Source: an uncultured Planctomycetales bacterium | Lineage (GTDB): Bacteria; Omnitrophota; Gorgyraeia; Gygaellales; Profunditerraquicolaceae | Length of the DNA stretch: 64,000 bases | Direction: 5' to 3' | Assembly: GCA_964545575.1 (NCBI GenBank) | Contig: CAZJFL010000008.1 | Coordinates: 18,171 to 82,170 of the forward strand | Shown: one piece after another, positions 1 to 64,000 of the stretch | How positions within the stretch are numbered: position 1 is the stretch's first letter | How the letters are laid out: every line of letters starts with the position of its first letter | Made by a program: the position numbers and the translations under genes | Notes under the pieces: model-generated | What the model was told of the DNA's origin: nothing | The model's input: the letters and a program-made list of their open reading frames with translations, nothing else | Database searches by the model: none

Positions 1-2
1 AG

Positions 3-419
3 ATGAAGATTAAATATTTTTTGTTAGCGAGTATTCTGATTCTGTCTGGCTGTGCTTCAGCTGCTCGTCACAGCGACCTTACTCAGGATAATAGCACAGA
101 TAAGCTCACGGTAGGAAAGGTCCAGCGTGAAATTAAAGTCGGCATGGCTGCTTCACAGGTTATTGAGATATTAGGCTCGCCCAATATTGTCACCACTGAT
201 GAAGAAAGAAGAGAAGTGTGGGTTTATGATAAAATAGCTACTAATGTTTCATATTCTACCAGTGAAAGTGGGGCAGGAGTAGGATTAATAATATTTGGCG
301 TTGGTGGCTCCGGTAGTTCTGGAGCTAGATCTACTTCACAAAAAACATTGACTATAGTTATTAAGTTCGACACAGATAAAAAAGTTCGTGATTTTGCGTA
401 TCATTCCTCTAGTTTTTAA
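3..419 (+). CDS. Small lipoprotein, BamE/SmpA-OmlA-like
   Basis: Lipoprotein signal peptide with lipobox LSGC. Motif KVQREIKVGMAASQVIEILGSPN...VWVY resembles the BamE/SmpA_OmlA fold signature. Gly/Ser-rich tail. Confidence 0.4.
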   Translation: MKIKYFLLASILILSGCASAARHSDLTQDNSTDKLTVGKVQREIKVGMAASQVIEILGSPNIVTTDEERREVWVYDKIATNVSYSTSESGAGVGLIIFGVGGSGSSGARSTSQKTLTIVIKFDTDKKVRDFAYHSSSF

Positions 420-990
420 AGGCTTTACTATGAGAAAAAAGTTTCTGTTTTTAAAGTTATTTGTTGTTATATTTGTATGTTTAGGAGTAATTGGTTGTTC
501 CAGTATTCCAAAAGGTTTTCTAAAGCCTGATGAGAATTATTTAGAAGCTAGACAATTGCAGATGAGGCAATACGATACGACTAACGAAGTGCAAATTGTC
601 ACTGCTGTGGCTGGGCTTTTACAGGATTTAGGCTTTACCTTGGATAATAGTGAAACAGATGTGGGTTTTGTGGCTGCATCTAGAAAAGCAGATGCAACAA
701 ACGCAGGACAAGTCGCGGGCGCTATTTTAGTCGATACCTTAGGAATTTTATTCGGCGGATATCAGAATGCTTACGGAAAAGTTGATTCTGTTCAGTACGT
801 GAAGGCCTCAGTAATTGTTAAGCCTAATCTTGAAGGAAACAAAATAGTGGTTCGGGTTACTTTTCAGAGAATAATTTGGAATATAAGTGGTCAAATTAAC
901 AGGGTAGAATCTGTTAAAGACCCAAAGATTTATCAGAAATTTTTTGATGATTTATCTAAAGCAATATTTTTGGAGGCTCAGAAAATATGA
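388..990 (+). CDS. Hypothetical lipoprotein (paralog 1 of a tandem pair)
   Basis: Signal peptide and lipobox VIGCSS. Shares the ...R.YDTT....V..A...LQDLGF..D... core and the DPKIYQKFFDDLSKAIFLEAQ C-terminus with the next ORF. Confidence 0.5.
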   Translation: MILRIIPLVFKGFTMRKKFLFLKLFVVIFVCLGVIGCSSIPKGFLKPDENYLEARQLQMRQYDTTNEVQIVTAVAGLLQDLGFTLDNSETDVGFVAASRKADATNAGQVAGAILVDTLGILFGGYQNAYGKVDSVQYVKASVIVKPNLEGNKIVVRVTFQRIIWNISGQINRVESVKDPKIYQKFFDDLSKAIFLEAQKI

Positions 991-1421
991 GTATACTAAA
1001 GAGATTAAGCAGTGTTTTTATTGCTATTCTTTTAATCGTTTCAATTTCCGGGTGCGCAACTACAGCTAGCAAAGCTTTTGAATCCAGCGAAAGCCAGGTT
1101 AAATTAAGAAGTATCCAAACGAGAGCTTTTGATACAACCGATAAGAAGAAAATGATGCAAACCGTAATAAGCACGATGCAAGATTTAGATTTCGTGATCG
1201 ATAAAGCTGACCTAACGCTCGGTTCTGTCACGGGTACTAAGTTCATCGGATATGCAACTATTGTGATGACCGTGACTGTTAGGCCTAGGGGCGAGAAGCA
1301 ATTATTAGTAAGGGCAAATGCCCAGTATGGAATTCAGTCCGTAGAAGACCCCGCAACTTATCAAGATTTCTTTACTTCTTTGGAAAAATCTTTATTCTTG
1401 ACAGCGCAGCAGGTTGATTAA
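987..1421 (+). CDS. Hypothetical lipoprotein (paralog 2 of a tandem pair)
   Basis: Lipobox ISGCAT. Paralogous to 388..990 (RAFDTTDKKKMMQTVISTMQDLDF...DPATYQDFFTSLEKSLFLTAQ). Start overlaps the upstream stop (ATGA). Confidence 0.5.
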   Translation: MSILKRLSSVFIAILLIVSISGCATTASKAFESSESQVKLRSIQTRAFDTTDKKKMMQTVISTMQDLDFVIDKADLTLGSVTGTKFIGYATIVMTVTVRPRGEKQLLVRANAQYGIQSVEDPATYQDFFTSLEKSLFLTAQQVD

Positions 1422-1442
1422 AAACAAATTTTTATTATAGAT

Positions 1443-1478
1443 AATCCCAAGTTTCAAAAAGGCTTGGGATTTTTATTT
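1443..1478 (+). terminator. Rho-independent terminator
   Basis: Stem AATCCCAAG/CTTGGGATT with an 11-nt loop, followed by a T-run, directly after the lipoprotein pair. Confidence 0.5.
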
Positions 1479-1492
1479 AGTGAGGTTATAAT

Positions 1493-1855
1493 ATGGCTGT
1501 GAGAAGGGAGGTAGGGATGAGTTCAACTACGGAAAAGGTATTCGGTTATATCCTGGTTTGTATCGGGCTGGTCTGTATATTATTTGCTTTCTATTCCGCA
1601 TATAATGTCTTTACCAACGCAGCCAATCCGCCGGAAGTGTTTCAGATGCGCAGTTTAGATATTGCGGTATCGCCTCCGGGAGCAGATAGCCAGCCTACGC
1701 AAATGACGATCAGCTTAGATGCGGAATTAAGAAAGACGGTGAATGTATTTTTATATTATTTGTTTATGCTGTTTATTGTAGTGGTGGGAAGTAATATCGG
1801 CAGTCTGGGGGTAAAATTTATCAAAGAGATAACGGTCAAAACGCCAAACCAATAA
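1493..1855 (+). CDS. Hypothetical small membrane protein
   Basis: Two predicted TM helices (ILVCIGLVCILFAFY; FLYYLFMLFIVVVG). No recognisable domain. Confidence 0.35.
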   Translation: MAVRREVGMSSTTEKVFGYILVCIGLVCILFAFYSAYNVFTNAANPPEVFQMRSLDIAVSPPGADSQPTQMTISLDAELRKTVNVFLYYLFMLFIVVVGSNIGSLGVKFIKEITVKTPNQ

Positions 1856-1890
1856 TCGTTGCTCGGGGATTAACCTTCCCCATTTCCCAG

Positions 1891-1932
1891 GCGCTTTCCG
1901 ATCTAATCGAGAAAGCGCGCCGCTAAGCAGTT
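1891..1932 (+). promoter_or_regulatory. Conserved hairpin motif copy 1 (GCGCTTTCC-gaTCTAAtcga-GAAAGCGC)
   Basis: Inverted repeat CTTTCC/GAAAG with a conserved TCTAA centre, lying about 20 nt upstream of the flavoprotein start. Two further near-identical copies are at 2612 and 3879. Confidence 0.5.
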
Positions 1933-1951
1933 AGGTTAAAAAGGGAGCTTA

Positions 1952-2611
1952 ATGATGAAAGTTTTACTTATATCGGTAAGCCCGCATAGGGAAAAGAGCA
2001 GTACATTTTTGTTAGCCGATGAAGTTCTGCGCGGGGTAAAAGATGAGGGCGCAGTTTGTGAGGTTTTGCACCTGGATAATTATAAGGTATTTTTCTGTAA
2101 GCACTGTGAGGCCTGTCATAGGAATATTCTGAAATGTTCATTGAAAGATGATGTTAATATGATTCTTCAGAAGATGCTTAATGCCGATGGCATAGTTTTA
2201 GCTTCACCTAACTACATAAATCAGGTGACTGCGTTGATGAAGGCGCTATTTGATCGCTCGGCTCACTTCATCCATTGTAAGCGTCTTTTGGATAAATATG
2301 TAGCAGGAGTGGTGACTTCCGGTAGCGGCCAGAATAAAGAAGTCTTGGACTATATCGCTTTCTACGGTCAGGTTTGCGGAGCGCAATATTCGGGAGGCGT
2401 TTCTGCTCTCCGGGAGTTTGGCGAGGAGAAGAAAGCCGAGGCTTTCAAATTAGGTAAAAAACTTGTGTCCGACATCAAAGATAAAAAACAGTACCCGCAG
2501 CAGATACAAACCATAGAGCAGGGAAAACAGCACTTAGCCCGAATCATTAAGCTGAGGAAGGATGATTGGCAAGAGGAATACAAATACTGGGCTGCAAAAG
2601 GTTGGCTATAG
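1952..2611 (+). CDS. Iron-sulfur flavoprotein / NADPH-dependent FMN reductase family
   Basis: Flavodoxin-like N-terminus MKVLLISVSPHREKSST. Compact Cys cluster CKHCEACHRNILKC (C-x2-C-x2-C-x5-C) typical of Isf-type flavoproteins. Confidence 0.6.
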   Translation: MMKVLLISVSPHREKSSTFLLADEVLRGVKDEGAVCEVLHLDNYKVFFCKHCEACHRNILKCSLKDDVNMILQKMLNADGIVLASPNYINQVTALMKALFDRSAHFIHCKRLLDKYVAGVVTSGSGQNKEVLDYIAFYGQVCGAQYSGGVSALREFGEEKKAEAFKLGKKLVSDIKDKKQYPQQIQTIEQGKQHLARIIKLRKDDWQEEYKYWAAKGWL

Positions 2612-2652
2612 GCGCTTTCCAATCTAATCGGGAAAGTGTGCCACTAAACAGT
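2612..2652 (+). promoter_or_regulatory. Conserved hairpin motif copy 2
   Basis: GCGCTTTCC-aaTCTAAtcg-GGAAAGTGTGCC, about 85% identical to copy 1. Lies between the flavoprotein stop and the ATG at 2662. Confidence 0.5.
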
Positions 2653-2661
2653 TCAAAATCT

Positions 2662-3189
2662 ATGCTTCACCTTAATCCCAATTCCCTCAAAATCGGCTAT
2701 GTAATTTTAGTGGCGACGAGGAAACCGGCGATAAGGACGCTGCAGAGAAAGGCAGGATACGGGGAGAGTGCAAAGTGGACGCATGTGGCAGGGTGCCTGG
2801 GAGGAGTGACGGCGATAGAGGCGAATGTGCCGCGTTCGCACCTGATAGATCTAGAGAAAGAATATGTAAGCCGGGGTTTTGAGATCAAGGTGATGAAGCG
2901 TAAGGCTCAGAAAGCAGAGGAAAGATATAAGGTCGCGCTCTGGTGGGCGACGATGAATAATCTGCCTTATGACGTGCTGCAATTTTTCTGGTTTCCTTTG
3001 TCGATTTTAAGTGGTAAAATCGGTATAGTTTTGCATAATATATTCAGCAGCAGAAAAAGATTTCTCTGCTCTGAGCTGATTGCTACCGGATTCTATAAAG
3101 AAGGGGATTATTGTTTCGAGAAGCCGGCGGAAAATGTTTTGCCGGCGGATTTTAATAATCCGGGATTATTTGAAGAGGTAGATAAATAG
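2662..3189 (+). CDS. Permuted papain-like (YiiX/DUF830-like, NlpC/P60 superfamily) protein
   Basis: Matches the YiiX family in WTHVAGCLG (cf. YSHTGM) and FLCSELIATGFYKEG (cf. QYCSEVVWKVY). The ORF track starts at 2566, but the ATG at 2662 lies just after motif copy 2. Confidence 0.45.
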   Translation: MLHLNPNSLKIGYVILVATRKPAIRTLQRKAGYGESAKWTHVAGCLGGVTAIEANVPRSHLIDLEKEYVSRGFEIKVMKRKAQKAEERYKVALWWATMNNLPYDVLQFFWFPLSILSGKIGIVLHNIFSSRKRFLCSELIATGFYKEGDYCFEKPAENVLPADFNNPGLFEEVDK

Positions 3190-3198
3190 GAGGAAGAG

Positions 3199-3540
3199 AT
3201 GAAAAAGATAATTGTATTACTGGTGCTGCTTCTGGCAGTGGCAGTGACAAGCGCCTATGCGCATACGCCGTCAGATATGAAGATTAGCTTTGACCCGGGG
3301 ACCAAGGTGTTAAAGCTGGTGATCATGCATGACACCCCTGATCCGGTTCTGCACTACATCAAGAGAGTGAACGTGGAATTAAACGGTAAAGAGGTCATTA
3401 ACGAAGAGTTCTCCCGCCAGGAGAATAATAAGAGTCAGACAGTCAGCTATACGATCCCCAATGCCAAGCCAGGCGATATTATTACGGTATATGTGCGTTG
3501 CAGCATCTTCGGAAGGTTGAAAAGAACGATTAAGATATAG
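3199..3540 (+). CDS. Hypothetical secreted protein
   Basis: Signal peptide MKKIIVLLVLLLAVAVTSAYA. RBS AGGAGG upstream. No recognisable domain. Confidence 0.4.
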   Translation: MKKIIVLLVLLLAVAVTSAYAHTPSDMKISFDPGTKVLKLVIMHDTPDPVLHYIKRVNVELNGKEVINEEFSRQENNKSQTVSYTIPNAKPGDIITVYVRCSIFGRLKRTIKI

Positions 3541-3557
3541 AGAAAGGAGGCAGTAAA

Positions 3558-3836
3558 ATGGCTAAGTTTTTCATGTACGGAAAGTATTCAGCGGAGGCGA
3601 TCAAGGGGATCTCGGCTGAGAGGACGAAGAAGGCAGTTGATCTGATCGCCAAGGCCGGCGGCAAGGTGAATTCTATGTACGCGCTGCTGGGAAAGTATGA
3701 CATCGTCTTGATCGCGGACTTCCCCACAGTGGCAGAGGTGATGAAGGCCTCGATAGAATTAAATAAGCTGACGAATATTTCCTTTACCAGCTTTCCTGCG
3801 ATCAGCATAGAGGAATTCGACAAGGTCACGGCGTAA
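3558..3836 (+). CDS. GYD domain protein
   Basis: N-terminus MAKFFMYGKYSAEAIKGIS and a length of about 90 aa match the GYD family. RBS AAGGAGG upstream. Confidence 0.6.
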   Translation: MAKFFMYGKYSAEAIKGISAERTKKAVDLIAKAGGKVNSMYALLGKYDIVLIADFPTVAEVMKASIELNKLTNISFTSFPAISIEEFDKVTA

Positions 3837-3878
3837 GCTTCTCTCAAGAGGGGGCTTTAAAAAAACAAGTAATCCAGA

Positions 3879-3917
3879 AGCTTTCTGCTCTAAATAGGAA
3901 AGTGTCTGGTTTAGCTT
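3879..3917 (+). promoter_or_regulatory. Conserved hairpin motif copy 3
   Basis: AGCTTTCT-gcTCTAAata-GGAAAGTGTCTGG. Same CTTTCY/GGAAAG stem and TCTAA centre as copies 1 and 2, about 50 nt upstream of the cupin gene. Confidence 0.45.
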
Positions 3918-3963
3918 AAGGGAATCACTGCAGCTAAATATTGCCGGGAAAGGAGCTAGCGAC

Positions 3964-4233
3964 ATGGAAATAAAAGTGCAAAAAGTTGGGGAAGATGAGC
4001 TGAAGAAGATGGGGGTCTTGGCATGGCCTATCTGGACAAAAGAAGTCTCGCGCTTTGACTGGCATTATGACTCGGTGGAGGAATGCTATCTTCTGGAAGG
4101 CGAAGTTATGGTAGAATCTAAGGATGGCAAAAGGGTGAACTTTGGCAAGGGGGATTTTGTGACTTTCCCCAAGGGCCTTTCCTGCGTCTGGGATATTAAA
4201 AAGCCCGTGCGCAAGCACTACAATTTCCGCTAA
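3964..4233 (+). CDS. Cupin domain protein (cupin_3/EutQ-like small barrel)
   Basis: ECYLLEGEVMVESKDGKRVNFGKGDFVTFPKG is a typical cupin beta-barrel motif. 89 aa. Confidence 0.6.
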   Translation: MEIKVQKVGEDELKKMGVLAWPIWTKEVSRFDWHYDSVEECYLLEGEVMVESKDGKRVNFGKGDFVTFPKGLSCVWDIKKPVRKHYNFR

Positions 4234-4246
4234 GGGGCTTTAGAGC

Positions 4247-4663
4247 ATGAAATCGCATAGCCAATACTTATGGTTTAATACCAAAAACCGGCAGGAGTTT
4301 ATCAATATCACGCTGCAGGTGGAAGAGGCACTGAAGAAAAGCGGGATCAGGGAAGGGCTTTGCCTGGTGAATGCGATGCATATCACCAGTTCCGTTTTTA
4401 TTAACGATGATGAAGCGGGGTTGCATAGCGATTTTAGCGACTGGTTAGAAAAGCTTGCCCCCTACGGCAAAGATAAATACCAGCATAACTTAAGTGGTGA
4501 GGACAACGGGGATGCGCACTTAAAAAGGACGGTCATGGGCAGGGAAGTGGTGGTAGCGGTTAGCGCAGGCAAACTCGATTTTGGGCCATGGGAGCAGATA
4601 TTTTACGGAGAGTTTGACGGAAGGCGTAAAAAGCGGGTCTTAATCAAAATTATCGGAGAGTAA
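4247..4663 (+). CDS. YjbQ/UPF0047 family protein (secondary thiamine-phosphate synthase-like)
   Basis: [24 protein letters not shown] and [26 protein letters not shown] align with E. coli YjbQ motifs. Confidence 0.7.
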
Positions 4664-4715
4664 GGACAAGGAGTATCCCGGTGAATCAAAATATTAAAGG
4701 AGGCAGAAGATAGAG

Positions 4716-5618
4716 ATGACGCATGCTTTAGAACACGGAGAAAAAGCGCAGATGACCGCCGTCCATAGCGCTATCGTAGCTTCGATGGTTATATTTTTGA
4801 TTATTTTAATCTGCGGTATCATGGCCGATTCTATAACCCTCCTGCTGGATGCTTCGGCGGAGTTTATTATTTTGCTTACTGCCTTTATCATGCGGGTGGG
4901 CATAAAAAAGATAAATCTGCCTCCAGATAATCTTTTTAATTTCGGGTATGATAAATATGAGCCTTTTATTGTGGTAATCCAGGGAGCGATGATAATGTTA
5001 TCCTGTGTTATTGCCTTAACCTTTGCCATCCAGGATATTATTCACGCAGACGATATAGTCCGATACGATATCCCGGTATTAGCTTCTTTGCTTTCCGGGA
5101 TAATCGCTGTGCTGGTCGCATTTTATCTGAAGAGAGTCGCCGTTAAGACTCGCTCGAGGGTATTAGGGGTTTCCAGCCTCCATTGGTTTATTGATAGCGC
5201 GCTGTCTTTTGCGATGTTCCTAGGTTTTTCCTTTGGCTGGTATATGTATAAACTGGGCTATTTCCGTATCACGCCTTACGTTGACCCCGTGATGGCGGTG
5301 ATCTTGGCGCTGGTCTTTGTCTGGACGCCGCTTAAGGCAATGAAAAATAGTTTTCGGGAGTTGCTCGACGCTACCCCAGAAAAAGACGTCCGCGACAAGA
5401 TAGAAAAAGTAATCGAAAGTCATAAGAGTAAGGTTTTCGGTATTCGTAGTATTCGTATGAGGAAGGCCGGGGAAAAGGTGTTTCTTTATATTTCTTTTAT
5501 TATTTACGGCTACACCACGATGACGCAGGCGCAGGAATTAACAAAGAGTTTCGAAAAGGACATTGCCGCGCTATTCCCCAAATATGATACCATCGTATAT
5601 TTTTATCCGGCGCAATAA
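4716..5618 (+). CDS. Cation diffusion facilitator (CDF) family metal efflux transporter
   Basis: Six N-terminal TM helices carrying the conserved ADS/D residues of the family, plus a C-terminal cytoplasmic cation-efflux domain (KVFGIRSIRMRKAGEKVFLYI). Confidence 0.7.
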   Translation: MTHALEHGEKAQMTAVHSAIVASMVIFLIILICGIMADSITLLLDASAEFIILLTAFIMRVGIKKINLPPDNLFNFGYDKYEPFIVVIQGAMIMLSCVIALTFAIQDIIHADDIVRYDIPVLASLLSGIIAVLVAFYLKRVAVKTRSRVLGVSSLHWFIDSALSFAMFLGFSFGWYMYKLGYFRITPYVDPVMAVILALVFVWTPLKAMKNSFRELLDATPEKDVRDKIEKVIESHKSKVFGIRSIRMRKAGEKVFLYISFIIYGYTTMTQAQELTKSFEKDIAALFPKYDTIVYFYPAQ

Positions 5619-5703
5619 AGTCAGGAATCAACAGAATCCGGGAGAGTTTCTTTAGATGCCAGGTTAGGCATTTTGGCACTTTCAGAGAAAGGGAGAGAAG
5701 GAA

Positions 5704-6204
5704 ATGGAACCTTTAGAAATACTTAAGATAAGAAGAAGTATCAGGGAATACTCGGATGAGAGAATAGCAAAAGATTTTTTAGAGAAAATAGTAGAGGCAG
5801 CCAGGTTTGCCCCCACTGCCAGAAATGTCCAACCTTGGGAGTTTATTGTCATCACCGAGACACCCACCTTAAAAAAATTCGCTGAATTAGCCGAGAACGG
5901 AAGATTCCTGGCCCAGGCCAAGGCCTGTATTGCGGTATTTTGCGCGGAGACAAAATATTACTTGGAAGACGGATGCGCGGCTACTTGTAATATCCTGCTT
6001 GCCGCGGCTGCCTTGGGTGTTGGTTCCTGCTGGGTTGCCGGGGATAAGAAACCTTATTGCGCCGAAGTTGCTAAAATTTTAAATGTGCCTATCGCCTATA
6101 AATTGGTGAGCTTGGTTGCTTTAGGTTACCCTAAATCCAAAGATAGTTTTCATCCTGCAGAAAAAAGAGGCTTAAAAGAAGTGATCCACTGGGAGAAATT
6201 TTGA
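5704..6204 (+). CDS. Nitroreductase family protein
   Basis: RRSIREY...APTARNVQPWEFIVI is the nitroreductase FMN-binding signature. Confidence 0.7.
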   Translation: MEPLEILKIRRSIREYSDERIAKDFLEKIVEAARFAPTARNVQPWEFIVITETPTLKKFAELAENGRFLAQAKACIAVFCAETKYYLEDGCAATCNILLAAAALGVGSCWVAGDKKPYCAEVAKILNVPIAYKLVSLVALGYPKSKDSFHPAEKRGLKEVIHWEKF

Positions 6205-6458
6205 ACGGCAAGAAAGGGTTCGTTTCATTATTGGGGCTGGTGATAACTTTGGGGATAATTTTATTTATGGCTTATGTTTTATTGAATAGTTATCTTAAGA
6301 TACCGTCAGCCGGGCGGGGAATTGATAATAGCGATATTATGCCGCAAACCGCTACACCAGGCATTCCTTACCGCTCTATTGTGGACAGCACTAAAAGCAC
6401 CTTAGAGAGTATTGAGAAAGAGCATCAAAAGCAGCTGGATGCCGCGGTAGGGCATTAG
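6201..6458 (+). CDS. Hypothetical small membrane protein
   Basis: Single TM helix GFVSLLGLVITLGIILFMAYVLL. Start overlaps the upstream stop. Confidence 0.3.
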   Translation: MNGKKGFVSLLGLVITLGIILFMAYVLLNSYLKIPSAGRGIDNSDIMPQTATPGIPYRSIVDSTKSTLESIEKEHQKQLDAAVGH

Positions 6459-6478
6459 AGCAGGAAAAGGGGCAAAAA

Positions 6479-6916
6479 ATGAATATTAAACGGATAATAG
6501 CTAAGGAAGGGCTGATTATTTTAGGATTGTCTATTGTATTATATCTTTTTATCTTTCTTTTTCTAAGAAATATGCCTGTTGCATTGCCAAAATACAGGTT
6601 GGAATTTGCTAACGGAGAAATACGCACCATTATTATAAATCCGGAGATCCGCAATGATTCTAATTATAACAAACTTTTAGAAGAAGCATATAATCCGCCG
6701 CCAAAACTCATTGAGAAACGCATTAAAGAATTTATAAGGGCGGGTAATATTAAATCTGCCTTAAAAAGCTCAAGCTGTATAAATTCTTACCAGGTTTATA
6801 TATCTAAATTATATAGCTACCTTCTCGGCGTAACATTTATTTTAAAATTAGCCATTATCTATCTTATTTTGCTATTCGCCCGCTTCGCCGTCTGGGCCCT
6901 GAGAACATTGAAATGA
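6479..6916 (+). CDS. Hypothetical membrane protein
   Basis: N- and C-terminal TM helices. No recognisable domain. Confidence 0.3.
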   Translation: MNIKRIIAKEGLIILGLSIVLYLFIFLFLRNMPVALPKYRLEFANGEIRTIIINPEIRNDSNYNKLLEEAYNPPPKLIEKRIKEFIRAGNIKSALKSSSCINSYQVYISKLYSYLLGVTFILKLAIIYLILLFARFAVWALRTLK

Positions 6917-7010
6917 AAATTTGGCCGCTTACTAAGATAAAAAGAGTTACAAAGAATTTTTTAAAAGACTCCGTAAATTACGGAAAGTCGTCTATCGGGA
7001 TTTTGTCGGT
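6917..7010 (+). repeat. About 90-bp direct repeat, copy A (contains palindrome CCGTAA-A-TTACGG)
   Basis: AAATTTGGCCGCTTACTAAGATAAAAAGAGTTACAAAGAATTTTTTAAAAGACTCCGTAAATTACGGAAAGTCGTCTATC... is about 85% identical to 7893..7985. Confidence 0.6.
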
Positions 7011-7090
7011 GATTTGCGCTAAAATATGCCTAAATCCCTTGTCGTTTTGAAATAGGAGCGGTATAATTAAAAAACAGAAGGGAGACGGTT

Positions 7091-7453
7091 ATGGTTAAAA
7101 TTTTAGTTGTAGATGACGAAAAGGACATAGTTGAATTTTTCGGCCGTATTCTACGCAGAGAGGGATTTGAAGTTTTCACTGCTAGTAGCGGAGAAGATTG
7201 TTTGAGGATGGCTGAAACAGGGCGCCCGGATTTGATACTGCTTGATATAAATATGCCCGGAATGGACGGAGGGGTTATCAGGTGTAATTTAGAAAAGAAC
7301 GAAAAAACAAGGAATATCCCCATAATATTCTTAAGCGCTTTGGTTACCAAGGAAGAAGAGGGAAACATCCAGGGGCATTTATTTATTTCTAAATCAACCG
7401 GCAAAGAAGAAATTATTAAAAAAATAAAAGATGTTTTAAACCTAAAGAGCTAA
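7091..7453 (+). CDS. Stand-alone CheY-like response regulator receiver domain
   Basis: KILVVDDEKDIVEFF...DLILLDINMPGMDG...IIFLSA carries the receiver-domain Asp pocket and the phospho-acceptor D. No output domain. Confidence 0.75.
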   Translation: MVKILVVDDEKDIVEFFGRILRREGFEVFTASSGEDCLRMAETGRPDLILLDINMPGMDGGVIRCNLEKNEKTRNIPIIFLSALVTKEEEGNIQGHLFISKSTGKEEIIKKIKDVLNLKS

Positions 7454-7487
7454 TAGTTAAACCGCCCAACTTACCCTTATCGGTTTA

Positions 7488-7856
7488 TTGCTTGGGCAGT
7501 TTTTTAAAAGCCGAGTGAAGAAGCAAATCAGTAACCCCGTCTCCTCAAATAAAGGAGCAGTTTCAATAAAGAGAAATGGATTTTGTGGGCGCAAGATGGA
7601 AAAAATTATTATTGCCTTACTGTTGATCTCGGTAATTAGCACACCCTGTTATGCAGTGAATATTGTTGATGTGCTATTATGCAAAAGAGTCGTTCTCTGT
7701 GCTAACCATATGGCTGTCTTAGTAAATCGCATAACCAGTGAAGTCAAATATCTATTGTTAAATAATGGGCAATGGGTGTTTCTTAGGGGAGCACAGAAAG
7801 CCCAATGCCAAATGATGTATGAGGCTCAAATCGCTTTAAAGCTGGTGTGTCATTAG
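7488..7856 (+). CDS. Hypothetical protein (likely secreted; true start possibly the internal MEKIII)
   Basis: Internal signal-peptide-like MEKIIIALLLISVISTPCYA. No recognisable domain. Confidence 0.25.
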   Translation: MLGQFFKSRVKKQISNPVSSNKGAVSIKRNGFCGRKMEKIIIALLLISVISTPCYAVNIVDVLLCKRVVLCANHMAVLVNRITSEVKYLLLNNGQWVFLRGAQKAQCQMMYEAQIALKLVCH

Positions 7857-7892
7857 ATCGTAGTAAGTAATCCCTATCCCCAGTTAATAAAT

Positions 7893-7985
7893 AAAAATTT
7901 GGCCGCTGGCTAAGATAAGAAAAGCGATAAAGAATTTTTTAAAAGACCCCGTAAATTACGGAAGGTCATCTATCAAGATGCTGAT
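7893..7985 (+). repeat. About 90-bp direct repeat, copy B
   Basis: Near-identical to 6917..7010, including CCGTAAATTACGG. Lies immediately upstream of the ORF at 7978. Confidence 0.6.
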
Positions 7986-8301
7986 TTCGTTAATTCAGGA
8001 TAAGGCCCTTGGCATCAAAGCCTGCGCTTACTATTTCCCGCAAGACACCTTAACTTTCGTTGATGCCGCCAGGATCAACCTCAGGAAAGCAAAATCAAAT
8101 CATACGCCCGTTGAGATCGTCGATAGCGATGCCGCTGTGTTTGAGGCTAAAGAGGGGACGGTGTTTTTTATGTTTAATCCTTTCGGAAAAATGACCCTGG
8201 AGAAAGTGATCAAGAATATCCGGCAAAGCCTGCTCACAAACCCGCGAAAGACCCACATAGCATATTATTGCCCGGTATATAAAGATTTATTGGATGCGTA
8301 G
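7978..8301 (+). CDS. Hypothetical protein; possible remnant of an N-methyltransferase (FNPFG motif)
   Basis: VFFMFNPFGKM resembles the (D/N)PP(F/Y)G motif IV of RsmD/RlmL-type methyltransferases. No motif I (GxGxG) is present, and the N-terminus abuts repeat copy B. Confidence 0.25.
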   Translation: MLISLIQDKALGIKACAYYFPQDTLTFVDAARINLRKAKSNHTPVEIVDSDAAVFEAKEGTVFFMFNPFGKMTLEKVIKNIRQSLLTNPRKTHIAYYCPVYKDLLDA

Positions 8302-8417
8302 GATTGGTTAGTTTCCAAGGGGGAAATCGAGGAAAGCGGAATTTTCCTCTGGCAGAGCAAAGGAAAAATTTAATATAGCTTAGGTTGCTATAGAAGTGTC
8401 CGTAAAGAAGAGCTTTT

Positions 8418-9887
8418 TTAAGTATTTTTGATGAAGGTGCGCCGGAGGGATTCGCCGAGTTTACCGCGTTTTTTCTCCCTGACCAGCACGCTTTTAATCA
8501 GCGAGGGCGCCGCCAGAAACAGCGAGATGGCTTCTTTAAAGGTAAAGAACCTGGTAATAAAAATATTCTTCCAGAGAATCTTGGCGAATCTGGCAGGGGT
8601 ATAAAAAGAAAATTTTATCTTTTTACCTATTCTTTTCAAGGCATCGTAGCTATAGGTATCGGAATAAAGCTGCCCTTTATCGGTGATGTGATAACCGGGG
8701 GTCTTTTCGGCAAGTTCTCTTAAGGGCGAAAAACTCTCAATCCTTAACTTATTGCAGGCAATGGAATCGACTCCGATCTCCTTGGCAAACTGCGCAATAT
8801 AAAGCATTTCTGCTTCTGTCTCGCCGATATTCCCGTAGATAAAGTATCCGTTGTAGAAGATCGGGTATTTCTTAAGGACCGCAAAATATTTTCTTATCGT
8901 CTCCTGATTGAAACCTTTATTCAGCTGCGCCAGTATCCGGTCGTGGGGAGATTCTATCCCGATCAAGAGCGCCTTGAAGCCGACCTTGACCATTTTTTCA
9001 AGGAGCCTGGGGCTGCGGGCGATTTCAATACGCGCCTGAGCGATGAAACGCTTTTTTATTTTTCGTTTGATGAGCAAATCGCAGATTTTCTCCGCTCTTT
9101 CGGGCTCGACAAAGATGTTATCATCGCTGAAAATTATTACTCCGGCTTTCAGGCTTTGGATCTCGTCAACCACAGATTCAACACTACGCACGGAATATTC
9201 TCTTTTCTGGCCCAGGGGATTTATACTGAAAGTGCAAAATTTGCAGTTAAAAGGACAGCCCCGCGAGCTTAAAACCGAATCGAAGGTTATGTCTGCCACC
9301 TTTATGCCGTTTACCGCCAGCCTGTACTCGCTGTTTCTCAAGGTTCGGTCAGGTATTGCCAGGCCGTCTATGTCAGGAAATGGCCGGTTCGGGTTATGTA
9401 TTATCTTGCCGCCTTGCCGGTAAGAAATGCCCAGGATTTCTCCAAGGGCGACGCCCTTTAATATTTCCTGTATCGTTTCTTCGCCTTCGCCCCTGACGAT
9501 GATGTCTATTTTAGGGCAGAGCTTAAAAAGTTCCTCTACTTTTTCAGTGGCCTTATAGCCGCCTACGACTAAAGTTATCTCATCCGGCATACGGTTAAGC
9601 AATTGACAGATCTCCTCAAACTGCCGGTTCCAGCCGATGCTAACGCAGATAATATCGATCAAGCCGGATATAAAGCTTAGGAGTTTTTCCGGGTCCGAGA
9701 GGGGGGTTGTGCAGCGTAAATCCAAAAGGGTGATTTTGTCAACCAGGCCCTTGGCGCTTGTTGCCACATATTCAAGCCCGAGGGGTGGAAAGAGCATCAT
9801 CGTGTTTGTGGCCTGGCTCTCGATATAAGGATTCAGGAATAAAGCGTGTTTATATTTCATATTAGCCTTTTTTAATATCTTTCGCAA
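8418..9887 (-). CDS. B12-binding domain radical SAM protein
   Basis: N-terminal cobalamin-binding domain (LFPPLGLEYVATSAKG...), followed by a radical SAM CxxxCxxC motif (GCPFNCKFC). Confidence 0.75.
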   Translation of the reverse strand: MRKILKKANMKYKHALFLNPYIESQATNTMMLFPPLGLEYVATSAKGLVDKITLLDLRCTTPLSDPEKLLSFISGLIDIICVSIGWNRQFEEICQLLNRMPDEITLVVGGYKATEKVEELFKLCPKIDIIVRGEGEETIQEILKGVALGEILGISYRQGGKIIHNPNRPFPDIDGLAIPDRTLRNSEYRLAVNGIKVADITFDSVLSSRGCPFNCKFCTFSINPLGQKREYSVRSVESVVDEIQSLKAGVIIFSDDNIFVEPERAEKICDLLIKRKIKKRFIAQARIEIARSPRLLEKMVKVGFKALLIGIESPHDRILAQLNKGFNQETIRKYFAVLKKYPIFYNGYFIYGNIGETEAEMLYIAQFAKEIGVDSIACNKLRIESFSPLRELAEKTPGYHITDKGQLYSDTYSYDALKRIGKKIKFSFYTPARFAKILWKNIFITRFFTFKEAISLFLAAPSLIKSVLVREKKRGKLGESLRRTFIKNT

Positions 9888-10021
9888 AACAATTTACTAT
9901 AGCATTAAAAAACAGAGGGCACAACAGGTATTAATATTTTATTTCGGTGGATTAAGGCCGAATTCTATGGTATACTTAACGCCAAATAAAGATTAGGGCA
10001 TTTTAGCGAGAGGGTTGATTT

Positions 10022-11104
10022 ATGAGCATCGAGTTTAAGAATTTAGATTTAGGTAATTTGAGAATAAGGCTGCCGCTCATCCAGGGCGGGATGGGGGTGC
10101 GGGTGTCAGCGTCATCTCTGGCTTCCGCAGTCTCTAATGAAGGCGGGCTGGGAGTGATTGCCTCGGTCGGCCTCGGAGAAGAGGGTGGCGATGAGCAGCG
10201 CGATTATAAGACGCGTTCGCGGGAAGCCTTCATCGAAATCATCCGGGATACGCGCAGGAAGACTCCAAATCCGTTCGGCGTAAATATCATGTGTGCCCTG
10301 ACTAATTACGATGACCTGGTGGATGCCGCCCAGCAGGAATTGGTGGATGTGATTATTTCCGGGGCAGGCCTGCCGCTAAGGCTGCCGTCTTTGATCAAGA
10401 ATGACCGGACCAAACTTGTTCCGATTGTCTCTTCTGCGCGGGCAACGCAGATTATTTGCACCGCCTGGAAAAGAAGGTACAATCGCCTGCCTGATGCCAT
10501 TGTGGTCGAAGGGCCGCTTGCCGGAGGGCACCTGGGTTATAGCATGGCTGAACTCGATGATAAAGAGCATGTTTTTCTGGATAAGATCTTAGGGGAGGTA
10601 TTGGCGGTTACGCGCAATTTCCAGCATGATAAATTGCGTATCCCGGTGATCGCCGCCGGAGGTATATTTGACGGTAAAGATATTGCCCGGGTTATGCGTT
10701 TAGGGGCAAGCGGGGTGCAGATGGCTACGCGTTTTGTCTGCACGCACGAGTGCGACGTATCCTTAAAATATAAAGAAGCATGTATGTCCGCCAAGCCGGA
10801 GGATATTGTGATTATCCAGAGCCCGGTGGGGATGCCGGGAAGGGTTATTCGTAACGAATTTGTAAAGAGGATTACTAATGGGGAACGCATAGATTTTGTT
10901 TGCGAATATCAATGTCTCTCCACCTGTGACACCAAGAAAGTTAACTATTGTATTGCCAAGGCGCTGCTTAATGCTTACCGGGGCGAGCTGGACAAGGGGT
11001 TTGCCATGTGCGGCAGCAATGCCTACCGGATCAAGAAGATCGTCTCGGTGAAAGAGCTGATCGCCGAGCTGGTCAGAGAGGCAGAGGATTGTTTAAACGG
11101 ATAG
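10022..11104 (+). CDS. Nitronate monooxygenase / FabK-like NAD(P)H-dependent flavin oxidoreductase
   Basis: IQGGMGVRVSASSLASAVSNEGGLGVI, a TIM-barrel FMN site, and GGHLGYS...AAGGIFDG match the 2-nitropropane dioxygenase family. Confidence 0.75.
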   Translation: MSIEFKNLDLGNLRIRLPLIQGGMGVRVSASSLASAVSNEGGLGVIASVGLGEEGGDEQRDYKTRSREAFIEIIRDTRRKTPNPFGVNIMCALTNYDDLVDAAQQELVDVIISGAGLPLRLPSLIKNDRTKLVPIVSSARATQIICTAWKRRYNRLPDAIVVEGPLAGGHLGYSMAELDDKEHVFLDKILGEVLAVTRNFQHDKLRIPVIAAGGIFDGKDIARVMRLGASGVQMATRFVCTHECDVSLKYKEACMSAKPEDIVIIQSPVGMPGRVIRNEFVKRITNGERIDFVCEYQCLSTCDTKKVNYCIAKALLNAYRGELDKGFAMCGSNAYRIKKIVSVKELIAELVREAEDCLNG

Positions 11105-11163
11105 GGGGTAAATATCAAAAAAACAAAGACTTCGCATAAAGGCAGGCAATGTAAATTTCCGCA

Positions 11164-11191
11164 TTGCAAGCATATCTTAAGTATCTATAAT
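11164..11191 (+). promoter_or_regulatory. Sigma-70 type promoter (TTGCAA-16-TATAAT)
   Basis: Near-consensus -35 and -10 hexamers about 70 nt upstream of the helicase ORF. Confidence 0.45.
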
Positions 11192-11259
11192 CATGATATA
11201 TATTGCCATCTTCACCTTGGTCTGCTTGTCGGCGGGCATAAAGGGAAGGCTCATAAATC

Positions 11260-12516
11260 GTGACCCCGCACAGGACGGCGCATACAGGCAGCCTTTTGCA
11301 AAGTAACAGCCAACCCGAAAGAAGTTTCTACGGGTTGGGTATTGCCCCGAAGATCCTCGATATCCTGGCGCAGATAAAGTTTAAAGTGCCCACCCCGATT
11401 CAATTCAAAGCCATCCCTTTAGCGATTGAAGGTAAAGATGTCATTGGTATTGCCCAGACCGGAACCGGCAAGACGCACGCCTTTGCCATTCCGATGTGCC
11501 AGCGGCTGGCGCAGAAGAAGGGGGTTGGTCTGGTCCTGGCGCCTACGCGCGAATTAGCCATTCAGATTGACGAGGCCTTTCAGGAGATTGCCCGCTCATT
11601 CGGGATGAAGACCGCCTGCCTGATCGGCGGCGCCCCGATGCCGGGCCAGATTCAGGCGCTGCGTAAGGATCCCCGCATAGTAATCGCAACTCCCGGCAGG
11701 CTCATTGACCATATGGGCCAGTGGAATTTCCTGCCGGATAACGTAACCATGCTGGTGCTTGATGAAGCCGACCGCATGCTGGATATGGGGTTTGCCCCGC
11801 AGATCAGCAAAATCCTGCGCTTCCTGCCCAAAGATAGGCAGACCATGCTCTTTTCGGCAACTATCCCCAAAGAGATTATGGAGATTGCCGCCAAGTATAT
11901 GAAGTTGCCTGTTTCGGTTGAGATTGCGCCTTCAGGGACGACGGTAGAGCGCGTAACCCAGGAATTATTTATCGTAAAGCGCGAAGCCAAGTCGCGCCTC
12001 TTGAGTAAATTATTGGCGCAATATCACGGCTCAATACTTTTGTTTTCCCGCACCAAACATAACGCGCGTAAAATCACCATGTCAATCCGGGATATGGGTT
12101 ATAGCGCGGCGGAAATACACTCTAACCGTTCCCTCGGCCAGCGCCGCGAAGCCCTTGAAGGCTTTAAGTCAGGCAGGTACAAGGTGCTTGTTGCCACTGA
12201 TATCGCATCCCGGGGCATTGATGTGACCGGCATCGAGCTGGTCCTTAATTATGACCTTCCGGAAGATGCGGAAAATTATGTGCATCGCATCGGCCGCACA
12301 GCCAGGGCCGGCCAGCGGGGGCACGCGATTTCTTTTGCCACGCCAGACCAGAGCAGCGATGTCCGGGATATTGAAAAGCTTATCCGGTTAACGCTCCCCG
12401 TATCAAAACACCCCGAAATGCCTGCTGAAGAGTTTGCCAAGTTCGGGCAGGAGGCGCCGCGACGGGACTTTAAACGGCAGCCAAGCCAAAAGCGTTATAA
12501 ATTCCGCCGGCGTTAA
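11260..12516 (+). CDS. DEAD-box ATP-dependent RNA helicase
   Basis: Q-motif/PTPIQ, AQTGTGKT (motif I), VLDEADRMLDMGF (DEAD), SAT, and HRIGRTARAG (motif VI). Confidence 0.85.
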   Translation: MTPHRTAHTGSLLQSNSQPERSFYGLGIAPKILDILAQIKFKVPTPIQFKAIPLAIEGKDVIGIAQTGTGKTHAFAIPMCQRLAQKKGVGLVLAPTRELAIQIDEAFQEIARSFGMKTACLIGGAPMPGQIQALRKDPRIVIATPGRLIDHMGQWNFLPDNVTMLVLDEADRMLDMGFAPQISKILRFLPKDRQTMLFSATIPKEIMEIAAKYMKLPVSVEIAPSGTTVERVTQELFIVKREAKSRLLSKLLAQYHGSILLFSRTKHNARKITMSIRDMGYSAAEIHSNRSLGQRREALEGFKSGRYKVLVATDIASRGIDVTGIELVLNYDLPEDAENYVHRIGRTARAGQRGHAISFATPDQSSDVRDIEKLIRLTLPVSKHPEMPAEEFAKFGQEAPRRDFKRQPSQKRYKFRRR

Positions 12517-12533
12517 TCCTTATAATTATCTCT

Positions 12534-13520
12534 ATGCCTAAACTGCGCTATGAACTTGATCCCCATAACAGATTAGTCGCAGGATTATTCGGCATGCGCC
12601 GGGTTCAAGAGGGGCAGTTTAGGATCGGTCCGCGTAACACCCTTACCTACGATATCAAGACTCCTGTCCCGGCAGGCATCAAAGCGCCGCATCAGCTAAA
12701 ATTAAAAGGGGAATGGTCGCTCGATCACGACCATCAATTGCGTTTTACCCTGGATAAATTACAGAGAAAGACCTTCGGAGACGAACTCACTATTCAGGGC
12801 GAGATCCTCGATGTCAAAAAGAACGCGCTGCTTTTTGCGGTGACGACCCGTAATCAAAAGGGGAACTTTTCTCTTTATACGCTGGAACTTTCCGGCGCCT
12901 GGCAGGCAGATGCTAAAAACCGGCTGACTTTCAAAGTGGCTAAGGGCGGAGATAACTTTGATACGTTGGTCTTTAGCGGCGCCTGGCAGATCGACAAGAA
13001 TTATCAGATCATTTACCGCTATACTAAAGCCAACCTCATACGTAAACATAAGCGCCTGCATATGCTTGCGTTTAAGGGATACTGGGATATTGCCGATAAG
13101 GCCCGGCTTTCTTACGTTATTGATAAAAGCAGCGATTCAGTGTTTAATTTTAAGACGAGTGCTAGCATCTTCAAAGGCAATTACGTTAAATACGAATTAG
13201 GGATAGGAGTTTCCGGCAGGAAGCATCCGGTGAGGCGCTTGATTACGCTTTTCGGCAGCTGGAAGATTAAAAAAGGTGTAGGTCTGGTTTTTGAAATCGA
13301 AGCGGATAAAAAGATCCGGGCGATTGTTTTGGGTGCCGAGGCGCGGCTAGGCGAGAAGAACACGGTAACATTACGCTTAAGGAATAATCTGAATCAGGAT
13401 ATCGCGGGAAAGCTTGAATTAGCGCGGGATGTTTTTCAAGGGGAAGGCCAGGCCTTCCTGCGCTTACTTAGAGAGCGTGGCCAATTGACTATTCAGGCCG
13501 GGGCGGGATGGAAGTGGTGA
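12534..13520 (+). CDS. Hypothetical protein with internal beta-strand repeats
   Basis: Repeated units of the form L.F....G(A/S)W(Q/K)(I/A)D.K.. (LELSGAWQADAKNRLTFKV; LVFSGAWQIDKNYQIIYRY; LFGSWKIKKGVGLVFEIEAD). 17 nt downstream of the helicase. Confidence 0.4.
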   Translation: MPKLRYELDPHNRLVAGLFGMRRVQEGQFRIGPRNTLTYDIKTPVPAGIKAPHQLKLKGEWSLDHDHQLRFTLDKLQRKTFGDELTIQGEILDVKKNALLFAVTTRNQKGNFSLYTLELSGAWQADAKNRLTFKVAKGGDNFDTLVFSGAWQIDKNYQIIYRYTKANLIRKHKRLHMLAFKGYWDIADKARLSYVIDKSSDSVFNFKTSASIFKGNYVKYELGIGVSGRKHPVRRLITLFGSWKIKKGVGLVFEIEADKKIRAIVLGAEARLGEKNTVTLRLRNNLNQDIAGKLELARDVFQGEGQAFLRLLRERGQLTIQAGAGWKW

Positions 13521-13540
13521 GAGAGCGTTGAAGCGGGAAA

Positions 13541-14638
13541 ATGCAGATAAAATTATTCAGAAAAATCGCAGAGATACCGGAAAAAGACTGGCTAAGCGTA
13601 TTCCCTGAGGTTGCCGGGAGTTACCGTTTTTTTGCTGCCCTCGATAGGCTGGATTTCAGGCAATTCCGTTTTTATTATTTAATGGCCTATGAAAAGGATA
13701 CCCCCGTAGGCGCCGCTTCCTTATTCCTGATGGATTTTCAGCTGGATATGGGGGTGCGGGGGATACTGAAACGCTGCACCAGGTTCCTGAAAAAAATTTT
13801 CCCCCGGCTGCTAGGCGTCAAGACCCTTTTCTGCGGCTCGATTAGCGACAGGGGCAGGATAGGCATAAACGGCAATCCTGCGGAGGTCCTGGATGCGTTC
13901 GTCGCTGCTATGGAGGAATTGGCAAAAAAAGAAAAGGCCAAGGCAATAGTTTTTAAAGATTTTGACCCCTCTTACGATAGGCTGATGCAGCGGCTCCTGG
14001 AAAAGGGGTTCCTGCGTCAAAAAAGCCTGCCCTCGGCAGTAATGGATATTACCTTTAGTGATTTCGACGCCTACCTGAAGACGCTTAGCCCTGTTTCGCG
14101 CCAGGGCTTGCGGCGTAAGCTTAAAAAAATTTCCGGAAGCCCGCATTTTGACTTGGAGGTTACTAATTTGGTAAATAAAGAGGTTTCTAGAGAAATGCAC
14201 GGGCTTTATCTAGAGACGCTTAAGAAAGCCGAGATAGAGTTTGAAGAGTTGCCCCGGGATTATTTTGCGGTTATCTCAAGGGAAATGCCCGAGAGTAACA
14301 GATGTTTTCTCTGGAGGCTGGAAGGCCGGCTGATCGCCTTTGCGCAGTGCTTCGTTAGCGGGAGTTATTTCGTCGATTATTACCTTGGGTTTGATTATGC
14401 CTTCGCCCATCAATACAATCTTTATTATTTAAGGTTTAAGGCGCTTCTGGAATGGTGCATGAGTAACGGTATGCAGGCCTATGAAATGGGGCAGTCAAGC
14501 TACGAAATCAAGCGGCGCCTGGGATTTAAATTTTTACCGCTCTCTGTCTATGCCCGGCCCTGCAGCAAGCTTAGCCTGCCGTTGTTTAAGTTTTATCATC
14601 GCTTTCTTACCTTTGAGCGGTTTGAGCCGTTACCTTAA
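13541..14638 (+). CDS. FemAB-like/BioF2-like GNAT-fold acetyltransferase family protein (DUF482)
   Basis: Length and the N-terminal IPEKDWLSVFP...FF.ALD motif are typical of the PF04339 family. Confidence 0.4.
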   Translation: MQIKLFRKIAEIPEKDWLSVFPEVAGSYRFFAALDRLDFRQFRFYYLMAYEKDTPVGAASLFLMDFQLDMGVRGILKRCTRFLKKIFPRLLGVKTLFCGSISDRGRIGINGNPAEVLDAFVAAMEELAKKEKAKAIVFKDFDPSYDRLMQRLLEKGFLRQKSLPSAVMDITFSDFDAYLKTLSPVSRQGLRRKLKKISGSPHFDLEVTNLVNKEVSREMHGLYLETLKKAEIEFEELPRDYFAVISREMPESNRCFLWRLEGRLIAFAQCFVSGSYFVDYYLGFDYAFAHQYNLYYLRFKALLEWCMSNGMQAYEMGQSSYEIKRRLGFKFLPLSVYARPCSKLSLPLFKFYHRFLTFERFEPLP

Positions 14639-14768
14639 GCTGGCCTGGCGGGAATTCCAGGCACAAAATCGCTTGGGATTTTTGTTTTAGAGAGATATAA
14701 TATTTCCATACGGGGGTAAAATAAATCTGACCCCATTTATCCGGGCCTAGCGACGTAGAGGAGAATTC

Positions 14769-15311
14769 ATGAGGAAAATTACATTAGCGCTGCTGATAAG
14801 TTTTTTTATTAACTGTGCCTGTGCAGGAGAGCCGCCGATGAATAACCAGACCGTAGTTTTAGAAACAAATCAGGGAGTAATAGAGGTAAAACTTTTTGAT
14901 GATATCGCGCCGAAGGCCTGCGAGAATTTTACCGCCCTGGTAAAAAAAGGATATTATAACGGAACAATATTCCACCGGGTAATCAAGAACTTTATGCTTC
15001 AGGGGGGCGACCCCACCGGAACCGGCAGGGACGGGGAATCCATCTGGGGTAAGACTTTTGCCGATGAAGTAAATCCGCAGGTACAGTTTGACCGGCCCGG
15101 GCTGCTGGCAATGGCAAATGCCGGCCCGAACACAAACGGCAGCCAGTTTTTTATCACTACTGCTAAGACGCCCTGGCTGAATATGAAGCACACCATTTTT
15201 GGGGAAGTAGCTTCTGGTTATGACGTGGTAGAAAAAATAGAAAATACCGCCACCGGTTATGGCGACAAGCCCATATCCGACCAGAAGATCATCAAGGCAT
15301 ACCTAAAATAA
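14769..15311 (+). CDS. ppiB: Peptidyl-prolyl cis-trans isomerase, cyclophilin type
   Basis: [27 protein letters not shown] and SQFFITT signatures. Carries an N-terminal signal peptide. Confidence 0.85.
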
Positions 15312-15315
15312 TCCC

Positions 15316-17256
15316 GTGATCGCAATATCTAACCTTTCCAAGAACTACGGCAGGAAAGTCCTTTTTCAGGATATTTCTCTTGGCATTAATGCCGGAGAAA
15401 AAATAGGGTTGCTTGGGCCTAATGGTTCAGGCAAAAGCACGCTTTTTGCCATGATCCTGGGCGAGACCGAGCCGTCTGCGGGAGAAATCCGGGTGAATAA
15501 AAATACCCGTATCGGATACCTGCCTCAGGAGGCCAGTTTTCATTCCGAGCATACTGTTTTGGGAGAACTTTTAGAAGGGGACGCCGAGATCAACTCTTTA
15601 AATAAGGAAAAAGAGGAACTGGAGAGGACGAACCGGGCCGATGCCAGGCGTTACGGAGAAATCTTAGAGCGCCTCGAGGGTTTAGGGTATTTCCATCTGG
15701 AGTATAAGGCAAAGAAGATTCTTGCGGGCCTGGAATTCAAGGAAAATGATTTCAGCCGCCCCATAAAGGAACTTAGCGGCGGATGGCAGATGCGCGTGCT
15801 TTTGGCAAAATTACTTACCTGTCATTATGATATTTTACTGCTTGACGAGCCTACCAATTATCTGGATTTGAATGCCGCGATATGGCTGAAAGATTATTTG
15901 ACCGGCTTTAAGGGGACGTTTATTATGATTTCCCATGACAAGGCATTTTTAAATGAGGTGACTAATTACACCCTGATTTTAGAGAACGGCTCAATCTTTA
16001 AAGTCAAAGGCAACTACGAACATTACGAGCAAATAAAAGAAGAAAGGCGCAAGTTTTTAGTCAAGCAGTTTAAAGAGCAGGAGAAAAAGAGGGAGCAGCT
16101 GGAGAGGTTTGTCTCGCGTTTTCACGCCCAGCCGAATAAAGCGGCGGCAGTGCGCGCCAAAAGGACGGCCCTGGAAAGATTGGAAAAAGAGGCGGTCGAG
16201 CTTCCCCCTGACCCGCGGGAGAGCATCAAAGATTTTCATTTTCCCGGCACCAGAACCAGCGGGCATAAAGTAATTAGCTTAGAAGGCATCTCTAAATCCT
16301 ACGGTGAAATCAAGGTCTATCAGGATTTTGATTTCCAAGTTGATAAAGGAGATAAGGCGGTTTTAGCCGGAGAAAACGGAGCCGGTAAATCCACCCTGCT
16401 TAAAATCATGGCCGGGGTGATTGATATTGATCAAGGCATCCGCATTGTCGGGCACAATGTGGATATAGGTTATTTCTCGCAGACGCGGCTGGATGTTTTG
16501 AGCCCCGAGAATTCGGTTTTACAGGAAGCCTATTCTGCCGCGCCCGGATATATGTCGGAGACTGCGGTGCGCACCATATTAGGAGCTTTTTTATTTACCG
16601 GCGACGATTCCGATAAAAAAGTAAAAGTCCTCTCCGGCGGCGAAAAAAGCCGCCTGATTTTGGCAAAACTCCTGATTGACCCGCCGAATTTCCTGCTTCT
16701 CGATGAGCCGACCACGCATCTGGATGTGGATGCGGTAGATGCCCTGATCCGGACCCTGCATCAATATCAGGGCACGATCGTCTTTATCAGCCACGATATC
16801 CATTTTGTACGTTGCGTGGCCAATGTTGTTTTCGAGGTGAATGCCGGCAGGGTAAGAAAGATTTCCGGAAACTTTGATTATTATCTGGAGAAGAAGGCAG
16901 GAGGCGAGCTGGATGGCGCAATACAGACCCCAGCGCGTAAGAAAGCAACGGCAGCTTCCCGCAAAGAAGATTTAGAGAAGCTGCGCCTGAAAGATGAGGA
17001 AAAGAAGCGCAAAGAAGAAGAGAAAAAGCGTAAAGCTTATAATGTCGCTATCAGAGAAAAGATCACCAAGCTAGAGAAGAAAAAAGAAAGCCTCACGCTA
17101 GAGATGTATGCCAAGTCGCGCGCCCTTTCTGACCCGCGTATTTACCGCCGCGATGACGATACGGCCAAAGAATACGGCAGGCGGATCAAGGATATCGAGA
17201 AGCTGATCGCCGGGATTGATGAGGAGATAAAGAAGTTGGAATTAGATATGCTATAA
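15316..17256 (+). CDS. ABC-F family ATPase (Uup/EttA-like, two ABC domains plus C-terminal coiled coil)
   Basis: Two Walker A motifs (GPNGSGKST; GENGAGKST) and two LSGG signatures, followed by a K/E-rich C-terminal coiled coil. Confidence 0.8.
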   Translation: MIAISNLSKNYGRKVLFQDISLGINAGEKIGLLGPNGSGKSTLFAMILGETEPSAGEIRVNKNTRIGYLPQEASFHSEHTVLGELLEGDAEINSLNKEKEELERTNRADARRYGEILERLEGLGYFHLEYKAKKILAGLEFKENDFSRPIKELSGGWQMRVLLAKLLTCHYDILLLDEPTNYLDLNAAIWLKDYLTGFKGTFIMISHDKAFLNEVTNYTLILENGSIFKVKGNYEHYEQIKEERRKFLVKQFKEQEKKREQLERFVSRFHAQPNKAAAVRAKRTALERLEKEAVELPPDPRESIKDFHFPGTRTSGHKVISLEGISKSYGEIKVYQDFDFQVDKGDKAVLAGENGAGKSTLLKIMAGVIDIDQGIRIVGHNVDIGYFSQTRLDVLSPENSVLQEAYSAAPGYMSETAVRTILGAFLFTGDDSDKKVKVLSGGEKSRLILAKLLIDPPNFLLLDEPTTHLDVDAVDALIRTLHQYQGTIVFISHDIHFVRCVANVVFEVNAGRVRKISGNFDYYLEKKAGGELDGAIQTPARKKATAASRKEDLEKLRLKDEEKKRKEEEKKRKAYNVAIREKITKLEKKKESLTLEMYAKSRALSDPRIYRRDDDTAKEYGRRIKDIEKLIAGIDEEIKKLELDML

Positions 17257-17262
17257 TAATAG

Positions 17263-17290
17263 TTGACAAATCCGTAAAATAGTGTATACT
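17263..17290 (+). promoter_or_regulatory. Sigma-70 promoter for cspA (TTGACA-16-TATACT), followed by a roughly 140-nt 5' UTR
   Basis: Consensus -35 hexamer, with TG immediately upstream of the -10. A long leader is typical of cold-shock csp genes. Confidence 0.5.
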
Positions 17291-17432
17291 TATTAATGAA
17301 ATAGAGGTAAATAAGGGAGTGGAAATTCTGGAACCGTAAGGTGTAAGATTTAACTCGCCTTGCGGTTTTTTTACAGGTTCTGCCATTATTTACTATCTAG
17401 TAAAAATTTCAAAAGGAAGGAGGTAGTAAGTA

Positions 17433-17633
17433 ATGGCAAAAGGTAAAGTAAAGTGGTTCTCGAACCAAAAAGGTTATGGGTTCATTACCCCTGAAGACGG
17501 CAAAGATGTATTCGTGCATCATACCGCGATTCAGGGCGAAGGCTATAAGTCCTTAGAGGAAGGCCAGGAAGTTGAGTTTGAAATCGAACAAGGCCCTAAG
17601 GGCGAACAGGCTACGAAAGTAGTAAAACTCTAA
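17433..17633 (+). CDS. cspA: Cold-shock protein (CspA family)
   Basis: [30 protein letters not shown] carries the RNP1/RNP2 motifs of the cold-shock domain. Confidence 0.9.
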
Positions 17634-17655
17634 CTATCTTACAGAACGCGACAAG

Positions 17656-17688
17656 AGGCCCGGTTAATTTCAACCGGGCCTTTTTCTT
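17656..17688 (+). terminator. Rho-independent terminator
   Basis: Stem AGGCCCGGTT/AACCGGGCCT with loop AATTTCA, followed by TTTTTCTTTC. Confidence 0.6.
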
Positions 17689-17701
17689 TCTATGTTAATC
17701 C

Positions 17702-17730
17702 TTGCAATAAATCAACTTAAATAGTATACT
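17702..17730 (+). promoter_or_regulatory. Sigma-70 promoter (TTGCAA-17-TATACT) placing the TSS at or next to the ATG at 17739
   Basis: The -10 hexamer ends 8 nt before the first ATG of the EF-G fusion ORF. This predicts a leaderless mRNA. Confidence 0.4.
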
Positions 17731-17738
17731 TTTATTTA

Positions 17739-20700
17739 ATGATGTTAATGTTAATAGTTTCTATAGGTGTTGCTTCCTTGGGCCTTTTAGTCTACGGCCT
17801 CTGGCCAGCTGCTGCTTCGGGAAGAAAAAAAACAAGCAGGAGGCCGGCGGTCTGCCTTAAGCCTAATGTAGGGCTCCAGCAGCAGGATCCGCGCCTTAGG
17901 ATGCAGTCAGAGATAGAATCCTTAAAGAACAGCCTGGCGCAGGCAGAGGCGCAATTTAATCAGGCAAAAAAAGAAATGGAGCCATTACGGCAGAAGGAGT
18001 CAGAGTTAAAAGAAGCGCTCCAGAAGCGGGAAGAATGGTTTAAGAAAGAGGAACAGAGTATTGCCGCATTACAGGAGGAGAGGGTAAGACAGGATAAGGA
18101 GTTAAGAAATAAAGAAGACGAACTGGCCCAGGAGTTTACCAAGAATGTGGATTTAAAGCGGCAGGCAGAGCAGCTGAGGTTAAAATACGGCTCCCTGGAG
18201 GAGGAGGGTAAAGGTAAGACCGAGGAGATAGAAAAACTCAAGCATAAAGTAGCCGCCCGCGAGGAGGAGATCAAGAACCGTGAAGAAAAGATAAAGTCTT
18301 TAGATAAGATTATCGCAGGGATGAAGAAAAAAGAATCGGAAAGCGAATGGGTCTCCAAGCGCGATTTTAACAGCCTCAATGATGAATACACGAACTTAGA
18401 AAAAGAACTGGAGGAGAAGGAAGAAAAAATAAAGGAGAGAGAAGATAAGCTTAAGGAATTGGCAGAGCTAATACAGCAACTAAAAAGTCAGGCGCCTGAA
18501 AAAGCCGCAACCCCAGAAGTGCCCGTACCTCTGCCTCCGGCAGAAACCGCCATACTCCTGGAACAGCTTGTTCCGGAGGAACAACCCGTCCCGCAGGAAC
18601 AACCCGCAGTAGAAAAAAAAGAAGAAGCGCCCCCGGAAGAGGCTGTGGCAGAAACTGAAGAGGTAGCCAGAGAGCCGGAACCAAAGGCTCCCAGAGAACG
18701 CATTCAGCTTCCCGAGGTGCACTTGGAGAAGATGCGTAATATCGGAATTATGGCGCACATTGATGCCGGCAAGACCACCCTCACCGAAAGGATCCTCTAT
18801 TATACCGGGCGTACTTATAAACTGGGGGAGGTGCATGATGGTAAAGCCACCATGGACTGGATGAAACAGGAACAGGAGCGCGGTATTACCATTACCGCAG
18901 CCGCAACGACCTGTTTCTGGAAGGATTTCCGGATTAATATTATTGATACTCCCGGGCATGTGGATTTTACGGTAGAGGTGGAAAGAAGCCTGCGCGTCTT
19001 AGACGGGGCGGTGGCGGTATTTTGCGCCGTAGCCGGGGTGCAGCCGCAATCGGAGACCGTTTGGCGGCAGTCCAATAAATACGCAGTGCCCAAGATCGCC
19101 TTTGTAAATAAAATGGACCGCGTGGGAGCGAATTTCGCTAACGTCGTCAAGGGGATAGAAGAAAAACTACAGGCCCATCCGGTTCCGGTACAACTTCCCC
19201 TCCTCGTAGAGGAAAAGTTCAAAGGCATTATCGACCTGATCAATATGAAAGCTTACATGTTTGACGAAGAATCCCTGGGGAAGGAGTTTAGCGTCGAAGA
19301 AATTCCCGCCGATTATTCAGGGAAAGCTAAAGCCGCCCGGCACGAGATGATCGAGAGAGTCGCCCATTTTGACGATAACCTCATGAAAAAACACCTGGAG
19401 GCAGGCGATACTATCACGGCTGACGAAATAAATAATGCCATCAGAAATGCAACTTTGGCTAATCAGGCAGTGGCGGTTTTATGCGGCTCGGCTTTTAAGA
19501 ATAAGGGCGTGCAGCAGCTTCTGGATGCGGTAACCCTGTATCTACCTTCTCCTTTAGACGTGCCTGTGGAAAAAGGGACGAGCATAGACAATCCGGAAAA
19601 TTTTTTAAAAAGGCGCCCGGATATCAACGACCCCTTCTCTGCGCTGGCTTTTAAGATACAGGCAGACCCGCATATGGGAAAACTGGTGTATATCCGCATC
19701 TATTCCGGATACCTGGAAACCGGCTCTTACGTCTTAAACGCCACCAGAGATAAAAAAGAAAGAATCGGCAGGATAGTCAAGATGCACGCCGATCAGAAGG
19801 AGAACGTCGATTACGCCTATGCCGGAGAGATTGTGGGTTTAATCGGGCTCGGTCAGACAATTACCGGGGACACGCTTTGCGATGAGTCTAGCCCCATAAT
19901 CCTGGAAGCGATAAAATTTCCGGCGCCGGTAGTCTCTTTAAGCATTGTTCCCAAGACCCGCCAGGATCAGGATAAATTAGGCCGGGCTTTAGGCAGGCTG
20001 ACCGAAGAGGACCCTACTTTTATCGTGCAGACCGACGAAGAGACTAAAGAGACCCTGCTGACCGGGATGGGGGAGTTGCACCTGGAAATCATCGTAGACC
20101 GGCTTAAAGAGGAGTTTAAGGTGGACGCGATCGTCGGCCAGCCCAAGGTCGCCTATCGCGAAACGATTACTAAGATGGTAAGCGAAGAATACAAGCACAT
20201 AAAACAATCCGGAGGCCGCGGCCAGTATGCTCACGTGGTGATTGAGATGTTTCCTCAGGAAGCAGGCCATGGTTATGAGTTTGTGGATAACATCAAAGGC
20301 GGGGCGATCCCCAGAAACTTTATTCCCTCGGTAGAGAAGGGAATCCTGGCAGCGATGGAGAAGGGCCCTTATGCGGGATATCCGGTAGTGGATTTAAAAG
20401 TCAACCTGATCGACGGTTCTTATCATGAAGTAGATTCTTCGGATATCGCTTTTAAGATTGCGGCTATCGAATGTTTTAAAAGCGGTTTTCGTAAGGCCGA
20501 GCCGATTTTGCTTGAGCCGTATATGTCGCTAGAGGTGACGACACCCGAAGAATACGCTAATACCATTGTCGGTTATTTATGTTCTAGAAGAGGCAGGATC
20601 GTCAATATAGAGCCGCTAGGGCTTAACCAGAAAGTTATCATGTCTGAAGTGCCTTTATCCGAAATGTTCGGCTATACGACTAATTTAAGATCTTTAAGCA

Positions 20701-20810
20701 GCGGAAGGGCAAGCGGGATGATGGAGTTTAAGCGTTATCTTTCGGTGCCCAAAGAAATCACCGCGAAAATCCTTGAAGAGATAAGAAAAAAGAAGGAAGA
20801 AGAGAGGTGA
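17739..20810 (+). CDS. fusA: Elongation factor G with a roughly 325-aa N-terminal extension (TM helix, coiled coil, Pro/Glu-rich linker)
   Basis: From the internal [16 protein letters not shown] onward it is a full-length EF-G ([33 protein letters not shown]). The N-terminus has a TM helix ([17 protein letters not shown]), about 200 aa of heptad-rich E/K/R coiled coil, and a PEVPVPLPP.. linker. Confidence 0.8.
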
Positions 20811-20853
20811 GCCATTAGTTAGTAGGTAGTAGTTAGGGGTTAGGAGGCGTAAG

Positions 20854-21330
20854 ATGGCTATGGGCGACATTTATTTAACCCGCCAAGGTTATGAAAAGTT
20901 AGCAAAAGATCTGGAGTATTTAAAAACTATCAAACGCAGAGAACTCTCCAAGGCGATAGGCGCTGCGCGCGCGCACGGAGATATCAGCGAAAATGCCGAA
21001 TACGATGCCGCCAAAGAAGCTCAAGGGTTAAACGAAAAGAGAATCGCGGAGCTCGAAGATAAACTGGCGCGCGGCAGGATTATTGATGACGAAGATATTC
21101 CTAAAGATGAGGTTTTGGTAGGCGCTACGGTTACGCTTTGCGATTTAGATACCAACGAGGAAATTAATTACACTTTGGTTTCGGAAGAAGAGGCGGATTA
21201 CACGCAGGGAAAAATCTCCCTCACCTCTCCCGTAGGCCATGCCCTTTTAGGGCATAAGGCAGGCTCGTTGGTAGAGATTAAGGTCCCGGCGGGGATTTTA
21301 AAATATAAGGTCATAAAAATAACCAGATAA
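20854..21330 (+). CDS. greA: Transcription elongation factor GreA
   Basis: N-terminal coiled coil with the acidic tip (RAHGDISENAEYDAAKE) and a C-terminal FKBP-like domain. 158 aa. Confidence 0.85.
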   Translation: MAMGDIYLTRQGYEKLAKDLEYLKTIKRRELSKAIGAARAHGDISENAEYDAAKEAQGLNEKRIAELEDKLARGRIIDDEDIPKDEVLVGATVTLCDLDTNEEINYTLVSEEEADYTQGKISLTSPVGHALLGHKAGSLVEIKVPAGILKYKVIKITR

Positions 21331-21332
21331 GA

Positions 21333-22172
21333 TTATTTTATCCGTTTTATATATCCGACAATTTCCTTTATCGTGGCATCCGGAGTTGACGCCCCGGCAG
21401 TAATTCCTACCGTTTCGACGTTTTTAAACCAACCTGGCCTGATTTCTTTTTTCGCATTCACCCAGTAACTGCGTTTATTTAAGCCTGCGGCTATTTCATA
21501 GAGCCTTTTGGTATTGGCGCTATTTTTTGAGCCGATAATAATCATTACGTCGTTTACGGAAGGCATCTTTTTTATTTCTTCCTGCTTCATCCGCGTAGGC
21601 CTGCAGACGGTATTGAAAAATTTCAGTTCTTTTATCAGGAATTTCAGCCTTTTTGATATCAAGAGCGCATTCTCGGTATTTTGGGTAGACTGTACCACTA
21701 TCGCGGCCCGGGGTATTTTTTCGATTGTTTTAAAAGGGATATTGCCGGGGCTGTCGATGACGACCGCCTTATTTTTAAGCTGACCGATGATCCCGTGCAC
21801 CTCATCATGTAATTTGTCCCCGATAATAATGATCTGATAGCCCTGGGCCTCCATATTTTTGGCAATTCTATGGATATCTTTTACCATCGGGCAGGTGGCA
21901 TCGATAATATTGTATCCGAGGCCTTTGGCTTTTTCGATGATCTGCCTGCCGGTGCCGTGGGCGCGGATTAAGAGGTTCCTGTTTTTGCCTCTGGCGAGCC
22001 GGTTAATTTTTATGATACCGGTTTTTTTCATCTCGTCTATGACCCGCTCATTATGCACGATATCACCCAGCATATAGACCGCAGCGCCGGATTTCGCTAT
22101 TCCAAAAGCGATATCCACCGCCCTTCTGACCCCGAAACAGAATCCCGCGGATTTAGCTAAATTTATTTTCAT
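21333..22172 (-). CDS. ispH: 4-hydroxy-3-methylbut-2-enyl diphosphate reductase
   Basis: MKINLAKSAGFCFGVRRAVDIA N-terminus plus the conserved Cys ligands of IspH/LytB. Confidence 0.85.
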   Translation of the reverse strand: MKINLAKSAGFCFGVRRAVDIAFGIAKSGAAVYMLGDIVHNERVIDEMKKTGIIKINRLARGKNRNLLIRAHGTGRQIIEKAKGLGYNIIDATCPMVKDIHRIAKNMEAQGYQIIIIGDKLHDEVHGIIGQLKNKAVVIDSPGNIPFKTIEKIPRAAIVVQSTQNTENALLISKRLKFLIKELKFFNTVCRPTRMKQEEIKKMPSVNDVMIIIGSKNSANTKRLYEIAAGLNKRSYWVNAKKEIRPGWFKNVETVGITAGASTPDATIKEIVGYIKRIK

Positions 22173-23209
22173 AGCTTTAGGATTTCCTGCGCATATTTTT
22201 CCAGGATTTTCTTATAGGGGCCGGATAGCCCTGAAGTCTTTAAAATAGCGCAGGCCTTTTGCATAAACCTTTTTATCTCATCCGCCGCATAATCTAATGC
22301 TCCGGACTTCTTGATAATCCGGCGTATTTTTAAGAGGTCGGATTTACCCGCCTTTTGTTTGGCCAGGGTGTTTTTTATGATCCGTTTATCTTGACTGCCA
22401 GAGGCATGATACGCCTGCCAGATGAGAATCGTTTTTTTGGCTTCTTTTAAATCCGCCAGGTCCGATTTTCCGGTTTGCCTCTGGCTGCTAAATATCCCTA
22501 AAATATCGTCTTTGATCTGAAAGGCCCTCCCCAGATACAGCCCGTACCTGGACAGCTTGTCGGTTTCTCTTTTTGCGGCGCCGGCGAGGGTTGCGCCGAT
22601 GGCCAGCGGAGAGGCAAAGGTATAGTGGGCGGTTTTTAAGTCGTATATTTTATAAATTTCCTCTTTTTTTATTTTATCTATATCCTTGAGGCCATAGAGG
22701 AGCTCGATGAATTCCCCGCTTCCGGTATAAAGAGCCGCAGAGATGAATTTCTTTAAAGCCCTTTCTTTGTCTTGAGGGTCGGCCTGGATGTCCAGGAACG
22801 CCCTGAGGCTCATGGCGTAGAGCACATCGCCTAAGACTATACTTAAGTCTTCGCCGCTAAACTTCCTTCTGCCGTATTTTTTAAGGTAGCGGTTCAATAA
22901 GACATGCAGCGCTGGCTTGCCCCTTCTGGTAGCGGATTTATCAATGATATCATCGTGCACCAGCATAAAGTCATGCAGCAGCTCCAGGGATAGGGCGCTA
23001 CGATATAGCCCCTTTGCGGCTTTTTTAGCAAAGCCGAGGTAACCGGCGATAAAAAGGAGAGGGCGGGCCCTTTTGCCCTTTCTTAAAATAAACTCCCTGA
23101 TGCTTTGGTATAGGAGGGGGGAGATTTTATTTAAGGAGTATTGTCTGTTGAGGTCGCCGATCAAGCAGGGGAGCTCTTTCTTTAATCTGTTTTTTATTTT
23201 ATTTAGCAC
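22169..23209 (-). CDS. Polyprenyl diphosphate synthase (trans-isoprenyl diphosphate synthase family)
   Basis: First DDxxD motif (LVHDDIIDKS) and second (FQIKDDILG). Start overlaps the ispH end. Confidence 0.8.
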   Translation of the reverse strand: MLNKIKNRLKKELPCLIGDLNRQYSLNKISPLLYQSIREFILRKGKRARPLLFIAGYLGFAKKAAKGLYRSALSLELLHDFMLVHDDIIDKSATRRGKPALHVLLNRYLKKYGRRKFSGEDLSIVLGDVLYAMSLRAFLDIQADPQDKERALKKFISAALYTGSGEFIELLYGLKDIDKIKKEEIYKIYDLKTAHYTFASPLAIGATLAGAAKRETDKLSRYGLYLGRAFQIKDDILGIFSSQRQTGKSDLADLKEAKKTILIWQAYHASGSQDKRIIKNTLAKQKAGKSDLLKIRRIIKKSGALDYAADEIKRFMQKACAILKTSGLSGPYKKILEKYAQEILKL

Positions 23210-23258
23210 GATTTTATGTTAACATATAGAGAATGTTTAGGCAAATAAAATATACGCC

Positions 23259-23993
23259 ATGCGTTACTTAATCATTACCGCGATAATTCTTTTTTTAGTG
23301 CTGGTTTTTTTGGGCGGGGTTTTTACCGTATTTTTCGACCAGGCGGTCCTGGTCAGAAAAGGCACAGTCTATCGGATTCCCGCCTCCCAGAAGGTGGTGG
23401 CGCTTACCTTTGATGACGGCCCCTCGCCTGTATGGACCCCCCGTATCTTAGATGAACTTAAGAGAGCAGGGGTAAAAGCGACATTTTTTATGTTAGGTAA
23501 ACACGTCGCAGAGTTTCCTGAAGTTGCCCGGCGCGTGGCTAGAGAAGGGCATGAGATTGAAAACCACAGTTTTACCCATCATGTTTTGCTTTATTATAAA
23601 ATGGATGAATTGGAAAAAGAAGTAAAGGATGCCGAAAAAATAATCAAGGACGTTACCGGAAAGACTACAAAATATTTCCGGCCACCGAAAGCCTGGGTTA
23701 CGCCGGAAGAAAAAATTAAACTGCAGGAAATGGGGTATCAGGTAATCCTTTGGTCGTTAAATTCAAAAGACTGGGTGACCTTTCACGACAAACAGATTCG
23801 TCATTATATCCTCTACAATATCAGGCCGGGAGACATAATCCTGTTCCATGACAGCGGAGGCGTCTTTACCACCGAAGGCGGAAGCCGTAAGCAGACGGTA
23901 AAGACGCTTGTCCCCCTGGTGCAGAAGCTAGAAGAACGGGGATATAAAATAGTCACGGTCGAAGAACTCTTAAAAACATATTCGGAAAAATAA
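23259..23993 (+). CDS. Polysaccharide deacetylase (NodB homology domain)
   Basis: TFDDGPSP...ATFFMLG...HEIENHSFTHH matches the NodB catalytic motifs. N-terminal TM anchor. Confidence 0.75.
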   Translation: MRYLIITAIILFLVLVFLGGVFTVFFDQAVLVRKGTVYRIPASQKVVALTFDDGPSPVWTPRILDELKRAGVKATFFMLGKHVAEFPEVARRVAREGHEIENHSFTHHVLLYYKMDELEKEVKDAEKIIKDVTGKTTKYFRPPKAWVTPEEKIKLQEMGYQVILWSLNSKDWVTFHDKQIRHYILYNIRPGDIILFHDSGGVFTTEGGSRKQTVKTLVPLVQKLEERGYKIVTVEELLKTYSEK

Positions 23994-25642
23994 TGATGAA
24001 GAATGAAACCTTAAAGAATATAATATTTTTGTTGCTGTTGTCATATCTATTTCTTATGTTCGGCAACGGCATCTTAAGCCTGACTAACCCCGATGAGGTT
24101 TTCTATGCCCAGACCGCTAAAGAGATGGTCCAGAAGAACAGCTGGATGACGCCGTATTTATTCGGCCAGCCGCAGTTTGAAAAACCGATACTGCTTTATT
24201 GGCTGATGCGGTCAGGCTTTTTAGTTTTCGGCATAAACAGTTTTTCCGCGCGCTTTTTCCCGGCATTATTTGCGATCCTGGGGGTAATCGCGGTTTATCT
24301 TTTAGCACTCATCGGTTTTAAAAATGAAAAGAAAGCATTTTTATCCGGGCTGATTGCGATGTCTTACGGTTTATATGTAGGGCTGGCGCACTCGGTCTTT
24401 ACCGATATGCTATTTTCGGTGCTCGTGCTTTTTTCGCTGGTTTCATTCTTTTGGGCATACAGCGAAAAAAAATACCGGCGCTTAGGTATATACTTGTTTT
24501 TTATCTTCTCGGGGCTGGCGGTTTTAGCCAAAGGGCCTTTGGGATTTTTAATTCCTTTTGCGGTGGTATCCGTATTTTTACTCTGGCACCGGGATATAAA
24601 GTTTGTTTTTTCTAAAGACTTCTTCTTCGGGGGAGTCATCTGCCTGGCCTTAGCCCTGCCCTGGTATATATTGATGGTTAAAAAATACGGCTCGGTGTTT
24701 ACCTACGAGTTCTTTTATAACGACCACTGGCGCAGAATCATTGAGGCCGAGCACCTTGCCAATGACACCTGGTATTTTTACCCGGTGGCTATGATCGGCT
24801 GCATGTTTCCCTGGAGCGTTTATGTTTTGGGAGGCCTGGCATATCTTTTTTTGCGGTTAAAACGGGCTACCTCGATGCTGCATCTGTTTCTAGCCGCCTG
24901 GATCATCGCGGTGTTATTAATTTTTCAGTTCGCGCACTCAAAGCTAGTGAGCTACATTTTTCCTTTATTTCCAGCCTTAAGCTTAATCACCGCCGATTTT
25001 ATTTACGATTTTAGCACGGGCGAAAATAAGCGGCCCCTGCGGACAGCCTCGCTGATTACCGGCTTTATCCTTTTTTGTATCCCGGCCGGCTTATTGGTCA
25101 GTTCACGGATATTTTCCGCTTACATCCCCTCCAAGGCGCCGCTTTACTTTTTGGCGCTTTTGCTGCTGTTTCTCGCCGGTTCATTTTTGATTTTTTCTCT
25201 TAGGGGTAAGTTTATTAAAAGTGTTTATACGCTGATGCTGGTAATTCCGCTGATTTTGCTTTTCCTGCCTTTTGTAGCGCAGGATGCCGAGCCGTATATT
25301 TCTTCCAAAGCCGCCTGCGATTATCTGCTGAAAAATTACGATGTCAAGGGCACGATACTGTGTTCCAAGTTTTTTGCCCGGGGGGTAAGATATTATACCG
25401 GCAGGGAGGTTGCGGTGATTGATATTAACGGTAAAAATTTCTTTAGCCCCCACCCCATACCATTCTTTAGTACCATGGAGGAGGTAAAGGTTTTCCTGCG
25501 CGGCCAGGGCCCGGTTTACGGGGTCTTAAAAAAATCTGCGCTGGTCAGAATCAAGGAATTGCCGGAAGAAGAATTTAGCTACAGAGTTTTAAAACTTATA
25601 GGCGACGAATATCTCGTCAAGATGGAGGTTAAGAATAGGTGA
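23993..25642 (+). CDS. GT39/ArnT-like glycosyltransferase (PMT_2 family, polyprenol-phosphate sugar dependent)
   Basis: First-loop motif NPDEVFYAQTAKEM...PYLFGQPQFEKPILLYWL and about 12 TM helices, as in the ArnT/PMT family. Confidence 0.7.
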   Translation: MMKNETLKNIIFLLLLSYLFLMFGNGILSLTNPDEVFYAQTAKEMVQKNSWMTPYLFGQPQFEKPILLYWLMRSGFLVFGINSFSARFFPALFAILGVIAVYLLALIGFKNEKKAFLSGLIAMSYGLYVGLAHSVFTDMLFSVLVLFSLVSFFWAYSEKKYRRLGIYLFFIFSGLAVLAKGPLGFLIPFAVVSVFLLWHRDIKFVFSKDFFFGGVICLALALPWYILMVKKYGSVFTYEFFYNDHWRRIIEAEHLANDTWYFYPVAMIGCMFPWSVYVLGGLAYLFLRLKRATSMLHLFLAAWIIAVLLIFQFAHSKLVSYIFPLFPALSLITADFIYDFSTGENKRPLRTASLITGFILFCIPAGLLVSSRIFSAYIPSKAPLYFLALLLLFLAGSFLIFSLRGKFIKSVYTLMLVIPLILLFLPFVAQDAEPYISSKAACDYLLKNYDVKGTILCSKFFARGVRYYTGREVAVIDINGKNFFSPHPIPFFSTMEEVKVFLRGQGPVYGVLKKSALVRIKELPEEEFSYRVLKLIGDEYLVKMEVKNR

Positions 25643-26019
25643 AAAAGAAAATTTATTACCACGATACCGATTGCGGCAAGGTGGTTTATTACGCCAATTA
25701 CTTGAAATACATGGAAGAGGCGCGCACCGAGTATCTGGCAGAGCGTGGCGTATCGATTAAGGACCTGGTTGAAAAGGGAGCCTATTTTGTGGTGGCGCAT
25801 CAGGAAATAGACTACAAGGCCCCGGCTTTTTACGGGGATATCCTGGAGGTAAGCACAAAAATTGCCTGCGTTTTCACCGTAAAAATAGAATACGAGCACG
25901 AAGTAAAAAATCAGCAGGGCCAGGCTATCTGTGTCGGCAAGGCAATCCTGGTTTGCGTGGATAATCAGATTAAACCTAAATCTATTCCGGAAGATATCCG
26001 CCAGAAGTTATCCCGATGA
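25639..26019 (+). CDS. Acyl-CoA thioesterase, YbgC/4HBT family
   Basis: YYHDTDCGKVVYYANYLKYMEEARTEYL hotdog-fold motif. GTG start overlaps the upstream stop (GTGA). Confidence 0.7.
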   Translation: MKKKIYYHDTDCGKVVYYANYLKYMEEARTEYLAERGVSIKDLVEKGAYFVVAHQEIDYKAPAFYGDILEVSTKIACVFTVKIEYEHEVKNQQGQAICVGKAILVCVDNQIKPKSIPEDIRQKLSR

Positions 26020-26264
26020 GGTCATTTTTTATTTTTAGCCGGGCCGGATGTTTCCTGCCGCTCTTAATCATCTTAAATTTATTTTTTGGCTGGCTGGTCT
26101 TTAAGCCGTTGGAATGGCTGGCAATAGGGGTAGCGTTGGTCTTGCTTTTTCTGCTTAATTCCCTTATCGCCGCTAGAAAAATATTATCCGGCGCACAGAG
26201 AGGCAACCGTAGCATAATAGATGTAGAGGGAGAAGTTTTAGAAGTGGAAAATAAGGATGAATAA
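26016..26264 (+). CDS. Hypothetical small membrane protein
   Basis: Two TM helices. No recognisable domain. Confidence 0.3.
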   Translation: MRSFFIFSRAGCFLPLLIILNLFFGWLVFKPLEWLAIGVALVLLFLLNSLIAARKILSGAQRGNRSIIDVEGEVLEVENKDE

Positions 26265-26763
26265 GGCAAAAAAAAGGAAAATCGCAGAAAAATTCCACAG
26301 GATTTTAAAATTCGCCTATATCAAGCTTTTCCGGATCAATGATTCGCCTTTAAAGATTGCCTTAGGGTTCGGGCTGGGCGTTTTTGCGGGAGTAATGCCG
26401 GGAATCGGGCCGGTGATTGCCCTGCTGCTTGCTTTTCTCTTCCGGGTAAACCGCGCCAGCGCTTTATTAGGATGTTTTCTTTTTAATACCTGGTTAGGCA
26501 TGATCATACTTTTATCCGCTGTTAAAACCGGATCGGCAGTAATGGGCCTGAATTACCAGGATGTCTATGCCGGCTGGAACCTGTTTCTAAAAAATTTTAA
26601 TTGGAAAAGCCTGCTGGAGCTATCGGCCTATAAAGTCCTGATCCCGATCGGAGCGGGATATCTAATTATTTCTTTGTCTCTAGGCATATTGATGACTGTG
26701 GTCGTCTTTGCAGTCGCACGCAGTATTAAAAATAAAAAGGCAGTATCTAAAAATAACGAATAG
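26257..26763 (+). CDS. DUF2062 family membrane protein
   Basis: GFGLGVFAGVMPGIGPVIALLLAFLFRVNRASALLG matches the DUF2062 core. Confidence 0.5.
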   Translation: MNKAKKRKIAEKFHRILKFAYIKLFRINDSPLKIALGFGLGVFAGVMPGIGPVIALLLAFLFRVNRASALLGCFLFNTWLGMIILLSAVKTGSAVMGLNYQDVYAGWNLFLKNFNWKSLLELSAYKVLIPIGAGYLIISLSLGILMTVVVFAVARSIKNKKAVSKNNE

Positions 26764-26772
26764 GAGGATAAG

Positions 26773-28875
26773 ATGGTGGGATTTGATCTCTTGCTGCTGG
26801 CGCCGGTGGGCTCTATCCTGGCAATTTCTTTTGCGGCCTACTTAGCTCTCTCTATCTTAAGAAAAGACCAGGGCAATGAGCGCATGCAGGAGATTGCCCG
26901 GGCAGTAAGGGTGGGGGCAAGGGCATATTTAAAAAGGCAGTACCTGGGCGTAGCTATATTTTTTATCGTAGTTTTCTTTATTTTATTAGCCTTAGCGCTA
27001 AAAAAATACCTGGTTATCTTTGTCCCCTTTGCCTTCCTGACCGGCGGCTTTTTTTCCGGCTTGTCCGGATTTATCGGGATGAGCATTGCCACCCAGTCTT
27101 CTAACCGCACCGCGGCAGCGGCAATGAAGAGTTTAAACTCCGGATTACGCGTGGCTTTTTCCAGCGGCGCAGTGATGGGCCTGACCGTGGTGGGATTAGG
27201 GCTGCTGGATTTAAGCATCTGGTATTATTTCTTGAACTGGTATTATTCCGCGCACCCTATTCTTATCGGTACGGATAAAATCACTGCGATTACTTCTACT
27301 ATGCTTTGTTTCGGCATGGGCGCTAGCTCTCAGGCATTATTTGCCAGAGTCGGCGGAGGCATCTTTACCAAAGCCGCGGACGTAGGAGCGGATTTAGTGG
27401 GTAAGGTAGAAGCCGGGATTCCCGAAGATGACCCGCGCAACCCCGCGGTGATCGCGGATAATGTCGGGGATAATGTCGGTGATGTCGCAGGCATGGGCGC
27501 CGACCTTTATGAATCTTATGTCGGCTCGATTGTAGCGACTTCTGCCTTGGGTGTGGCTGCCGGTTTAGGGGTGGCCGGCGTTACTGTGCCGATGGTGATG
27601 GCAGCGGTAGGAGTAATTGCTTCAATTATCGGCACCTTTTTTGTCAGAAGTAAAGAAGAGGCTACCCAGTCAGTTTTATTAGCGGCCCTGAGAAAAGGCG
27701 TCTTTGCTAGTTCAATACTAGTGGCTATAATTTCTTATTTTTTAGTCAGGTCTACCTTAGGCGTTCAGCACATGGGCGTCTACTGGTCGGTGCTGGCAGG
27801 ATTAGTTGCCGGCGTAATCATCGGCCTGGTGACGGAGTTTTACACCTCAAGCGGTTTTAAGCCCACACGTTCCATTGCCGACGCTTCTTTAACCGGCCCG
27901 GCTACGGTGATTATCGCAGGGATTGCCGTAGGGATGATGTCTACCGCCATACCGGTGATTGTAGTAGGTATGGCTATATTGGCGAGCTTTTTCTTATCTG
28001 GCGGAGCAGCAAATGTCAATGCCGGGCTTTACGGTATCGCCATTTCTGCGGTAGGCATGCTTTCTACCTTAGGGATAACTCTGGCTACGGATGCTTACGG
28101 GCCGGTAGCGGATAATGCCGGAGGCAATGCCCAGATGGCGAATTTACCCCCCGAGGTCAGAAAAAGGACCGATGCCCTGGATGCTTTGGGCAATACCACT
28201 GCTGCTACAGGCAAGGGTTTTGCCATTGGTTCCGCGGCATTAACCGCCCTGGCATTAATCGCTGCTTATAAGGATCAGGTCTCCTTATACGGCAAAGAAA
28301 TGAACTTAAGCCTGATGAACCCCAATGTACTGGTGGGATTATTTATCGGAGGGATGCTTCCCTTTTTCTTCTGTTCTATGACCATGCGCGCAGTAGGCCG
28401 GGCAGCAGGAAAAATTGTGGTCGAGGTGCGCCGGCAATTTAAGGAAATAGCCGGGATTATGGAGGGTAGAGCCTTGCCTGATTATGCGCGTTGCGTGACT
28501 ATCGCTACCGCAGCGGCGCAAAAAGAGATGATCGCGCCCTCACTGACGGCAATCATTGCGCCTATCGCGATAGGGCTGCTGATCGGCATTGATGCGGTGG
28601 CCGGGCTTCTCACCGGAGCTACGGTATCCGGTTTTGTCCTGGCAGTGATGATGGCTAATTCCGGCGGCGCCTGGGATAATGCCAAGAAGTATATCGAGGA
28701 GGGCCATTACGGAGGTAAAGGATCTTTTGCGCATAAGGCAGGGGTAGTCGGCGATACCGTAGGAGATCCCTTTAAAGATACCTCCGGCCCGAGCTTAAAC
28801 ATCCTGATTAAGCTGATGTCTATGGTTTCCATTGTTTTTGCCTCTTTCATCATCTCCAACACCCTCTTCAAATAA
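26773..28875 (+). CDS. hppA: Membrane-bound proton/sodium-translocating pyrophosphatase
   Basis: [22 protein letters not shown] and the multiple TM helices typical of V-type PPases. Confidence 0.9.
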
Positions 28876-28932
28876 GGGACAGTTCTTATCCTAATCGAGG
28901 GACGTTTCTTCAGTTAATCGGAGAAGTGTCCC
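28876..28932. repeat. REP-like palindromic units (GGGACRYTTCTY family), left flank of RAYT
   Basis: GGGACAGTTCTTA and GGGACGTTTCTT in one orientation, and GAGAAGTGTCCC in the opposite orientation. Confidence 0.6.
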
Positions 28933-28945
28933 TTTATAATTATAG

Positions 28946-29467
28946 TTAGAGATTCGGGACGGGGTCCAACAGTTTTGATTTTATATTTAATGATCTATAT
29001 TTCCAACTGCTCCACATATAATCGAGGGGGGAGGAAATCAAGTTCGCCCTCAGAGGGTTATATTCAATATAATTTAGGCAATTAATAAGGTACCTATCCT
29101 TCTGGATGACCGTGCTTTTAAATCTCCCTTGCCAGAGATGCCCTACCTTGGCGTATTTCTTATTGAACCAAAGTGTATAAGTTAGCGCTACGCCTTGCAT
29201 AATCTTAGCCAGATCGTTTACTTCTTTGACTTCCACAATTAAATGGATATGGTTGGGCATTATACAATAAGCATATAACTTGAAGTTGTATTTCTTTTTA
29301 TAATGTAGTAAAATCTGTAAATATCTTTCAAAGTCAACATTTTCTCGAAAGACATTTTGTTTTTGATTTCCGCGTTGAATAATATGATAGCAAATATCTG
29401 ATATAAGTAATCTTGGTCCTCTAGGCATATTAATCACCTCCATAATAATAGACGAAAATAAAGTCAT
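28946..29467 (-). mobile_element. IS200-like HuH Y1 transposase, REP-associated tyrosine transposase (RAYT) type
   Basis: HuH motif (HIHLIV), catalytic Tyr region, and the HIIQRGN/YCIMPNH motifs of Transposase_17. Flanked on both sides by inverted GGGAC-type palindromes. Confidence 0.75.
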
Positions 29468-29494
29468 TTTCTAACATAAAAAATTTTCCCCTCA

Positions 29495-29551
29495 GGGACA
29501 CTTCTCGCTTTGGCTTAAGAAACGGCCCTTGTTTGGTTCAAGAAACGTCCC
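29495..29551. repeat. REP-like palindromic units, right flank of RAYT
   Basis: GGGACACTTCTC, AAGAAACGGCCC and AAGAAACGTCCC. These are reverse complements of the left-flank units. Confidence 0.6.
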
Positions 29552-29600
29552 TAAGTTTTTGATGTTTTCTTCCGGATTTTAGTGGTATAATTAACTCGTC

Positions 29601-30209
29601 ATGGATGATTTGGAATTTGTCCAAAGATGTGTCAGAGGGGACGCGCACGCCTGGGACGAATTCATCGAGAAGTATTCCTGCCTCATCTACAACTATATCT
29701 ACAGCGTCTTAAAGATAAAAGGCGCAAAAGACCCCAATCAGGACAACCTAAACGACATCTTTCAGGAAATATTCGTCTTACTTAGAAAAGATAATTTTAA
29801 AAAACTAAGTAGTTTTAAAGCCAGGAACGGATGCTCCCTGGCCAGCTGGCTAAGGCAGGTGGTCATTAACTATAGCATAGATTACCTGCGTAAGGCAAAG
29901 CCCGCACTCTCTCTTGAAGAAGAGATAGGGGAAGACTTAACCCTCAAAGATATAATTGCTGACGACGCCGAATCCGCCCGCCAGGGCCTGCTCAGCGCAG
30001 AAAAAATCGCCGATTTAGCAGATTGCGTAGAGAAGCTGGATACGGAGGACAAATATTTTATTGAGTTGCACTTTAATCAGGGTTTAGATTTGGAAGAATT
30101 AAGGCGGGCGCTAGCGCTTTCGCGCGGAGCGGTGGATATGCGTAAAACCCGACTGATCGAACGCTTAAGGCAATGTTTTAAGAATAAAGGTTTCTGGTTA
30201 GATTTTTAA
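29601..30209 (+). CDS. ECF-type RNA polymerase sigma factor
   Basis: Sigma-70 region 2 (IFQEIFVLLRK...SWLRQVVINYSIDYLRK) and region 4 HTH (ELHFNQGLDLEELRRALALSRGAVDMRKTRLIERLRQ). Confidence 0.8.
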   Translation: MDDLEFVQRCVRGDAHAWDEFIEKYSCLIYNYIYSVLKIKGAKDPNQDNLNDIFQEIFVLLRKDNFKKLSSFKARNGCSLASWLRQVVINYSIDYLRKAKPALSLEEEIGEDLTLKDIIADDAESARQGLLSAEKIADLADCVEKLDTEDKYFIELHFNQGLDLEELRRALALSRGAVDMRKTRLIERLRQCFKNKGFWLDF

Positions 30210-30247
30210 TATCTATGCGTCTATTATATTAGGAAAGGATTAGTCCC

Positions 30248-30955
30248 ATGCAGCATAAATTGGAGAAGTTAATCAAAATCGTCTATCATAAGTATAAGGC
30301 GGATAAAAGCGATAGCGGCCAAGCCCATCCGGATGAAGAAACCATGGCCTGTTTTTGGGAGGATAAACTTACGCCGCAAGAGAGAGAAAGGCTCCTGCTG
30401 CATATCACTAGCTGCGCCACCTGTGCTGAGGCTTCTGCCCTGCAGGCAAAAATATTAGCGGCGCAAGAAGAGCGGGCCGTGCCAGAAGGATTAATTGAGG
30501 CGGTAAAAAGTGCCTGCGCAGGGAAAGAGGGATTATTCTTTTTTGATATAGTTTTAAGGCTAAAGGAGAAAGTAGTGGAAATCCTTAATACTAGCGGCGA
30601 TATTCTGGTAGGGCAGGAGCTGGTGCCTGCGCCGGTATTACGCAGCCGCCAGATAAAGGATTTTAAAGACGAAGTGCATATCTTTAAGGATTTTAGCGAC
30701 ATCAGGGTTGAGGTAAAGGTAGAAAACAAACAGGGTAAGTCTTTTAATCTTACCGTAGTCGCCAGGGAAAAACAGACTGGGGGAGTGATTAAAGACTTAA
30801 GAATCAGTCTCTATAAAGACGAATTAGAACTTGAGTCATATGTTGCTTCTTCCGGAGCGGTCACTTTTGAGCACGTCTTACTGGGGCGATATAAGGTCGA
30901 GATATCTACCTTGGAAAAGAAACTGGCTGCGGTGTTGTTAGAGATCAAAGCATAA
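30248..30955 (+). CDS. Putative soluble anti-sigma factor (ZAS-like H-x3-C-x2-C zinc motif)
   Basis: LLLHITSCATCAE shows the zinc-binding anti-sigma motif about 50 aa from the N-terminus. Located directly downstream of the ECF sigma gene. No TM helix is predicted. Confidence 0.5.
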   Translation: MQHKLEKLIKIVYHKYKADKSDSGQAHPDEETMACFWEDKLTPQERERLLLHITSCATCAEASALQAKILAAQEERAVPEGLIEAVKSACAGKEGLFFFDIVLRLKEKVVEILNTSGDILVGQELVPAPVLRSRQIKDFKDEVHIFKDFSDIRVEVKVENKQGKSFNLTVVAREKQTGGVIKDLRISLYKDELELESYVASSGAVTFEHVLLGRYKVEISTLEKKLAAVLLEIKA

Positions 30956-30959
30956 TCCT

Positions 30960-33161
30960 ATGTCACAGGACTACGAGGCCTTAGTCTTAGAGGTATCCCG
31001 GCAGGCGGATCTGCTTAAGATGGGCATTTTCAAACAGGGGGAATCCGCCCAGACGATCCGGCATTATAGCCAGTGCCGGATAACCGCTGAGGAGGTCGAT
31101 AAGCTCTGCCAGGATTCAGCCTATATTTTACATAAGGTATCCCAGAGAAGCTCTCCAGGCCATGAGCCGCTTGCGGCCTTAAAGAAAATAGGGCAGTTGC
31201 TCTGGGACCAGATGCTGACCCGCCCGGTCAAAGAGAAGCTAAAAGACGCGCCGGCTAAAGGCTTAGTTTTATCTTTAGACGAAGAGCTGATGAACATCCC
31301 CTGGGAACTCCTCTATAGCGGAGAAGATTTCTTATGCCTTAAGTTTATCCTGGGCAGGGTCCTGATTACCAAAGATGAGACCCGCCCTGTCCAATACCGC
31401 AGTCTCGCCAATACTCCCTTGAAGATGCTAGTTTTGGCAAATCCCACCAATGACTTAAAAAGCGCCTATCAGGAAGGCGTGCAGCTGAAGAATCAGTTTG
31501 ACCGGATGAGAAAACAGGTACATATCGATTTTAAATCCACTCATATCGATACCATATACACCAAGAAGATATTGCGCGATTACGATATCGTGCATTTTGC
31601 CGGGCACTGCGAATATGATCAGGATAATCCTGAAAATACCGGTTGGCTGCTTAGCGACGGGAGGCTCAGCCCCCGGGATATCCTCTCGCTGGGTGAGACG
31701 CCGCCTCTACCGAGCCTGGTATTTTCCAATGCCTGCTATTCTGCTAAATGTACTTTGGGCTCGATAGGCCTGGATTACCAGAAAAAAACCTACAGTCTTG
31801 CTGCGGCATTTTTATTTTCCGGGGTGCGGCACTATATCGGGGCTATCCGTAATATAGAAGACCCGGCAAGCCTTGTCTTTGCCAGGGAGTTCTATCTGCA
31901 ATTGATTAAAGGCGAACCGGTGGGCGAATGCCTGCGCCTGGGGAGGCTAAAATTAATCAAGGAATACGGGCCGGGTTCTCTGCATTGGGCAAATTATCTT
32001 CTTTACGGAGACCCTAGCTTCATACTCCTCCCCGGCAAAACAAAGGCGCCCGCGGCGAGAATTAAAAGAAAGAAGCTGTCTAAGAAAGTAGTGCTAACTA
32101 TCGCCTTGGTAGTAGCGGTAGTCTCGCTTGCTGTTTATCTTTGGCTCTGGCTGCCCACCCTTAACCCCAGCGCATATTCGCTTTATCTAGAGAGCCGTAA
32201 ATTATCCTTAAAAGGCAGGAACATGGAGGTAATTACAATTGCCGAGCAGATTATTGGAAAAGACGCTTTATTCTTACCGGTTTATCCGTTGCTAGCCGAT
32301 ACCTATCAGAGACTAGGCAAGCGGGACCTGGCTTTAAAATATTATTTTGACTACATTCTCTACAGTGAAAAGAAGCGCGATCAGAAAAACCTCAGCGCCG
32401 CTTATACGGGTATCGGCTGGTTTTATCAGCAGCAGGGAGAATATGCCAAGTCATTTGATTTCTATCATAAGGCGCTTGCCTTAAGTAAGGAGAATAACGA
32501 TAAACTTAACGAAGCTACGGCGCTTCGGAAGCTGGCTTTATGGTATACGGATAAAGAAGATTACGCTAAAGCGCTTGAGCTCCTGACTAAAAGTTCCGAG
32601 ATCAATCGGGAGCGGCAGCATATTTATGAGCACCGCTATAACTTAGCCTGCGATTATTTTGATATCGGGCTGGTTTTTAGCGATAGGGATGAGTTTGATA
32701 GCGCTAAAGAGTTTTACCAGAAAAGCCGGGCCGTGTTTGATAAATTAGAATTAAAGCGTGAATTAAGCGACTATTATTTTAATCTCGGAGAAATATGCCA
32801 GTACGAAAAACAGTATCAGAAAGCCCGGGATTATTATTTTAAGGGTTTAAAAATTGACCAGGTGCAGGGCAACCTGCCAAGTATCGCCAGCGATTACGAG
32901 ATGATCGGAGCGCTTTACCTGGAGATGGGTAATGAGGGCGAGGCAGAACGGTTCTTCCTGCAATCGGCCGCTACCGCCAAAACCATAGACGCGCCGCTTG
33001 AACTGGCCGCGGCTTATTACGACTTAGGCGCGCTCTATAAGCAGAAAGGCCGTAAGAACAAAGCCCGGGAATATTTCCGGCAGGCGCAAGAGATTTATCT
33101 TAAGATCAATCACCCGGCTTACACAGAGATTAAAGAAGAATTACTGGAGATGAGTAATTAA
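30960..33161 (+). CDS. CHAT domain (caspase-like protease) - TM helix - TPR repeat protein
   Basis: His/Cys dyad (HFAGHCEYD ... LVFSNACYS). One TM helix (VVLTIALVVAVVSLAVYLWLWL). At least six C-terminal TPR-like repeats (AYTGIGWFYQQQGEYAKSFDFYHKALAL...). Confidence 0.75.
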   Translation: MSQDYEALVLEVSRQADLLKMGIFKQGESAQTIRHYSQCRITAEEVDKLCQDSAYILHKVSQRSSPGHEPLAALKKIGQLLWDQMLTRPVKEKLKDAPAKGLVLSLDEELMNIPWELLYSGEDFLCLKFILGRVLITKDETRPVQYRSLANTPLKMLVLANPTNDLKSAYQEGVQLKNQFDRMRKQVHIDFKSTHIDTIYTKKILRDYDIVHFAGHCEYDQDNPENTGWLLSDGRLSPRDILSLGETPPLPSLVFSNACYSAKCTLGSIGLDYQKKTYSLAAAFLFSGVRHYIGAIRNIEDPASLVFAREFYLQLIKGEPVGECLRLGRLKLIKEYGPGSLHWANYLLYGDPSFILLPGKTKAPAARIKRKKLSKKVVLTIALVVAVVSLAVYLWLWLPTLNPSAYSLYLESRKLSLKGRNMEVITIAEQIIGKDALFLPVYPLLADTYQRLGKRDLALKYYFDYILYSEKKRDQKNLSAAYTGIGWFYQQQGEYAKSFDFYHKALALSKENNDKLNEATALRKLALWYTDKEDYAKALELLTKSSEINRERQHIYEHRYNLACDYFDIGLVFSDRDEFDSAKEFYQKSRAVFDKLELKRELSDYYFNLGEICQYEKQYQKARDYYFKGLKIDQVQGNLPSIASDYEMIGALYLEMGNEGEAERFFLQSAATAKTIDAPLELAAAYYDLGALYKQKGRKNKAREYFRQAQEIYLKINHPAYTEIKEELLEMSN

Positions 33162-33174
33162 TAATATAGCAATA

Positions 33175-33212
33175 AAAAAGCCCTCGTTTGTTACCCGAGG
33201 GCTTTTTTATTT
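33175..33212. terminator. Bidirectional rho-independent terminator
   Basis: Stem AAAAAGCCCTCG/CGAGGGCTTTTTT between convergent genes, with T-runs on both strands. Confidence 0.65.
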
Positions 33213-33228
33213 TTAAAGAGAAGATCGG

Positions 33229-33642
33229 TTATTTTACTCTTGTTGATGCTGGATTCGGTTCCGACGGAGGATACGGCGGTGAGTCTCCTGTTGGTACACC
33301 TACCGTACCTGACGGGCCATACCTGTCAAACACGTAGTCCGGTTTAAAAAGCGGCTCATAATATCTCGGTATCGCTGCCGGGAAAGTTATTATGTCCCAT
33401 ATTCCGGAAAACATCCTTCCTGCCGTAAATGCTAATCCCTTGAAGAATCCGGCAAAGCAACCCACAGCCATATTCTTGCTGATTTTCCACTCTTCATCCA
33501 TTGTCTGGGGTATTTCTACCCAACAAGACAAGATGTTTGCTACGCCCCTGGTTAATTTATCGCCGGGACCCTTGGCGTATGCCGCTGCGGCAAAACTTAA
33601 CAACATCACACCTACCAATAAGACAACTACTATACTCCTCAT
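33229..33642 (-). CDS. Small exported protein, exosortase-system-associated TIGR04073-like
   Basis: Signal peptide, then KLTRGVANILSCWVEIPQTMDEEW, which resembles the conserved core of that family. RBS AGGAGGTG lies 6 nt upstream of the chosen ATG. Confidence 0.4.
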   Translation of the reverse strand: MRSIVVVLLVGVMLLSFAAAAYAKGPGDKLTRGVANILSCWVEIPQTMDEEWKISKNMAVGCFAGFFKGLAFTAGRMFSGIWDIITFPAAIPRYYEPLFKPDYVFDRYGPSGTVGVPTGDSPPYPPSEPNPASTRVK

Positions 33643-33854
33643 ATATCCACCTCCTTTGAAAGATAAACTAACATACAATCCGGCTATTGTCAATATTTTT
33701 TTTAAAAAAATTCCAGTTAGATTTCAACACTTCTTGCGTCTATTAAGTGAGGGCACAAGTTATGGAGCAGTCTACTGCAGAGAGGCGACATAACTTGTAT
33801 GCCCGAACTTATCCCGAGTGCAGACACGAAGGATTATGGGTAGGAGGTGGCAAG

Positions 33855-35417
33855 ATGAAAAAACATATCGTAGTAATGCTGGTAGTTTGCGGCCTAGCGC
33901 TGGTGTCTTCAGGCGTCAGTTCTTCTGCCGAGGAGCTTGCCTGGCAGGAGATAGCCAGGGGCAGGCCGGATTTAAGCACGGTGCTGGTTGATACGCAAGA
34001 TCCGCGGATTATTTATTGCGGTTCGGGGAACACTATTTTTAAAACAGAGGACAGTGCGCAAAGTTGGCAAAGCGTTTTATCCCTGTCCGGCCGGGATAAA
34101 ACCGTCAATCTATTATCTTTCGATCCTTATAATAAGAACGCTCTTTATGCCGCAGCTAAGGCAGGGCTTTTCTATAGCCTCAATCAGGGAAGAAATTGGC
34201 GCAGGATTTTCCGCGGCAAAAATTACCTGGAGAGCGACTGCACGGCATTGGCAATTTTACCTGAAGGCATTTATTTAGGTACCAAAGCAGGGTTGTTTTT
34301 AAGCAAGGATAGGGGCCGCAGCTGGTATAAAGAAAAATCATTTCTCTCCAGCAGCCATATCTTAGCGATTGCTTATGATGCCAGAGAGCCGGATTATCTT
34401 TATGTTGCCTCTAGCAACGGAGTATTTAAAACCGCAGACGGCGGCCGTAATTGGGAGAGGGTTTTTATCGGCAGTCCGTCCGAAAACGGCGCGGATACCC
34501 CTGAAGATGATCTTGGTAACAGAGACGAAGAGGTGAGATTTTCCGATATAAAGCATATTGCCATTGACCCGCAAAATCTTAATTGCCTGTATCTGGCAAC
34601 CTCCCGCGGTGTTTATCAGACTAAAGATAGAGGCAAGAACTGGGAATTGCTGACTACGTTTGGCTTACTCAGTAAAGACGTAAGATTTGTTTTGGCCTCT
34701 TCAGGAAAAAATCTTTATGCCGCCACCAAATCAGCGGTGTTTGTATTTAACCAGGAGCGTTGGGAGGAGCTGTCGTTAAGGCTGCCTACGGAAGAAGTCA
34801 GGTTTTTAGCATCCGACAGCCGGGGAAACTTATACGCCGCCTGCGATAAAGGATTATTTAAGGCGGTTATAGATTATTCGGATAGTTATCAAGATAAAAA
34901 AATTACAGCAGCATCTGCTGAAGGAGAGCCGGATATCCGCCAGGTGCAACAGGCGGCAATTCGCTATGCCGAAGTAGAGCCGGAGAAGATAAAAAAATGG
35001 CGCAGGCAGGCAGCGCATAAAGCATTGCTGCCTACGTTGAGCGTCGGTATAGACCGGGATACCGGAGATCTCTGGCACTGGGAGGGCGGTTCCAGCACCA
35101 AGCCGGAAGATGATGTCTTAAGAAGGGGCCGCGATAGTATAGGTTGGGATGTGTCTTTAAGCTGGAATCTGGGAGAATTGATCTGGAACGACGACCAGAC
35201 TTCCATAGATGTGCGTTCGCGCCTGATGGTCGAGCTGCGCGACGACATCCTGGATGAGGTGACTAAGCTATATTTTGAACGCCTGAGAATCAAAGCAGAA
35301 TTAGATAACTTGGCTATCGAAGACAGGAAGAAGCGCTTTGAAAAAGAGTTAAGGCTGCGGGAGCTGACTGCCAACCTTGATGCGCTGACCGGAGGATATT
35401 TTTCAGAGCATACTTGA
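33855..35417 (+). CDS. Secreted BNR/Asp-box repeat beta-propeller protein with C-terminal coiled coil
   Basis: Signal peptide, then at least five Asp-box-like repeats (SAQSWQSV, QGRNWRRI, DRGRSWYK, DGGRNWERV, DRGKNWELL). RBS AGGAGGTG is before the ATG at 33855. Confidence 0.55.
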   Translation: MKKHIVVMLVVCGLALVSSGVSSSAEELAWQEIARGRPDLSTVLVDTQDPRIIYCGSGNTIFKTEDSAQSWQSVLSLSGRDKTVNLLSFDPYNKNALYAAAKAGLFYSLNQGRNWRRIFRGKNYLESDCTALAILPEGIYLGTKAGLFLSKDRGRSWYKEKSFLSSSHILAIAYDAREPDYLYVASSNGVFKTADGGRNWERVFIGSPSENGADTPEDDLGNRDEEVRFSDIKHIAIDPQNLNCLYLATSRGVYQTKDRGKNWELLTTFGLLSKDVRFVLASSGKNLYAATKSAVFVFNQERWEELSLRLPTEEVRFLASDSRGNLYAACDKGLFKAVIDYSDSYQDKKITAASAEGEPDIRQVQQAAIRYAEVEPEKIKKWRRQAAHKALLPTLSVGIDRDTGDLWHWEGGSSTKPEDDVLRRGRDSIGWDVSLSWNLGELIWNDDQTSIDVRSRLMVELRDDILDEVTKLYFERLRIKAELDNLAIEDRKKRFEKELRLRELTANLDALTGGYFSEHT

Positions 35418-35442
35418 CAGGGGCAAAAAAAGAGGTTATACT
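35414..35442 (+). promoter_or_regulatory. Sigma-70 promoter (TTGACA-17-TATACT)
   Basis: Consensus hexamers overlapping the stop of the upstream gene, and immediately followed by a terminator hairpin. Confidence 0.4.
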
Positions 35443-35456
35443 ATCACTGGTAATAA

Positions 35457-35494
35457 AAGCCACGGAACGAATTCTCGCCGTGGCTTTTTATTTT
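35457..35494 (+). terminator. Rho-independent terminator hairpin (possible attenuator in the PilZ leader)
   Basis: Stem AAGCCACGG/CCGTGGCTT with a 12-nt loop, followed by TTTTTATTTT. Confidence 0.55.
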
Positions 35495-35520
35495 AACCGC
35501 TTCCAAGCAGGAAGAGAATT

Positions 35521-35844
35521 ATGGAAGAAGCCGATGTTTTAAACAGAAGGGCTTTCCGCAGGATTCCGGTAGAACTTTCTTTGAGATTCTTTTCCCCGCG
35601 CTCCAACGCATGGCGCCTGGTGAAAACTTCTGATATTAGCGCGCAGGGAATAGGCTTATTGACGGAAGATAAGTTAATGCCAAATACCCCTTTAGAGACC
35701 TGGCTGCCGGTCCCCGATACCGGAGAATCTTTGTATAGCCGGGGGGAAGTGGCCTGGTCAAAAAGATTAGCGCCCCGTAAGTACAGGGTGGGAGTCAATT
35801 TAGAAAAACCGGATTTGATCTCCCGCCTCCTCCAGACGCGTTAA
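35521..35844 (+). CDS. PilZ domain protein (c-di-GMP binding)
   Basis: RRAFRRIPV (RxxxR) and DISAQGIGLL (D/NxSxxG) PilZ signatures. Confidence 0.7.
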   Translation: MEEADVLNRRAFRRIPVELSLRFFSPRSNAWRLVKTSDISAQGIGLLTEDKLMPNTPLETWLPVPDTGESLYSRGEVAWSKRLAPRKYRVGVNLEKPDLISRLLQTR

Positions 35845-35849
35845 CACTT

Positions 35850-36330
35850 CTAAAATCTTTTACTCATAATCGTTTTGCTGCGGGTTTGTTCGCGTGCGGT
35901 CCGCCAAAATTTGTGGCGGACTTATTGCACGCTCATAAATCCCTCCGCAAAACTAAAACGATTGGCTAAAATCAACATTCCTGTCTGTCGCAGGCACTCG
36001 AAATAAAGTCTACACGATTACTAATTTGCGGGTGGCTTGGCTGGATTCCCTGCCTGCCGGCAGGCAGGGAGCGCGGCGTCCGAGGAACCCGAGCGGGCAC
36101 GGTTCACCCGCTATCAGATGCTCAGTGAGAGCGAGGGTCCGCAGGCCGAGCGCAGTTTTGCCACGCTGGGGCGAAACAAGCGTCCGCGCGAGAACCAGCC
36201 AAGACAGGGCCCGCGACATCGTAAAAGTGCACCTAAAGCGAGCAGCTCGAGACCCGCAAAATCTCTTGCATTTTTATACCGTTTGTGATATCTTATAGCC
36301 CTGTCCCGTCCTTTATTTAACCCATTAAGC
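35850..36330. other. GC-rich non-coding island with perfect palindromes (possible structured RNA or foreign remnant)
   Basis: About 60-65% GC, against about 45% in the flanking DNA. Hairpin GTCCGCCA-aaatttg-TGGCGGAC. Perfect 22-bp palindrome CCCTGCCTGCCGGCAGGCAGGG. Only Arg/Pro-rich overlapping ORFs on both strands. Confidence 0.35.
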
Positions 36331-36333
36331 AAG

Positions 36334-36654
36334 ATGGCCTTATTACATTTAACCGACAGCAATTTCAAGAAAGAAGTTTTAGAATCGCCTATTGCGGTGC
36401 TGGTCGATTTCTGGGCCACCTGGTGCGGCCCCTGCAAGATGATCGCGCCCCTGATTGAAGAATTAGCCAGGGAATATCAGGGAAAGATGAAAATCGCCAA
36501 GCTCAATGTGGAGGAAAGCCCGAGAACTGCTACGCAATACGCAATAATGTCCATCCCTACCCTGTCCTTCTTTAAAGACGGCAAAGTTATGGAGCAGGTG
36601 GTAGGCATCTTAAGTAAATCCGAACTGAAGAAGAAGATAGAGCAGAACTTGTAA
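36334..36654 (+). CDS. trxA: Thioredoxin
   Basis: WCGPCK active site. 106 aa. Confidence 0.9.
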   Translation: MALLHLTDSNFKKEVLESPIAVLVDFWATWCGPCKMIAPLIEELAREYQGKMKIAKLNVEESPRTATQYAIMSIPTLSFFKDGKVMEQVVGILSKSELKKKIEQNL

Positions 36655-37742
36655 TGAAAAAAATATTTATCGCTGCCACTAAGCAGAACGACGGCAAAAC
36701 CACGGTTTGCCTGGGGCTGATCCGCAACTTACAGGATAGATTCAAGAGGGTGGGTTTTATTAAACCCATCGGCCAGCGCTACCTCGAAGAAGAGGGTTTA
36801 AAGATAGACGAAGATTCCTGGTTTATCGAAGAGGTCTGTGGCATAAAGTGCGGGCTAAAAGATATGAGCCCTATTGCCGTGGAAAAAGGCTTTACCGAGA
36901 AATACATCGTCCGGCCGGATAAAAAATCGATTACCTCACAGATCAAAAAGGCTTTTGCGCATGTATCGAAGAGGCAGAAGCTGGTGGTCATCGAAGGGAC
37001 GGGCCATGCCGGGGTAGGCTCGGTGTTCGACCACTCCAACGCCGTGGTGGCTAAGCTCCTCGGTTCCAAAGTGATTATCATCTCCTCCGGAGGCATCGGC
37101 AGGCCGATAGACGAAATATTATTGAACAAGGGGCTTTTTGAACAAGAGGGGGTCAAGGTATTAGGCGCGATTGTGAATAAAGTCCTTCCGGAAAAATACG
37201 ACAAGATTAACCGCCTGGTAAGGCAGGGTCTGAAAAGAAAGGGAGTGGATGTTCTGGGGGTGATCCCCTACAACCCTATGCTTTCTTTTCCCACCGTCGA
37301 GCAGATACTGGAAGAGACCGATTTTGAACTTTTATGCGGCGGGGACTATTTAGAGAACTCTGTTTCCAAAATCCTGGTGGGGGCAATGGAGCCCCGCGAT
37401 GCGGTAAAATATATCGTTGATGATAGCCTGATGATTACCCCCGCAGACCGCGAGGATATGGTGATGACGGCCTTAGAGTGTTTCCGCGCGGATGAAAAGA
37501 CCAGGCTAAAAGTATCGGGGATGATCCTGACCGGCGATGCGGCACCTGACGGGCAGATCATTGATTTATTGGGCAGGGCAAAAATCCCCGTCTTATTAGC
37601 AAAGACCGATACCTATGCGGTAGTCTCCTGCGTGCACGACCTTACGGTAAAGCTCAGGCCCCGCGATAAAGCCAAGGTTAGCGCGGCGGTAGAATTGATT
37701 AAAAATAACGTAGATTTTGCTAAAATATTAAAGGGGATTTAG
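36654..37742 (+). CDS. pta: Phosphate acetyltransferase N-terminal regulatory domain (BioD-like P-loop plus DRTGG) as a separate ORF
   Basis: MKKIFIAATKQNDGKTTVCLGLIRNL...FIKPIGQ matches the N-terminal domain of class II Pta. Ends with TAG immediately followed in frame by the ATG of the catalytic domain. Confidence 0.7.
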   Translation: MKKIFIAATKQNDGKTTVCLGLIRNLQDRFKRVGFIKPIGQRYLEEEGLKIDEDSWFIEEVCGIKCGLKDMSPIAVEKGFTEKYIVRPDKKSITSQIKKAFAHVSKRQKLVVIEGTGHAGVGSVFDHSNAVVAKLLGSKVIIISSGGIGRPIDEILLNKGLFEQEGVKVLGAIVNKVLPEKYDKINRLVRQGLKRKGVDVLGVIPYNPMLSFPTVEQILEETDFELLCGGDYLENSVSKILVGAMEPRDAVKYIVDDSLMITPADREDMVMTALECFRADEKTRLKVSGMILTGDAAPDGQIIDLLGRAKIPVLLAKTDTYAVVSCVHDLTVKLRPRDKAKVSAAVELIKNNVDFAKILKGI

Positions 37743-38672
37743 ATGGATGCCATTAAAAAGATAAGAGAGAAGGCCAGGAGCAAGCTTAAAACAATCGTGC
37801 TTCCGGAATACGATGAGAAACGCACGCAAGAAGCGGCCAAGATTATAGAGGAGGAGGGAATTGCCAAAGTCGTGCTGCTTAGCCCGGATAAAATCAGCGC
37901 GCAGGATAGAACAAGGTATTTCGATGAGTTCTGCCAGATGCACAAGGCTAAAGATTTAGATATCGAGGTGGTAAAGAAACTTTTCCAGGATTCTCTTTAT
38001 CCGGCAGCGATGATGACCCGGGAAGGCAGGTTTGACGGTTTGGTGGCCGGCGCCAGCCACACCACCCCGGATATGGCCCGGGCTGCCATCCGCTGTTTGG
38101 GGATAGACCAACGTATTACTATTGTCTCCAGCGCCTTTATCATGAAAGTCCCGGATTGCCCTTATGGCGAAGAGGGTGCTTTTATCTTTGCCGATTGCGG
38201 CATCATCCCTGAGCCGACTTCGCGGCAGCTTGCCTGTATATCTTTAGCGGCGTCGGAATTAGCGGCTAAGGTTCTGGATATTACTCCGCGTATTGCGCTG
38301 CTCAGTTATTCTACCAAAGGTTCGGCTAAAGGCAGGGGAGTAGATAAGGTCAAAGAGGCGGTAAAGCAGCTGGCGGAATTAGCGCCCCATCTTTTGGCTG
38401 ACGGAGAAATACAGGTAGATGCGGCGATAGTCCCGGAAGTGACTAAAATAAAATACCCGGACAGCCCTATCGGCGGAAGGGCAAACGTGTTGATTTTTCC
38501 TAATCTGGAATCCGGTAATATCGCCTATAAACTGGTAGAGCGCCTCGGTAAATCGCGCGCCATAGGGCCGCTTTTGATGGGTTTAAACAAGCCCGCCAGC
38601 GATCTTTCCCGCGGGTGTTCTAGAGAGGATATCGTGGATTGCGTAGCGGTTACTGCGATCAGGGCACAATAA
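37743..38672 (+). CDS. pta: Phosphate acetyltransferase catalytic (PTA_PTB) domain
   Basis: KTIVLPEYDEKRTQEAAKII...LVAGASHTT...SGNIAYKL catalytic-domain motifs. Confidence 0.85.
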   Translation: MDAIKKIREKARSKLKTIVLPEYDEKRTQEAAKIIEEEGIAKVVLLSPDKISAQDRTRYFDEFCQMHKAKDLDIEVVKKLFQDSLYPAAMMTREGRFDGLVAGASHTTPDMARAAIRCLGIDQRITIVSSAFIMKVPDCPYGEEGAFIFADCGIIPEPTSRQLACISLAASELAAKVLDITPRIALLSYSTKGSAKGRGVDKVKEAVKQLAELAPHLLADGEIQVDAAIVPEVTKIKYPDSPIGGRANVLIFPNLESGNIAYKLVERLGKSRAIGPLLMGLNKPASDLSRGCSREDIVDCVAVTAIRAQ

Positions 38673-38674
38673 AT

Positions 38675-39739
38675 ATGAGGGTACTAGTAATCAACAGCGG
38701 TAGTTCTTCCATAAAATATAAACTCTTCGCTATGCCGCGCGCGCGCCTTATCTCTGGCGGCATGATCGAACACATCGGAGAAAAAGGTTCACGCATACAG
38801 GACCACTATGCCGGCTTAAAAATAATTTTAAATAAAGCCGATCATATTTCGCTCGTCGGCCACCGGGTGGTGCACGGGGCCGAGGCCTTCCAGATGCCGG
38901 TGGTAATTAATAATTCCGTAATCAAAAAAATCAGGCAATGCGCCGCACTAGCGCCCCTGCATAACCCGGCAAATTTAGCCGGAATCCTGGCCTGTAAAAA
39001 ATTATTGCCCGGAATAAAACAGGTGGCGGTATTTGATACGGCCTTTCACCAGACGCTTCCGGACTACGCCTATATCTACGGCCTGCCTTACGCCTATTAT
39101 AAAAAGTTCGGGATCAGAAAATACGGTTTCCACGGCACCAGCCACGAATATGTCGCGCATGAAGCAGCGCGCAGGCTAAAGAGGCCGCTAGATAAATTAA
39201 AAATCATCACCTGCCATTTGGGTAACGGCTGTAGTATTACCGCGGTAAATAAAGGAAAGTCCCGGGATACCAGCATGGGGTTTACTCCTTTAGAAGGTTT
39301 GATTATGGGTACACGCTCGGGAGACATTGACCCGGCGCTGGTTACTTATCTTATGCGTAAGACCAAAGCCGATGCCGACGGCATCGATAATATATTAAAT
39401 AAGACAAGCGGCCTGAAAGGAATATCCGGAATAAGCAATGATATGCGGATGCTGGAAAGCAAGGCAAAATCCGGGAATAAACGCGCCGGATTAACCATAG
39501 AGATGTTCTGTTACCGGATCAAAAAATACATCGGAGCCTATACGGCGGCCATGGCCGGATGCGACGCCTTAGTTTTTACCGCAGGTATCGGAGAGCACCA
39601 GCCGGATATCCGGCGCAGGATTTGTCAGGGCGCATTTTCACACTTAAAACGGAAGCCTAAAGTTTTGGTTATCCCTACGGATGAGGAGCTGATGATTGCG
39701 CGCCAGACATACGCATTGATTAAAAATAAAAAAACCTAA
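38675..39739 (+). CDS. ackA: Acetate kinase
   Basis: MRVLVINSGSSSIKYKLF N-terminus and the VHGG, DTAFHQT, GFHGTSH motifs. Starts 2 nt after the pta stop. Confidence 0.85.
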   Translation: MRVLVINSGSSSIKYKLFAMPRARLISGGMIEHIGEKGSRIQDHYAGLKIILNKADHISLVGHRVVHGAEAFQMPVVINNSVIKKIRQCAALAPLHNPANLAGILACKKLLPGIKQVAVFDTAFHQTLPDYAYIYGLPYAYYKKFGIRKYGFHGTSHEYVAHEAARRLKRPLDKLKIITCHLGNGCSITAVNKGKSRDTSMGFTPLEGLIMGTRSGDIDPALVTYLMRKTKADADGIDNILNKTSGLKGISGISNDMRMLESKAKSGNKRAGLTIEMFCYRIKKYIGAYTAAMAGCDALVFTAGIGEHQPDIRRRICQGAFSHLKRKPKVLVIPTDEELMIARQTYALIKNKKT

Positions 39740-39758
39740 AAATATTGAAGGAGAAGAA

Positions 39759-40109
39759 ATGTTACGGACAATCCTGAAATCCAAGATACACCGCGCCCGC
39801 ATCACCGAAGCCAATCTCTATTATGAGGGCAGCATCACTATCGATGCTCAGCTGATGGAAGCGGCGGATATAGCAGAACACGAAAAGGTGGAAGTGCTTA
39901 ATCTGAATAACGGCCAGCGCCTGGAGACCTATGCCATAAAGGGTAAGTTTGGCACAGGCATCATTTGTCTGAACGGCCCGGCTGCGCGCGGTGCCTGCGT
40001 CGGAGATGAGGTGGTAATTGTTTCTTATGCCTTAGCTGAAGACAAAGAAGCACTTGGTATAAAACCAAAGATCGTAAAGGTTAATGAAAGAAACCAGTTT
40101 AAGAATTAG
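39759..40109 (+). CDS. panD: Aspartate 1-decarboxylase
   Basis: MLRTILKSKIHRARITEANLYYEGSITID includes the Gly-Ser self-cleavage site. Confidence 0.85.
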   Translation: MLRTILKSKIHRARITEANLYYEGSITIDAQLMEAADIAEHEKVEVLNLNNGQRLETYAIKGKFGTGIICLNGPAARGACVGDEVVIVSYALAEDKEALGIKPKIVKVNERNQFKN

Positions 40110-40632
40110 ATTATTCGGTGATCCGGCTTTGCGTAAGAAGGCGTCTTTAGTGAAGCGGGTAACCAGAGGCCACCGCGATATTTTAAGCCGGATGAGCGAA
40201 CTGATGTATGCGGCTTCAGGGATAGGGCTGGCTGCGGTGCAGGTAGGAATCAACGAGGCGATGATCGTGGCAGATATCGGTTCCGGGCTTTATCAGCTGG
40301 TAAATCCGAAGATCTTGAAAAAAGAAGGCGCCCAGCTGAATCAGGAAGGGTGCCTGAGTATTCCCGGCGTCTGCGTCCGGGTTAAACGCGCCAATAATAT
40401 TTTGGTCGAAGCCGAAGGCCCCGAGGGGAGAAAAATCATCTTTGAGGCCGAAGGCTTGCTTGCCTGTGTCTTGCAGCATGAAATAGAACACTTAAAAGGC
40501 AAACTCATTGTCGATTATGCTTCGTTTCTGGAGAAACTGAAGTTAAGGAGTAAGTTAGAAGAGATAAAGCAAAGGCTTAAAGATGAAGAGTTGTCCGAAT
40601 CAAAAGACAAATCTTGCCAGCTGCAACTGTAG
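40084..40632 (+). CDS. def: Peptide deformylase
   Basis: [18 protein letters not shown] and QHEIEHLKG metal-site motifs. Has a short K/E-rich C-terminal tail. Confidence 0.85.
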
Positions 40633-40780
40633 CTATGAGCCCTGTTCCAGGAAAGGTATATGCTGCGCATGCATACTTTACCATCGTAAAAGCGGTGAGG
40701 TTCCTGCTTGCTTTTTTCCTGCCGAAATAGAGAAAACTTACGACCGCTCGATAGCCAATTTTATCCGTACGCAAAAATGA
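40583..40780 (+). CDS. Cys-rich small protein (10 Cys in 65 aa), translationally coupled to lipA
   Basis: [27 protein letters not shown]...PAC. Its stop overlaps the lipA ATG (ATGA). Its 5' end overlaps the def 3' end in another frame. Confidence 0.35.
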
Positions 40781-41646
40781 TAAACAGGTTGCCGGTATGG
40801 TTTAAACAGGAGATTATCGACGAGAGAGTAGTTAAAGGGACGGAGTTTCTTTTGGCATCCGGTATCAATACGGTTTGCAAACAGGCAAGATGCCCGAATA
40901 TGAACCGTTGCCTTAAAGATAAACAGGTTACTTTCATGATTTTAGGCGTTACCTGCACGCGTAACTGCCGGTTCTGCGCCGTAGATAAGGCGCAAGATAC
41001 ATACATGCCTTTAGACCGGCAAGAGCCGTACCGCGTTGCCGGGGCAGTAAAGAAGCTTGCGCTTAAATACGCGGTGATTACTTCGGTAACCCGCGATGAT
41101 TTAGCAGACGGCGGAGCGGAAATTTTTGCTAAAACCATGGAGTTAATCCGCCAGCTTAACAAAGATATCGGCATCGAGGTTTTGATACCGGATTTCTGCG
41201 GCAACTTAAACAGCTTAAGTCAAATATTAGCGGCCGGGCCAAACGTATTGGCCCATAATATGGAGACCATAGAGCGCTTATATCCGGTTTTAAGGCCGCA
41301 GGCAGATTATCGCCGGTCATTAGGCTTACTCTATAAAGCAAAAACAATGCGTCCGGATTTGCTGACTAAAACTTCCCTGATGCTGGGTTTAGGCGAGAAG
41401 GAAGAAGAGGTTATCGATACGCTCCGGCAGATAAGGTCTAGCTTGGTCGATATCGTGACCTTAGGCCAATACCTGGCTCCTTCTTCTCTGCATTATCCGC
41501 TAAAAGAGTTCGTTACTTTAGAGCAGTTTGAGAGGTATCGTAAGATCGGGCTTGATCTGGGATTTAAGGCAGTAGCCTCAGGCCCCCTGGTGAGAAGTTC
41601 TTATCAGGCAGAAAAAACCTATAAGGAATCGCTATGTATGACCTAA
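40777..41646 (+). CDS. lipA: Lipoyl synthase
   Basis: N-terminal auxiliary-cluster Cys motif ([12 protein letters not shown]) and radical [11 protein letters not shown]. The ORF track start at 40708 is in frame, but [11 protein letters not shown] aligns with LipA N-termini. Confidence 0.85.
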
Positions 41647-42545
41647 TCATTATCGGCGCCGGGCCAGCCGGCCTTACCGCCGGGCTTTATGCCGGAAGAT
41701 TCAGGTTAGAGACGCTGATTTTAGAAAAGATGAGCGTCGGCGGACAGATTATTACCTCTCCTGATATCGAAAACTTTCCCGGTTTTCCCGGGGGGATAGC
41801 TACCGCCGAGCTGATCGAGAAACTTAAGCAGCAGGTTGATGATTTAGGCGTTAAGATCGAGTTGGACGAAGCTAGAGACATAATCACGGATAAAAATAAT
41901 TATTTCGTAAAAACCGGCAATAATTCTTATGAGACTAGAACAATCATCGTTGCCAGCGGTGCGCAACCGAAAAGATTAGGGGTGTTAGGTGAAGAGAGGT
42001 TAACCGGGCGCGGCGTTTCTTATTGCGGCACCTGCGATGCCCCGTTATTTAAAGATAAAGAAGTTGTAGTCATCGGCGCAGGTGATAGGGCAATAGAAGA
42101 GGCACTGTTTCTTACGCGTTACGCCGGAAAGGTAACTATTATACATCGCCGCAATGCCCTGCGCGCCTCCAGGATTTTAGAGGAAAAAGCCAGGCAAAAC
42201 CCGAAGATTAATTTTATTTTAGAAAGCACGGTAGAGGAGATCGTCGGCGATAAAAAGGTAGAAAAGATCAAGATTAAAAATGTAAACAACGCAGCTTCCA
42301 GTATGTTAGCTTGTGAGGGGGTATTCGTCTTTGTCGGGATTAAGCCCAATACCGATTTTTTAAAGAATATCTTGCATCTTGATGCATCCGGTTTTATAAT
42401 TACTGACCAGGAATTAGCTACTTCCAGCAAAGGGATCTTTGCCTGCGGCGATTGCCTGAAAAAAAGTTTATATCAGGTGGTGAATGCCTGCGCAGAGGGA
42501 GCGCTGGCTGCGCACTCAGCCAATATTTACCTCTTAGAGCAATGA
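41634..42545 (+). CDS. trxB: Thioredoxin-disulfide reductase
   Basis: [18 protein letters not shown] site, redox-active CGTCD, and NADPH site VVIGAGDRAIEEA. Confidence 0.85.
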   Translation: MYDLIIIGAGPAGLTAGLYAGRFRLETLILEKMSVGGQIITSPDIENFPGFPGGIATAELIEKLKQQVDDLGVKIELDEARDIITDKNNYFVKTGNNSYETRTIIVASGAQPKRLGVLGEERLTGRGVSYCGTCDAPLFKDKEVVVIGAGDRAIEEALFLTRYAGKVTIIHRRNALRASRILEEKARQNPKINFILESTVEEIVGDKKVEKIKIKNVNNAASSMLACEGVFVFVGIKPNTDFLKNILHLDASGFIITDQELATSSKGIFACGDCLKKSLYQVVNACAEGALAAHSANIYLLEQ

Positions 42546-44335
42546 ATAAATTTCCTACACACAATAAAGAATTAAAAGACTGGGTTAATAAGATAAGCCG
42601 GCTCTGCCAGCCCGACAATATCGTATGGATCGACGGCTCTAAAGACCAGAAAGAGGCTTTGGAAAAAGAAGCCTTGGAGTCGGGAGAACTTGTTCCTTTA
42701 AAACAGGATAAACTTCCGGGTTGTTTTTTACACCGTACCGCTATCGATGACGTTGCCCGCACCGAACACCTTACCTTTATCTGCACTAAGAAAAAGCGTG
42801 ATGCCGGACCGACAAATAACTGGATGCCTCCGGCTGTAGCTTACCGTAAGGCTAAAGCCATCTTTAAGGGCGCGATGCGCGGCAGAACCATGTATGTCAT
42901 GCCTTTTTCCATGGGGCCGGTCGGCTCGCATTTTAGCAAGATCGGCGTGGAATTGACAGATTCCCGCTATGTAGTTTTGAATATGCTGATTATGACCCGG
43001 GTAGGCGAAGCAGTATTAAAGCAACTGGAAAAAGAAGAGACATTTACCAAGTGCCTGCATTCCAAGGCGGAATTAGATATAAATAAGAGATTGATTTTAC
43101 ATTTTCCGGAAGATAACACCATCTGGAGCGTGGGTTCTGGTTACGGCGGAAACGTTTTATTAGGGAAAAAATGCCTATCCTTGCGCATCGCCAGTTTTAT
43201 CGCCCGTAAAGAACACTGGCTGGCAGAGCACATGCTGATTATGGGTATCGAAGAGCCTAACGGCCACATTGAATATATTGCCGCGGCATTTCCCAGCGCC
43301 TGCGGCAAAACTAACCTGGCGATGTTAGTCCCTCCGGAGGGCTTAAAGGTAAAAGGTTACCGGATCTGGACGGTAGGCGATGATATCGCCTGGATGCGCG
43401 TGGATTCAGACGGTTCTCTTTGGGCGGTTAATCCGGAGACAGGATTTTTCGGCGTAGCCCCCGGGACAAATTCCAAGACCAACCCTAATATGGTAGAAAC
43501 CATAAGAAAGAATACCATTTTTACTAATGTTTTACTTAAAGAAGACGGGACAGTCTGGTGGGAGGGCGCTGACGGAGGGGTTCCTTCCGGAGGCATTGAC
43601 TGGCAGGGGAGGGCCTGGAAGCCGGGCATGGTGGATAGCGACGGCAAACCGATTTTAGGCGCACATCCGAATAGCCGTTTTACCACTCCCGTAGTTAATT
43701 GCCCTACGGCATCATTCCGCCTTGAGCAGCATCACGGGGTGCCGATTTCGGCAATTGTCTTTGGCGGCCGCCGGCAGCGCTTAGCGCCTCTGGTCTATGA
43801 ATCTTTTAGCTGGCAGCACGGCGTATTTGTAGGGGCGACGATAGCTTCTGAATTGACCGCAGCACAGGTAGGTAAAGTCGGGCAGGTGCGCCGCGACCCC
43901 ATGGCGATGATTCCTTTCTGCGGCTACAATATGGCGGATTATTTCCGCCACTGGCTCCAGATGGGCAGGCGCATGGTCAAACCGCCTAAAATTTTCCATG
44001 TCAATTGGTTTAAGACCGATGAAAGCGGTAAGTTTTTATGGCCGGGATTCAGGGAGAATTTAAGGATTCTGGAATGGATACTGGAACGGGCGAATAATAA
44101 GGTGGGAGCGGTGGAGACGGCACTCGGATATATCCCCCAGCTTCAAGATATAGATATGACCGGGCTGAATATTTCTCCTCTGGTAATGGAGAAGCTTTTC
44201 AGCATCAATAAGAAAGAATGGCTGGAGGAATTAAAAGGGGTTAAGATTTTTTTCAGGCGGTTTAAGAAAGGCCTGCCGGAAGAATTATGGCGGGAATATG
44301 AAGAGTTCCTGCTGCGCCTAAAATCCCATGACTAA
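42542..44335 (+). CDS. pckG: Phosphoenolpyruvate carboxykinase (GTP)
   Basis: Kinase-1a P-loop (FPSACGKTN) and GTP-PEPCK-specific motifs (WMRVD, NWF). ATG overlaps the trxB stop (ATGA). Confidence 0.9.
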
Positions 44336-45224
44336 AGAAGTTTTATTAGCCTCAGATTTTAAAGAGCTTAAACTCTATAAACGCGGAAAAGTCAGGGATG
44401 TTTATGATTTGGGGGACAAACTGCTGATTGTCTCTACCGACAGGATTTCTTGCTTTGACGTAGTGCTTCCCTCAGGCATTCCTTACAAGGGCGAGGTGCT
44501 TACCGCGCTTTCGCTTTTCTGGTTCGATTTGATCAAAGATATAATCCCTAATCACCTGATTAACGCCGATATTGATCAATACCCTCTGGAACTTAAAAAA
44601 TATAAATCCCAGCTCCTGGGCCGTTCGATGCTGGTAGTGAAGGCTAAATCCCTGCCAATAGAATGCGTGGTCAGGGGTTATCTTTCCGGTTCGGGCTGGA
44701 AGGAATATAAAGAAAAGCAATCGATCTCTGGGATAAAATTGCCGGCCGGCTTAAAAGAGTCGGATAAACTTCCCGAAGATATCTTTACCCCTTCTACCAA
44801 AGCTGATGTCGGCCACGATATGAATGTAGACCAGGGATATGTAGAAGGCCTGATCGGCCAGAATAGCGCGGATAAATTAAAGGAATTAAGCCTGGCGATT
44901 TATAAAAGGGCAAGCGATTACGCTCTTTCGCGCGGCATCATCATCGCCGATACTAAATTTGAGTTCGGCGCGCATAATGATCAGGTCATCCTTATAGACG
45001 AAGCGCTTACCCCGGATTCCTCGCGTTTCTGGCCGAAAGATCAATATCAGCCCGGCAGGCCCCAGCCCAGTTTTGATAAACAGTTTGTCCGGGACTACCT
45101 GGAGAGCCTGGATTGGGATAAAACTCCTCCGGCCCCGCAGTTACCCCCTGAAATTATCGAGAAGACCAGCCTTAAGTATCTGGCGGCTCACAAAAGCTTA
45201 ACCGGCCGAGGACTGAACAGATAA
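44328..45224 (+). CDS. purC: Phosphoribosylaminoimidazole-succinocarboxamide synthase
   Basis: [31 protein letters not shown] synthetase signature. Confidence 0.85.
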
Positions 45225-46180
45225 TGAATATTTTTAAAAAAATAATTTCTCTTCTTGTAAGGCTCGGCATCAGTATCGCGCTGCTGGTTTTTTTATTTAA
45301 ACAGGTAGACATAAAATCTTTGCTGGCGGTAATCCGCAATACCGATAAAACGCTTTTGGTAATTGCGTTTTGGGTGAGTTTCTTAAATTATGTTTTAGGA
45401 TTTTTCCGCTGGGGGATGCTGCTCGCCGCTTATAAAGTTGATGCCCCGTTTAAGCGGCTGATGGCTGCATATTCGGGGGGGATATTTTTCAACTCCTTCC
45501 TGCCTTCGACTATCGGGGGGGATTTTGTGCGCACTATTGACCTGGCCAGTTTTTCTAAGAAACCGAGAGAAGTGGCGGCTACGGTGCTTTTAGACAGGTT
45601 AAGCGGTTACATCGCAGTGGTGTTGGTGGCTTCGCTAGCTATTCTTTTTGGCTGGAAAATAATACATACCAGGAGCGTTTTGCTCTCTATGGCAGTTATA
45701 ACCGCCATATTGATTTTTATCCTTCTGGCATTATTTAATCAATTTGCCTATTCTAAAATAAACCGGCTGTTAGGCTCTTTATCTTTAGGCAGGGTTTCGC
45801 GAGGCTTGAAGAACCTGCATCAGGAAATACACGTTTTTAAGCGCGAGAAAAACACTATCTTAGGGAATCTAAGTTTATCTTTGCTGATTCAGGCGGTTAA
45901 CCCTATAGTCTTTTATATCCTGAGCCTGGCGTTAGGGATAAAGATAAATATATTGTACTTTTTTATCTTCCTTCCCATCATCGGGGCAGTTACTTTATTA
46001 CCCGTTTCCATAGGAGGGTTGGGTTTGCGCGAGGCTACGGTGATTTTCTTTTTTGCCCAGGCAGGAGTAAGCAAGGATATTTCTTTAGCCGCAGCGCTGT
46101 TATCTTCTTTTTTCCTCTTTATCTATGCCGGCCTCGGGGGGCTGATTTATGTCTTTACATTACGTTATCGACGGGTATAA
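45224..46180 (+). CDS. Flippase-like membrane protein, UPF0104/TIGR00374 (lysylphosphatidylglycerol synthase TM-region-like)
   Basis: Eight TM helices and the conserved GGDxxR motif (STIGGDFVRTIDL). Confidence 0.6.
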   Translation: MNIFKKIISLLVRLGISIALLVFLFKQVDIKSLLAVIRNTDKTLLVIAFWVSFLNYVLGFFRWGMLLAAYKVDAPFKRLMAAYSGGIFFNSFLPSTIGGDFVRTIDLASFSKKPREVAATVLLDRLSGYIAVVLVASLAILFGWKIIHTRSVLLSMAVITAILIFILLALFNQFAYSKINRLLGSLSLGRVSRGLKNLHQEIHVFKREKNTILGNLSLSLLIQAVNPIVFYILSLALGIKINILYFFIFLPIIGAVTLLPVSIGGLGLREATVIFFFAQAGVSKDISLAAALLSSFFLFIYAGLGGLIYVFTLRYRRV

Positions 46181-46640
46181 TCTGATCAACCACCCGGCGT
46201 TTCTTAGGTCGGTCAGGAAAAATAAAGACCAGAGAGCCGCCCTTGCCTCTCTTATCGTGACCGCCAGGCTCTGCGGCAGCCCTAAAAATAAAATTACCAT
46301 TGTTTTTGACGGTTATCCGCCTGCCTTAGAAACAAATAAAAAGTTTGCGGGCATAGATTCTATATTCTCCAGAGACGACAGCGCCGATGAACGGATCAAG
46401 AAAATAGTAGAGAGGTCGTCCGGCCCTAAAAATATTATCGTCGTCTCCGATGATAAGGAGATCAGGTTTATTGTCAAGTCAATAGGCGCTCATGTCCTGG
46501 GCATAGAGGAGTTTATGCTGCCGCTAGAAGATACGGCGGATAAGGCAGGAGATATCAGGGCATTAAATAAAGACCTTAATTATAGCCAGATCAATAGTAT
46601 AAATCAGGAATTGAAAAAGAAATGGCTGAAGGCACTTTGA
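46149..46640 (+). CDS. YacP-like NYN domain protein (predicted RNase)
   Basis: HYVIDGYNLIN...ITIVFDG...IIVVSDDKEI matches the NYN/PIN-like acidic residues of YacP. Confidence 0.65.
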   Translation: MSLHYVIDGYNLINHPAFLRSVRKNKDQRAALASLIVTARLCGSPKNKITIVFDGYPPALETNKKFAGIDSIFSRDDSADERIKKIVERSSGPKNIIVVSDDKEIRFIVKSIGAHVLGIEEFMLPLEDTADKAGDIRALNKDLNYSQINSINQELKKKWLKAL

Positions 46641-46650
46641 GAAATCAGTT

Positions 46651-46679
46651 GACCGCGCTATTTTTTACCTTTATAATGA
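46651..46679 (+). promoter_or_regulatory. Sigma-70 promoter (TTGACC-17-TATAAT)
   Basis: Consensus hexamers 50 nt upstream of the ORF at 46729. Confidence 0.45.
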
Positions 46680-46728
46680 ATTGAGTTTTAAAAAAGTAGG
46701 CTAAGAGCATAAAACTGGAGGCAGAACA

Positions 46729-46935
46729 ATGATTATCGAGATAGGCATAGTAGCAGGGGATATCTGGCATTTTCTGGATCAGCACGGAGAGGTTACTCTT
46801 TCAGGTTTAATCCGGGGCATAGACAAGAACCGGGACAATGTCCTGATGAGCTTAGGATGGCTGGCCAGGGAAGGGCATGTTATCCTGCAGCAGATAGAAG
46901 GCGATTACAAGGTAAGCTTAAGGAAGAATGTCTAA
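46729..46935 (+). CDS. Small winged-helix protein (DUF2582-like)
   Basis: 68 aa. IWHFLDQHGEVTLSGL...LMSLGWLAREGHV resembles DUF2582 wHTH proteins. Confidence 0.35.
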   Translation: MIIEIGIVAGDIWHFLDQHGEVTLSGLIRGIDKNRDNVLMSLGWLAREGHVILQQIEGDYKVSLRKNV

Positions 46936-47335
46936 CTTAAGGCCCGGTAAAAGAGGGGTAGCGTTATTTATAGTTTTAGGCACGATTTTAGTAGTGGTTA
47001 TCTTAGCTAATATTGTCTTAAATATCATCTTAAGCCAGTCCCGCCTGACCCACCATCAGATCAGCCGCATCCGTGCCTATTACGCCAGCCTCGCCGGCAT
47101 GAACTATGCCCTGGAACAGTTAAGAACCGGGACTTGGGTGTACCACGGAGATTATTGTATAGGTAATATTACTGCCGGCCATTGTTCAGGTTTTCCGCTT
47201 CCGCACGTTGTTAATGATCCGGATATGCCCTATGAGGTAAGGATTCATATTGATGCTCCGGATCCGACTAGGGTGGCTTTTCCCGACGTCGCCCCGCTGA
47301 ATATAACCGTAAATTACACCTCTCCTGCATTGTAA
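46928..47335 (+). CDS. PilX N-terminal domain-like pilus assembly/minor pilin protein
   Basis: RGVALFIVLGTILVVVILANIVLN hydrophobic segment of the PilX_N type. No classical G-FTLIE cleavage motif. Confidence 0.4.
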   Translation: MSNLRPGKRGVALFIVLGTILVVVILANIVLNIILSQSRLTHHQISRIRAYYASLAGMNYALEQLRTGTWVYHGDYCIGNITAGHCSGFPLPHVVNDPDMPYEVRIHIDAPDPTRVAFPDVAPLNITVNYTSPAL

Positions 47336-47528
47336 TTCCTCCTAAAAGATCATAATAATCTAAGTAAGTTCATGTAAGATTTGTATGTCTTAGTATAGGA
47401 CAATTTATGCTAGGAATTTTGCCACAAGTAAGTTTAAGTAAGTATACGTAAAAAAACACTTGACAAAATAAGAATTATATGTTTTAATTAACCCCGCAAT
47501 GATTCCGGTAAAAGAGAGGTAAAAGCAG

Positions 47529-47720
47529 ATGCAAAAACTGATCGACATTGATGAGCTGGCGGATTATCTAAAGCTTAAGAAACAGACCATCTACAACTGG
47601 CTTAACCAGAGGAAGATCACCGGCTTTAAGGTCGGCGGCGTCTGGAGGTTTGACCGTAAAGAGATTGATGCCTGGTTAAACAGCAGAAGGCGCTTAGCTA
47701 AACCCGGAGAAGGCAAATGA
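47529..47720 (+). CDS. Excisionase/MerR-family HTH DNA-binding protein
   Basis: LIDIDELADYLKLKKQTIYNWLNQRKITGFKVGGVWRFDRKEIDAWL matches the HTH_17/Xis-type domain. Confidence 0.6.
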   Translation: MQKLIDIDELADYLKLKKQTIYNWLNQRKITGFKVGGVWRFDRKEIDAWLNSRRRLAKPGEGK

Positions 47721-49270
47721 GTTCCTTAGGGATATATTTCGGTTCCAAGGTCATCAGCCTGGTGGAAAACAAGGGCAGGAAGGTCCTGAGTACCGCTCAG
47801 ATTAACCGCCTGCCGCATTCACTCGGTGAGCTGGGAGAGAAAGTCCCGGAGGAATTAAAAATCGTAGCTATTTTGAAAGAGGAATTCAGAAGAAATCAAA
47901 TCAAGGCAGAGGAGGCCAATATTGCCCTTTCCGGCAAGGACCTGATTATCCGCAACTTTGAGATGCCGGTTCTGCCGCGCGAAGAATTAGAAGGTGCGAT
48001 TAATTTTGAAGTCAAAAAATACATTCCCTTTAAAGTAGAGGACCTGGTTTCGGTTTCCCAGGTGAAGTTTGACCGCTCCAGCCGCCGGAATCTCGTGCTC
48101 TTTGCCGGAATAAAGAAGGAGACGCTGGATAAATATCTTTCCGTGTTCAAGCAGCTGGATATTAAGCCCAATATCATCGAATATGCCGCCTTCAGTATCT
48201 TAAGGTTTCTGCAATTAACCGGCCTGCGTTATAAAGGTATTGTTTGCGTTATCAATACAGACCTTCAGGAAGAGAAAGAAGTTAATTTTCTGGTCTTAGA
48301 GAACGGTTTCCCCTTGTTTTCCCGCGATATCACGCTCTTGGGCGGGCCGGAAGAGTTAATGGCCGCCCAGGAACCGGAGGCAGGGGCGATTCTAGAAAAG
48401 TTAAAGACTGAGCTACGCGTGTCCATGGATTATTATAACCGTAAGTTCCCCCTGAAGAAGATCGAAACGGCGGTTTTCTTATGCCCTTCTGATGCCCAAG
48501 CGGAACTGGAGACATTAGCCAGGGAATTAGGCATCGCTGTCCAATTTATAGAGGCAAGCAGCTATATCGAAAAACAGCCTTCTTTTAGCCCCAGTTTCAT
48601 TAAGGCCTATGGCTGTTCTTTGTCCGCAGTGGTCAGGAGCGAACCAAAACTGAATCTGCTGGCGGTAAAGGCTAAAATCAGGCCGGCAAGAGAAGGGGGC
48701 GTAGCCCGCGAGGCGCCGTCTTTGTTAAGCGGCCTTAAAATCTCTCCCTGGGCAGCAATGCTCGGGTTATCCCTTTGCCTTCTGGTTTTTTTGTTCGTTT
48801 TTATTTATAAGATACGCCCTTTGCAGCAAGAGGTAAAAAACATTATCGCGCTGCGCCCGGCTGTTTCCACGGTTAACCCGGAGGCAGGCTACGAAGAATT
48901 AGTCAAAGCTGAGTCTAGCTATAATAATAAGATAAAAAATGTAGACGGCCTGCTTAAGAAAGAGATATACGCTACAGAGATACTGGATGCGTTACCCCGG
49001 ATTATCCCGCAAGGGGCCTGGCTCACTACCCTGGCGCTACGGGGTAAAGAGAATAACCGGGAATTGTTATTGGAGGGAATGAGCTATTTAGCCGATAATA
49101 CCAAGGAGTTAGAATCAGTAAATAGTTTTTTGCTGGCCTTAAAGGCAAGCCCGGTATTTAACCGGTATTTTAAAGAGATCGCTCTTGTTTCTGCCGATAC
49201 CAAAACCGTAGACCAGAAGAAGATGACCGGTTTCGTCATCTCCTGCAGGGTCTCTAAAGGAAAAAGATAG
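47717..49270 (+). CDS. pilM: Type IV pilus assembly protein PilM fused to a PilN-like TM/periplasmic segment
   Basis: Actin-like ATPase fold N-terminus (GIYFGSKVISLVE...), then one TM helix (LGLSLCLLVFLFVFIY) and a periplasmic PilN-like tail. Confidence 0.65.
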   Translation: MSSLGIYFGSKVISLVENKGRKVLSTAQINRLPHSLGELGEKVPEELKIVAILKEEFRRNQIKAEEANIALSGKDLIIRNFEMPVLPREELEGAINFEVKKYIPFKVEDLVSVSQVKFDRSSRRNLVLFAGIKKETLDKYLSVFKQLDIKPNIIEYAAFSILRFLQLTGLRYKGIVCVINTDLQEEKEVNFLVLENGFPLFSRDITLLGGPEELMAAQEPEAGAILEKLKTELRVSMDYYNRKFPLKKIETAVFLCPSDAQAELETLARELGIAVQFIEASSYIEKQPSFSPSFIKAYGCSLSAVVRSEPKLNLLAVKAKIRPAREGGVAREAPSLLSGLKISPWAAMLGLSLCLLVFLFVFIYKIRPLQQEVKNIIALRPAVSTVNPEAGYEELVKAESSYNNKIKNVDGLLKKEIYATEILDALPRIIPQGAWLTTLALRGKENNRELLLEGMSYLADNTKELESVNSFLLALKASPVFNRYFKEIALVSADTKTVDQKKMTGFVISCRVSKGKR

Positions 49271-49273
49271 GCG

Positions 49274-49807
49274 ATGAACCTGAATATCAAAATAGAAAGC
49301 CTCAATAAATATAAGAATCGGATTTTAAATAGTGCAATCATTATAATTGCGCTGATTATAGCCGGCAATATCTATAAAAATCAGAGTCTTAAGGCAGGCC
49401 AGCTTCTAGAAAAGAAAGAAATGGAAACAAAAAAGAACGCGGTGCTGGGCAATATCAGCCGCCTGGAGAAGAAATTCAGCGCTTATAAAAAATTCGTGAA
49501 TAAAAAAGATATTTCTGCGGTGATAAATACCATTAACAATATCGCCCGGGAATCCGGGGTCAAGATCAATTCGATCAAACCCCAGCCGGAGCTCGAAGAG
49601 GCCGATTATATTAAATATCCTTTTCTTTTAGCGGTTAACGCCAAAGATTACCATAGTTTGGGCGGGTTTATCAGCAAGTTGGAAAGTTCGCCCGACATTT
49701 ATGCGGTGGAGAATATCAATATCAGGCTTATTACTGAGCAGCAGAAAATAAAAGATATCGATGAAATTGCGGTGGATTTGGCCGTAAGCACTTGTTTACT
49801 AAAATGA
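49274..49807 (+). CDS. pilO: PilO-like pilus assembly protein
   Basis: N-terminal TM helix, coiled coil, and C-terminal ferredoxin-like region. Position between pilMN and pilP. Confidence 0.5.
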   Translation: MNLNIKIESLNKYKNRILNSAIIIIALIIAGNIYKNQSLKAGQLLEKKEMETKKNAVLGNISRLEKKFSAYKKFVNKKDISAVINTINNIARESGVKINSIKPQPELEEADYIKYPFLLAVNAKDYHSLGGFISKLESSPDIYAVENINIRLITEQQKIKDIDEIAVDLAVSTCLLK

Positions 49808-50259
49808 AGAACCCGCTAAATATATCCGGAAAGCATAAAATCGCCGCGCTGCTCTTAATAGTAGCGGTATCATGCGGCGCTTTAATTGCTGCGGGTAATC
49901 CTCTGCAGCCGGCAGAAGAGGTGGTGAGTGTGCCGACAGTAGAATATAAGGCAGGGATGTTACGAGATCCTTTTCAGGGATACAAAGAAGAAAAAGAAAC
50001 CGCTCAGGCAGCGTCGGAAGCTATGGTTAAACCATTGCCTGCGTTGACTGTCCAAGGCATAGTCTGGGGCGGGAGTATACCTCAGGCGATCATCAATAAT
50101 AAGGTATTAAAAGAAGGGGATCTGATAGGCGAAGTCAAGATTACCAAGATTAATAAAGAGGGGATCGAGGTCTTTTATACCGGCAGGCCGTATCTGATTT
50201 CTTCGCCTGCAAATAACGCTATCAGCAGTTTATCGCTGTTAAAGAAAACCAGCCAATAA
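49792..50259 (+). CDS. pilP: PilP-like lipoprotein
   Basis: Lipobox AVSCGA and a C-terminal beta-domain (GIVWGGSIPQAIINNKVLKEGDLIGEVKITKI) typical of PilP. Confidence 0.5.
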   Translation: MFTKMKNPLNISGKHKIAALLLIVAVSCGALIAAGNPLQPAEEVVSVPTVEYKAGMLRDPFQGYKEEKETAQAASEAMVKPLPALTVQGIVWGGSIPQAIINNKVLKEGDLIGEVKITKINKEGIEVFYTGRPYLISSPANNAISSLSLLKKTSQ

Positions 50260-50317
50260 ATAACACCCGGCCATATCGGATTGGCCGGTGCGCCCTTTCT
50301 GGGCAGGGAGGTAAAAG

Positions 50318-51853
50318 ATGAAAAAGATTTTTAGGATAGCGATGATCAGCGTTTTCTTTCTCACCTGCGGCATAGGCAGTTCTCCTGCGGTGCAGGAACT
50401 ATTTGCCCCCGGTCCGGGAGTGGCTATCTCCATGGATTTTAAAGACGCCAGCCTCAAAGACATCTTGAAGATACTCTCCATACAGTCGGGGATGAACTTC
50501 ATTGCCTCGGAGGCAGTCCAGGACAGGCTGGTGACCCTGTATATGGATAAGGTGCCGTTAGAGGAGGCGATGAACCAGATCTTTAGCGCCAATAACCTGA
50601 CTTATGTCTTAAACAAAGAAGGCAGTATATTTCTGGTCAAAGACTGGGGCAAGCCGATGGTGGAGACCGTGACAAAAGTTTTTTACCTGAAGCACGCCAC
50701 GGTTTCTTCTTCTTCCTTAAAAGAGGAGATGAAGAATAATATTTCTTCCACTAGCACTACCACTACAACTACCTCTACTTCTAGCACAGGCGGAAAGTGG
50801 ACGACAGATGACGATGCCGGTATCACTAAGGCAGTGAGGAAGCTGCTTACTCCCCTGGGTAGCTTAATCGAAGATTTCCGCACCAATAGCCTTATCGTTA
50901 CTGATATTCCCAGTCGGATGCCGGTTATAGCGCAGGTTATCACCGCTTTGGATGTGTCTGTACCGCAGGTAATGCTGGAAGTAGAAATACTCGATGTCAG
51001 CAAAAATGCGGTAGACGAGATAGGGTTTAAGTTTGGTCAAACTCCTTTTAGCGTGGCCTTGACCGGCGGTACGGTAGGCGTAGGATTTCCTTTTAAGAGC
51101 TGGAGTAAGATGTTTTCCGCAAATCCCGCAGCAGGTACGCTGGGTACATTAGATATCAATAGCGGTAACAACACCAGTTTATACACCATGGCTTTAGATT
51201 TCTTAAGGACCCAAACCGATACCAAATATTTAGCCCGTCCGCGGATTTTGACTTTGAATAACGAGACAGCTGAGATAAAGATTACCACTAATGAAACTAT
51301 AGGTGTAATTACCACTACTACGGGTACGACACCGTCAGTGGTTACTTATTCCCCTGAGAGGGCTGAGACCGGTGTCAGCTTACGGGTTACGCCGCAGATT
51401 GATTCGGAAACCGGAGAAATCACCATGTTTGTGATGCCGACGGTGAAAGATTCAAATACCAGCACTATCCCTATTGCTTCCGGCAGCACCACCAAATTTA
51501 AAGATCCTGAGGAACGCTCTACCAAGTCTACGGTGCGCGTCAAAGACGGAGAGACGGTGATTATGGGCGGTTTACTCCGTAACCAGCGTACAGACGTAAT
51601 TACAAAACTTCCATTTTTAGGGGATATCCCACTCTTAGGCGTTTTGTTCAGGCACCGGGAGACTTCTCCTAATAAGGAGCGCGAGTTATTAGTTTTTATT
51701 ACTCCGCATATCGTCAAAGATACAAATAAGGCGGCGCTTGTCCAGGCCAAGACCACTCTTTTGGCGCAGCGGGAGCAGGATGTAGTTTCCGCAGGTGACC
51801 GGGAAGCAGTTATCGCCAGCAACCTGGATAAGTTTGAGAGAAAGAACAGGTAA
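50318..51853 (+). CDS. pilQ: Type IV pilus secretin PilQ
   Basis: Signal peptide, N domains (LIVTDIPSRMPVIAQVITALD), a Ser/Thr-rich linker, and the secretin C-domain (VIMGGLLRNQ...PFLGDIPLLGVLFRHRE...LLVFITPHIV). Confidence 0.8.
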   Translation: MKKIFRIAMISVFFLTCGIGSSPAVQELFAPGPGVAISMDFKDASLKDILKILSIQSGMNFIASEAVQDRLVTLYMDKVPLEEAMNQIFSANNLTYVLNKEGSIFLVKDWGKPMVETVTKVFYLKHATVSSSSLKEEMKNNISSTSTTTTTTSTSSTGGKWTTDDDAGITKAVRKLLTPLGSLIEDFRTNSLIVTDIPSRMPVIAQVITALDVSVPQVMLEVEILDVSKNAVDEIGFKFGQTPFSVALTGGTVGVGFPFKSWSKMFSANPAAGTLGTLDINSGNNTSLYTMALDFLRTQTDTKYLARPRILTLNNETAEIKITTNETIGVITTTTGTTPSVVTYSPERAETGVSLRVTPQIDSETGEITMFVMPTVKDSNTSTIPIASGSTTKFKDPEERSTKSTVRVKDGETVIMGGLLRNQRTDVITKLPFLGDIPLLGVLFRHRETSPNKERELLVFITPHIVKDTNKAALVQAKTTLLAQREQDVVSAGDREAVIASNLDKFERKNR

Positions 51854-53574
51854 TGCCTAAAGACAAATACTTAAGATTAGGTGAGATTCTGGTTAATGAA
51901 GGCCTGATTAACGCCACTCAGCTGGAGAAGGCAATCGATATCCAGAAACGCGAGGGTGGCCGGTTAGGCGAGATTCTGGTTAAGTTGGGGATGGTCAAAG
52001 AGGACCGGATGGTGGCGGCATTAGGCAAGCAGTTGAATATCCCCTATTTTTCTCTGGGCACCGGGATGCTTAAGCCGGCGGCGGATCAGGAGCTGCAGCG
52101 GCTGATCCCGCGCGATTTTGCCATCAAGAGTTTCGTGCTTCCTTTGTCGCGCACGCTCAATTCCCTGACCGTAGCTATGGCCGACCCCTTAGACCTTATT
52201 CTCATCGATAACTTAAAGAAAGTTACCGGCTGCGAAGTCAATCCGGTGATTGCTACCCGCTCTGATATTTTGCGCGCGGTAGAAGGATTTTACGGGAAGC
52301 AGGCGATGCTTAAAGACGCGGTAGAGGCTTCTTATGATACCGCTGCTGCACTCACTGCTTTTGAGGAAGCAGAATCCGTTGAGGGAGAATTAAGCTTAGA
52401 CAGGCTGATTGCCCGGGCAGAAGAGGCCCCGGTAGTAAAACTGGTGGATTTGATTATCCGTCAGGCGATTGAAGAGCGGGTCTCGGATATCCATATCGAA
52501 CCTTTTAAAGACAAAATATCCCTGCGTTACCGTCTCGACGGCAAGCTTTACGAAGTGCCTCCGCCGGCTAAACACCTGCACCTGCCGATTATTTCCCGCA
52601 TTAAAATCTTAAGCAGGCTGGATATTGCCGAAAAACGCCTGCCGCAAGACGGTGCGTTTCTGGTAAAAATGGAAGACCGGCCGGTGGATATCCGCGTCTC
52701 TACCATACCCACCATCTACGGAGAGAAAATCGTTTTAAGGATACTGGACCGCTCTAACATCGTATTGGACCTTAATCAGCTCGGCTTCGACCCTAAGCAG
52801 CTGGAACAGATGCGCCGCGCGATCAATACGCCTTACGGCATGGTATTCCTGACCGGGCCCACCGGAAGCGGAAAGACCACTACCCTTTATGCCATACTAA
52901 ACGAAATAAAAAACCCCACCAAGAATATCATCACCATCGAAGACCCGGTAGAATATAAATTAGAAGGGATTAATCAGGTGCAGGTAAAGCCGGAAATCGG
53001 CCTTAGCTTTGCCGCTGCCCTGCGCAGTTTCTTAAGGCAGGACCCGGATATCATGCTGGTGGGCGAGGTGCGCGATTTAGAGACGGCGCAGATCTGTATC
53101 CGTTCGGCGCTTACCGGCCATCTGGTATTAAGCACATTACATACTAACGATGCGCCCTCAGCGATAAACCGGCTGATGGATATCGGTATCGAACCGTATT
53201 TAGTGGCTCCGTCGCTGGTGATGGTGGTGGCGCAGCGGCTACTACGCAAACTCTGCCCGGATTGTAAAGAAGCATATGAACCGCGGCCGGAGCAGTTAGG
53301 AGGCCTGAAACTTAAGGCAGAGCTGGTTTATAAACCCAAAGGCTGCCCTAAATGCAGCCAGGTCGGCTATCGCGGCAGGCTCTGCATTGCCGAGTGCATG
53401 GCTGCCAACGAAAAGATACGCGAATTAATCAATGAGAAGGCTTCATTTCAGAAAATAAGAGAAGTGGCCAGGGCCACGGGGATGCAGACGCTTTATGAGT
53501 CCGCGATTAAAAAAGTCGAAGAAGGGATAACCTCTTTAGAAGAAGCGCTTTCCGTTACTCTGGGGGCAGATTAA
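51853..53574 (+). CDS. pilB: Type IV pilus assembly ATPase PilB (GspE family)
   Basis: N-terminal GSPII_E_N domains, Walker A (GPTGSGKTTT), Asp/His boxes, and a C-terminal tetracysteine motif (CPDC...CPKC). Confidence 0.85.
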   Translation: MPKDKYLRLGEILVNEGLINATQLEKAIDIQKREGGRLGEILVKLGMVKEDRMVAALGKQLNIPYFSLGTGMLKPAADQELQRLIPRDFAIKSFVLPLSRTLNSLTVAMADPLDLILIDNLKKVTGCEVNPVIATRSDILRAVEGFYGKQAMLKDAVEASYDTAAALTAFEEAESVEGELSLDRLIARAEEAPVVKLVDLIIRQAIEERVSDIHIEPFKDKISLRYRLDGKLYEVPPPAKHLHLPIISRIKILSRLDIAEKRLPQDGAFLVKMEDRPVDIRVSTIPTIYGEKIVLRILDRSNIVLDLNQLGFDPKQLEQMRRAINTPYGMVFLTGPTGSGKTTTLYAILNEIKNPTKNIITIEDPVEYKLEGINQVQVKPEIGLSFAAALRSFLRQDPDIMLVGEVRDLETAQICIRSALTGHLVLSTLHTNDAPSAINRLMDIGIEPYLVAPSLVMVVAQRLLRKLCPDCKEAYEPRPEQLGGLKLKAELVYKPKGCPKCSQVGYRGRLCIAECMAANEKIRELINEKASFQKIREVARATGMQTLYESAIKKVEEGITSLEEALSVTLGAD

Positions 53575-54821
53575 TGCCAAAATTTTTTTATTTAGCCAGG
53601 GACAACTCCGGCAAGAAAATCACCGGGCTTGAGGAAGCGATTAATCAAGAAGAGCTGGTGGTCCGGCTGCAGGCAAAAGACCTTTTTGTGGTGACCGTGG
53701 TTTCAGAATCTAAGGAAATCCCTCCTGCATTAAAGCAGGAAGTTTCTCTTGCCCGGCCCAAACATAGGCATTACCGCGTAAGCAGCGAAGACTTAACCCT
53801 TTTCTGCCGGCAGCTCTCCACCATGCTCGGGGCAGGGGTGACTATTTTGAAAAGCCTGGATATTATTTCCCAGCAGGTAGCCAGCCAGAAGTTATATAAA
53901 ATAATCCTGGATTTGCAAAAGCGCATGGAAGCCGGATTAAGCCTCCATGAAAGCATGAGCAAACACCCGGAGGTGTTTTCGGAATTATGGGTTAATTTGG
54001 TAGAGAGCGGCGAAGCCAGCGGGAACCTCGCGCTGATATTAAACCGCTTAGCCGGTTACCTGGAAAGGAACGCCGCTTTCCGCAGCAAGATTATCTCAGC
54101 GCTGATCTATCCGGTGATACTGATGGTTGCCGGGACAGGCGCGCTTTTATTCCTGACGATCAAGATCATTCCTACCTTTGCCGAGTTATTCGCCGGGTTT
54201 AATTTAAAATTGCCTGTGCTGACCCAGATACTGGTGGCAATCAGCGCTTTTATCCGCAAATATATCCTGATTATTATAGGCGTCGTCATCTGCGGCTTCT
54301 TTTTATTTAAAAATTACATCAGGACAAAGGCGGGCTTAAGGAAATACGAAAATTTTAAGTTCAGGCTGCCGGTATTCGGAGAGTTTTTCCGGGGAATCCT
54401 GGTAGAGAGATTTGCTTCCGGGATGTCCACGCTGGTAGAGAGCGGCGTGCCGATACTGTATTCATTAGAGATAAGCGAGCACAGCGTAGGCAGTATTGTG
54501 ATGGCCGATATTATCCGTAAAATCAAGGATGATATCCGCGACGGCAAATCCTTAAGCGAGCCTCTGGAGAAAAGCGGTTTTTTTGAGCCGATGGTGGTGC
54601 AGATGGTCGGTATCGGGGAAGAAATCGGGGAGCTTTCGCAGATGTTTAAGCGGATAGATACTTTTTACCAGGAATATGTGGAAACCTTTTTAGCCCGTTT
54701 TACTTCTTTGTTTGAGCCGATAATGCTCATTTTTATGGGGTTGGTGGTCGGGATGATGGTCATCGGGATGTTTTTGCCAATTTTTCAGATTGCGCAGGTG
54801 GGGACAGTGGGCGGCGGCTAA
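53574..54821 (+). CDS. pilC: Type IV pilus inner-membrane platform protein PilC (GspF family)
   Basis: Two T2SSF repeats, each with TM helices. ATG overlaps the pilB stop. Confidence 0.85.
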   Translation: MPKFFYLARDNSGKKITGLEEAINQEELVVRLQAKDLFVVTVVSESKEIPPALKQEVSLARPKHRHYRVSSEDLTLFCRQLSTMLGAGVTILKSLDIISQQVASQKLYKIILDLQKRMEAGLSLHESMSKHPEVFSELWVNLVESGEASGNLALILNRLAGYLERNAAFRSKIISALIYPVILMVAGTGALLFLTIKIIPTFAELFAGFNLKLPVLTQILVAISAFIRKYILIIIGVVICGFFLFKNYIRTKAGLRKYENFKFRLPVFGEFFRGILVERFASGMSTLVESGVPILYSLEISEHSVGSIVMADIIRKIKDDIRDGKSLSEPLEKSGFFEPMVVQMVGIGEEIGELSQMFKRIDTFYQEYVETFLARFTSLFEPIMLIFMGLVVGMMVIGMFLPIFQIAQVGTVGGG

Positions 54822-54830
54822 CAATAACCC

Positions 54831-54859
54831 TTGACAGCAAAATAAAGGCTTTCTATAAT
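54831..54859 (+). promoter_or_regulatory. Sigma-70 promoter (TTGACA-17-TATAAT) for the pilin genes
   Basis: Perfect consensus hexamers 90 nt upstream of the first pilin ORF. Confidence 0.5.
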
Positions 54860-54946
54860 AAAAGAACATCCGGAAGGGGGTGAGAAGGGGAAATAAAATT
54901 TCTTAAAAATAGCACGCAAGTTTTAGTTATATAAAAGGGAGGTAAC

Positions 54947-55435
54947 ATGAAAAAGAGTTTCAGGATCAGAAGTTTTACGTTGTTGGAATTAATTATCGTA
55001 ATCATCATCCTGGGGATCCTGGCGATCTTAGGCTTTACCCAGTATGGCAGGATGGTTGAGAGGTCGCGCGGCGCTGAAGCAAAGACAATCTTAGGGGATA
55101 TCCGTAAGTTAGCCTATGCTTATCGTATGGAAGAAGGCTCTTTAGGAGGTGGTCCAGGTGGACCTGGTGGAGGCATACAGAACAGTGATGTTAATCTTTG
55201 TACTGTTGCAGGCCAGACAGATTGTATTCCCTCTAAAGCAGCCGGATGCCTACCTTCACACTATTTCTCATATGATATTGGTAATCCGATTGATCCCACG
55301 GTTATCATAACCGCAACTCGTTGTGGCGCGGGAGGAAAAAATCCACCAGGTGGCGTAGCAGCAGGCAATACGCTTATTCTTACATCTAATTTAGTTACAG
55401 GACAGGATGGATGGACCGGAACCGGAGGGTATTAA
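54947..55435 (+). CDS. Type IV pilin (prepilin-type N-terminal cleavage/methylation domain), probable major pilin
   Basis: MKKSFRIRS|FTLLELIIVIIILGILA has F+1 and E+5 but Ser at -1. First gene after the strong promoter. Contains a GGGPGGPGGG stretch. Confidence 0.65.
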   Translation: MKKSFRIRSFTLLELIIVIIILGILAILGFTQYGRMVERSRGAEAKTILGDIRKLAYAYRMEEGSLGGGPGGPGGGIQNSDVNLCTVAGQTDCIPSKAAGCLPSHYFSYDIGNPIDPTVIITATRCGAGGKNPPGGVAAGNTLILTSNLVTGQDGWTGTGGY

Positions 55436-55838
55436 TATTTTTATTAAGCGAGGGTTCACCTTATTAGAGCTGCTCGTAGTATTGATCATCATCGGCGTGC
55501 TCTCTACCTTAGGCATTACGCATTACGGCGGGATAAGGGAACAGGCCTTGGATAAGGAAGCCATTGCTAACATCTTGTTGATTATGTCGGCGGAAAGAAT
55601 CTACCACATGGAGGATGATACTCATACTTGGTATTACTCTGATAACATTGGCGAGCTAAATAATAATTTGAGGCTCTCTCTACCTGCCGGTAATAACCGG
55701 AATTGGGACTATCATGCAAAGGTATCCCCTAATGGCGCTGATGTATGCATTGAAGCACAGCGTAACGGCGGAAACGGCAGATTCTGGAGTATGATCTTCG
55801 GCGACCCGCTCCCGCCTCCCGGCCCAGGAGGCTGCTAG
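55407..55838 (+). CDS. Type IV pilin-like protein
   Basis: KRG|FTLLELLVVLIIIGVLS canonical prepilin motif with Gly at -1. Confidence 0.65.
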   Translation: MDGPEPEGINIFIKRGFTLLELLVVLIIIGVLSTLGITHYGGIREQALDKEAIANILLIMSAERIYHMEDDTHTWYYSDNIGELNNNLRLSLPAGNNRNWDYHAKVSPNGADVCIEAQRNGGNGRFWSMIFGDPLPPPGPGGC

Positions 55839-55875
55839 GCCGGGAATTGCTGTAACACAAGTAAGTATTCAACTT

Positions 55876-55909
55876 GGGGACATTTCTTAAACCTTTTAAG
55901 AGTGTCCCC
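55876..55909. repeat. REP-like hairpin (GGGGACATTTCTTAA ... TTAAGAGTGTCCCC)
   Basis: Inverted GGGAC-type units of the same family as the RAYT flanks, between pilin genes. Confidence 0.55.
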
Positions 55910-55922
55910 AAATATTTCTCTT

Positions 55923-56285
55923 ATGCATAAAAAAGGGCTTACGCTGCTTGAAATCATCATTTCTATCATCATTCTCTCCGTAACCATGATCGGGCTGGCC
56001 AGTATCTTTATTTCTGGCAAAAGGTATATTCTGCATGCCCGCGCGCGCATGGGAGGCGGAGAGCTGGGAAAATATTTTCTTGACCCCCTGCAGGCAGATG
56101 TCAGAGAAGATACCTGGGATACTACCGGCAATAACCTTACCGTTCGGCCGTTGCCATACCCTCTCAGGCAGGAACGGGTCAATAATATTGATTATAATTA
56201 TACTTATACCGTTGCCCCCGCCCCGGGAGACGCTGGCCTGCGTAAAGTAGTAGCACAGATAGGTTGGGATGAAACTCACCCTTAA
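55923..56285 (+). CDS. Type IV pilin-like protein (minor pilin)
   Basis: MHKKG|LTLLEIIISIIIL has a short leader ending in Gly, with E+5. The ORF track start (GTG at 55902) would overlap the REP hairpin. Confidence 0.6.
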   Translation: MHKKGLTLLEIIISIIILSVTMIGLASIFISGKRYILHARARMGGGELGKYFLDPLQADVREDTWDTTGNNLTVRPLPYPLRQERVNNIDYNYTYTVAPAPGDAGLRKVVAQIGWDETHP

Positions 56286-56889
56286 AAAATCAGTTACCCT
56301 GCTGGAATTATTAATCGCCATTGTCCTGCTTTCTATCGTGACTATCGGCCTCTCCAGCATTGATTTATTCAGCCGCGGCCATGTCTTAAACTCACAGAGG
56401 CGCACTACCCTGCAGAACGAAGCTTCGCTTGCCTTGGAGCATATGACTAAACAGATTACCCGCGCCATCGGCAATACTCAGATAGATCCGGCAGTCATAC
56501 GCTATAATAATAATGACCGCGGAATCATGGTGAGGATAGACGATCATCCGTTACCCAGCGGTAACGGTCGTATAGACTCTGATGATTCCTGGGTTGCCTA
56601 CCGCCAGGAACCTCCTGCTATAACAGAAATCAGGTATTATACCAACGCAGGTAACGGACAAAACCCTAGGGGTAGTTTTGAGGTGATCGCTACCAATGTT
56701 GTAGTAAGAGATTCCTCCGGTTTTCCGGGTTTACGGTTCATCGGCAACTTTAATGCTAACCAGTTACAGGATAATTTTATTGAAGTATTGATCACCTGCC
56801 GCTGGCTGCCGGACCAGCCGGCATCGGTAGATAATCCCGAGGTTCAGTTGCATGCCCGCATCAAGATGCCCTCTGTTTCCACAAACTAG
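56269..56889 (+). CDS. Type IV pilin-like protein (minor pilin, PilW/PilV-like size)
   Basis: MKLTLKKS|VTLLELLIAIVLLSIV has E+5 but Ser at -1. Confidence 0.55.
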   Translation: MKLTLKKSVTLLELLIAIVLLSIVTIGLSSIDLFSRGHVLNSQRRTTLQNEASLALEHMTKQITRAIGNTQIDPAVIRYNNNDRGIMVRIDDHPLPSGNGRIDSDDSWVAYRQEPPAITEIRYYTNAGNGQNPRGSFEVIATNVVVRDSSGFPGLRFIGNFNANQLQDNFIEVLITCRWLPDQPASVDNPEVQLHARIKMPSVSTN

Positions 56890-56939
56890 GGACTGTCCCC
56901 GCCAAAGCTAATCCAAAGTCTAAATAAGGGGACTGTCCC
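56888..56939. repeat. Two REP-like palindromes GGGACTGTCCC
   Basis: AGGGACTGTCCCC and GGGGACTGTCCCT, 27 nt apart, between the last pilin gene and the tRNA. Confidence 0.55.
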
Positions 56940-57005
56940 TGAAAAATGAGGCTATATTTCTGATTTTTATTGTGTTATAATATTTATTTAATATTACGAA
57001 TCCAT

Positions 57006-57081
57006 GGGGCGGTAGTTCAGTTGGGAGAACGCTACATTCGCATTGTAGAGGTCGCGGGTTCAAATCCCGCTCGCTCCACCA
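57006..57081 (+). tRNA. tRNA-Ala (anticodon CGC), CCA encoded
   Basis: Cloverleaf: acceptor GGGGCGG/TCGCTCC with the G3:U70 Ala identity pair, D-arm GTTC...GAAC, anticodon stem CTACA/TGTAG with loop TTCGCAT, T-arm GCGGG-TTCAAAT-CCCGC, and a 3' ACCA. Confidence 0.85.
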
Positions 57082-57088
57082 TTATCTT

Positions 57089-59602
57089 ATGAAAAAATTC
57101 CTTACCATAATTATTCCCCTCACGCTGGTCCTGGCGGTAAATCTCTACTACCGCGCCTTCCCGGTTAATTTCCCGCAGTTAAAAGAGCAAGCCCAGAATA
57201 TCGCCGAAAGCAGGATCTATCAGGAGGCAGCCTTGGTGGTCGATAAAGGCTTTCCCGGTTATTATTCCTCTGCCCGCAACCAGCTGATCAGCGCTTTTGT
57301 TAAGCAGTATAAAAAAGATAAAAAAGCAGCGATAAAAAAGGAGATAGAAGAGACTTATGCTAAATTAAAGGATAATTATCAGGATCCCAGCGGCTCAACT
57401 TATCTGATGGAGCTGGATTGCTGGCACTTTGCAAGATATGTAGGTAATGTTTTACGGCACGGCTATCCCGGGGACAAGATTGTAAACGCCAAGCAATGGG
57501 ATACCTTTGTGTTTGCGCCTTCCGGGACAGCTCTTGCCTGGAATAGCTTCCTTTATTATCTTAGTGCCTTTCTTTATAAAATATTTTCTTTGTTTAAGAA
57601 TGTTACGTTATTCCATTTTTTATTTTATCTGCCGCTGTTTTTTATCCTTATTTTTATTACCCTCTTGTACCTATTTTGTTTTTACCGCTGGGGCAGCATC
57701 GCCGCCATAACCAGTTCTTTATTTATCGGCTTAGCCCCGATTTTTCTCTTTCGTAGTTGTGCCGGCTGGTTTGACAGCGATATCTTACAACTTGCCTTCC
57801 CTTTATTGATTGTCTGGGCGTACCTTAAGGCGCAGGAAGCAGAATCTTTAAAGTTAAGGTTATTGTGGCTTTGTTTTTGCGCCTTCTGGGTCGGCCTATT
57901 TTGTTTTACTTGGCTGAACTGGTGGTTTATCTTTTTAATTATCATATTATATGAAATATATTACCTGGTGAACGCCGCTTCTAATTACCTGCAATATAAA
58001 ATTAGCGATAGTCCGGCGCTGGAAAAACACTTCTTTAGTTTAACGGTTTTTATTTTCTTCTCTTTATTCTGGATTATCCTTTTTTGCGGTTTCCAGCCGC
58101 TATCCGCCCTGTATTCCCAGATCAGAGGAGCGTTGACTCTGAACGATTCTTTATTAACTAGTTCTATCTGGCCTAATGTTTATTCCACGGTAGGGGAATT
58201 AAGAAAAGCGCGGGTGGCAGATATTGCTGGTTCAATAGGAGGGATTGTTTTAATTATCGCCTCCCTGATTTCTATGCTGGCGCTCTTTCTTTATACCTTG
58301 CGCAAAAGAAAGGATGCGGCTGACCATGCTCTTATCCTGATTTTTGTCTTCTGGCTGTTGAGCATGTTTTTTGCATGCTTCAAGGGTGTGCGTTTCAGCA
58401 TGTTTTTACTGATACCCCTGGGCGTATCCTTAGGCTGGGCATTTGCCGAGGGCTACGGATATTTGCAAAAGAGACAGATGAAATTACGGCTTGCCATGGC
58501 GATACTGGTGATGATTAGTTTCGGGGTTAAGTTTCTAATGAATGCCGATTTATCCGCGCGCAGGATCTTTCCGCTGATCGATGATAGCTGGTATAGGGTA
58601 TTGACCACCATAAAGGAAACGACCCCAGAGGACGCGATCATTAATTCCTGGTGGGATTTCGGGGATTGGTTTAAGGTGATTGCCGGCCGCCGGGTTATTT
58701 TTGACGGCCAGAGCCAAAATAATCCTCAAGCTTACTGGATGGCGCGCGTTTTATTAGCGCATGATGAAAAAGAGGCAGTAAGGATTCTGCGCATGCTCAA
58801 TAACGGCGGTAATCGGGCCTTTGAGATCATCAACGCCCAACTTAAAGACCCCTACAGGTCTATTTTTTTGTTAGAGAAGCTGATTTTATCCGATGGGCAG
58901 ATTGCAAAAGAAAGTTTATTAAAATTAATGCCGCCAGCTCCGGCCGAAGAAGTATTAAAACTGCTTAATACTTTGCCCGCCAAGGCATATTTTATCGTTG
59001 ACTACACCATGCAGGATAAAATAACGCCGATTTCTTTTCTGGGGAACTGGGATTTTGCTAAAATCTACATCGCGGACAACCTGAACAGGAAAACAAAGGC
59101 CCAAATCGAGGATTATCTTGAGAGCCTGGGCATAGATGGCAAGTTGGTGCAGAAGCTTTATCAGGAAGCTTCGCTAATCTCTGCCGGCGATTCCGAAAAC
59201 TGGATTTCACGCCGCCTGAGTTTCTATAACCGGTTAGTCGGCGGCCGCCAGAAAGATAATACGGTATTTTTTGATAACGGCCTGGTTTATAATCTCAATG
59301 ACCAGAGGGCTTCTTTATATTCTTATAGAGACTATGGGTATAAGATACCATTTAGCCTATTTAGCGAAGAAGGCGGCAGGTTAAAAGAGATTCTTTATCC
59401 GGATAGTAACCTGGATTTTTCGGTTTTAGTCCTTCGGGATAAGGAGGGTTACCACTCTATTCTGTTAGACCGGGACTTAGCGCCAAGTTTGTTTGTGCGC
59501 TTGTATTTCTTAGGCGGGGAAGGCCTAAAACATTTTAAACTCTTTACAGAGGATAAAATCGGCAATAACTCTATCAGGGTTTTTGAAATCATATGGGAAT
59601 AG
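57089..59602 (+). CDS. Putative STT3/AglB/PglB-family oligosaccharyltransferase
   Basis: N-terminal multi-TM domain with ELDCWHFAR (cf. DPYFNYR, EL1), WFDSD (DxD), and TVGE (TIxE/SVSE-like, EL5). This is followed by INSWWDFGDW (the WWDYG motif) at the start of the soluble C-terminal domain, and by DYTMQDKI (DK-like motif). Confidence 0.55.
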   Translation: MKKFLTIIIPLTLVLAVNLYYRAFPVNFPQLKEQAQNIAESRIYQEAALVVDKGFPGYYSSARNQLISAFVKQYKKDKKAAIKKEIEETYAKLKDNYQDPSGSTYLMELDCWHFARYVGNVLRHGYPGDKIVNAKQWDTFVFAPSGTALAWNSFLYYLSAFLYKIFSLFKNVTLFHFLFYLPLFFILIFITLLYLFCFYRWGSIAAITSSLFIGLAPIFLFRSCAGWFDSDILQLAFPLLIVWAYLKAQEAESLKLRLLWLCFCAFWVGLFCFTWLNWWFIFLIIILYEIYYLVNAASNYLQYKISDSPALEKHFFSLTVFIFFSLFWIILFCGFQPLSALYSQIRGALTLNDSLLTSSIWPNVYSTVGELRKARVADIAGSIGGIVLIIASLISMLALFLYTLRKRKDAADHALILIFVFWLLSMFFACFKGVRFSMFLLIPLGVSLGWAFAEGYGYLQKRQMKLRLAMAILVMISFGVKFLMNADLSARRIFPLIDDSWYRVLTTIKETTPEDAIINSWWDFGDWFKVIAGRRVIFDGQSQNNPQAYWMARVLLAHDEKEAVRILRMLNNGGNRAFEIINAQLKDPYRSIFLLEKLILSDGQIAKESLLKLMPPAPAEEVLKLLNTLPAKAYFIVDYTMQDKITPISFLGNWDFAKIYIADNLNRKTKAQIEDYLESLGIDGKLVQKLYQEASLISAGDSENWISRRLSFYNRLVGGRQKDNTVFFDNGLVYNLNDQRASLYSYRDYGYKIPFSLFSEEGGRLKEILYPDSNLDFSVLVLRDKEGYHSILLDRDLAPSLFVRLYFLGGEGLKHFKLFTEDKIGNNSIRVFEIIWE

Positions 59603-60744
59603 AGAGAACGCAAGATATCGAAGTCTCGGTGGTGCTACCTTGTTTGAACGAAGAACAGGCAGTAGGCGCCTGCATTAAGAAGATTAAAGAAGTATTTGCC
59701 CGAGAGGGAATCAGGGGAGAAATTATTGTTGCCGATAACGGCTCAGTCGACCGCTCAAGGGAGATTGCCGAGAGAGAAGGGGCGAGGGTTGTATCCGAGC
59801 CGCAAAAGGGTTACGGCGCAGCGTATCTTGCGGGGTTAAAAGAAGCCAGAGGAAAATACATCGTCATTGCCGATAGCGATAACTCCTATGATTTTTATGA
59901 CATACCCAAGTTCCTGGTGCCATTAAAGGAAGATTATGATTTTGTGATCGGCTCAAGATTCAAGGGTAAAATCGAGAAAGGCGCGATGGCCTGGCCGCAC
60001 CGTTATATCGGCAATCCCGTTCTTTCCGGAATGACCAGGGTTTTTTTCCATACCCGCCTTTCGGATATTCATTGCGGAATGCGCGCCTTTACGGCTGAAG
60101 CATACCGTAAAATGGATTTGAAGAGCTTGGGCATGGAGTTTGCTACCGAAATGGTGGTGGCAGCTTTACAGAACGGTCTTAAGATACGCGAAGTTCCTAT
60201 TGATTATCATCTGCGCCGGGGTAAATCAAAACTGCTTCCGCTATCCGATGCCTGGCGGCATATCCGTTTTATGCTGCTTTATTCTCCGCTCTGGCTTTAT
60301 TTTATTCCGGGAATGTTGGGGTTCGGCTTAGGGATGTTCATTTTATTGTTGTCGGCCAAAGGCCCGTTCATGTTTTTGGGTCGTTCCTGGGACCTGCATG
60401 TCATGGTTTTTGCAAGTAGCCTCTGCATCCTTTCGTATCAAATCTTAAATCTCGGGGTGTATGCGCATTCATACGCTATTTCCCAGGGTTTTCTGAAAAG
60501 CGAGCCGTTGATGGCGTTTTTTCAGCGTCGCTTCAGCCTTGAGAAGGGCATTCTGCTGGGAGCGCTTTTTTTCTTGTCCGGACTGGTGATCAATATCGTT
60601 ATATTCATAGAATGGTTTTCCAATAGCTTCGGTCCGCTATACAGGATACGCGAGTCTATTTTGGCAATGACTTTTTTGGTTATCGGCCTGCAGACCATCT
60701 TTTCTTCTTTTTTTATCAGCCTTTTATTTTTAAGGAAGAGATAA
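59593..60744 (+). CDS. Polyprenol-phosphate glycosyltransferase (GT2, DPM1/GtrB/ArnC-like, C-terminal TM helices)
   Basis: VSVVLPCLNEE...IIVADNGSVDRS...DSD GT-A fold with a DxD motif, and four C-terminal TM helices as in GtrB. Confidence 0.75.
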   Translation: MGIERTQDIEVSVVLPCLNEEQAVGACIKKIKEVFAREGIRGEIIVADNGSVDRSREIAEREGARVVSEPQKGYGAAYLAGLKEARGKYIVIADSDNSYDFYDIPKFLVPLKEDYDFVIGSRFKGKIEKGAMAWPHRYIGNPVLSGMTRVFFHTRLSDIHCGMRAFTAEAYRKMDLKSLGMEFATEMVVAALQNGLKIREVPIDYHLRRGKSKLLPLSDAWRHIRFMLLYSPLWLYFIPGMLGFGLGMFILLLSAKGPFMFLGRSWDLHVMVFASSLCILSYQILNLGVYAHSYAISQGFLKSEPLMAFFQRRFSLEKGILLGALFFLSGLVINIVIFIEWFSNSFGPLYRIRESILAMTFLVIGLQTIFSSFFISLLFLRKR

Positions 60745-60762
60745 ATAAACCTTATTTCCGCA

Positions 60763-61902
60763 ATGATTTTACTCTTTTTGTTTTATTTATTTTTTATAGC
60801 GGGCCTTTTTTGGGCTTACGGCGGATACCTGTGTTCCATCATCGTCTTTTCTGCAATATTTAAAAAGAAAAATATCATCGATGAATCTTATACTCCCGCT
60901 GCGACGATAATCATACCTACCTACAACGAAGAAGTAGTTATCGCTAAGAAATTAGAGGATATTTTAAGCCAGGATTATCCTAAGGAAAAACTTCAGATCA
61001 TTGTAGTTGATAGCGGCTCGACAGATAAGACCAGGGAAATCGTAAGCAATTATTTCAGATACGGCATAGAATTGGTAGAACAGCCCGAAAGAGAAGGTAA
61101 GGGTGCGGCTATACAGCACGGATTAAATTTTGCCAAAAATGAAATAATAGTAGTTACGGATGCCAACTCGTATTTCCAGTCCGGTACCTTAAAATATTTG
61201 CTAAGAAATTTTTCTGACCCCCGGGTGGGAGGCGTAACAGGAAGGTATTTCGGCAAAAGCATTAAAGATAACGCGCAATCCAAGGGGGGCGGCATATTTA
61301 GGGAATACGAAAATATTTTACGCAAATTTGAGACACAGATCGATTCAGCGGTCAGCCTTTTCGGAGAAATTTTCTCTGCCAGAAGAGAGATTCTAGCCAT
61401 AGACCAAAGGAAATTAACCGAAGATTTCGACAGTTCGGTCTATATCAGGAAAAAGGGGTATAAATTAAGCTTTGAACCTGATGCTTCTGTCTATGAATAT
61501 CTGCCCTATACCGAAAAAGATATAGTCCTGCAAAGAAAAAAAGTAATTATCGGCACAATCCAGACTCTATTGAAATATAAGTCAATGCTGTTTAATCCCA
61601 AGTATGGATTCTATGGGCTGCTTATCCTGCCCGGGCATAAACTGGCCCAGATTTTAAGCCCTTTTTTCCTTACGGGTTTTTTAGCGCTTTCTTTGTTTTT
61701 CTGGAAAGCGTCCCTTTTAATAATTTTTTGCGCGTTAGTTTTTTTAAAAGCCGCTTTAATATTAATAAGGAAAAAAATCTCCATCTTAGGCCTGGTTAAA
61801 TATTTTACGCTGATAAATATTTGTTGTTTATCAGCCTGGAAGGATTATTTGCTGGGCCACTATACAGTAAAGTGTGAAAAGATGCAGGGTTCGCGCGCAT
61901 AA
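60763..61902 (+). CDS. Family 2 glycosyltransferase (membrane-embedded, synthase-like)
   Basis: TIIIPTYNEE...IIVVDSGSTDKT...VTDAN, with N- and C-terminal TM helices. Confidence 0.7.
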   Translation: MILLFLFYLFFIAGLFWAYGGYLCSIIVFSAIFKKKNIIDESYTPAATIIIPTYNEEVVIAKKLEDILSQDYPKEKLQIIVVDSGSTDKTREIVSNYFRYGIELVEQPEREGKGAAIQHGLNFAKNEIIVVTDANSYFQSGTLKYLLRNFSDPRVGGVTGRYFGKSIKDNAQSKGGGIFREYENILRKFETQIDSAVSLFGEIFSARREILAIDQRKLTEDFDSSVYIRKKGYKLSFEPDASVYEYLPYTEKDIVLQRKKVIIGTIQTLLKYKSMLFNPKYGFYGLLILPGHKLAQILSPFFLTGFLALSLFFWKASLLIIFCALVFLKAALILIRKKISILGLVKYFTLINICCLSAWKDYLLGHYTVKCEKMQGSRA

Positions 61903-61903
61903 T

Positions 61904-63061
61904 ATGAGAATCGGCATTGATGCCTTATCTGCGCTACCCGCCAGAAATGACGGGGTAGTGACTTATTTGCGCAATCTTCTTAAAGAGATTGCCCGGCTTG
62001 ATGAAAAGAATGAATATATTTTATTTGTCAGTAAAGAAAATAAGGGCATTTTTCTGCCGCAGGGGGGTAACTTTAAGGAAGTAATCTGTCCGATTAAGGC
62101 ATTGTCCAGGCCGTTGCGCATCTTCTGGGAACAGTTTATTCTGCCATTCCAGATTCATAATCAGCGGATAGATTTGCTTTTTTCTCCCGGCTATACCGCA
62201 CCCATTCTTTGCCAAAAACCATTAGTGCTTACCGTCTATGATACCTATCATTTCAGCTTTACGCGGAGCCTGCCTCAATTCGAATTATTTATCTGGAGGG
62301 TTTTAAATAGATTATCAATCAAAAGAGCAAAAAAGATAATCACGGTTTCCCGCAGTTCGGAAAAAGATATATTGAATATATTCGGGTTAGAAAAAAGCAA
62401 AGTATCAGTTATCTATGCGGCGGCAGATGAGTCATTCTGCTCTGGCCATGCTCAGGAAGATATTAGTGGAATAAAGAAAAAATACGGCATAAAAGATGAT
62501 TTTATCTTAAGCGTAGCCACGATGCGCCCTAATAAGAATATGCGCCGGCTTTTAGAAGCGTTCAATATCTTAAAGACGCGATACCATATTCCGCATCAGT
62601 TGGTATTAGCCGGCGCTATCAATCCGGGGGTTAAAATAAGCGGTAAGCAAGATGCCGTATTGACCGGACATGTCCCGGCGGCAGACCTTCCTTTGCTTTA
62701 CTCCGCGGCGTCGTTACTCGTGCTGCCCTCTATATTCGAAGGGTTCGGTCTGCCGGCTGTAGAGGCAATGTCATGCGGCACGCCCGTAGCTGCCTCCGGC
62801 GTCACCTCTTTACCAGAAATTATCCAAGACGCAGGATTGTTTTTTGATCCTTTTAATACCGAGGATATGGCGAAAACTATTTACAGGCTGTTAAGTGACG
62901 AAGCATTAAGAAAGCGGTTATCCGGGAAGGGCCTAGAAAGAGCAAAGCAATTTTCATGGGGGCAGGCCGCTCGTGAGACTTTAGGTATATTCAAGGAAGT
63001 TATTCAAATCTCCAGAAGGCAAGATAAACAACAGCCTATCATTAAATTCAGGATTAATTAA
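61904..63061 (+). CDS. Family 4 (GT-B) glycosyltransferase
   Basis: EGFGLPAVEAMSCGTPV is the E-x7-E region of GT4. The ORF track starts at a GTG at 61874, but MRIGIDAL is the typical N-terminus. Confidence 0.75.
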   Translation: MRIGIDALSALPARNDGVVTYLRNLLKEIARLDEKNEYILFVSKENKGIFLPQGGNFKEVICPIKALSRPLRIFWEQFILPFQIHNQRIDLLFSPGYTAPILCQKPLVLTVYDTYHFSFTRSLPQFELFIWRVLNRLSIKRAKKIITVSRSSEKDILNIFGLEKSKVSVIYAAADESFCSGHAQEDISGIKKKYGIKDDFILSVATMRPNKNMRRLLEAFNILKTRYHIPHQLVLAGAINPGVKISGKQDAVLTGHVPAADLPLLYSAASLLVLPSIFEGFGLPAVEAMSCGTPVAASGVTSLPEIIQDAGLFFDPFNTEDMAKTIYRLLSDEALRKRLSGKGLERAKQFSWGQAARETLGIFKEVIQISRRQDKQQPIIKFRIN

Positions 63062-64000
63062 ATGAAAGTTTTGCTCATAAATCCCAGCGGCGGCTATAAA
63101 CACGAATATCCTCCGCTCGGGCTGCTTTATATCGCCGCTGTATTAAAAAAATCCGGCCACGAAGTCCTCTTTTTCGATGAAGGAGTGGAATTTAAGAAAA
63201 AAAACAATTTATTGGATTATATCGGCCATTTTAAACCCGCTGCCTGCGGCATAGCTCTTTATACCACTAATCTGTATGAGGCTTTTAAGACAATAGGAAA
63301 TATCAAAAAGAAATATCCGGATTGCGTTATTTTTGTCGGAGGCCCCCACGCAACGGTGTTACCCGAGAAGACGCTGTCTGAATGCCCGGCTATAGATTTT
63401 TTGATCTGCGGCGAAGGCGAGAATACCACGGTAGAACTATTGGATAAAATAAGTAACGGAAACACCATTTCCGGGGTCAACGGTTTATATTACCGAGAAG
63501 GCGGCAATATAAAAAATACGCCTCCAAGGTTATTAATCGATAATCTGGATACCATCCCTTTTCCATCCTATGAATTAACGCGAGGGCTAAATTATAGATT
63601 TGATACTATCAGGGCCGGTAGAAAAGTCGCTACTATTATGACTTCCAGAGGCTGTCCTTATGAGTGCGTTTTTTGCGCCGCCAAGGCCGTATGGAAAAAA
63701 AGTTTTAGAAGGCGTAGCCCCGAGAACGTCGTCAAAGAAATCGCCTGGCTTACGCAAGAGTATGGTTATGATGAATTATATTTTATGGATGATCTGTTCG
63801 CCATAAACAGCAAATGGCTCGATGAGTTTTATTTATTAATGCGAGAATACAATATAAGGCTGCCATGGAAATGCTTAGGGCGCGTAGATTCATTGTCTTA
63901 TTCTGATTATGAGAGGATGGGTAAAAATGGGTGTTACGTTATACAGTTCGGCGTTGAATCCGGCGATAACAGGATACTCTGCGATATCAAGAAAAAAATA
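63062..64000 (+). CDS. B12-binding domain radical SAM protein (3'-truncated by window end)
   Basis: MKVLLINPSGGYKHEYPPLGLLYIAAVL cobalamin-binding domain, then SRGCPYECVFC radical SAM motif. Continues past position 64000. Confidence 0.7.
   Translation, partial: MKVLLINPSGGYKHEYPPLGLLYIAAVLKKSGHEVLFFDEGVEFKKKNNLLDYIGHFKPAACGIALYTTNLYEAFKTIGNIKKKYPDCVIFVGGPHATVLPEKTLSECPAIDFLICGEGENTTVELLDKISNGNTISGVNGLYYREGGNIKNTPPRLLIDNLDTIPFPSYELTRGLNYRFDTIRAGRKVATIMTSRGCPYECVFCAAKAVWKKSFRRRSPENVVKEIAWLTQEYGYDELYFMDDLFAINSKWLDEFYLLMREYNIRLPWKCLGRVDSLSYSDYERMGKNGCYVIQFGVESGDNRILCDIKKKI

Follow-up and report, generated by a model that had tools for sequence, protein, structure and literature searches.

The window, a stretch of 64,000 nucleotides of DNA from an Omnitrophota bacterium, carries type IV pilus genes, a tRNA gene and a putative glycosylation operon in this order:

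46928..47335, + strand: 135-aa protein with a minor-pilin-like hydrophobic N-terminus in its translation (KRG↓VALFIVLG)
47717..54821, + strand: type IV pilus/T2SS-like assembly genes identified with Pfam, encoding a PilM-PilN fusion, PilO, a T2SSB-like protein, a secretin, a T2SSE ATPase (MshEN domain) and T2SSF
54947-55435, + strand: pil1, prepilin-type gene (PF07963 N_methyl)
55407-55838, + strand: pil2, prepilin-type gene (PF07963 N_methyl)
55902-56285, + strand: pil3, prepilin-type gene (PF07963 N_methyl)
56269-56889, + strand: pil4, prepilin-type gene (PF07963 N_methyl at 20.1 bits, just under the cutoff of 21.2)
57006..57081, + strand: tRNA-Ala(CGC) (ARAGORN, Rfam tRNA)
57089..59602, + strand: STT3/AglB-like N-oligosaccharyltransferase (OST), 837 aa, predicted catalytic subunit (ORF, Pfam)
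59593..60744, + strand: GT2a, polyprenol-phosphate glycosyltransferase of the DPMS/AglJ/ArnC type (PF00535, AglJ, 5mlz)
60763..61902, + strand: GT2b, membrane-embedded family-2 glycosyltransferase with PgaC/HpnI-like architecture (PF00535, PF13641, PF13632)
61904..63061, + strand: GT4 glycosyltransferase, 385 aa (PF00534, PF13692, PF13439)
63062..64000, + strand: B12-binding radical SAM protein, N-terminal 313 aa (PF02310 at 73.5 bits, PF04055 at 43.1 bits)

Profile searches place the product of 57089..59602 in the STT3 family, as proposed by a sequence-only reading of its motifs. It matches Pfam STT3 (PF02516, CAZy GT66) over residues 94-455, with 119.5 bits for a cutoff of 24.5 (E 3.4e-34). 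PF21436, the core domain common to STT3, PglB and AglB, is matched with 25.4 bits (cutoff 23), and the C-terminal soluble core domain has a WWDYG-type motif, here WWDFG. The score to the NCBIfam model archaeo_STT3 (TIGR04154, archaeosortase-associated AglB) is 35.5 bits, below the cutoff of 450. The best matches are OSTs; a best match to ArnT or PMT, which would have refuted the assignment, did not occur. Compared with solved structures, the profile gives the best hit to A. fulgidus AglB (8.8e-13), followed by STT3 (1e-7) and PglB (1e-6). Identity to every characterised OST is low (14-20%).

The motif series WFDSD, TVGE and WWDFG described from the translation is present; the spacing D..F.R given for the first motif was wrong and reads D-x3-F-x-R (D110-R116). 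The motifs are ELD110CWHFAR116, GWFD229SD231, TVGE370 and SWWD523FG. In an alignment of 26 orthologous sequences D110, W112, E370, R435, W521, W522 and D523 are invariant; conservation of D229, D231 and R116 is 90% or higher. The acidic residues of EL1, EL2 and EL5 and the LLO-binding Arg are thus all found (D110, D229/D231, E370 and R435), and the motif residues align with SVAGSYDNE of STT3 and with the NRF Arg of AfAglB. A candidate for the DK/MI motif, which completes the pocket for the +2 Ser/Thr, is M641-x-x-K644-x-x-x-I648 in a helix following the strand 633-637. Its assignment is inferred from position only, without coordinates to establish proximity to WWD; K644 is at least 90% conserved and a DPANN relative reads MISKAGVW. 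The membrane domain is predicted to be N-in with 11 clear hydrophobic segments versus the canonical 13 TM, no model coordinates being available. It has an unusually long first external loop (EL1) and is followed by a helix-rich C-terminal domain (~495-837) bearing WWDFG. Judged by segment parity and by the positive-inside loops RKRK and KRQMKLR, the C-terminal domain and all motifs would face the outside; WWDFG is not predicted to be cytoplasmic, which would have contradicted the original proposal.

The three co-directional glycosyltransferase genes and the radical SAM gene reported after STT3 are all recovered with Pfam and NCBIfam. The start of GT2a overlaps the stop of STT3 by 10 nt. GT2a combines a cytoplasmic GT2 domain (PF00535, 99.5 bits) with a C-terminal TM bundle, detected as PF26629 GT2_TM_C in identical and orthologous proteins. 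Among solved structures it is closest to the Dol-P-Man synthase of P. furiosus (5mlz, E 9e-16), with ArnC, aligned over residues 10-290, coming next. GT2 domain, C-terminal membrane domain and similarity to solved members are what defines the DPMS/GtrB/ArnC class, to which GT2a belongs. The top NCBIfam match, AglJ TIGR04182, reaches 160 bits of the 325 required and the dolichyl-phosphate hexose transferase model NF041391 gives 110 bits of 375; GT2a resembles the AglJ class in its presumed working but is not the curated equivalog. It is a candidate for the initiating enzyme of a lipid-linked glycan. GT2b, found also in the related locus L082 (81% identity), is presumably an elongating enzyme; its top NCBIfam match, PgaC_IcaA, scores 105 bits, well under the cutoff.

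Contig L090 is 100% identical to window positions 60404-64000 and prolongs the locus by 5.1 kb. The gene call on it makes ATG 61904 a more likely start of the GT4 gene than GTG 61874, where the mechanical ORF begins. The radical SAM gene starts at 63062 and not at 63064. It is cut by the window end and encodes, when complete on L090, a 741-aa protein in which the B12-radical-SAM part is fused to a class-I SAM-methyltransferase domain, presumed to modify the glycan or a lipid-linked sugar. Past the window end L090 encodes a GT4, a second B12-radical-SAM protein (477 aa) and a Wzx/Polysacc_synt flippase, which makes the operon order STT3, GT2a, GT2b, GT4, rSAM-MT, GT4, rSAM, Wzx flippase. The cluster of L083 is minimal, with STT3, GT2a, one GT2 and a methyltransferase. 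No PglC/WecA-type phosphoglycosyltransferase (Bac_transf, Glycos_transf_4) is encoded in the window operon or in the clusters of L082, L083, L088, L089 and L090, a view confined to the clusters that does not exclude such a gene elsewhere in the genome.

The coordinates confirm that the locus lies immediately 3' of tRNA-Ala(CGC), whose end precedes the STT3 start codon by 8 nt, and of four pilin genes. A scan of positions 56600-57400 yielded neither promoters nor terminators, and no terminator-like site separates STT3 from the tRNA or the tRNA from the pilin genes. The description of the locus as anchored at tRNA-Ala is valid in the window sublineage only: the tRNA is upstream of STT3 in the window, L001 and L082, and in other relatives it lies 2-10 kb downstream of STT3, past the glycosylation genes. 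An island inserted at the tRNA was rejected on the position of the tRNA alone, without integrase or repeat evidence, and we treat the tRNA placement as a local rearrangement and not as an integration site.

PF07963 reaches the cutoff of 21.2 bits in three of the four pilins, and the class-III signal peptide motif G↓F-T-L-x-E is visible in the translations of the gene set (54947-56889); a Pfam search with the 135-aa protein gave no match. In 16 of the 41 loci whose upstream sequence is long enough, STT3 comes directly after a type IV pilus operon. Since the other 25 have no pilus genes upstream, the linkage is frequent and not obligatory. In a clade of 34-36% identity STT3 is found between T2SSF and pilin-PilMNO-secretin, inside a differently ordered pilus operon.

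The STT3 family is present in at least 80 species-level Omnitrophota genomes and is thus phylum-wide and not a one-off, which agrees with the suggestion of a bacterial OST outside Campylobacterota and Desulfobacterota. Independent contigs of about 80 genomes have the arrangement, among them single-cell genomes and a 1.5-Mb chromosome. In 42 of 62 loci STT3 is followed, at no more than 4.5 kb, by a GT2a orthologue (>55% identity). The nearest relatives outside Omnitrophota are DPANN AglB proteins, 29% identical in a full-length alignment (E 1e-112, ~360 bits). The Omnitrophota subfamily may be sister to DPANN AglB, a placement taken from similarity scores without a tree; if so, the pathway would be archaeal-type and not of the Campylobacter PglB type. 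Of the initial label STT3/AglB/PglB-like, AglB is retained, with DPANN proteins closest, and PglB is not, the profile ranking AglB and STT3 before it.

The mature pilins of related loci are rich in potential N-glycosylation sites. N-x-T occurs 133 times in 69 mature pilins compared to 50.9 expected by shuffling, a 2.6x excess that none of 1000 shuffles reaches and that is above expectation in 17 of 17 loci. The control motifs T-x-N, NT, N-x-x-T, D-x-T and N-x-V stay at 0.8-1.14x in the same proteins. N-x-T is at 1.0x in cytoplasmic proteins of the loci and is not enriched (1.12x) in proteins across loci that have only an N-terminal signal or anchor. T2SSE gives 0.13x for N-x-T and 0.33x for N-x-S/T, the secretin 1.1x and 0.87x, respectively, and E. 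coli pseudopilins hold 8 sequons for 7.9 expected. The shuffle test counts orthologues as independent and its z-values are inflated in consequence; the argument rests on the 2-2.6x ratio and the controls. The pilin sequons are all in the exposed globular part and display no preference for Asp or Glu at position -2, where Pro is most enriched; D/E-x-N-x-S/T accounts for 17 of 201 (7.5 expected by shuffling).

The scan recommended at the outset thus detects an excess in pilins of related genomes and none in the four of the window. Mature pil1-pil4 have 2 sequons for 1.9 expected, both in pil3 (NLT and NYT), which makes the pilin link weakest in this genome. The NYT is conserved in 14 of 17 pil3 orthologues, the window included, and the 135-aa protein has three N-x-T (NIT, NIT, NYT) for 0.9 sequons expected. 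The link within this genome would rest on the single conserved pil3 NYT and on this pilin-like protein, judged from translations alone; pil1-pil4 and the 135-aa protein are candidate acceptors. Support for pilin glycosylation is indirect and comes from conserved synteny and from the specific excess of N-x-T that pilins show in relatives.

We privilege the hypothesis, which we consider probable, that the 837-aa gene codes for a catalytically competent STT3-family N-oligosaccharyltransferase heading a lipid-linked-glycan operon in an Omnitrophota bacterium, its activity being inferred. The enzyme set for N-linked glycosylation of exported proteins is apparently intact. GT2a would load a sugar on polyprenol monophosphate at the cytoplasmic face, GT2b and the GT4s would lengthen the glycan, and the B12-radical-SAM/methyltransferase enzymes would modify it. 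The Wzx-type flippase would then move the lipid-linked glycan to the periplasmic face, where STT3 would transfer the glycan en bloc to exported proteins, at the Asn of their N-x-T/S sites and with no need for an acidic residue at -2. Type IV pilin-like proteins would be the main acceptors. Family membership, conservation of the motifs, gene content, synteny, taxonomic spread and sequon bias are observations, and the fold is predicted; enzymatic activity, acceptor identity and a monophosphate rather than diphosphate carrier are inferred, no biochemical or proteomic data existing for any family member. GT2a could alternatively supply a polyprenol-P-monosaccharide to the PMT_2-type GT-C whose gene follows it in 26 of 47 relatives' loci (none follows GT2a in the window). 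In that case the N-glycan would be initiated by an enzyme with its gene elsewhere, possibly on a diphosphate carrier.

A genuine N-OST might have other acceptors in this bacterium, like surface-layer proteins, lipoproteins or periplasmic enzymes, the adjacency to pilins being an inherited gene order without functional coupling. We regard this as unlikely though a serious competitor, for the window pilins lack a sequon excess, a tRNA gene separates them from STT3 in this sublineage, 25 of the 41 testable loci have no pilus genes upstream, and a sequon excess exists in other exported proteins of the window, such as a cyclophilin lipoprotein. However, N-x-T is not enriched in signal- or anchor-only proteins as it is in pilins (1.12x versus 2.6x), the pil3 NYT is maintained in most orthologues and in the window, and STT3 adjoins pilus genes in two differently ordered operons. 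That STT3 instead uses the polyprenol-P-monosaccharide from GT2a directly and adds a single sugar to Asn or a different residue, in the manner of PMT, ArnT or GtrC, appears improbable. At least three further cytoplasmic glycosyltransferases and a Wzx flippase in the operon, and likewise in L082, are typical of en bloc assembly, and the WWD pocket and N-x-T bias fit sequon recognition. To our knowledge all characterised STT3-family enzymes transfer lipid-linked glycans to Asn, which also counts against a single sugar. This reading draws on STT3 and GT2a being the sole strictly recurrent pair, the classic arrangement of a GT-C with a polyprenol-P GT2, and on the existence of minimal clusters like L083.

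The low identity to characterised OSTs, the archaeo_STT3 score far from its cutoff, the unusual EL1 and the helix-rich C-terminal domain would also be compatible with a diverged GT-C that has lost protein N-glycosylation and acts on a lipid, peptidoglycan or polysaccharide. We give this very little credence: catalytic and pocket residues are under purifying selection in more than 26 orthologues and in DPANN (DK/MI being positionally inferred), and such an enzyme would hardly account for the directional N-x-T excess in the pilins nearby. The archaeal character of the nearest non-Omnitrophota relatives could finally reflect an assembly or binning error that put archaeal DNA on a bacterial contig. 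The DPANN proteins share only ~29% identity with STT3, the gene is collinear with bacterial secretin, PilMNO, T2SS and housekeeping genes in the 64-kb window, and the recurrence in about 80 genomes with conserved synteny effectively refutes contamination, whose probability we consider negligible.

The proposed N-glycosylation system can be compared to the archaeal AglB pathway, which N-glycosylates type IV pilins and archaellins in Methanococcus and Haloferax (PMC4371748). Both have an STT3-family OST and, as far as inferred here, a short N-x-S/T sequon, a phosphopolyprenol glycan begun by a DPM1/AglJ/AglK-type GT2 and moved by a MOP/Wzx-type flippase, and acceptors with class-III (prepilin) signal peptides whose sequons lie in the exposed globular part. 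They differ in that the Omnitrophota host is a bacterium, diderm and with a secretin in its pilus machine, for which reason the carrier is presumably undecaprenol and not dolichol, and in that STT3 and GT2a are far under the archaeo_STT3 and AglJ equivalog cutoffs. Uncharacterised AglB proteins of DPANN (Woesearchaeota/Nanoarchaeota) are collinear over the full length, including the long EL1, GG(F/W)xDxD, IWPNV(F/Y)(S/T)TV(A/G)E, INSWWDFG(D/H)WFK, the M-x-x-K-x-x-x-(I/W) helix and the C-terminal beta domain, and a polyprenol-P (PpgS/AglJ-like) GT2 is encoded directly downstream. These archaeal proteins are longer, however, with 1000-1200 aa and an extended N-terminus, often in the form of a PPIase domain. 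Their GT2 consists of two separate proteins, a catalytic one of 220 aa and DUF2304, and the neighbours are geranylgeranyl reductase and heptose-nucleotide genes instead of pili.

Similarity to PglB of Campylobacter and Desulfovibrio is marginal (phmmer E 0.39-0.59 for PglB chains, profile 1e-6). C. jejuni PglB requires Asp or Glu at -2, whereas the candidate sequons here lack it, and the Omnitrophota cluster, from a different lineage, has no PglC-type phosphoglycosyltransferase or bacillosamine genes. A PglB identity of STT3 was rejected on the phmmer values, the absence of a PglC/WecA-type gene within the cluster and the lack of a D/E-x-N-x-S/T preference. PilO/TfpO, PglL and TfpW also glycosylate type IV pilins in the periplasm from lipid-linked donors and are encoded beside pilins. 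PilO/TfpO and PglL, however, are of the Wzy_C/O-antigen-ligase family and modify Ser/Thr, as does TfpW from a different GT-C family, whereas the Omnitrophota enzyme belongs to the STT3 family and the motif in excess is an Asn sequon. GT2a is of the same GT2 class as in the pairs ArnC/ArnT, GtrB/GtrC, Ppm1/Pmt and AglD/AglS; unlike in these, its conserved partner is STT3.

Archaeal kinship and pilus neighbours with an enriched motif in relatives point to a type of pilus modification for which all reports up to now are archaeal. It is an attractive but still tentative idea that an AglB-type module of OST and polyprenol-monophosphate GT2, shared with DPANN by inter-domain transfer, N-glycosylates Omnitrophota type IV pilins. 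If true, this would be the first pilus N-glycosylation in bacteria and the first bacterial OST pathway on a monophosphate carrier, and the surface glycans could matter for contact with hosts or prey in Omnitrophota, which are ultra-small and partly prey on archaea. OST-dependent N-glycosylation in bacteria is classically restricted to Campylobacterota and some Desulfobacterota. An archaeal-type OST spread throughout Omnitrophota would enlarge this distribution and provide an actual example of AglB being exchanged between archaea and bacteria that are both ultra-small. The STT3 phylogeny of Lombard (2016) includes only 'a few bacterial homologues' (PMC4973528), and AglB-dependent N-glycosylation of pilins 'appears to be limited to the archaea' (PMC4371748); were pilins the acceptors, it would extend to a secretin-dependent bacterial pilus.

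Literature searches on Omnitrophota or Omnitrophica with STT3 or oligosaccharyltransferase found no paper, none thus describing this STT3 family, and those on Omnitroph* with N-glycosylation matched work on a commercial fucosidase or taxonomy. Two Omnitrophota genomics preprints of 2023-2026 mention secretion and pilus loci and GT1/GT domains, and no OST. Single-subunit bacterial OSTs accepting plain N-x-S/T are wanted for glycoprotein production in E. coli, to which the family contributes hundreds of diverse candidates with a compact donor pathway.

Two other genes of the window were considered as displaced members of the cluster and discarded: the PMT_2 GT-C at 23993-25642 has no BLAST similarity (E<1e-5) to the cluster PMT_2, and the second B12-radical-SAM gene at 8418-9887 (minus strand) is merely 27-30% identical. 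The cyclophilin lipoprotein encoded at 14769-15311 has 4 sequons for 1.4 expected.

The ORF coding for the putative oligosaccharyltransferase (OST) STT3 lies between prepilin genes and a run of glycosyltransferase (GT) genes, in the following layout:

54947-56889, upstream of STT3: four small ORFs with prepilin-type N-termini (pil1 to pil4)
57006-57081: tRNA-Ala(CGC), called by ARAGORN with Rfam in agreement, the sole tRNA of the window according to ARAGORN
57089-59602: STT3, 837-codon ORF starting 8 bases past tRNA-Ala(CGC)
59593-60744, strand of STT3: GT2a, 383 aa, overlapping the STT3 stop
60763-61902, strand of STT3: GT2b, 379 aa
61874 or 61904 to 63061, strand of STT3: GT4 ORF
63062 to beyond the window end, strand of STT3: ORF of a B12-binding radical SAM protein (B12-rSAM)

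The pilins are preceded by a pilus block comprising a PilM-PilN fusion, PilO, a T2SSB-like protein, a secretin, a T2SSE ATPase with an MshEN domain, and T2SSF. A promoter and terminator scan found neither a terminator-like nor a sigma-70 consensus site between the last pilin gene and STT3. GGGACTGTCCC occurs twice, 40 nt apart, in the interval from pil4 to the tRNA (56889-57005), and a TGTTATAAT box not called by the simple promoter scan is found about 30 nt before tRNA-Ala(CGC). STT3 may be co-transcribed with this tRNA.

The 837-aa protein is an intact STT3-family OST whose active site is predicted to face the periplasm. It matches Pfam STT3 (PF02516) with 119.5 bits over residues 94-455 (E 3.4e-34; cutoff 24.5 bits) and the STT3/PglB/AglB core domain (PF21436) with 25.4 bits over residues 518-598 (cutoff 23 bits). 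The motif series anticipated by the sequence-only reading is present and highly conserved: ELD110-C-W-H-F-A-R116 in the first external loop, GWFD229-S-D231, T-V-G-E370, and S-W521-W-D523-F-G. D110, W112, E370, R435, and W521-W522-D523 are invariant in the orthologue alignment; D229, D231, and R116 are conserved in 90% or more. HMMER aligns GWFDSD opposite the SVAGSYDNE motif of eukaryotic STT3 and G-V-R435-F opposite N-R-F of AfAglB. A candidate third pocket motif resembling a DK/MI hybrid, proposed without a spatial check, is M641-x-x-K644-x-x-x-I648, carried by the helix that follows strand 633-637 and with K644 conserved in 90% or more. Hydropathy delineates 11 clear hydrophobic segments. 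The parity of membrane crossings, deduced from hydropathy and AlphaFold2 helices, places D110, D229/D231, E370, and the entire C-terminal domain on the same side, and the K/R-rich loops MKK, RKRK, and KRQMKLR on the opposite, cytoplasmic side. An AlphaFold2 model computed from the orthologue alignment has high confidence (pLDDT 88.6, pTM 0.84), and its top Foldseek matches are PglB (3.5e-20), STT3A, and AglB; DPY19, AftA, and ArnT are weaker by orders of magnitude. The STT3 match is significant, the best match is neither ArnT nor PMT, and the predicted topology does not put WWDFG in the cytoplasm; the corresponding outcomes that would have refuted the OST assignment did not arise.

Searches of solved structures place the protein in the STT3 family but outside the PglB lineage. 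With a single sequence, phmmer reaches eukaryotic STT3 (E about 1e-5) and the soluble domains of archaeal AglB, PglB being marginal (E 0.4); with a profile of 26 sequences, A. fulgidus AglB (8.8e-13) comes ahead of STT3 (1e-7) and PglB (1e-6). A PglB-type identity was rejected on these rankings together with the closer kinship to DPANN AglB described below.

Domain matches bear out the co-directional glycosyltransferases and radical SAM gene expected after STT3. GT2a has a GT2 domain, accompanied by a GT2_TM_C domain in identical and orthologous proteins. Its best NCBIfam matches are AglJ and haloarchaeal dolichyl-phosphate hexose transferase, both under the equivalog cutoffs, and its best solved relative is the dolichol-phosphate mannose synthase of Pyrococcus (E 9e-16), followed by ArnC. 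By these homologies GT2a is a polyprenol-phosphate glycosyltransferase. Neither it nor the window STT3 is among the curated AglB/AglJ equivalogs. GT2b is a membrane GT2 of PgaC/HpnI-like architecture. The last ORF, cut at the window end, has B12-binding and radical-SAM domains. An ENA contig (L090) retrieved through the exact GT2b protein is 100% identical to window positions 60404-64000 and extends 5.1 kb beyond; there the full gene codes for 741 aa, with a SAM-methyltransferase domain joined to the B12-rSAM part. Next come genes for another GT4, another B12-rSAM of 477 aa, and a flippase of the Polysacc_synt/Wzx type that shares 87% identity with the one in the closest relative's locus. The window and its extension thus unite in one co-directional block a complete set of predicted functions, namely initiation of the lipid-linked sugar, transfer by at least three additional enzymes, modification, flipping, and the OST step. 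The genome region, contig L090 included, has no fewer than three B12-rSAM genes.

Gene neighbourhoods in relatives were compared by tblastn of the window proteins against their loci. Of 62 loci, 42 have a GT2a orthologue (threshold above 55% identity, typically 60-74%) no more than 4.5 kb downstream of STT3, the usual distance being 60 bp or less. B12-rSAM genes are present in 27/47 loci and a PMT_2-type GT-C in 26/47, the common order being STT3, GT2a, PMT_2 GT-C, HpnJ-like B12-rSAM, GT2, and GT4. No annotated cluster has a PglC- or WecA-type phosphoglycosyltransferase. By analogy with Euryarchaeota, the glycan would be built on polyprenol monophosphate with GT2a as the initiating enzyme, a possibility that we put forward tentatively. 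GT2a could instead feed the PMT_2 GT-C encoded beside it in those relatives, the N-glycan beginning elsewhere, on a diphosphate carrier.

The B12-rSAM of the relatives' clusters is a 476-aa protein (8970-10400 in locus L034, 12280-13710 in L044, and in 25 other loci) that aligns to the HpnJ model along its whole length, scoring 364 bits (cutoff 577). HpnJ is a hopanoid-associated radical SAM enzyme converting a lipid-linked glucosamine to a cyclitol, and the resemblance suggests that a lipid-linked sugar may undergo ring chemistry here. A B12-rSAM of 489 aa encoded at 8418-9887 (- strand) of the window is 27-30% identical to this protein. In a 58%-identity relative (L083/L084, 12614-12928), a gene between STT3 and GT2a codes for 104 aa that match 23S_rRNA_IVP and, faintly, bAvd; bAvd is an accessory protein of diversity-generating retroelements.

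Of the 41 loci whose upstream sequence is long enough, 16 have the pilus block from PilMN, PilO, and secretin to T2SSE, T2SSF, and pilins immediately before STT3. A distant clade (34-36% identity; L066, L069, L076) has the order three T2SSE, T2SSF, STT3, pilin, PilM, PilN, PilO, T2SSB-like, and secretin. The association of STT3 with pilus genes is therefore kept in two different operon arrangements. Anchoring of the locus at tRNA-Ala, as first proposed, holds for the window's sublineage, the only one where tRNA-Ala(CGC) separates pilins and STT3, but not for most relatives, where the tRNA lies downstream of the glycosylation genes.

Pilins as acceptors were assessed with 69 pilin-like proteins from 17 loci, all encoded between T2SSF and STT3 and taken without their leader peptides.

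Sequon (N-x-S/T) counts, observed versus expected from per-protein shuffles
Pilins, N-x-S/T: 201 versus 94.5 (2.1x)
Pilins, N-x-T: 134 versus 50.4 (2.66x)
Pilins, N-x-S: 67 versus 43.3 (1.55x)
Pilins, globular part only, N-x-T: 133 versus 50.9 (2.6x)
E. coli K-12 pseudopilins, N-x-S/T: 8 versus 7.9 (1.0x)

None of 1000 shuffles attains the N-x-T count of the globular part, and N-x-T exceeds expectation in 17/17 loci. The control motifs T-x-N, S-x-N, adjacent NT, N-x-x-T, D-x-T, Q-x-T, N-x-V, and N-x-A stay at 0.68-1.18x. N-x-S/T ratios in the same loci are 0.33x for T2SSE, 0.73x for T2SSF, 0.87x for the secretin, and about 1x for STT3 and GT2a. Over 970 ORFs of all loci, N-x-T stands at 1.00x in proteins without transmembrane segments, 0.99x in those with several, 1.12x in those limited to a signal or anchor at the N-terminus, and 2.61x in the pilin-like class. 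The first 25 mature pilin residues have no sequons, and no Asp/Glu preference is found at position -2 of pilin sequons. Sequon positions are partly conserved, NYT being present in 14/17 sequences of the pil3 orthogroup and others being lineage-specific. The bias depends on motif direction, is stronger for Thr than for Ser, and is pilin-specific, a pattern expected if these proteins were selected as N-glycosylation acceptors. The z-scores of the shuffle test overstate its significance because orthologues are not independent. The excess appears across related loci but not in the window's own four pilins, whose mature parts contain two sequons in all, the number expected: NLT and the conserved NYT, each in pil3. 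A 135-aa minor-pilin-like protein encoded upstream of PilMN (46928-47335) has three N-x-T sites.

We infer that the STT3 enzyme is probably active on N-x-T/S. We lean towards pilins as its major acceptors at the level of the family, and hold this with less confidence for the present genome. A possible non-pilin acceptor is an exported cyclophilin-type PPIase with a lipoprotein-like signal (14769-15311, + strand), which has NQT, NFT, NGT, and NGS, four sites versus 1.4 expected.

The enzyme is widespread in its phylum. Protein searches return hundreds of full-length homologues (47-81% identity); all named ones are from 'Candidatus Omnitrophota/Omnitrophica', annotated as 'STT3 domain-containing protein' or 'hypothetical', so that the gene itself was not unseen. 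When one genome was scanned for each GTDB species, 93 stretches were confirmed and 80 loci returned. Nearly all of these loci come from Omnitrophota, as MAGs, single-cell genomes, and one chromosome of 1.5 Mb; the few with other bin labels fall in the same identity range. Four Omnitrophota genomes have two STT3 paralogues on different contigs (L033/L053, L014/L059, L022/L035, L011/L067), typically one with the GT2a cluster and the other without.

An exhaustive HMMER search gives 934 clusters at 50% identity (E<1e-30). Among the best 150 representatives, 66 are nearer the window protein and 84 nearer a set of 900-1200-aa proteins, whose named members are from Woesearchaeota, Nanoarchaeota, or 'DPANN group' MAGs. 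One DPANN protein aligns end to end with the window STT3 (29% identity, E 1e-112), including the long EL1, all motifs, the M-x-x-K helix, and the C-terminal beta domain; no characterised OST exceeds 50 bits. In two DPANN loci a geranylgeranyl-reductase family gene precedes the OST, which is followed directly by a PpgS/AglJ-like GT2, 33% identical to the GT2a catalytic domain, and a DUF2304 protein. The order in locus L085 and on a 400-kb JGI contig is GG-reductase, AglB, PpgS-like GT2, DUF2304, GT9, and heptose-nucleotide genes. These alignments and the conserved OST-GT2 pair suggest a separate subfamily of STT3 that unites the enzymes of Omnitrophota and DPANN archaea and retains the pairing of the OST with a polyprenol-phosphate GT2. 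The direction of transfer is undetermined because there is no rooted tree. Many AglB homologues of Woesearchaeota and Nanoarchaeota (1000-1200 aa; P0298, P0301, P0309, P0356, P0385, and others) have an N-terminal rotamase (PF00639/PF13145/PF13616) or FKBP (PF00254) domain fused to the OST, PPIase families different from that of the window's cyclophilin-type protein.

The system can be likened to the archaeal Agl pathway, in which archaellins and type IV pilins are N-glycosylated. AglB-dependent pilin N-glycosylation is seemingly confined to archaea, bacterial pilins being O-glycosylated (review, PMC4371748), and a three-domain STT3 phylogeny found few bacterial homologues (Lombard 2016, PMC4973528). 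Full-text literature searches found no paper tying Omnitrophota to STT3 or oligosaccharyltransferases, and two recent Omnitrophota genomics preprints make no mention of an OST system. The interest of the locus, its function being inferred, lies in the phylum-wide spread, the kinship to DPANN AglB, a donor chemistry likely distinct from that of PglB, and the pilin link.

Several other genes of the window deserve mention. Positions 23259-26019 (+ strand) code in order for a NodB-type polysaccharide deacetylase, a 549-aa PMT_2/ArnT-like protein, and a 4HBT thioesterase, which might form an ArnD/ArnT-like lipid modification module. The PMT_2/ArnT-like protein is a second GT-C predicted to use lipid-linked sugars; BLAST finds no relation between it and the PMT_2 proteins of the relatives' STT3 clusters. 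The membrane H+-pyrophosphatase (26773-28875, + strand, 898 bits) and a CHAT-protease-TPR protein (30960-33161, + strand) are ordinary context genes. An EF-G paralogue of 1023 aa (17739-20810, + strand) has its EF-G domains from residue 331, preceded by an N-terminal transmembrane helix, a K/E-rich coiled coil of about 250 aa, and a P/E-rich linker. Just upstream, positions 17313-17685 match the Rfam cspA-thermoregulator (80 versus a threshold of 78 bits), a similarity that an A-rich leader may produce by chance.
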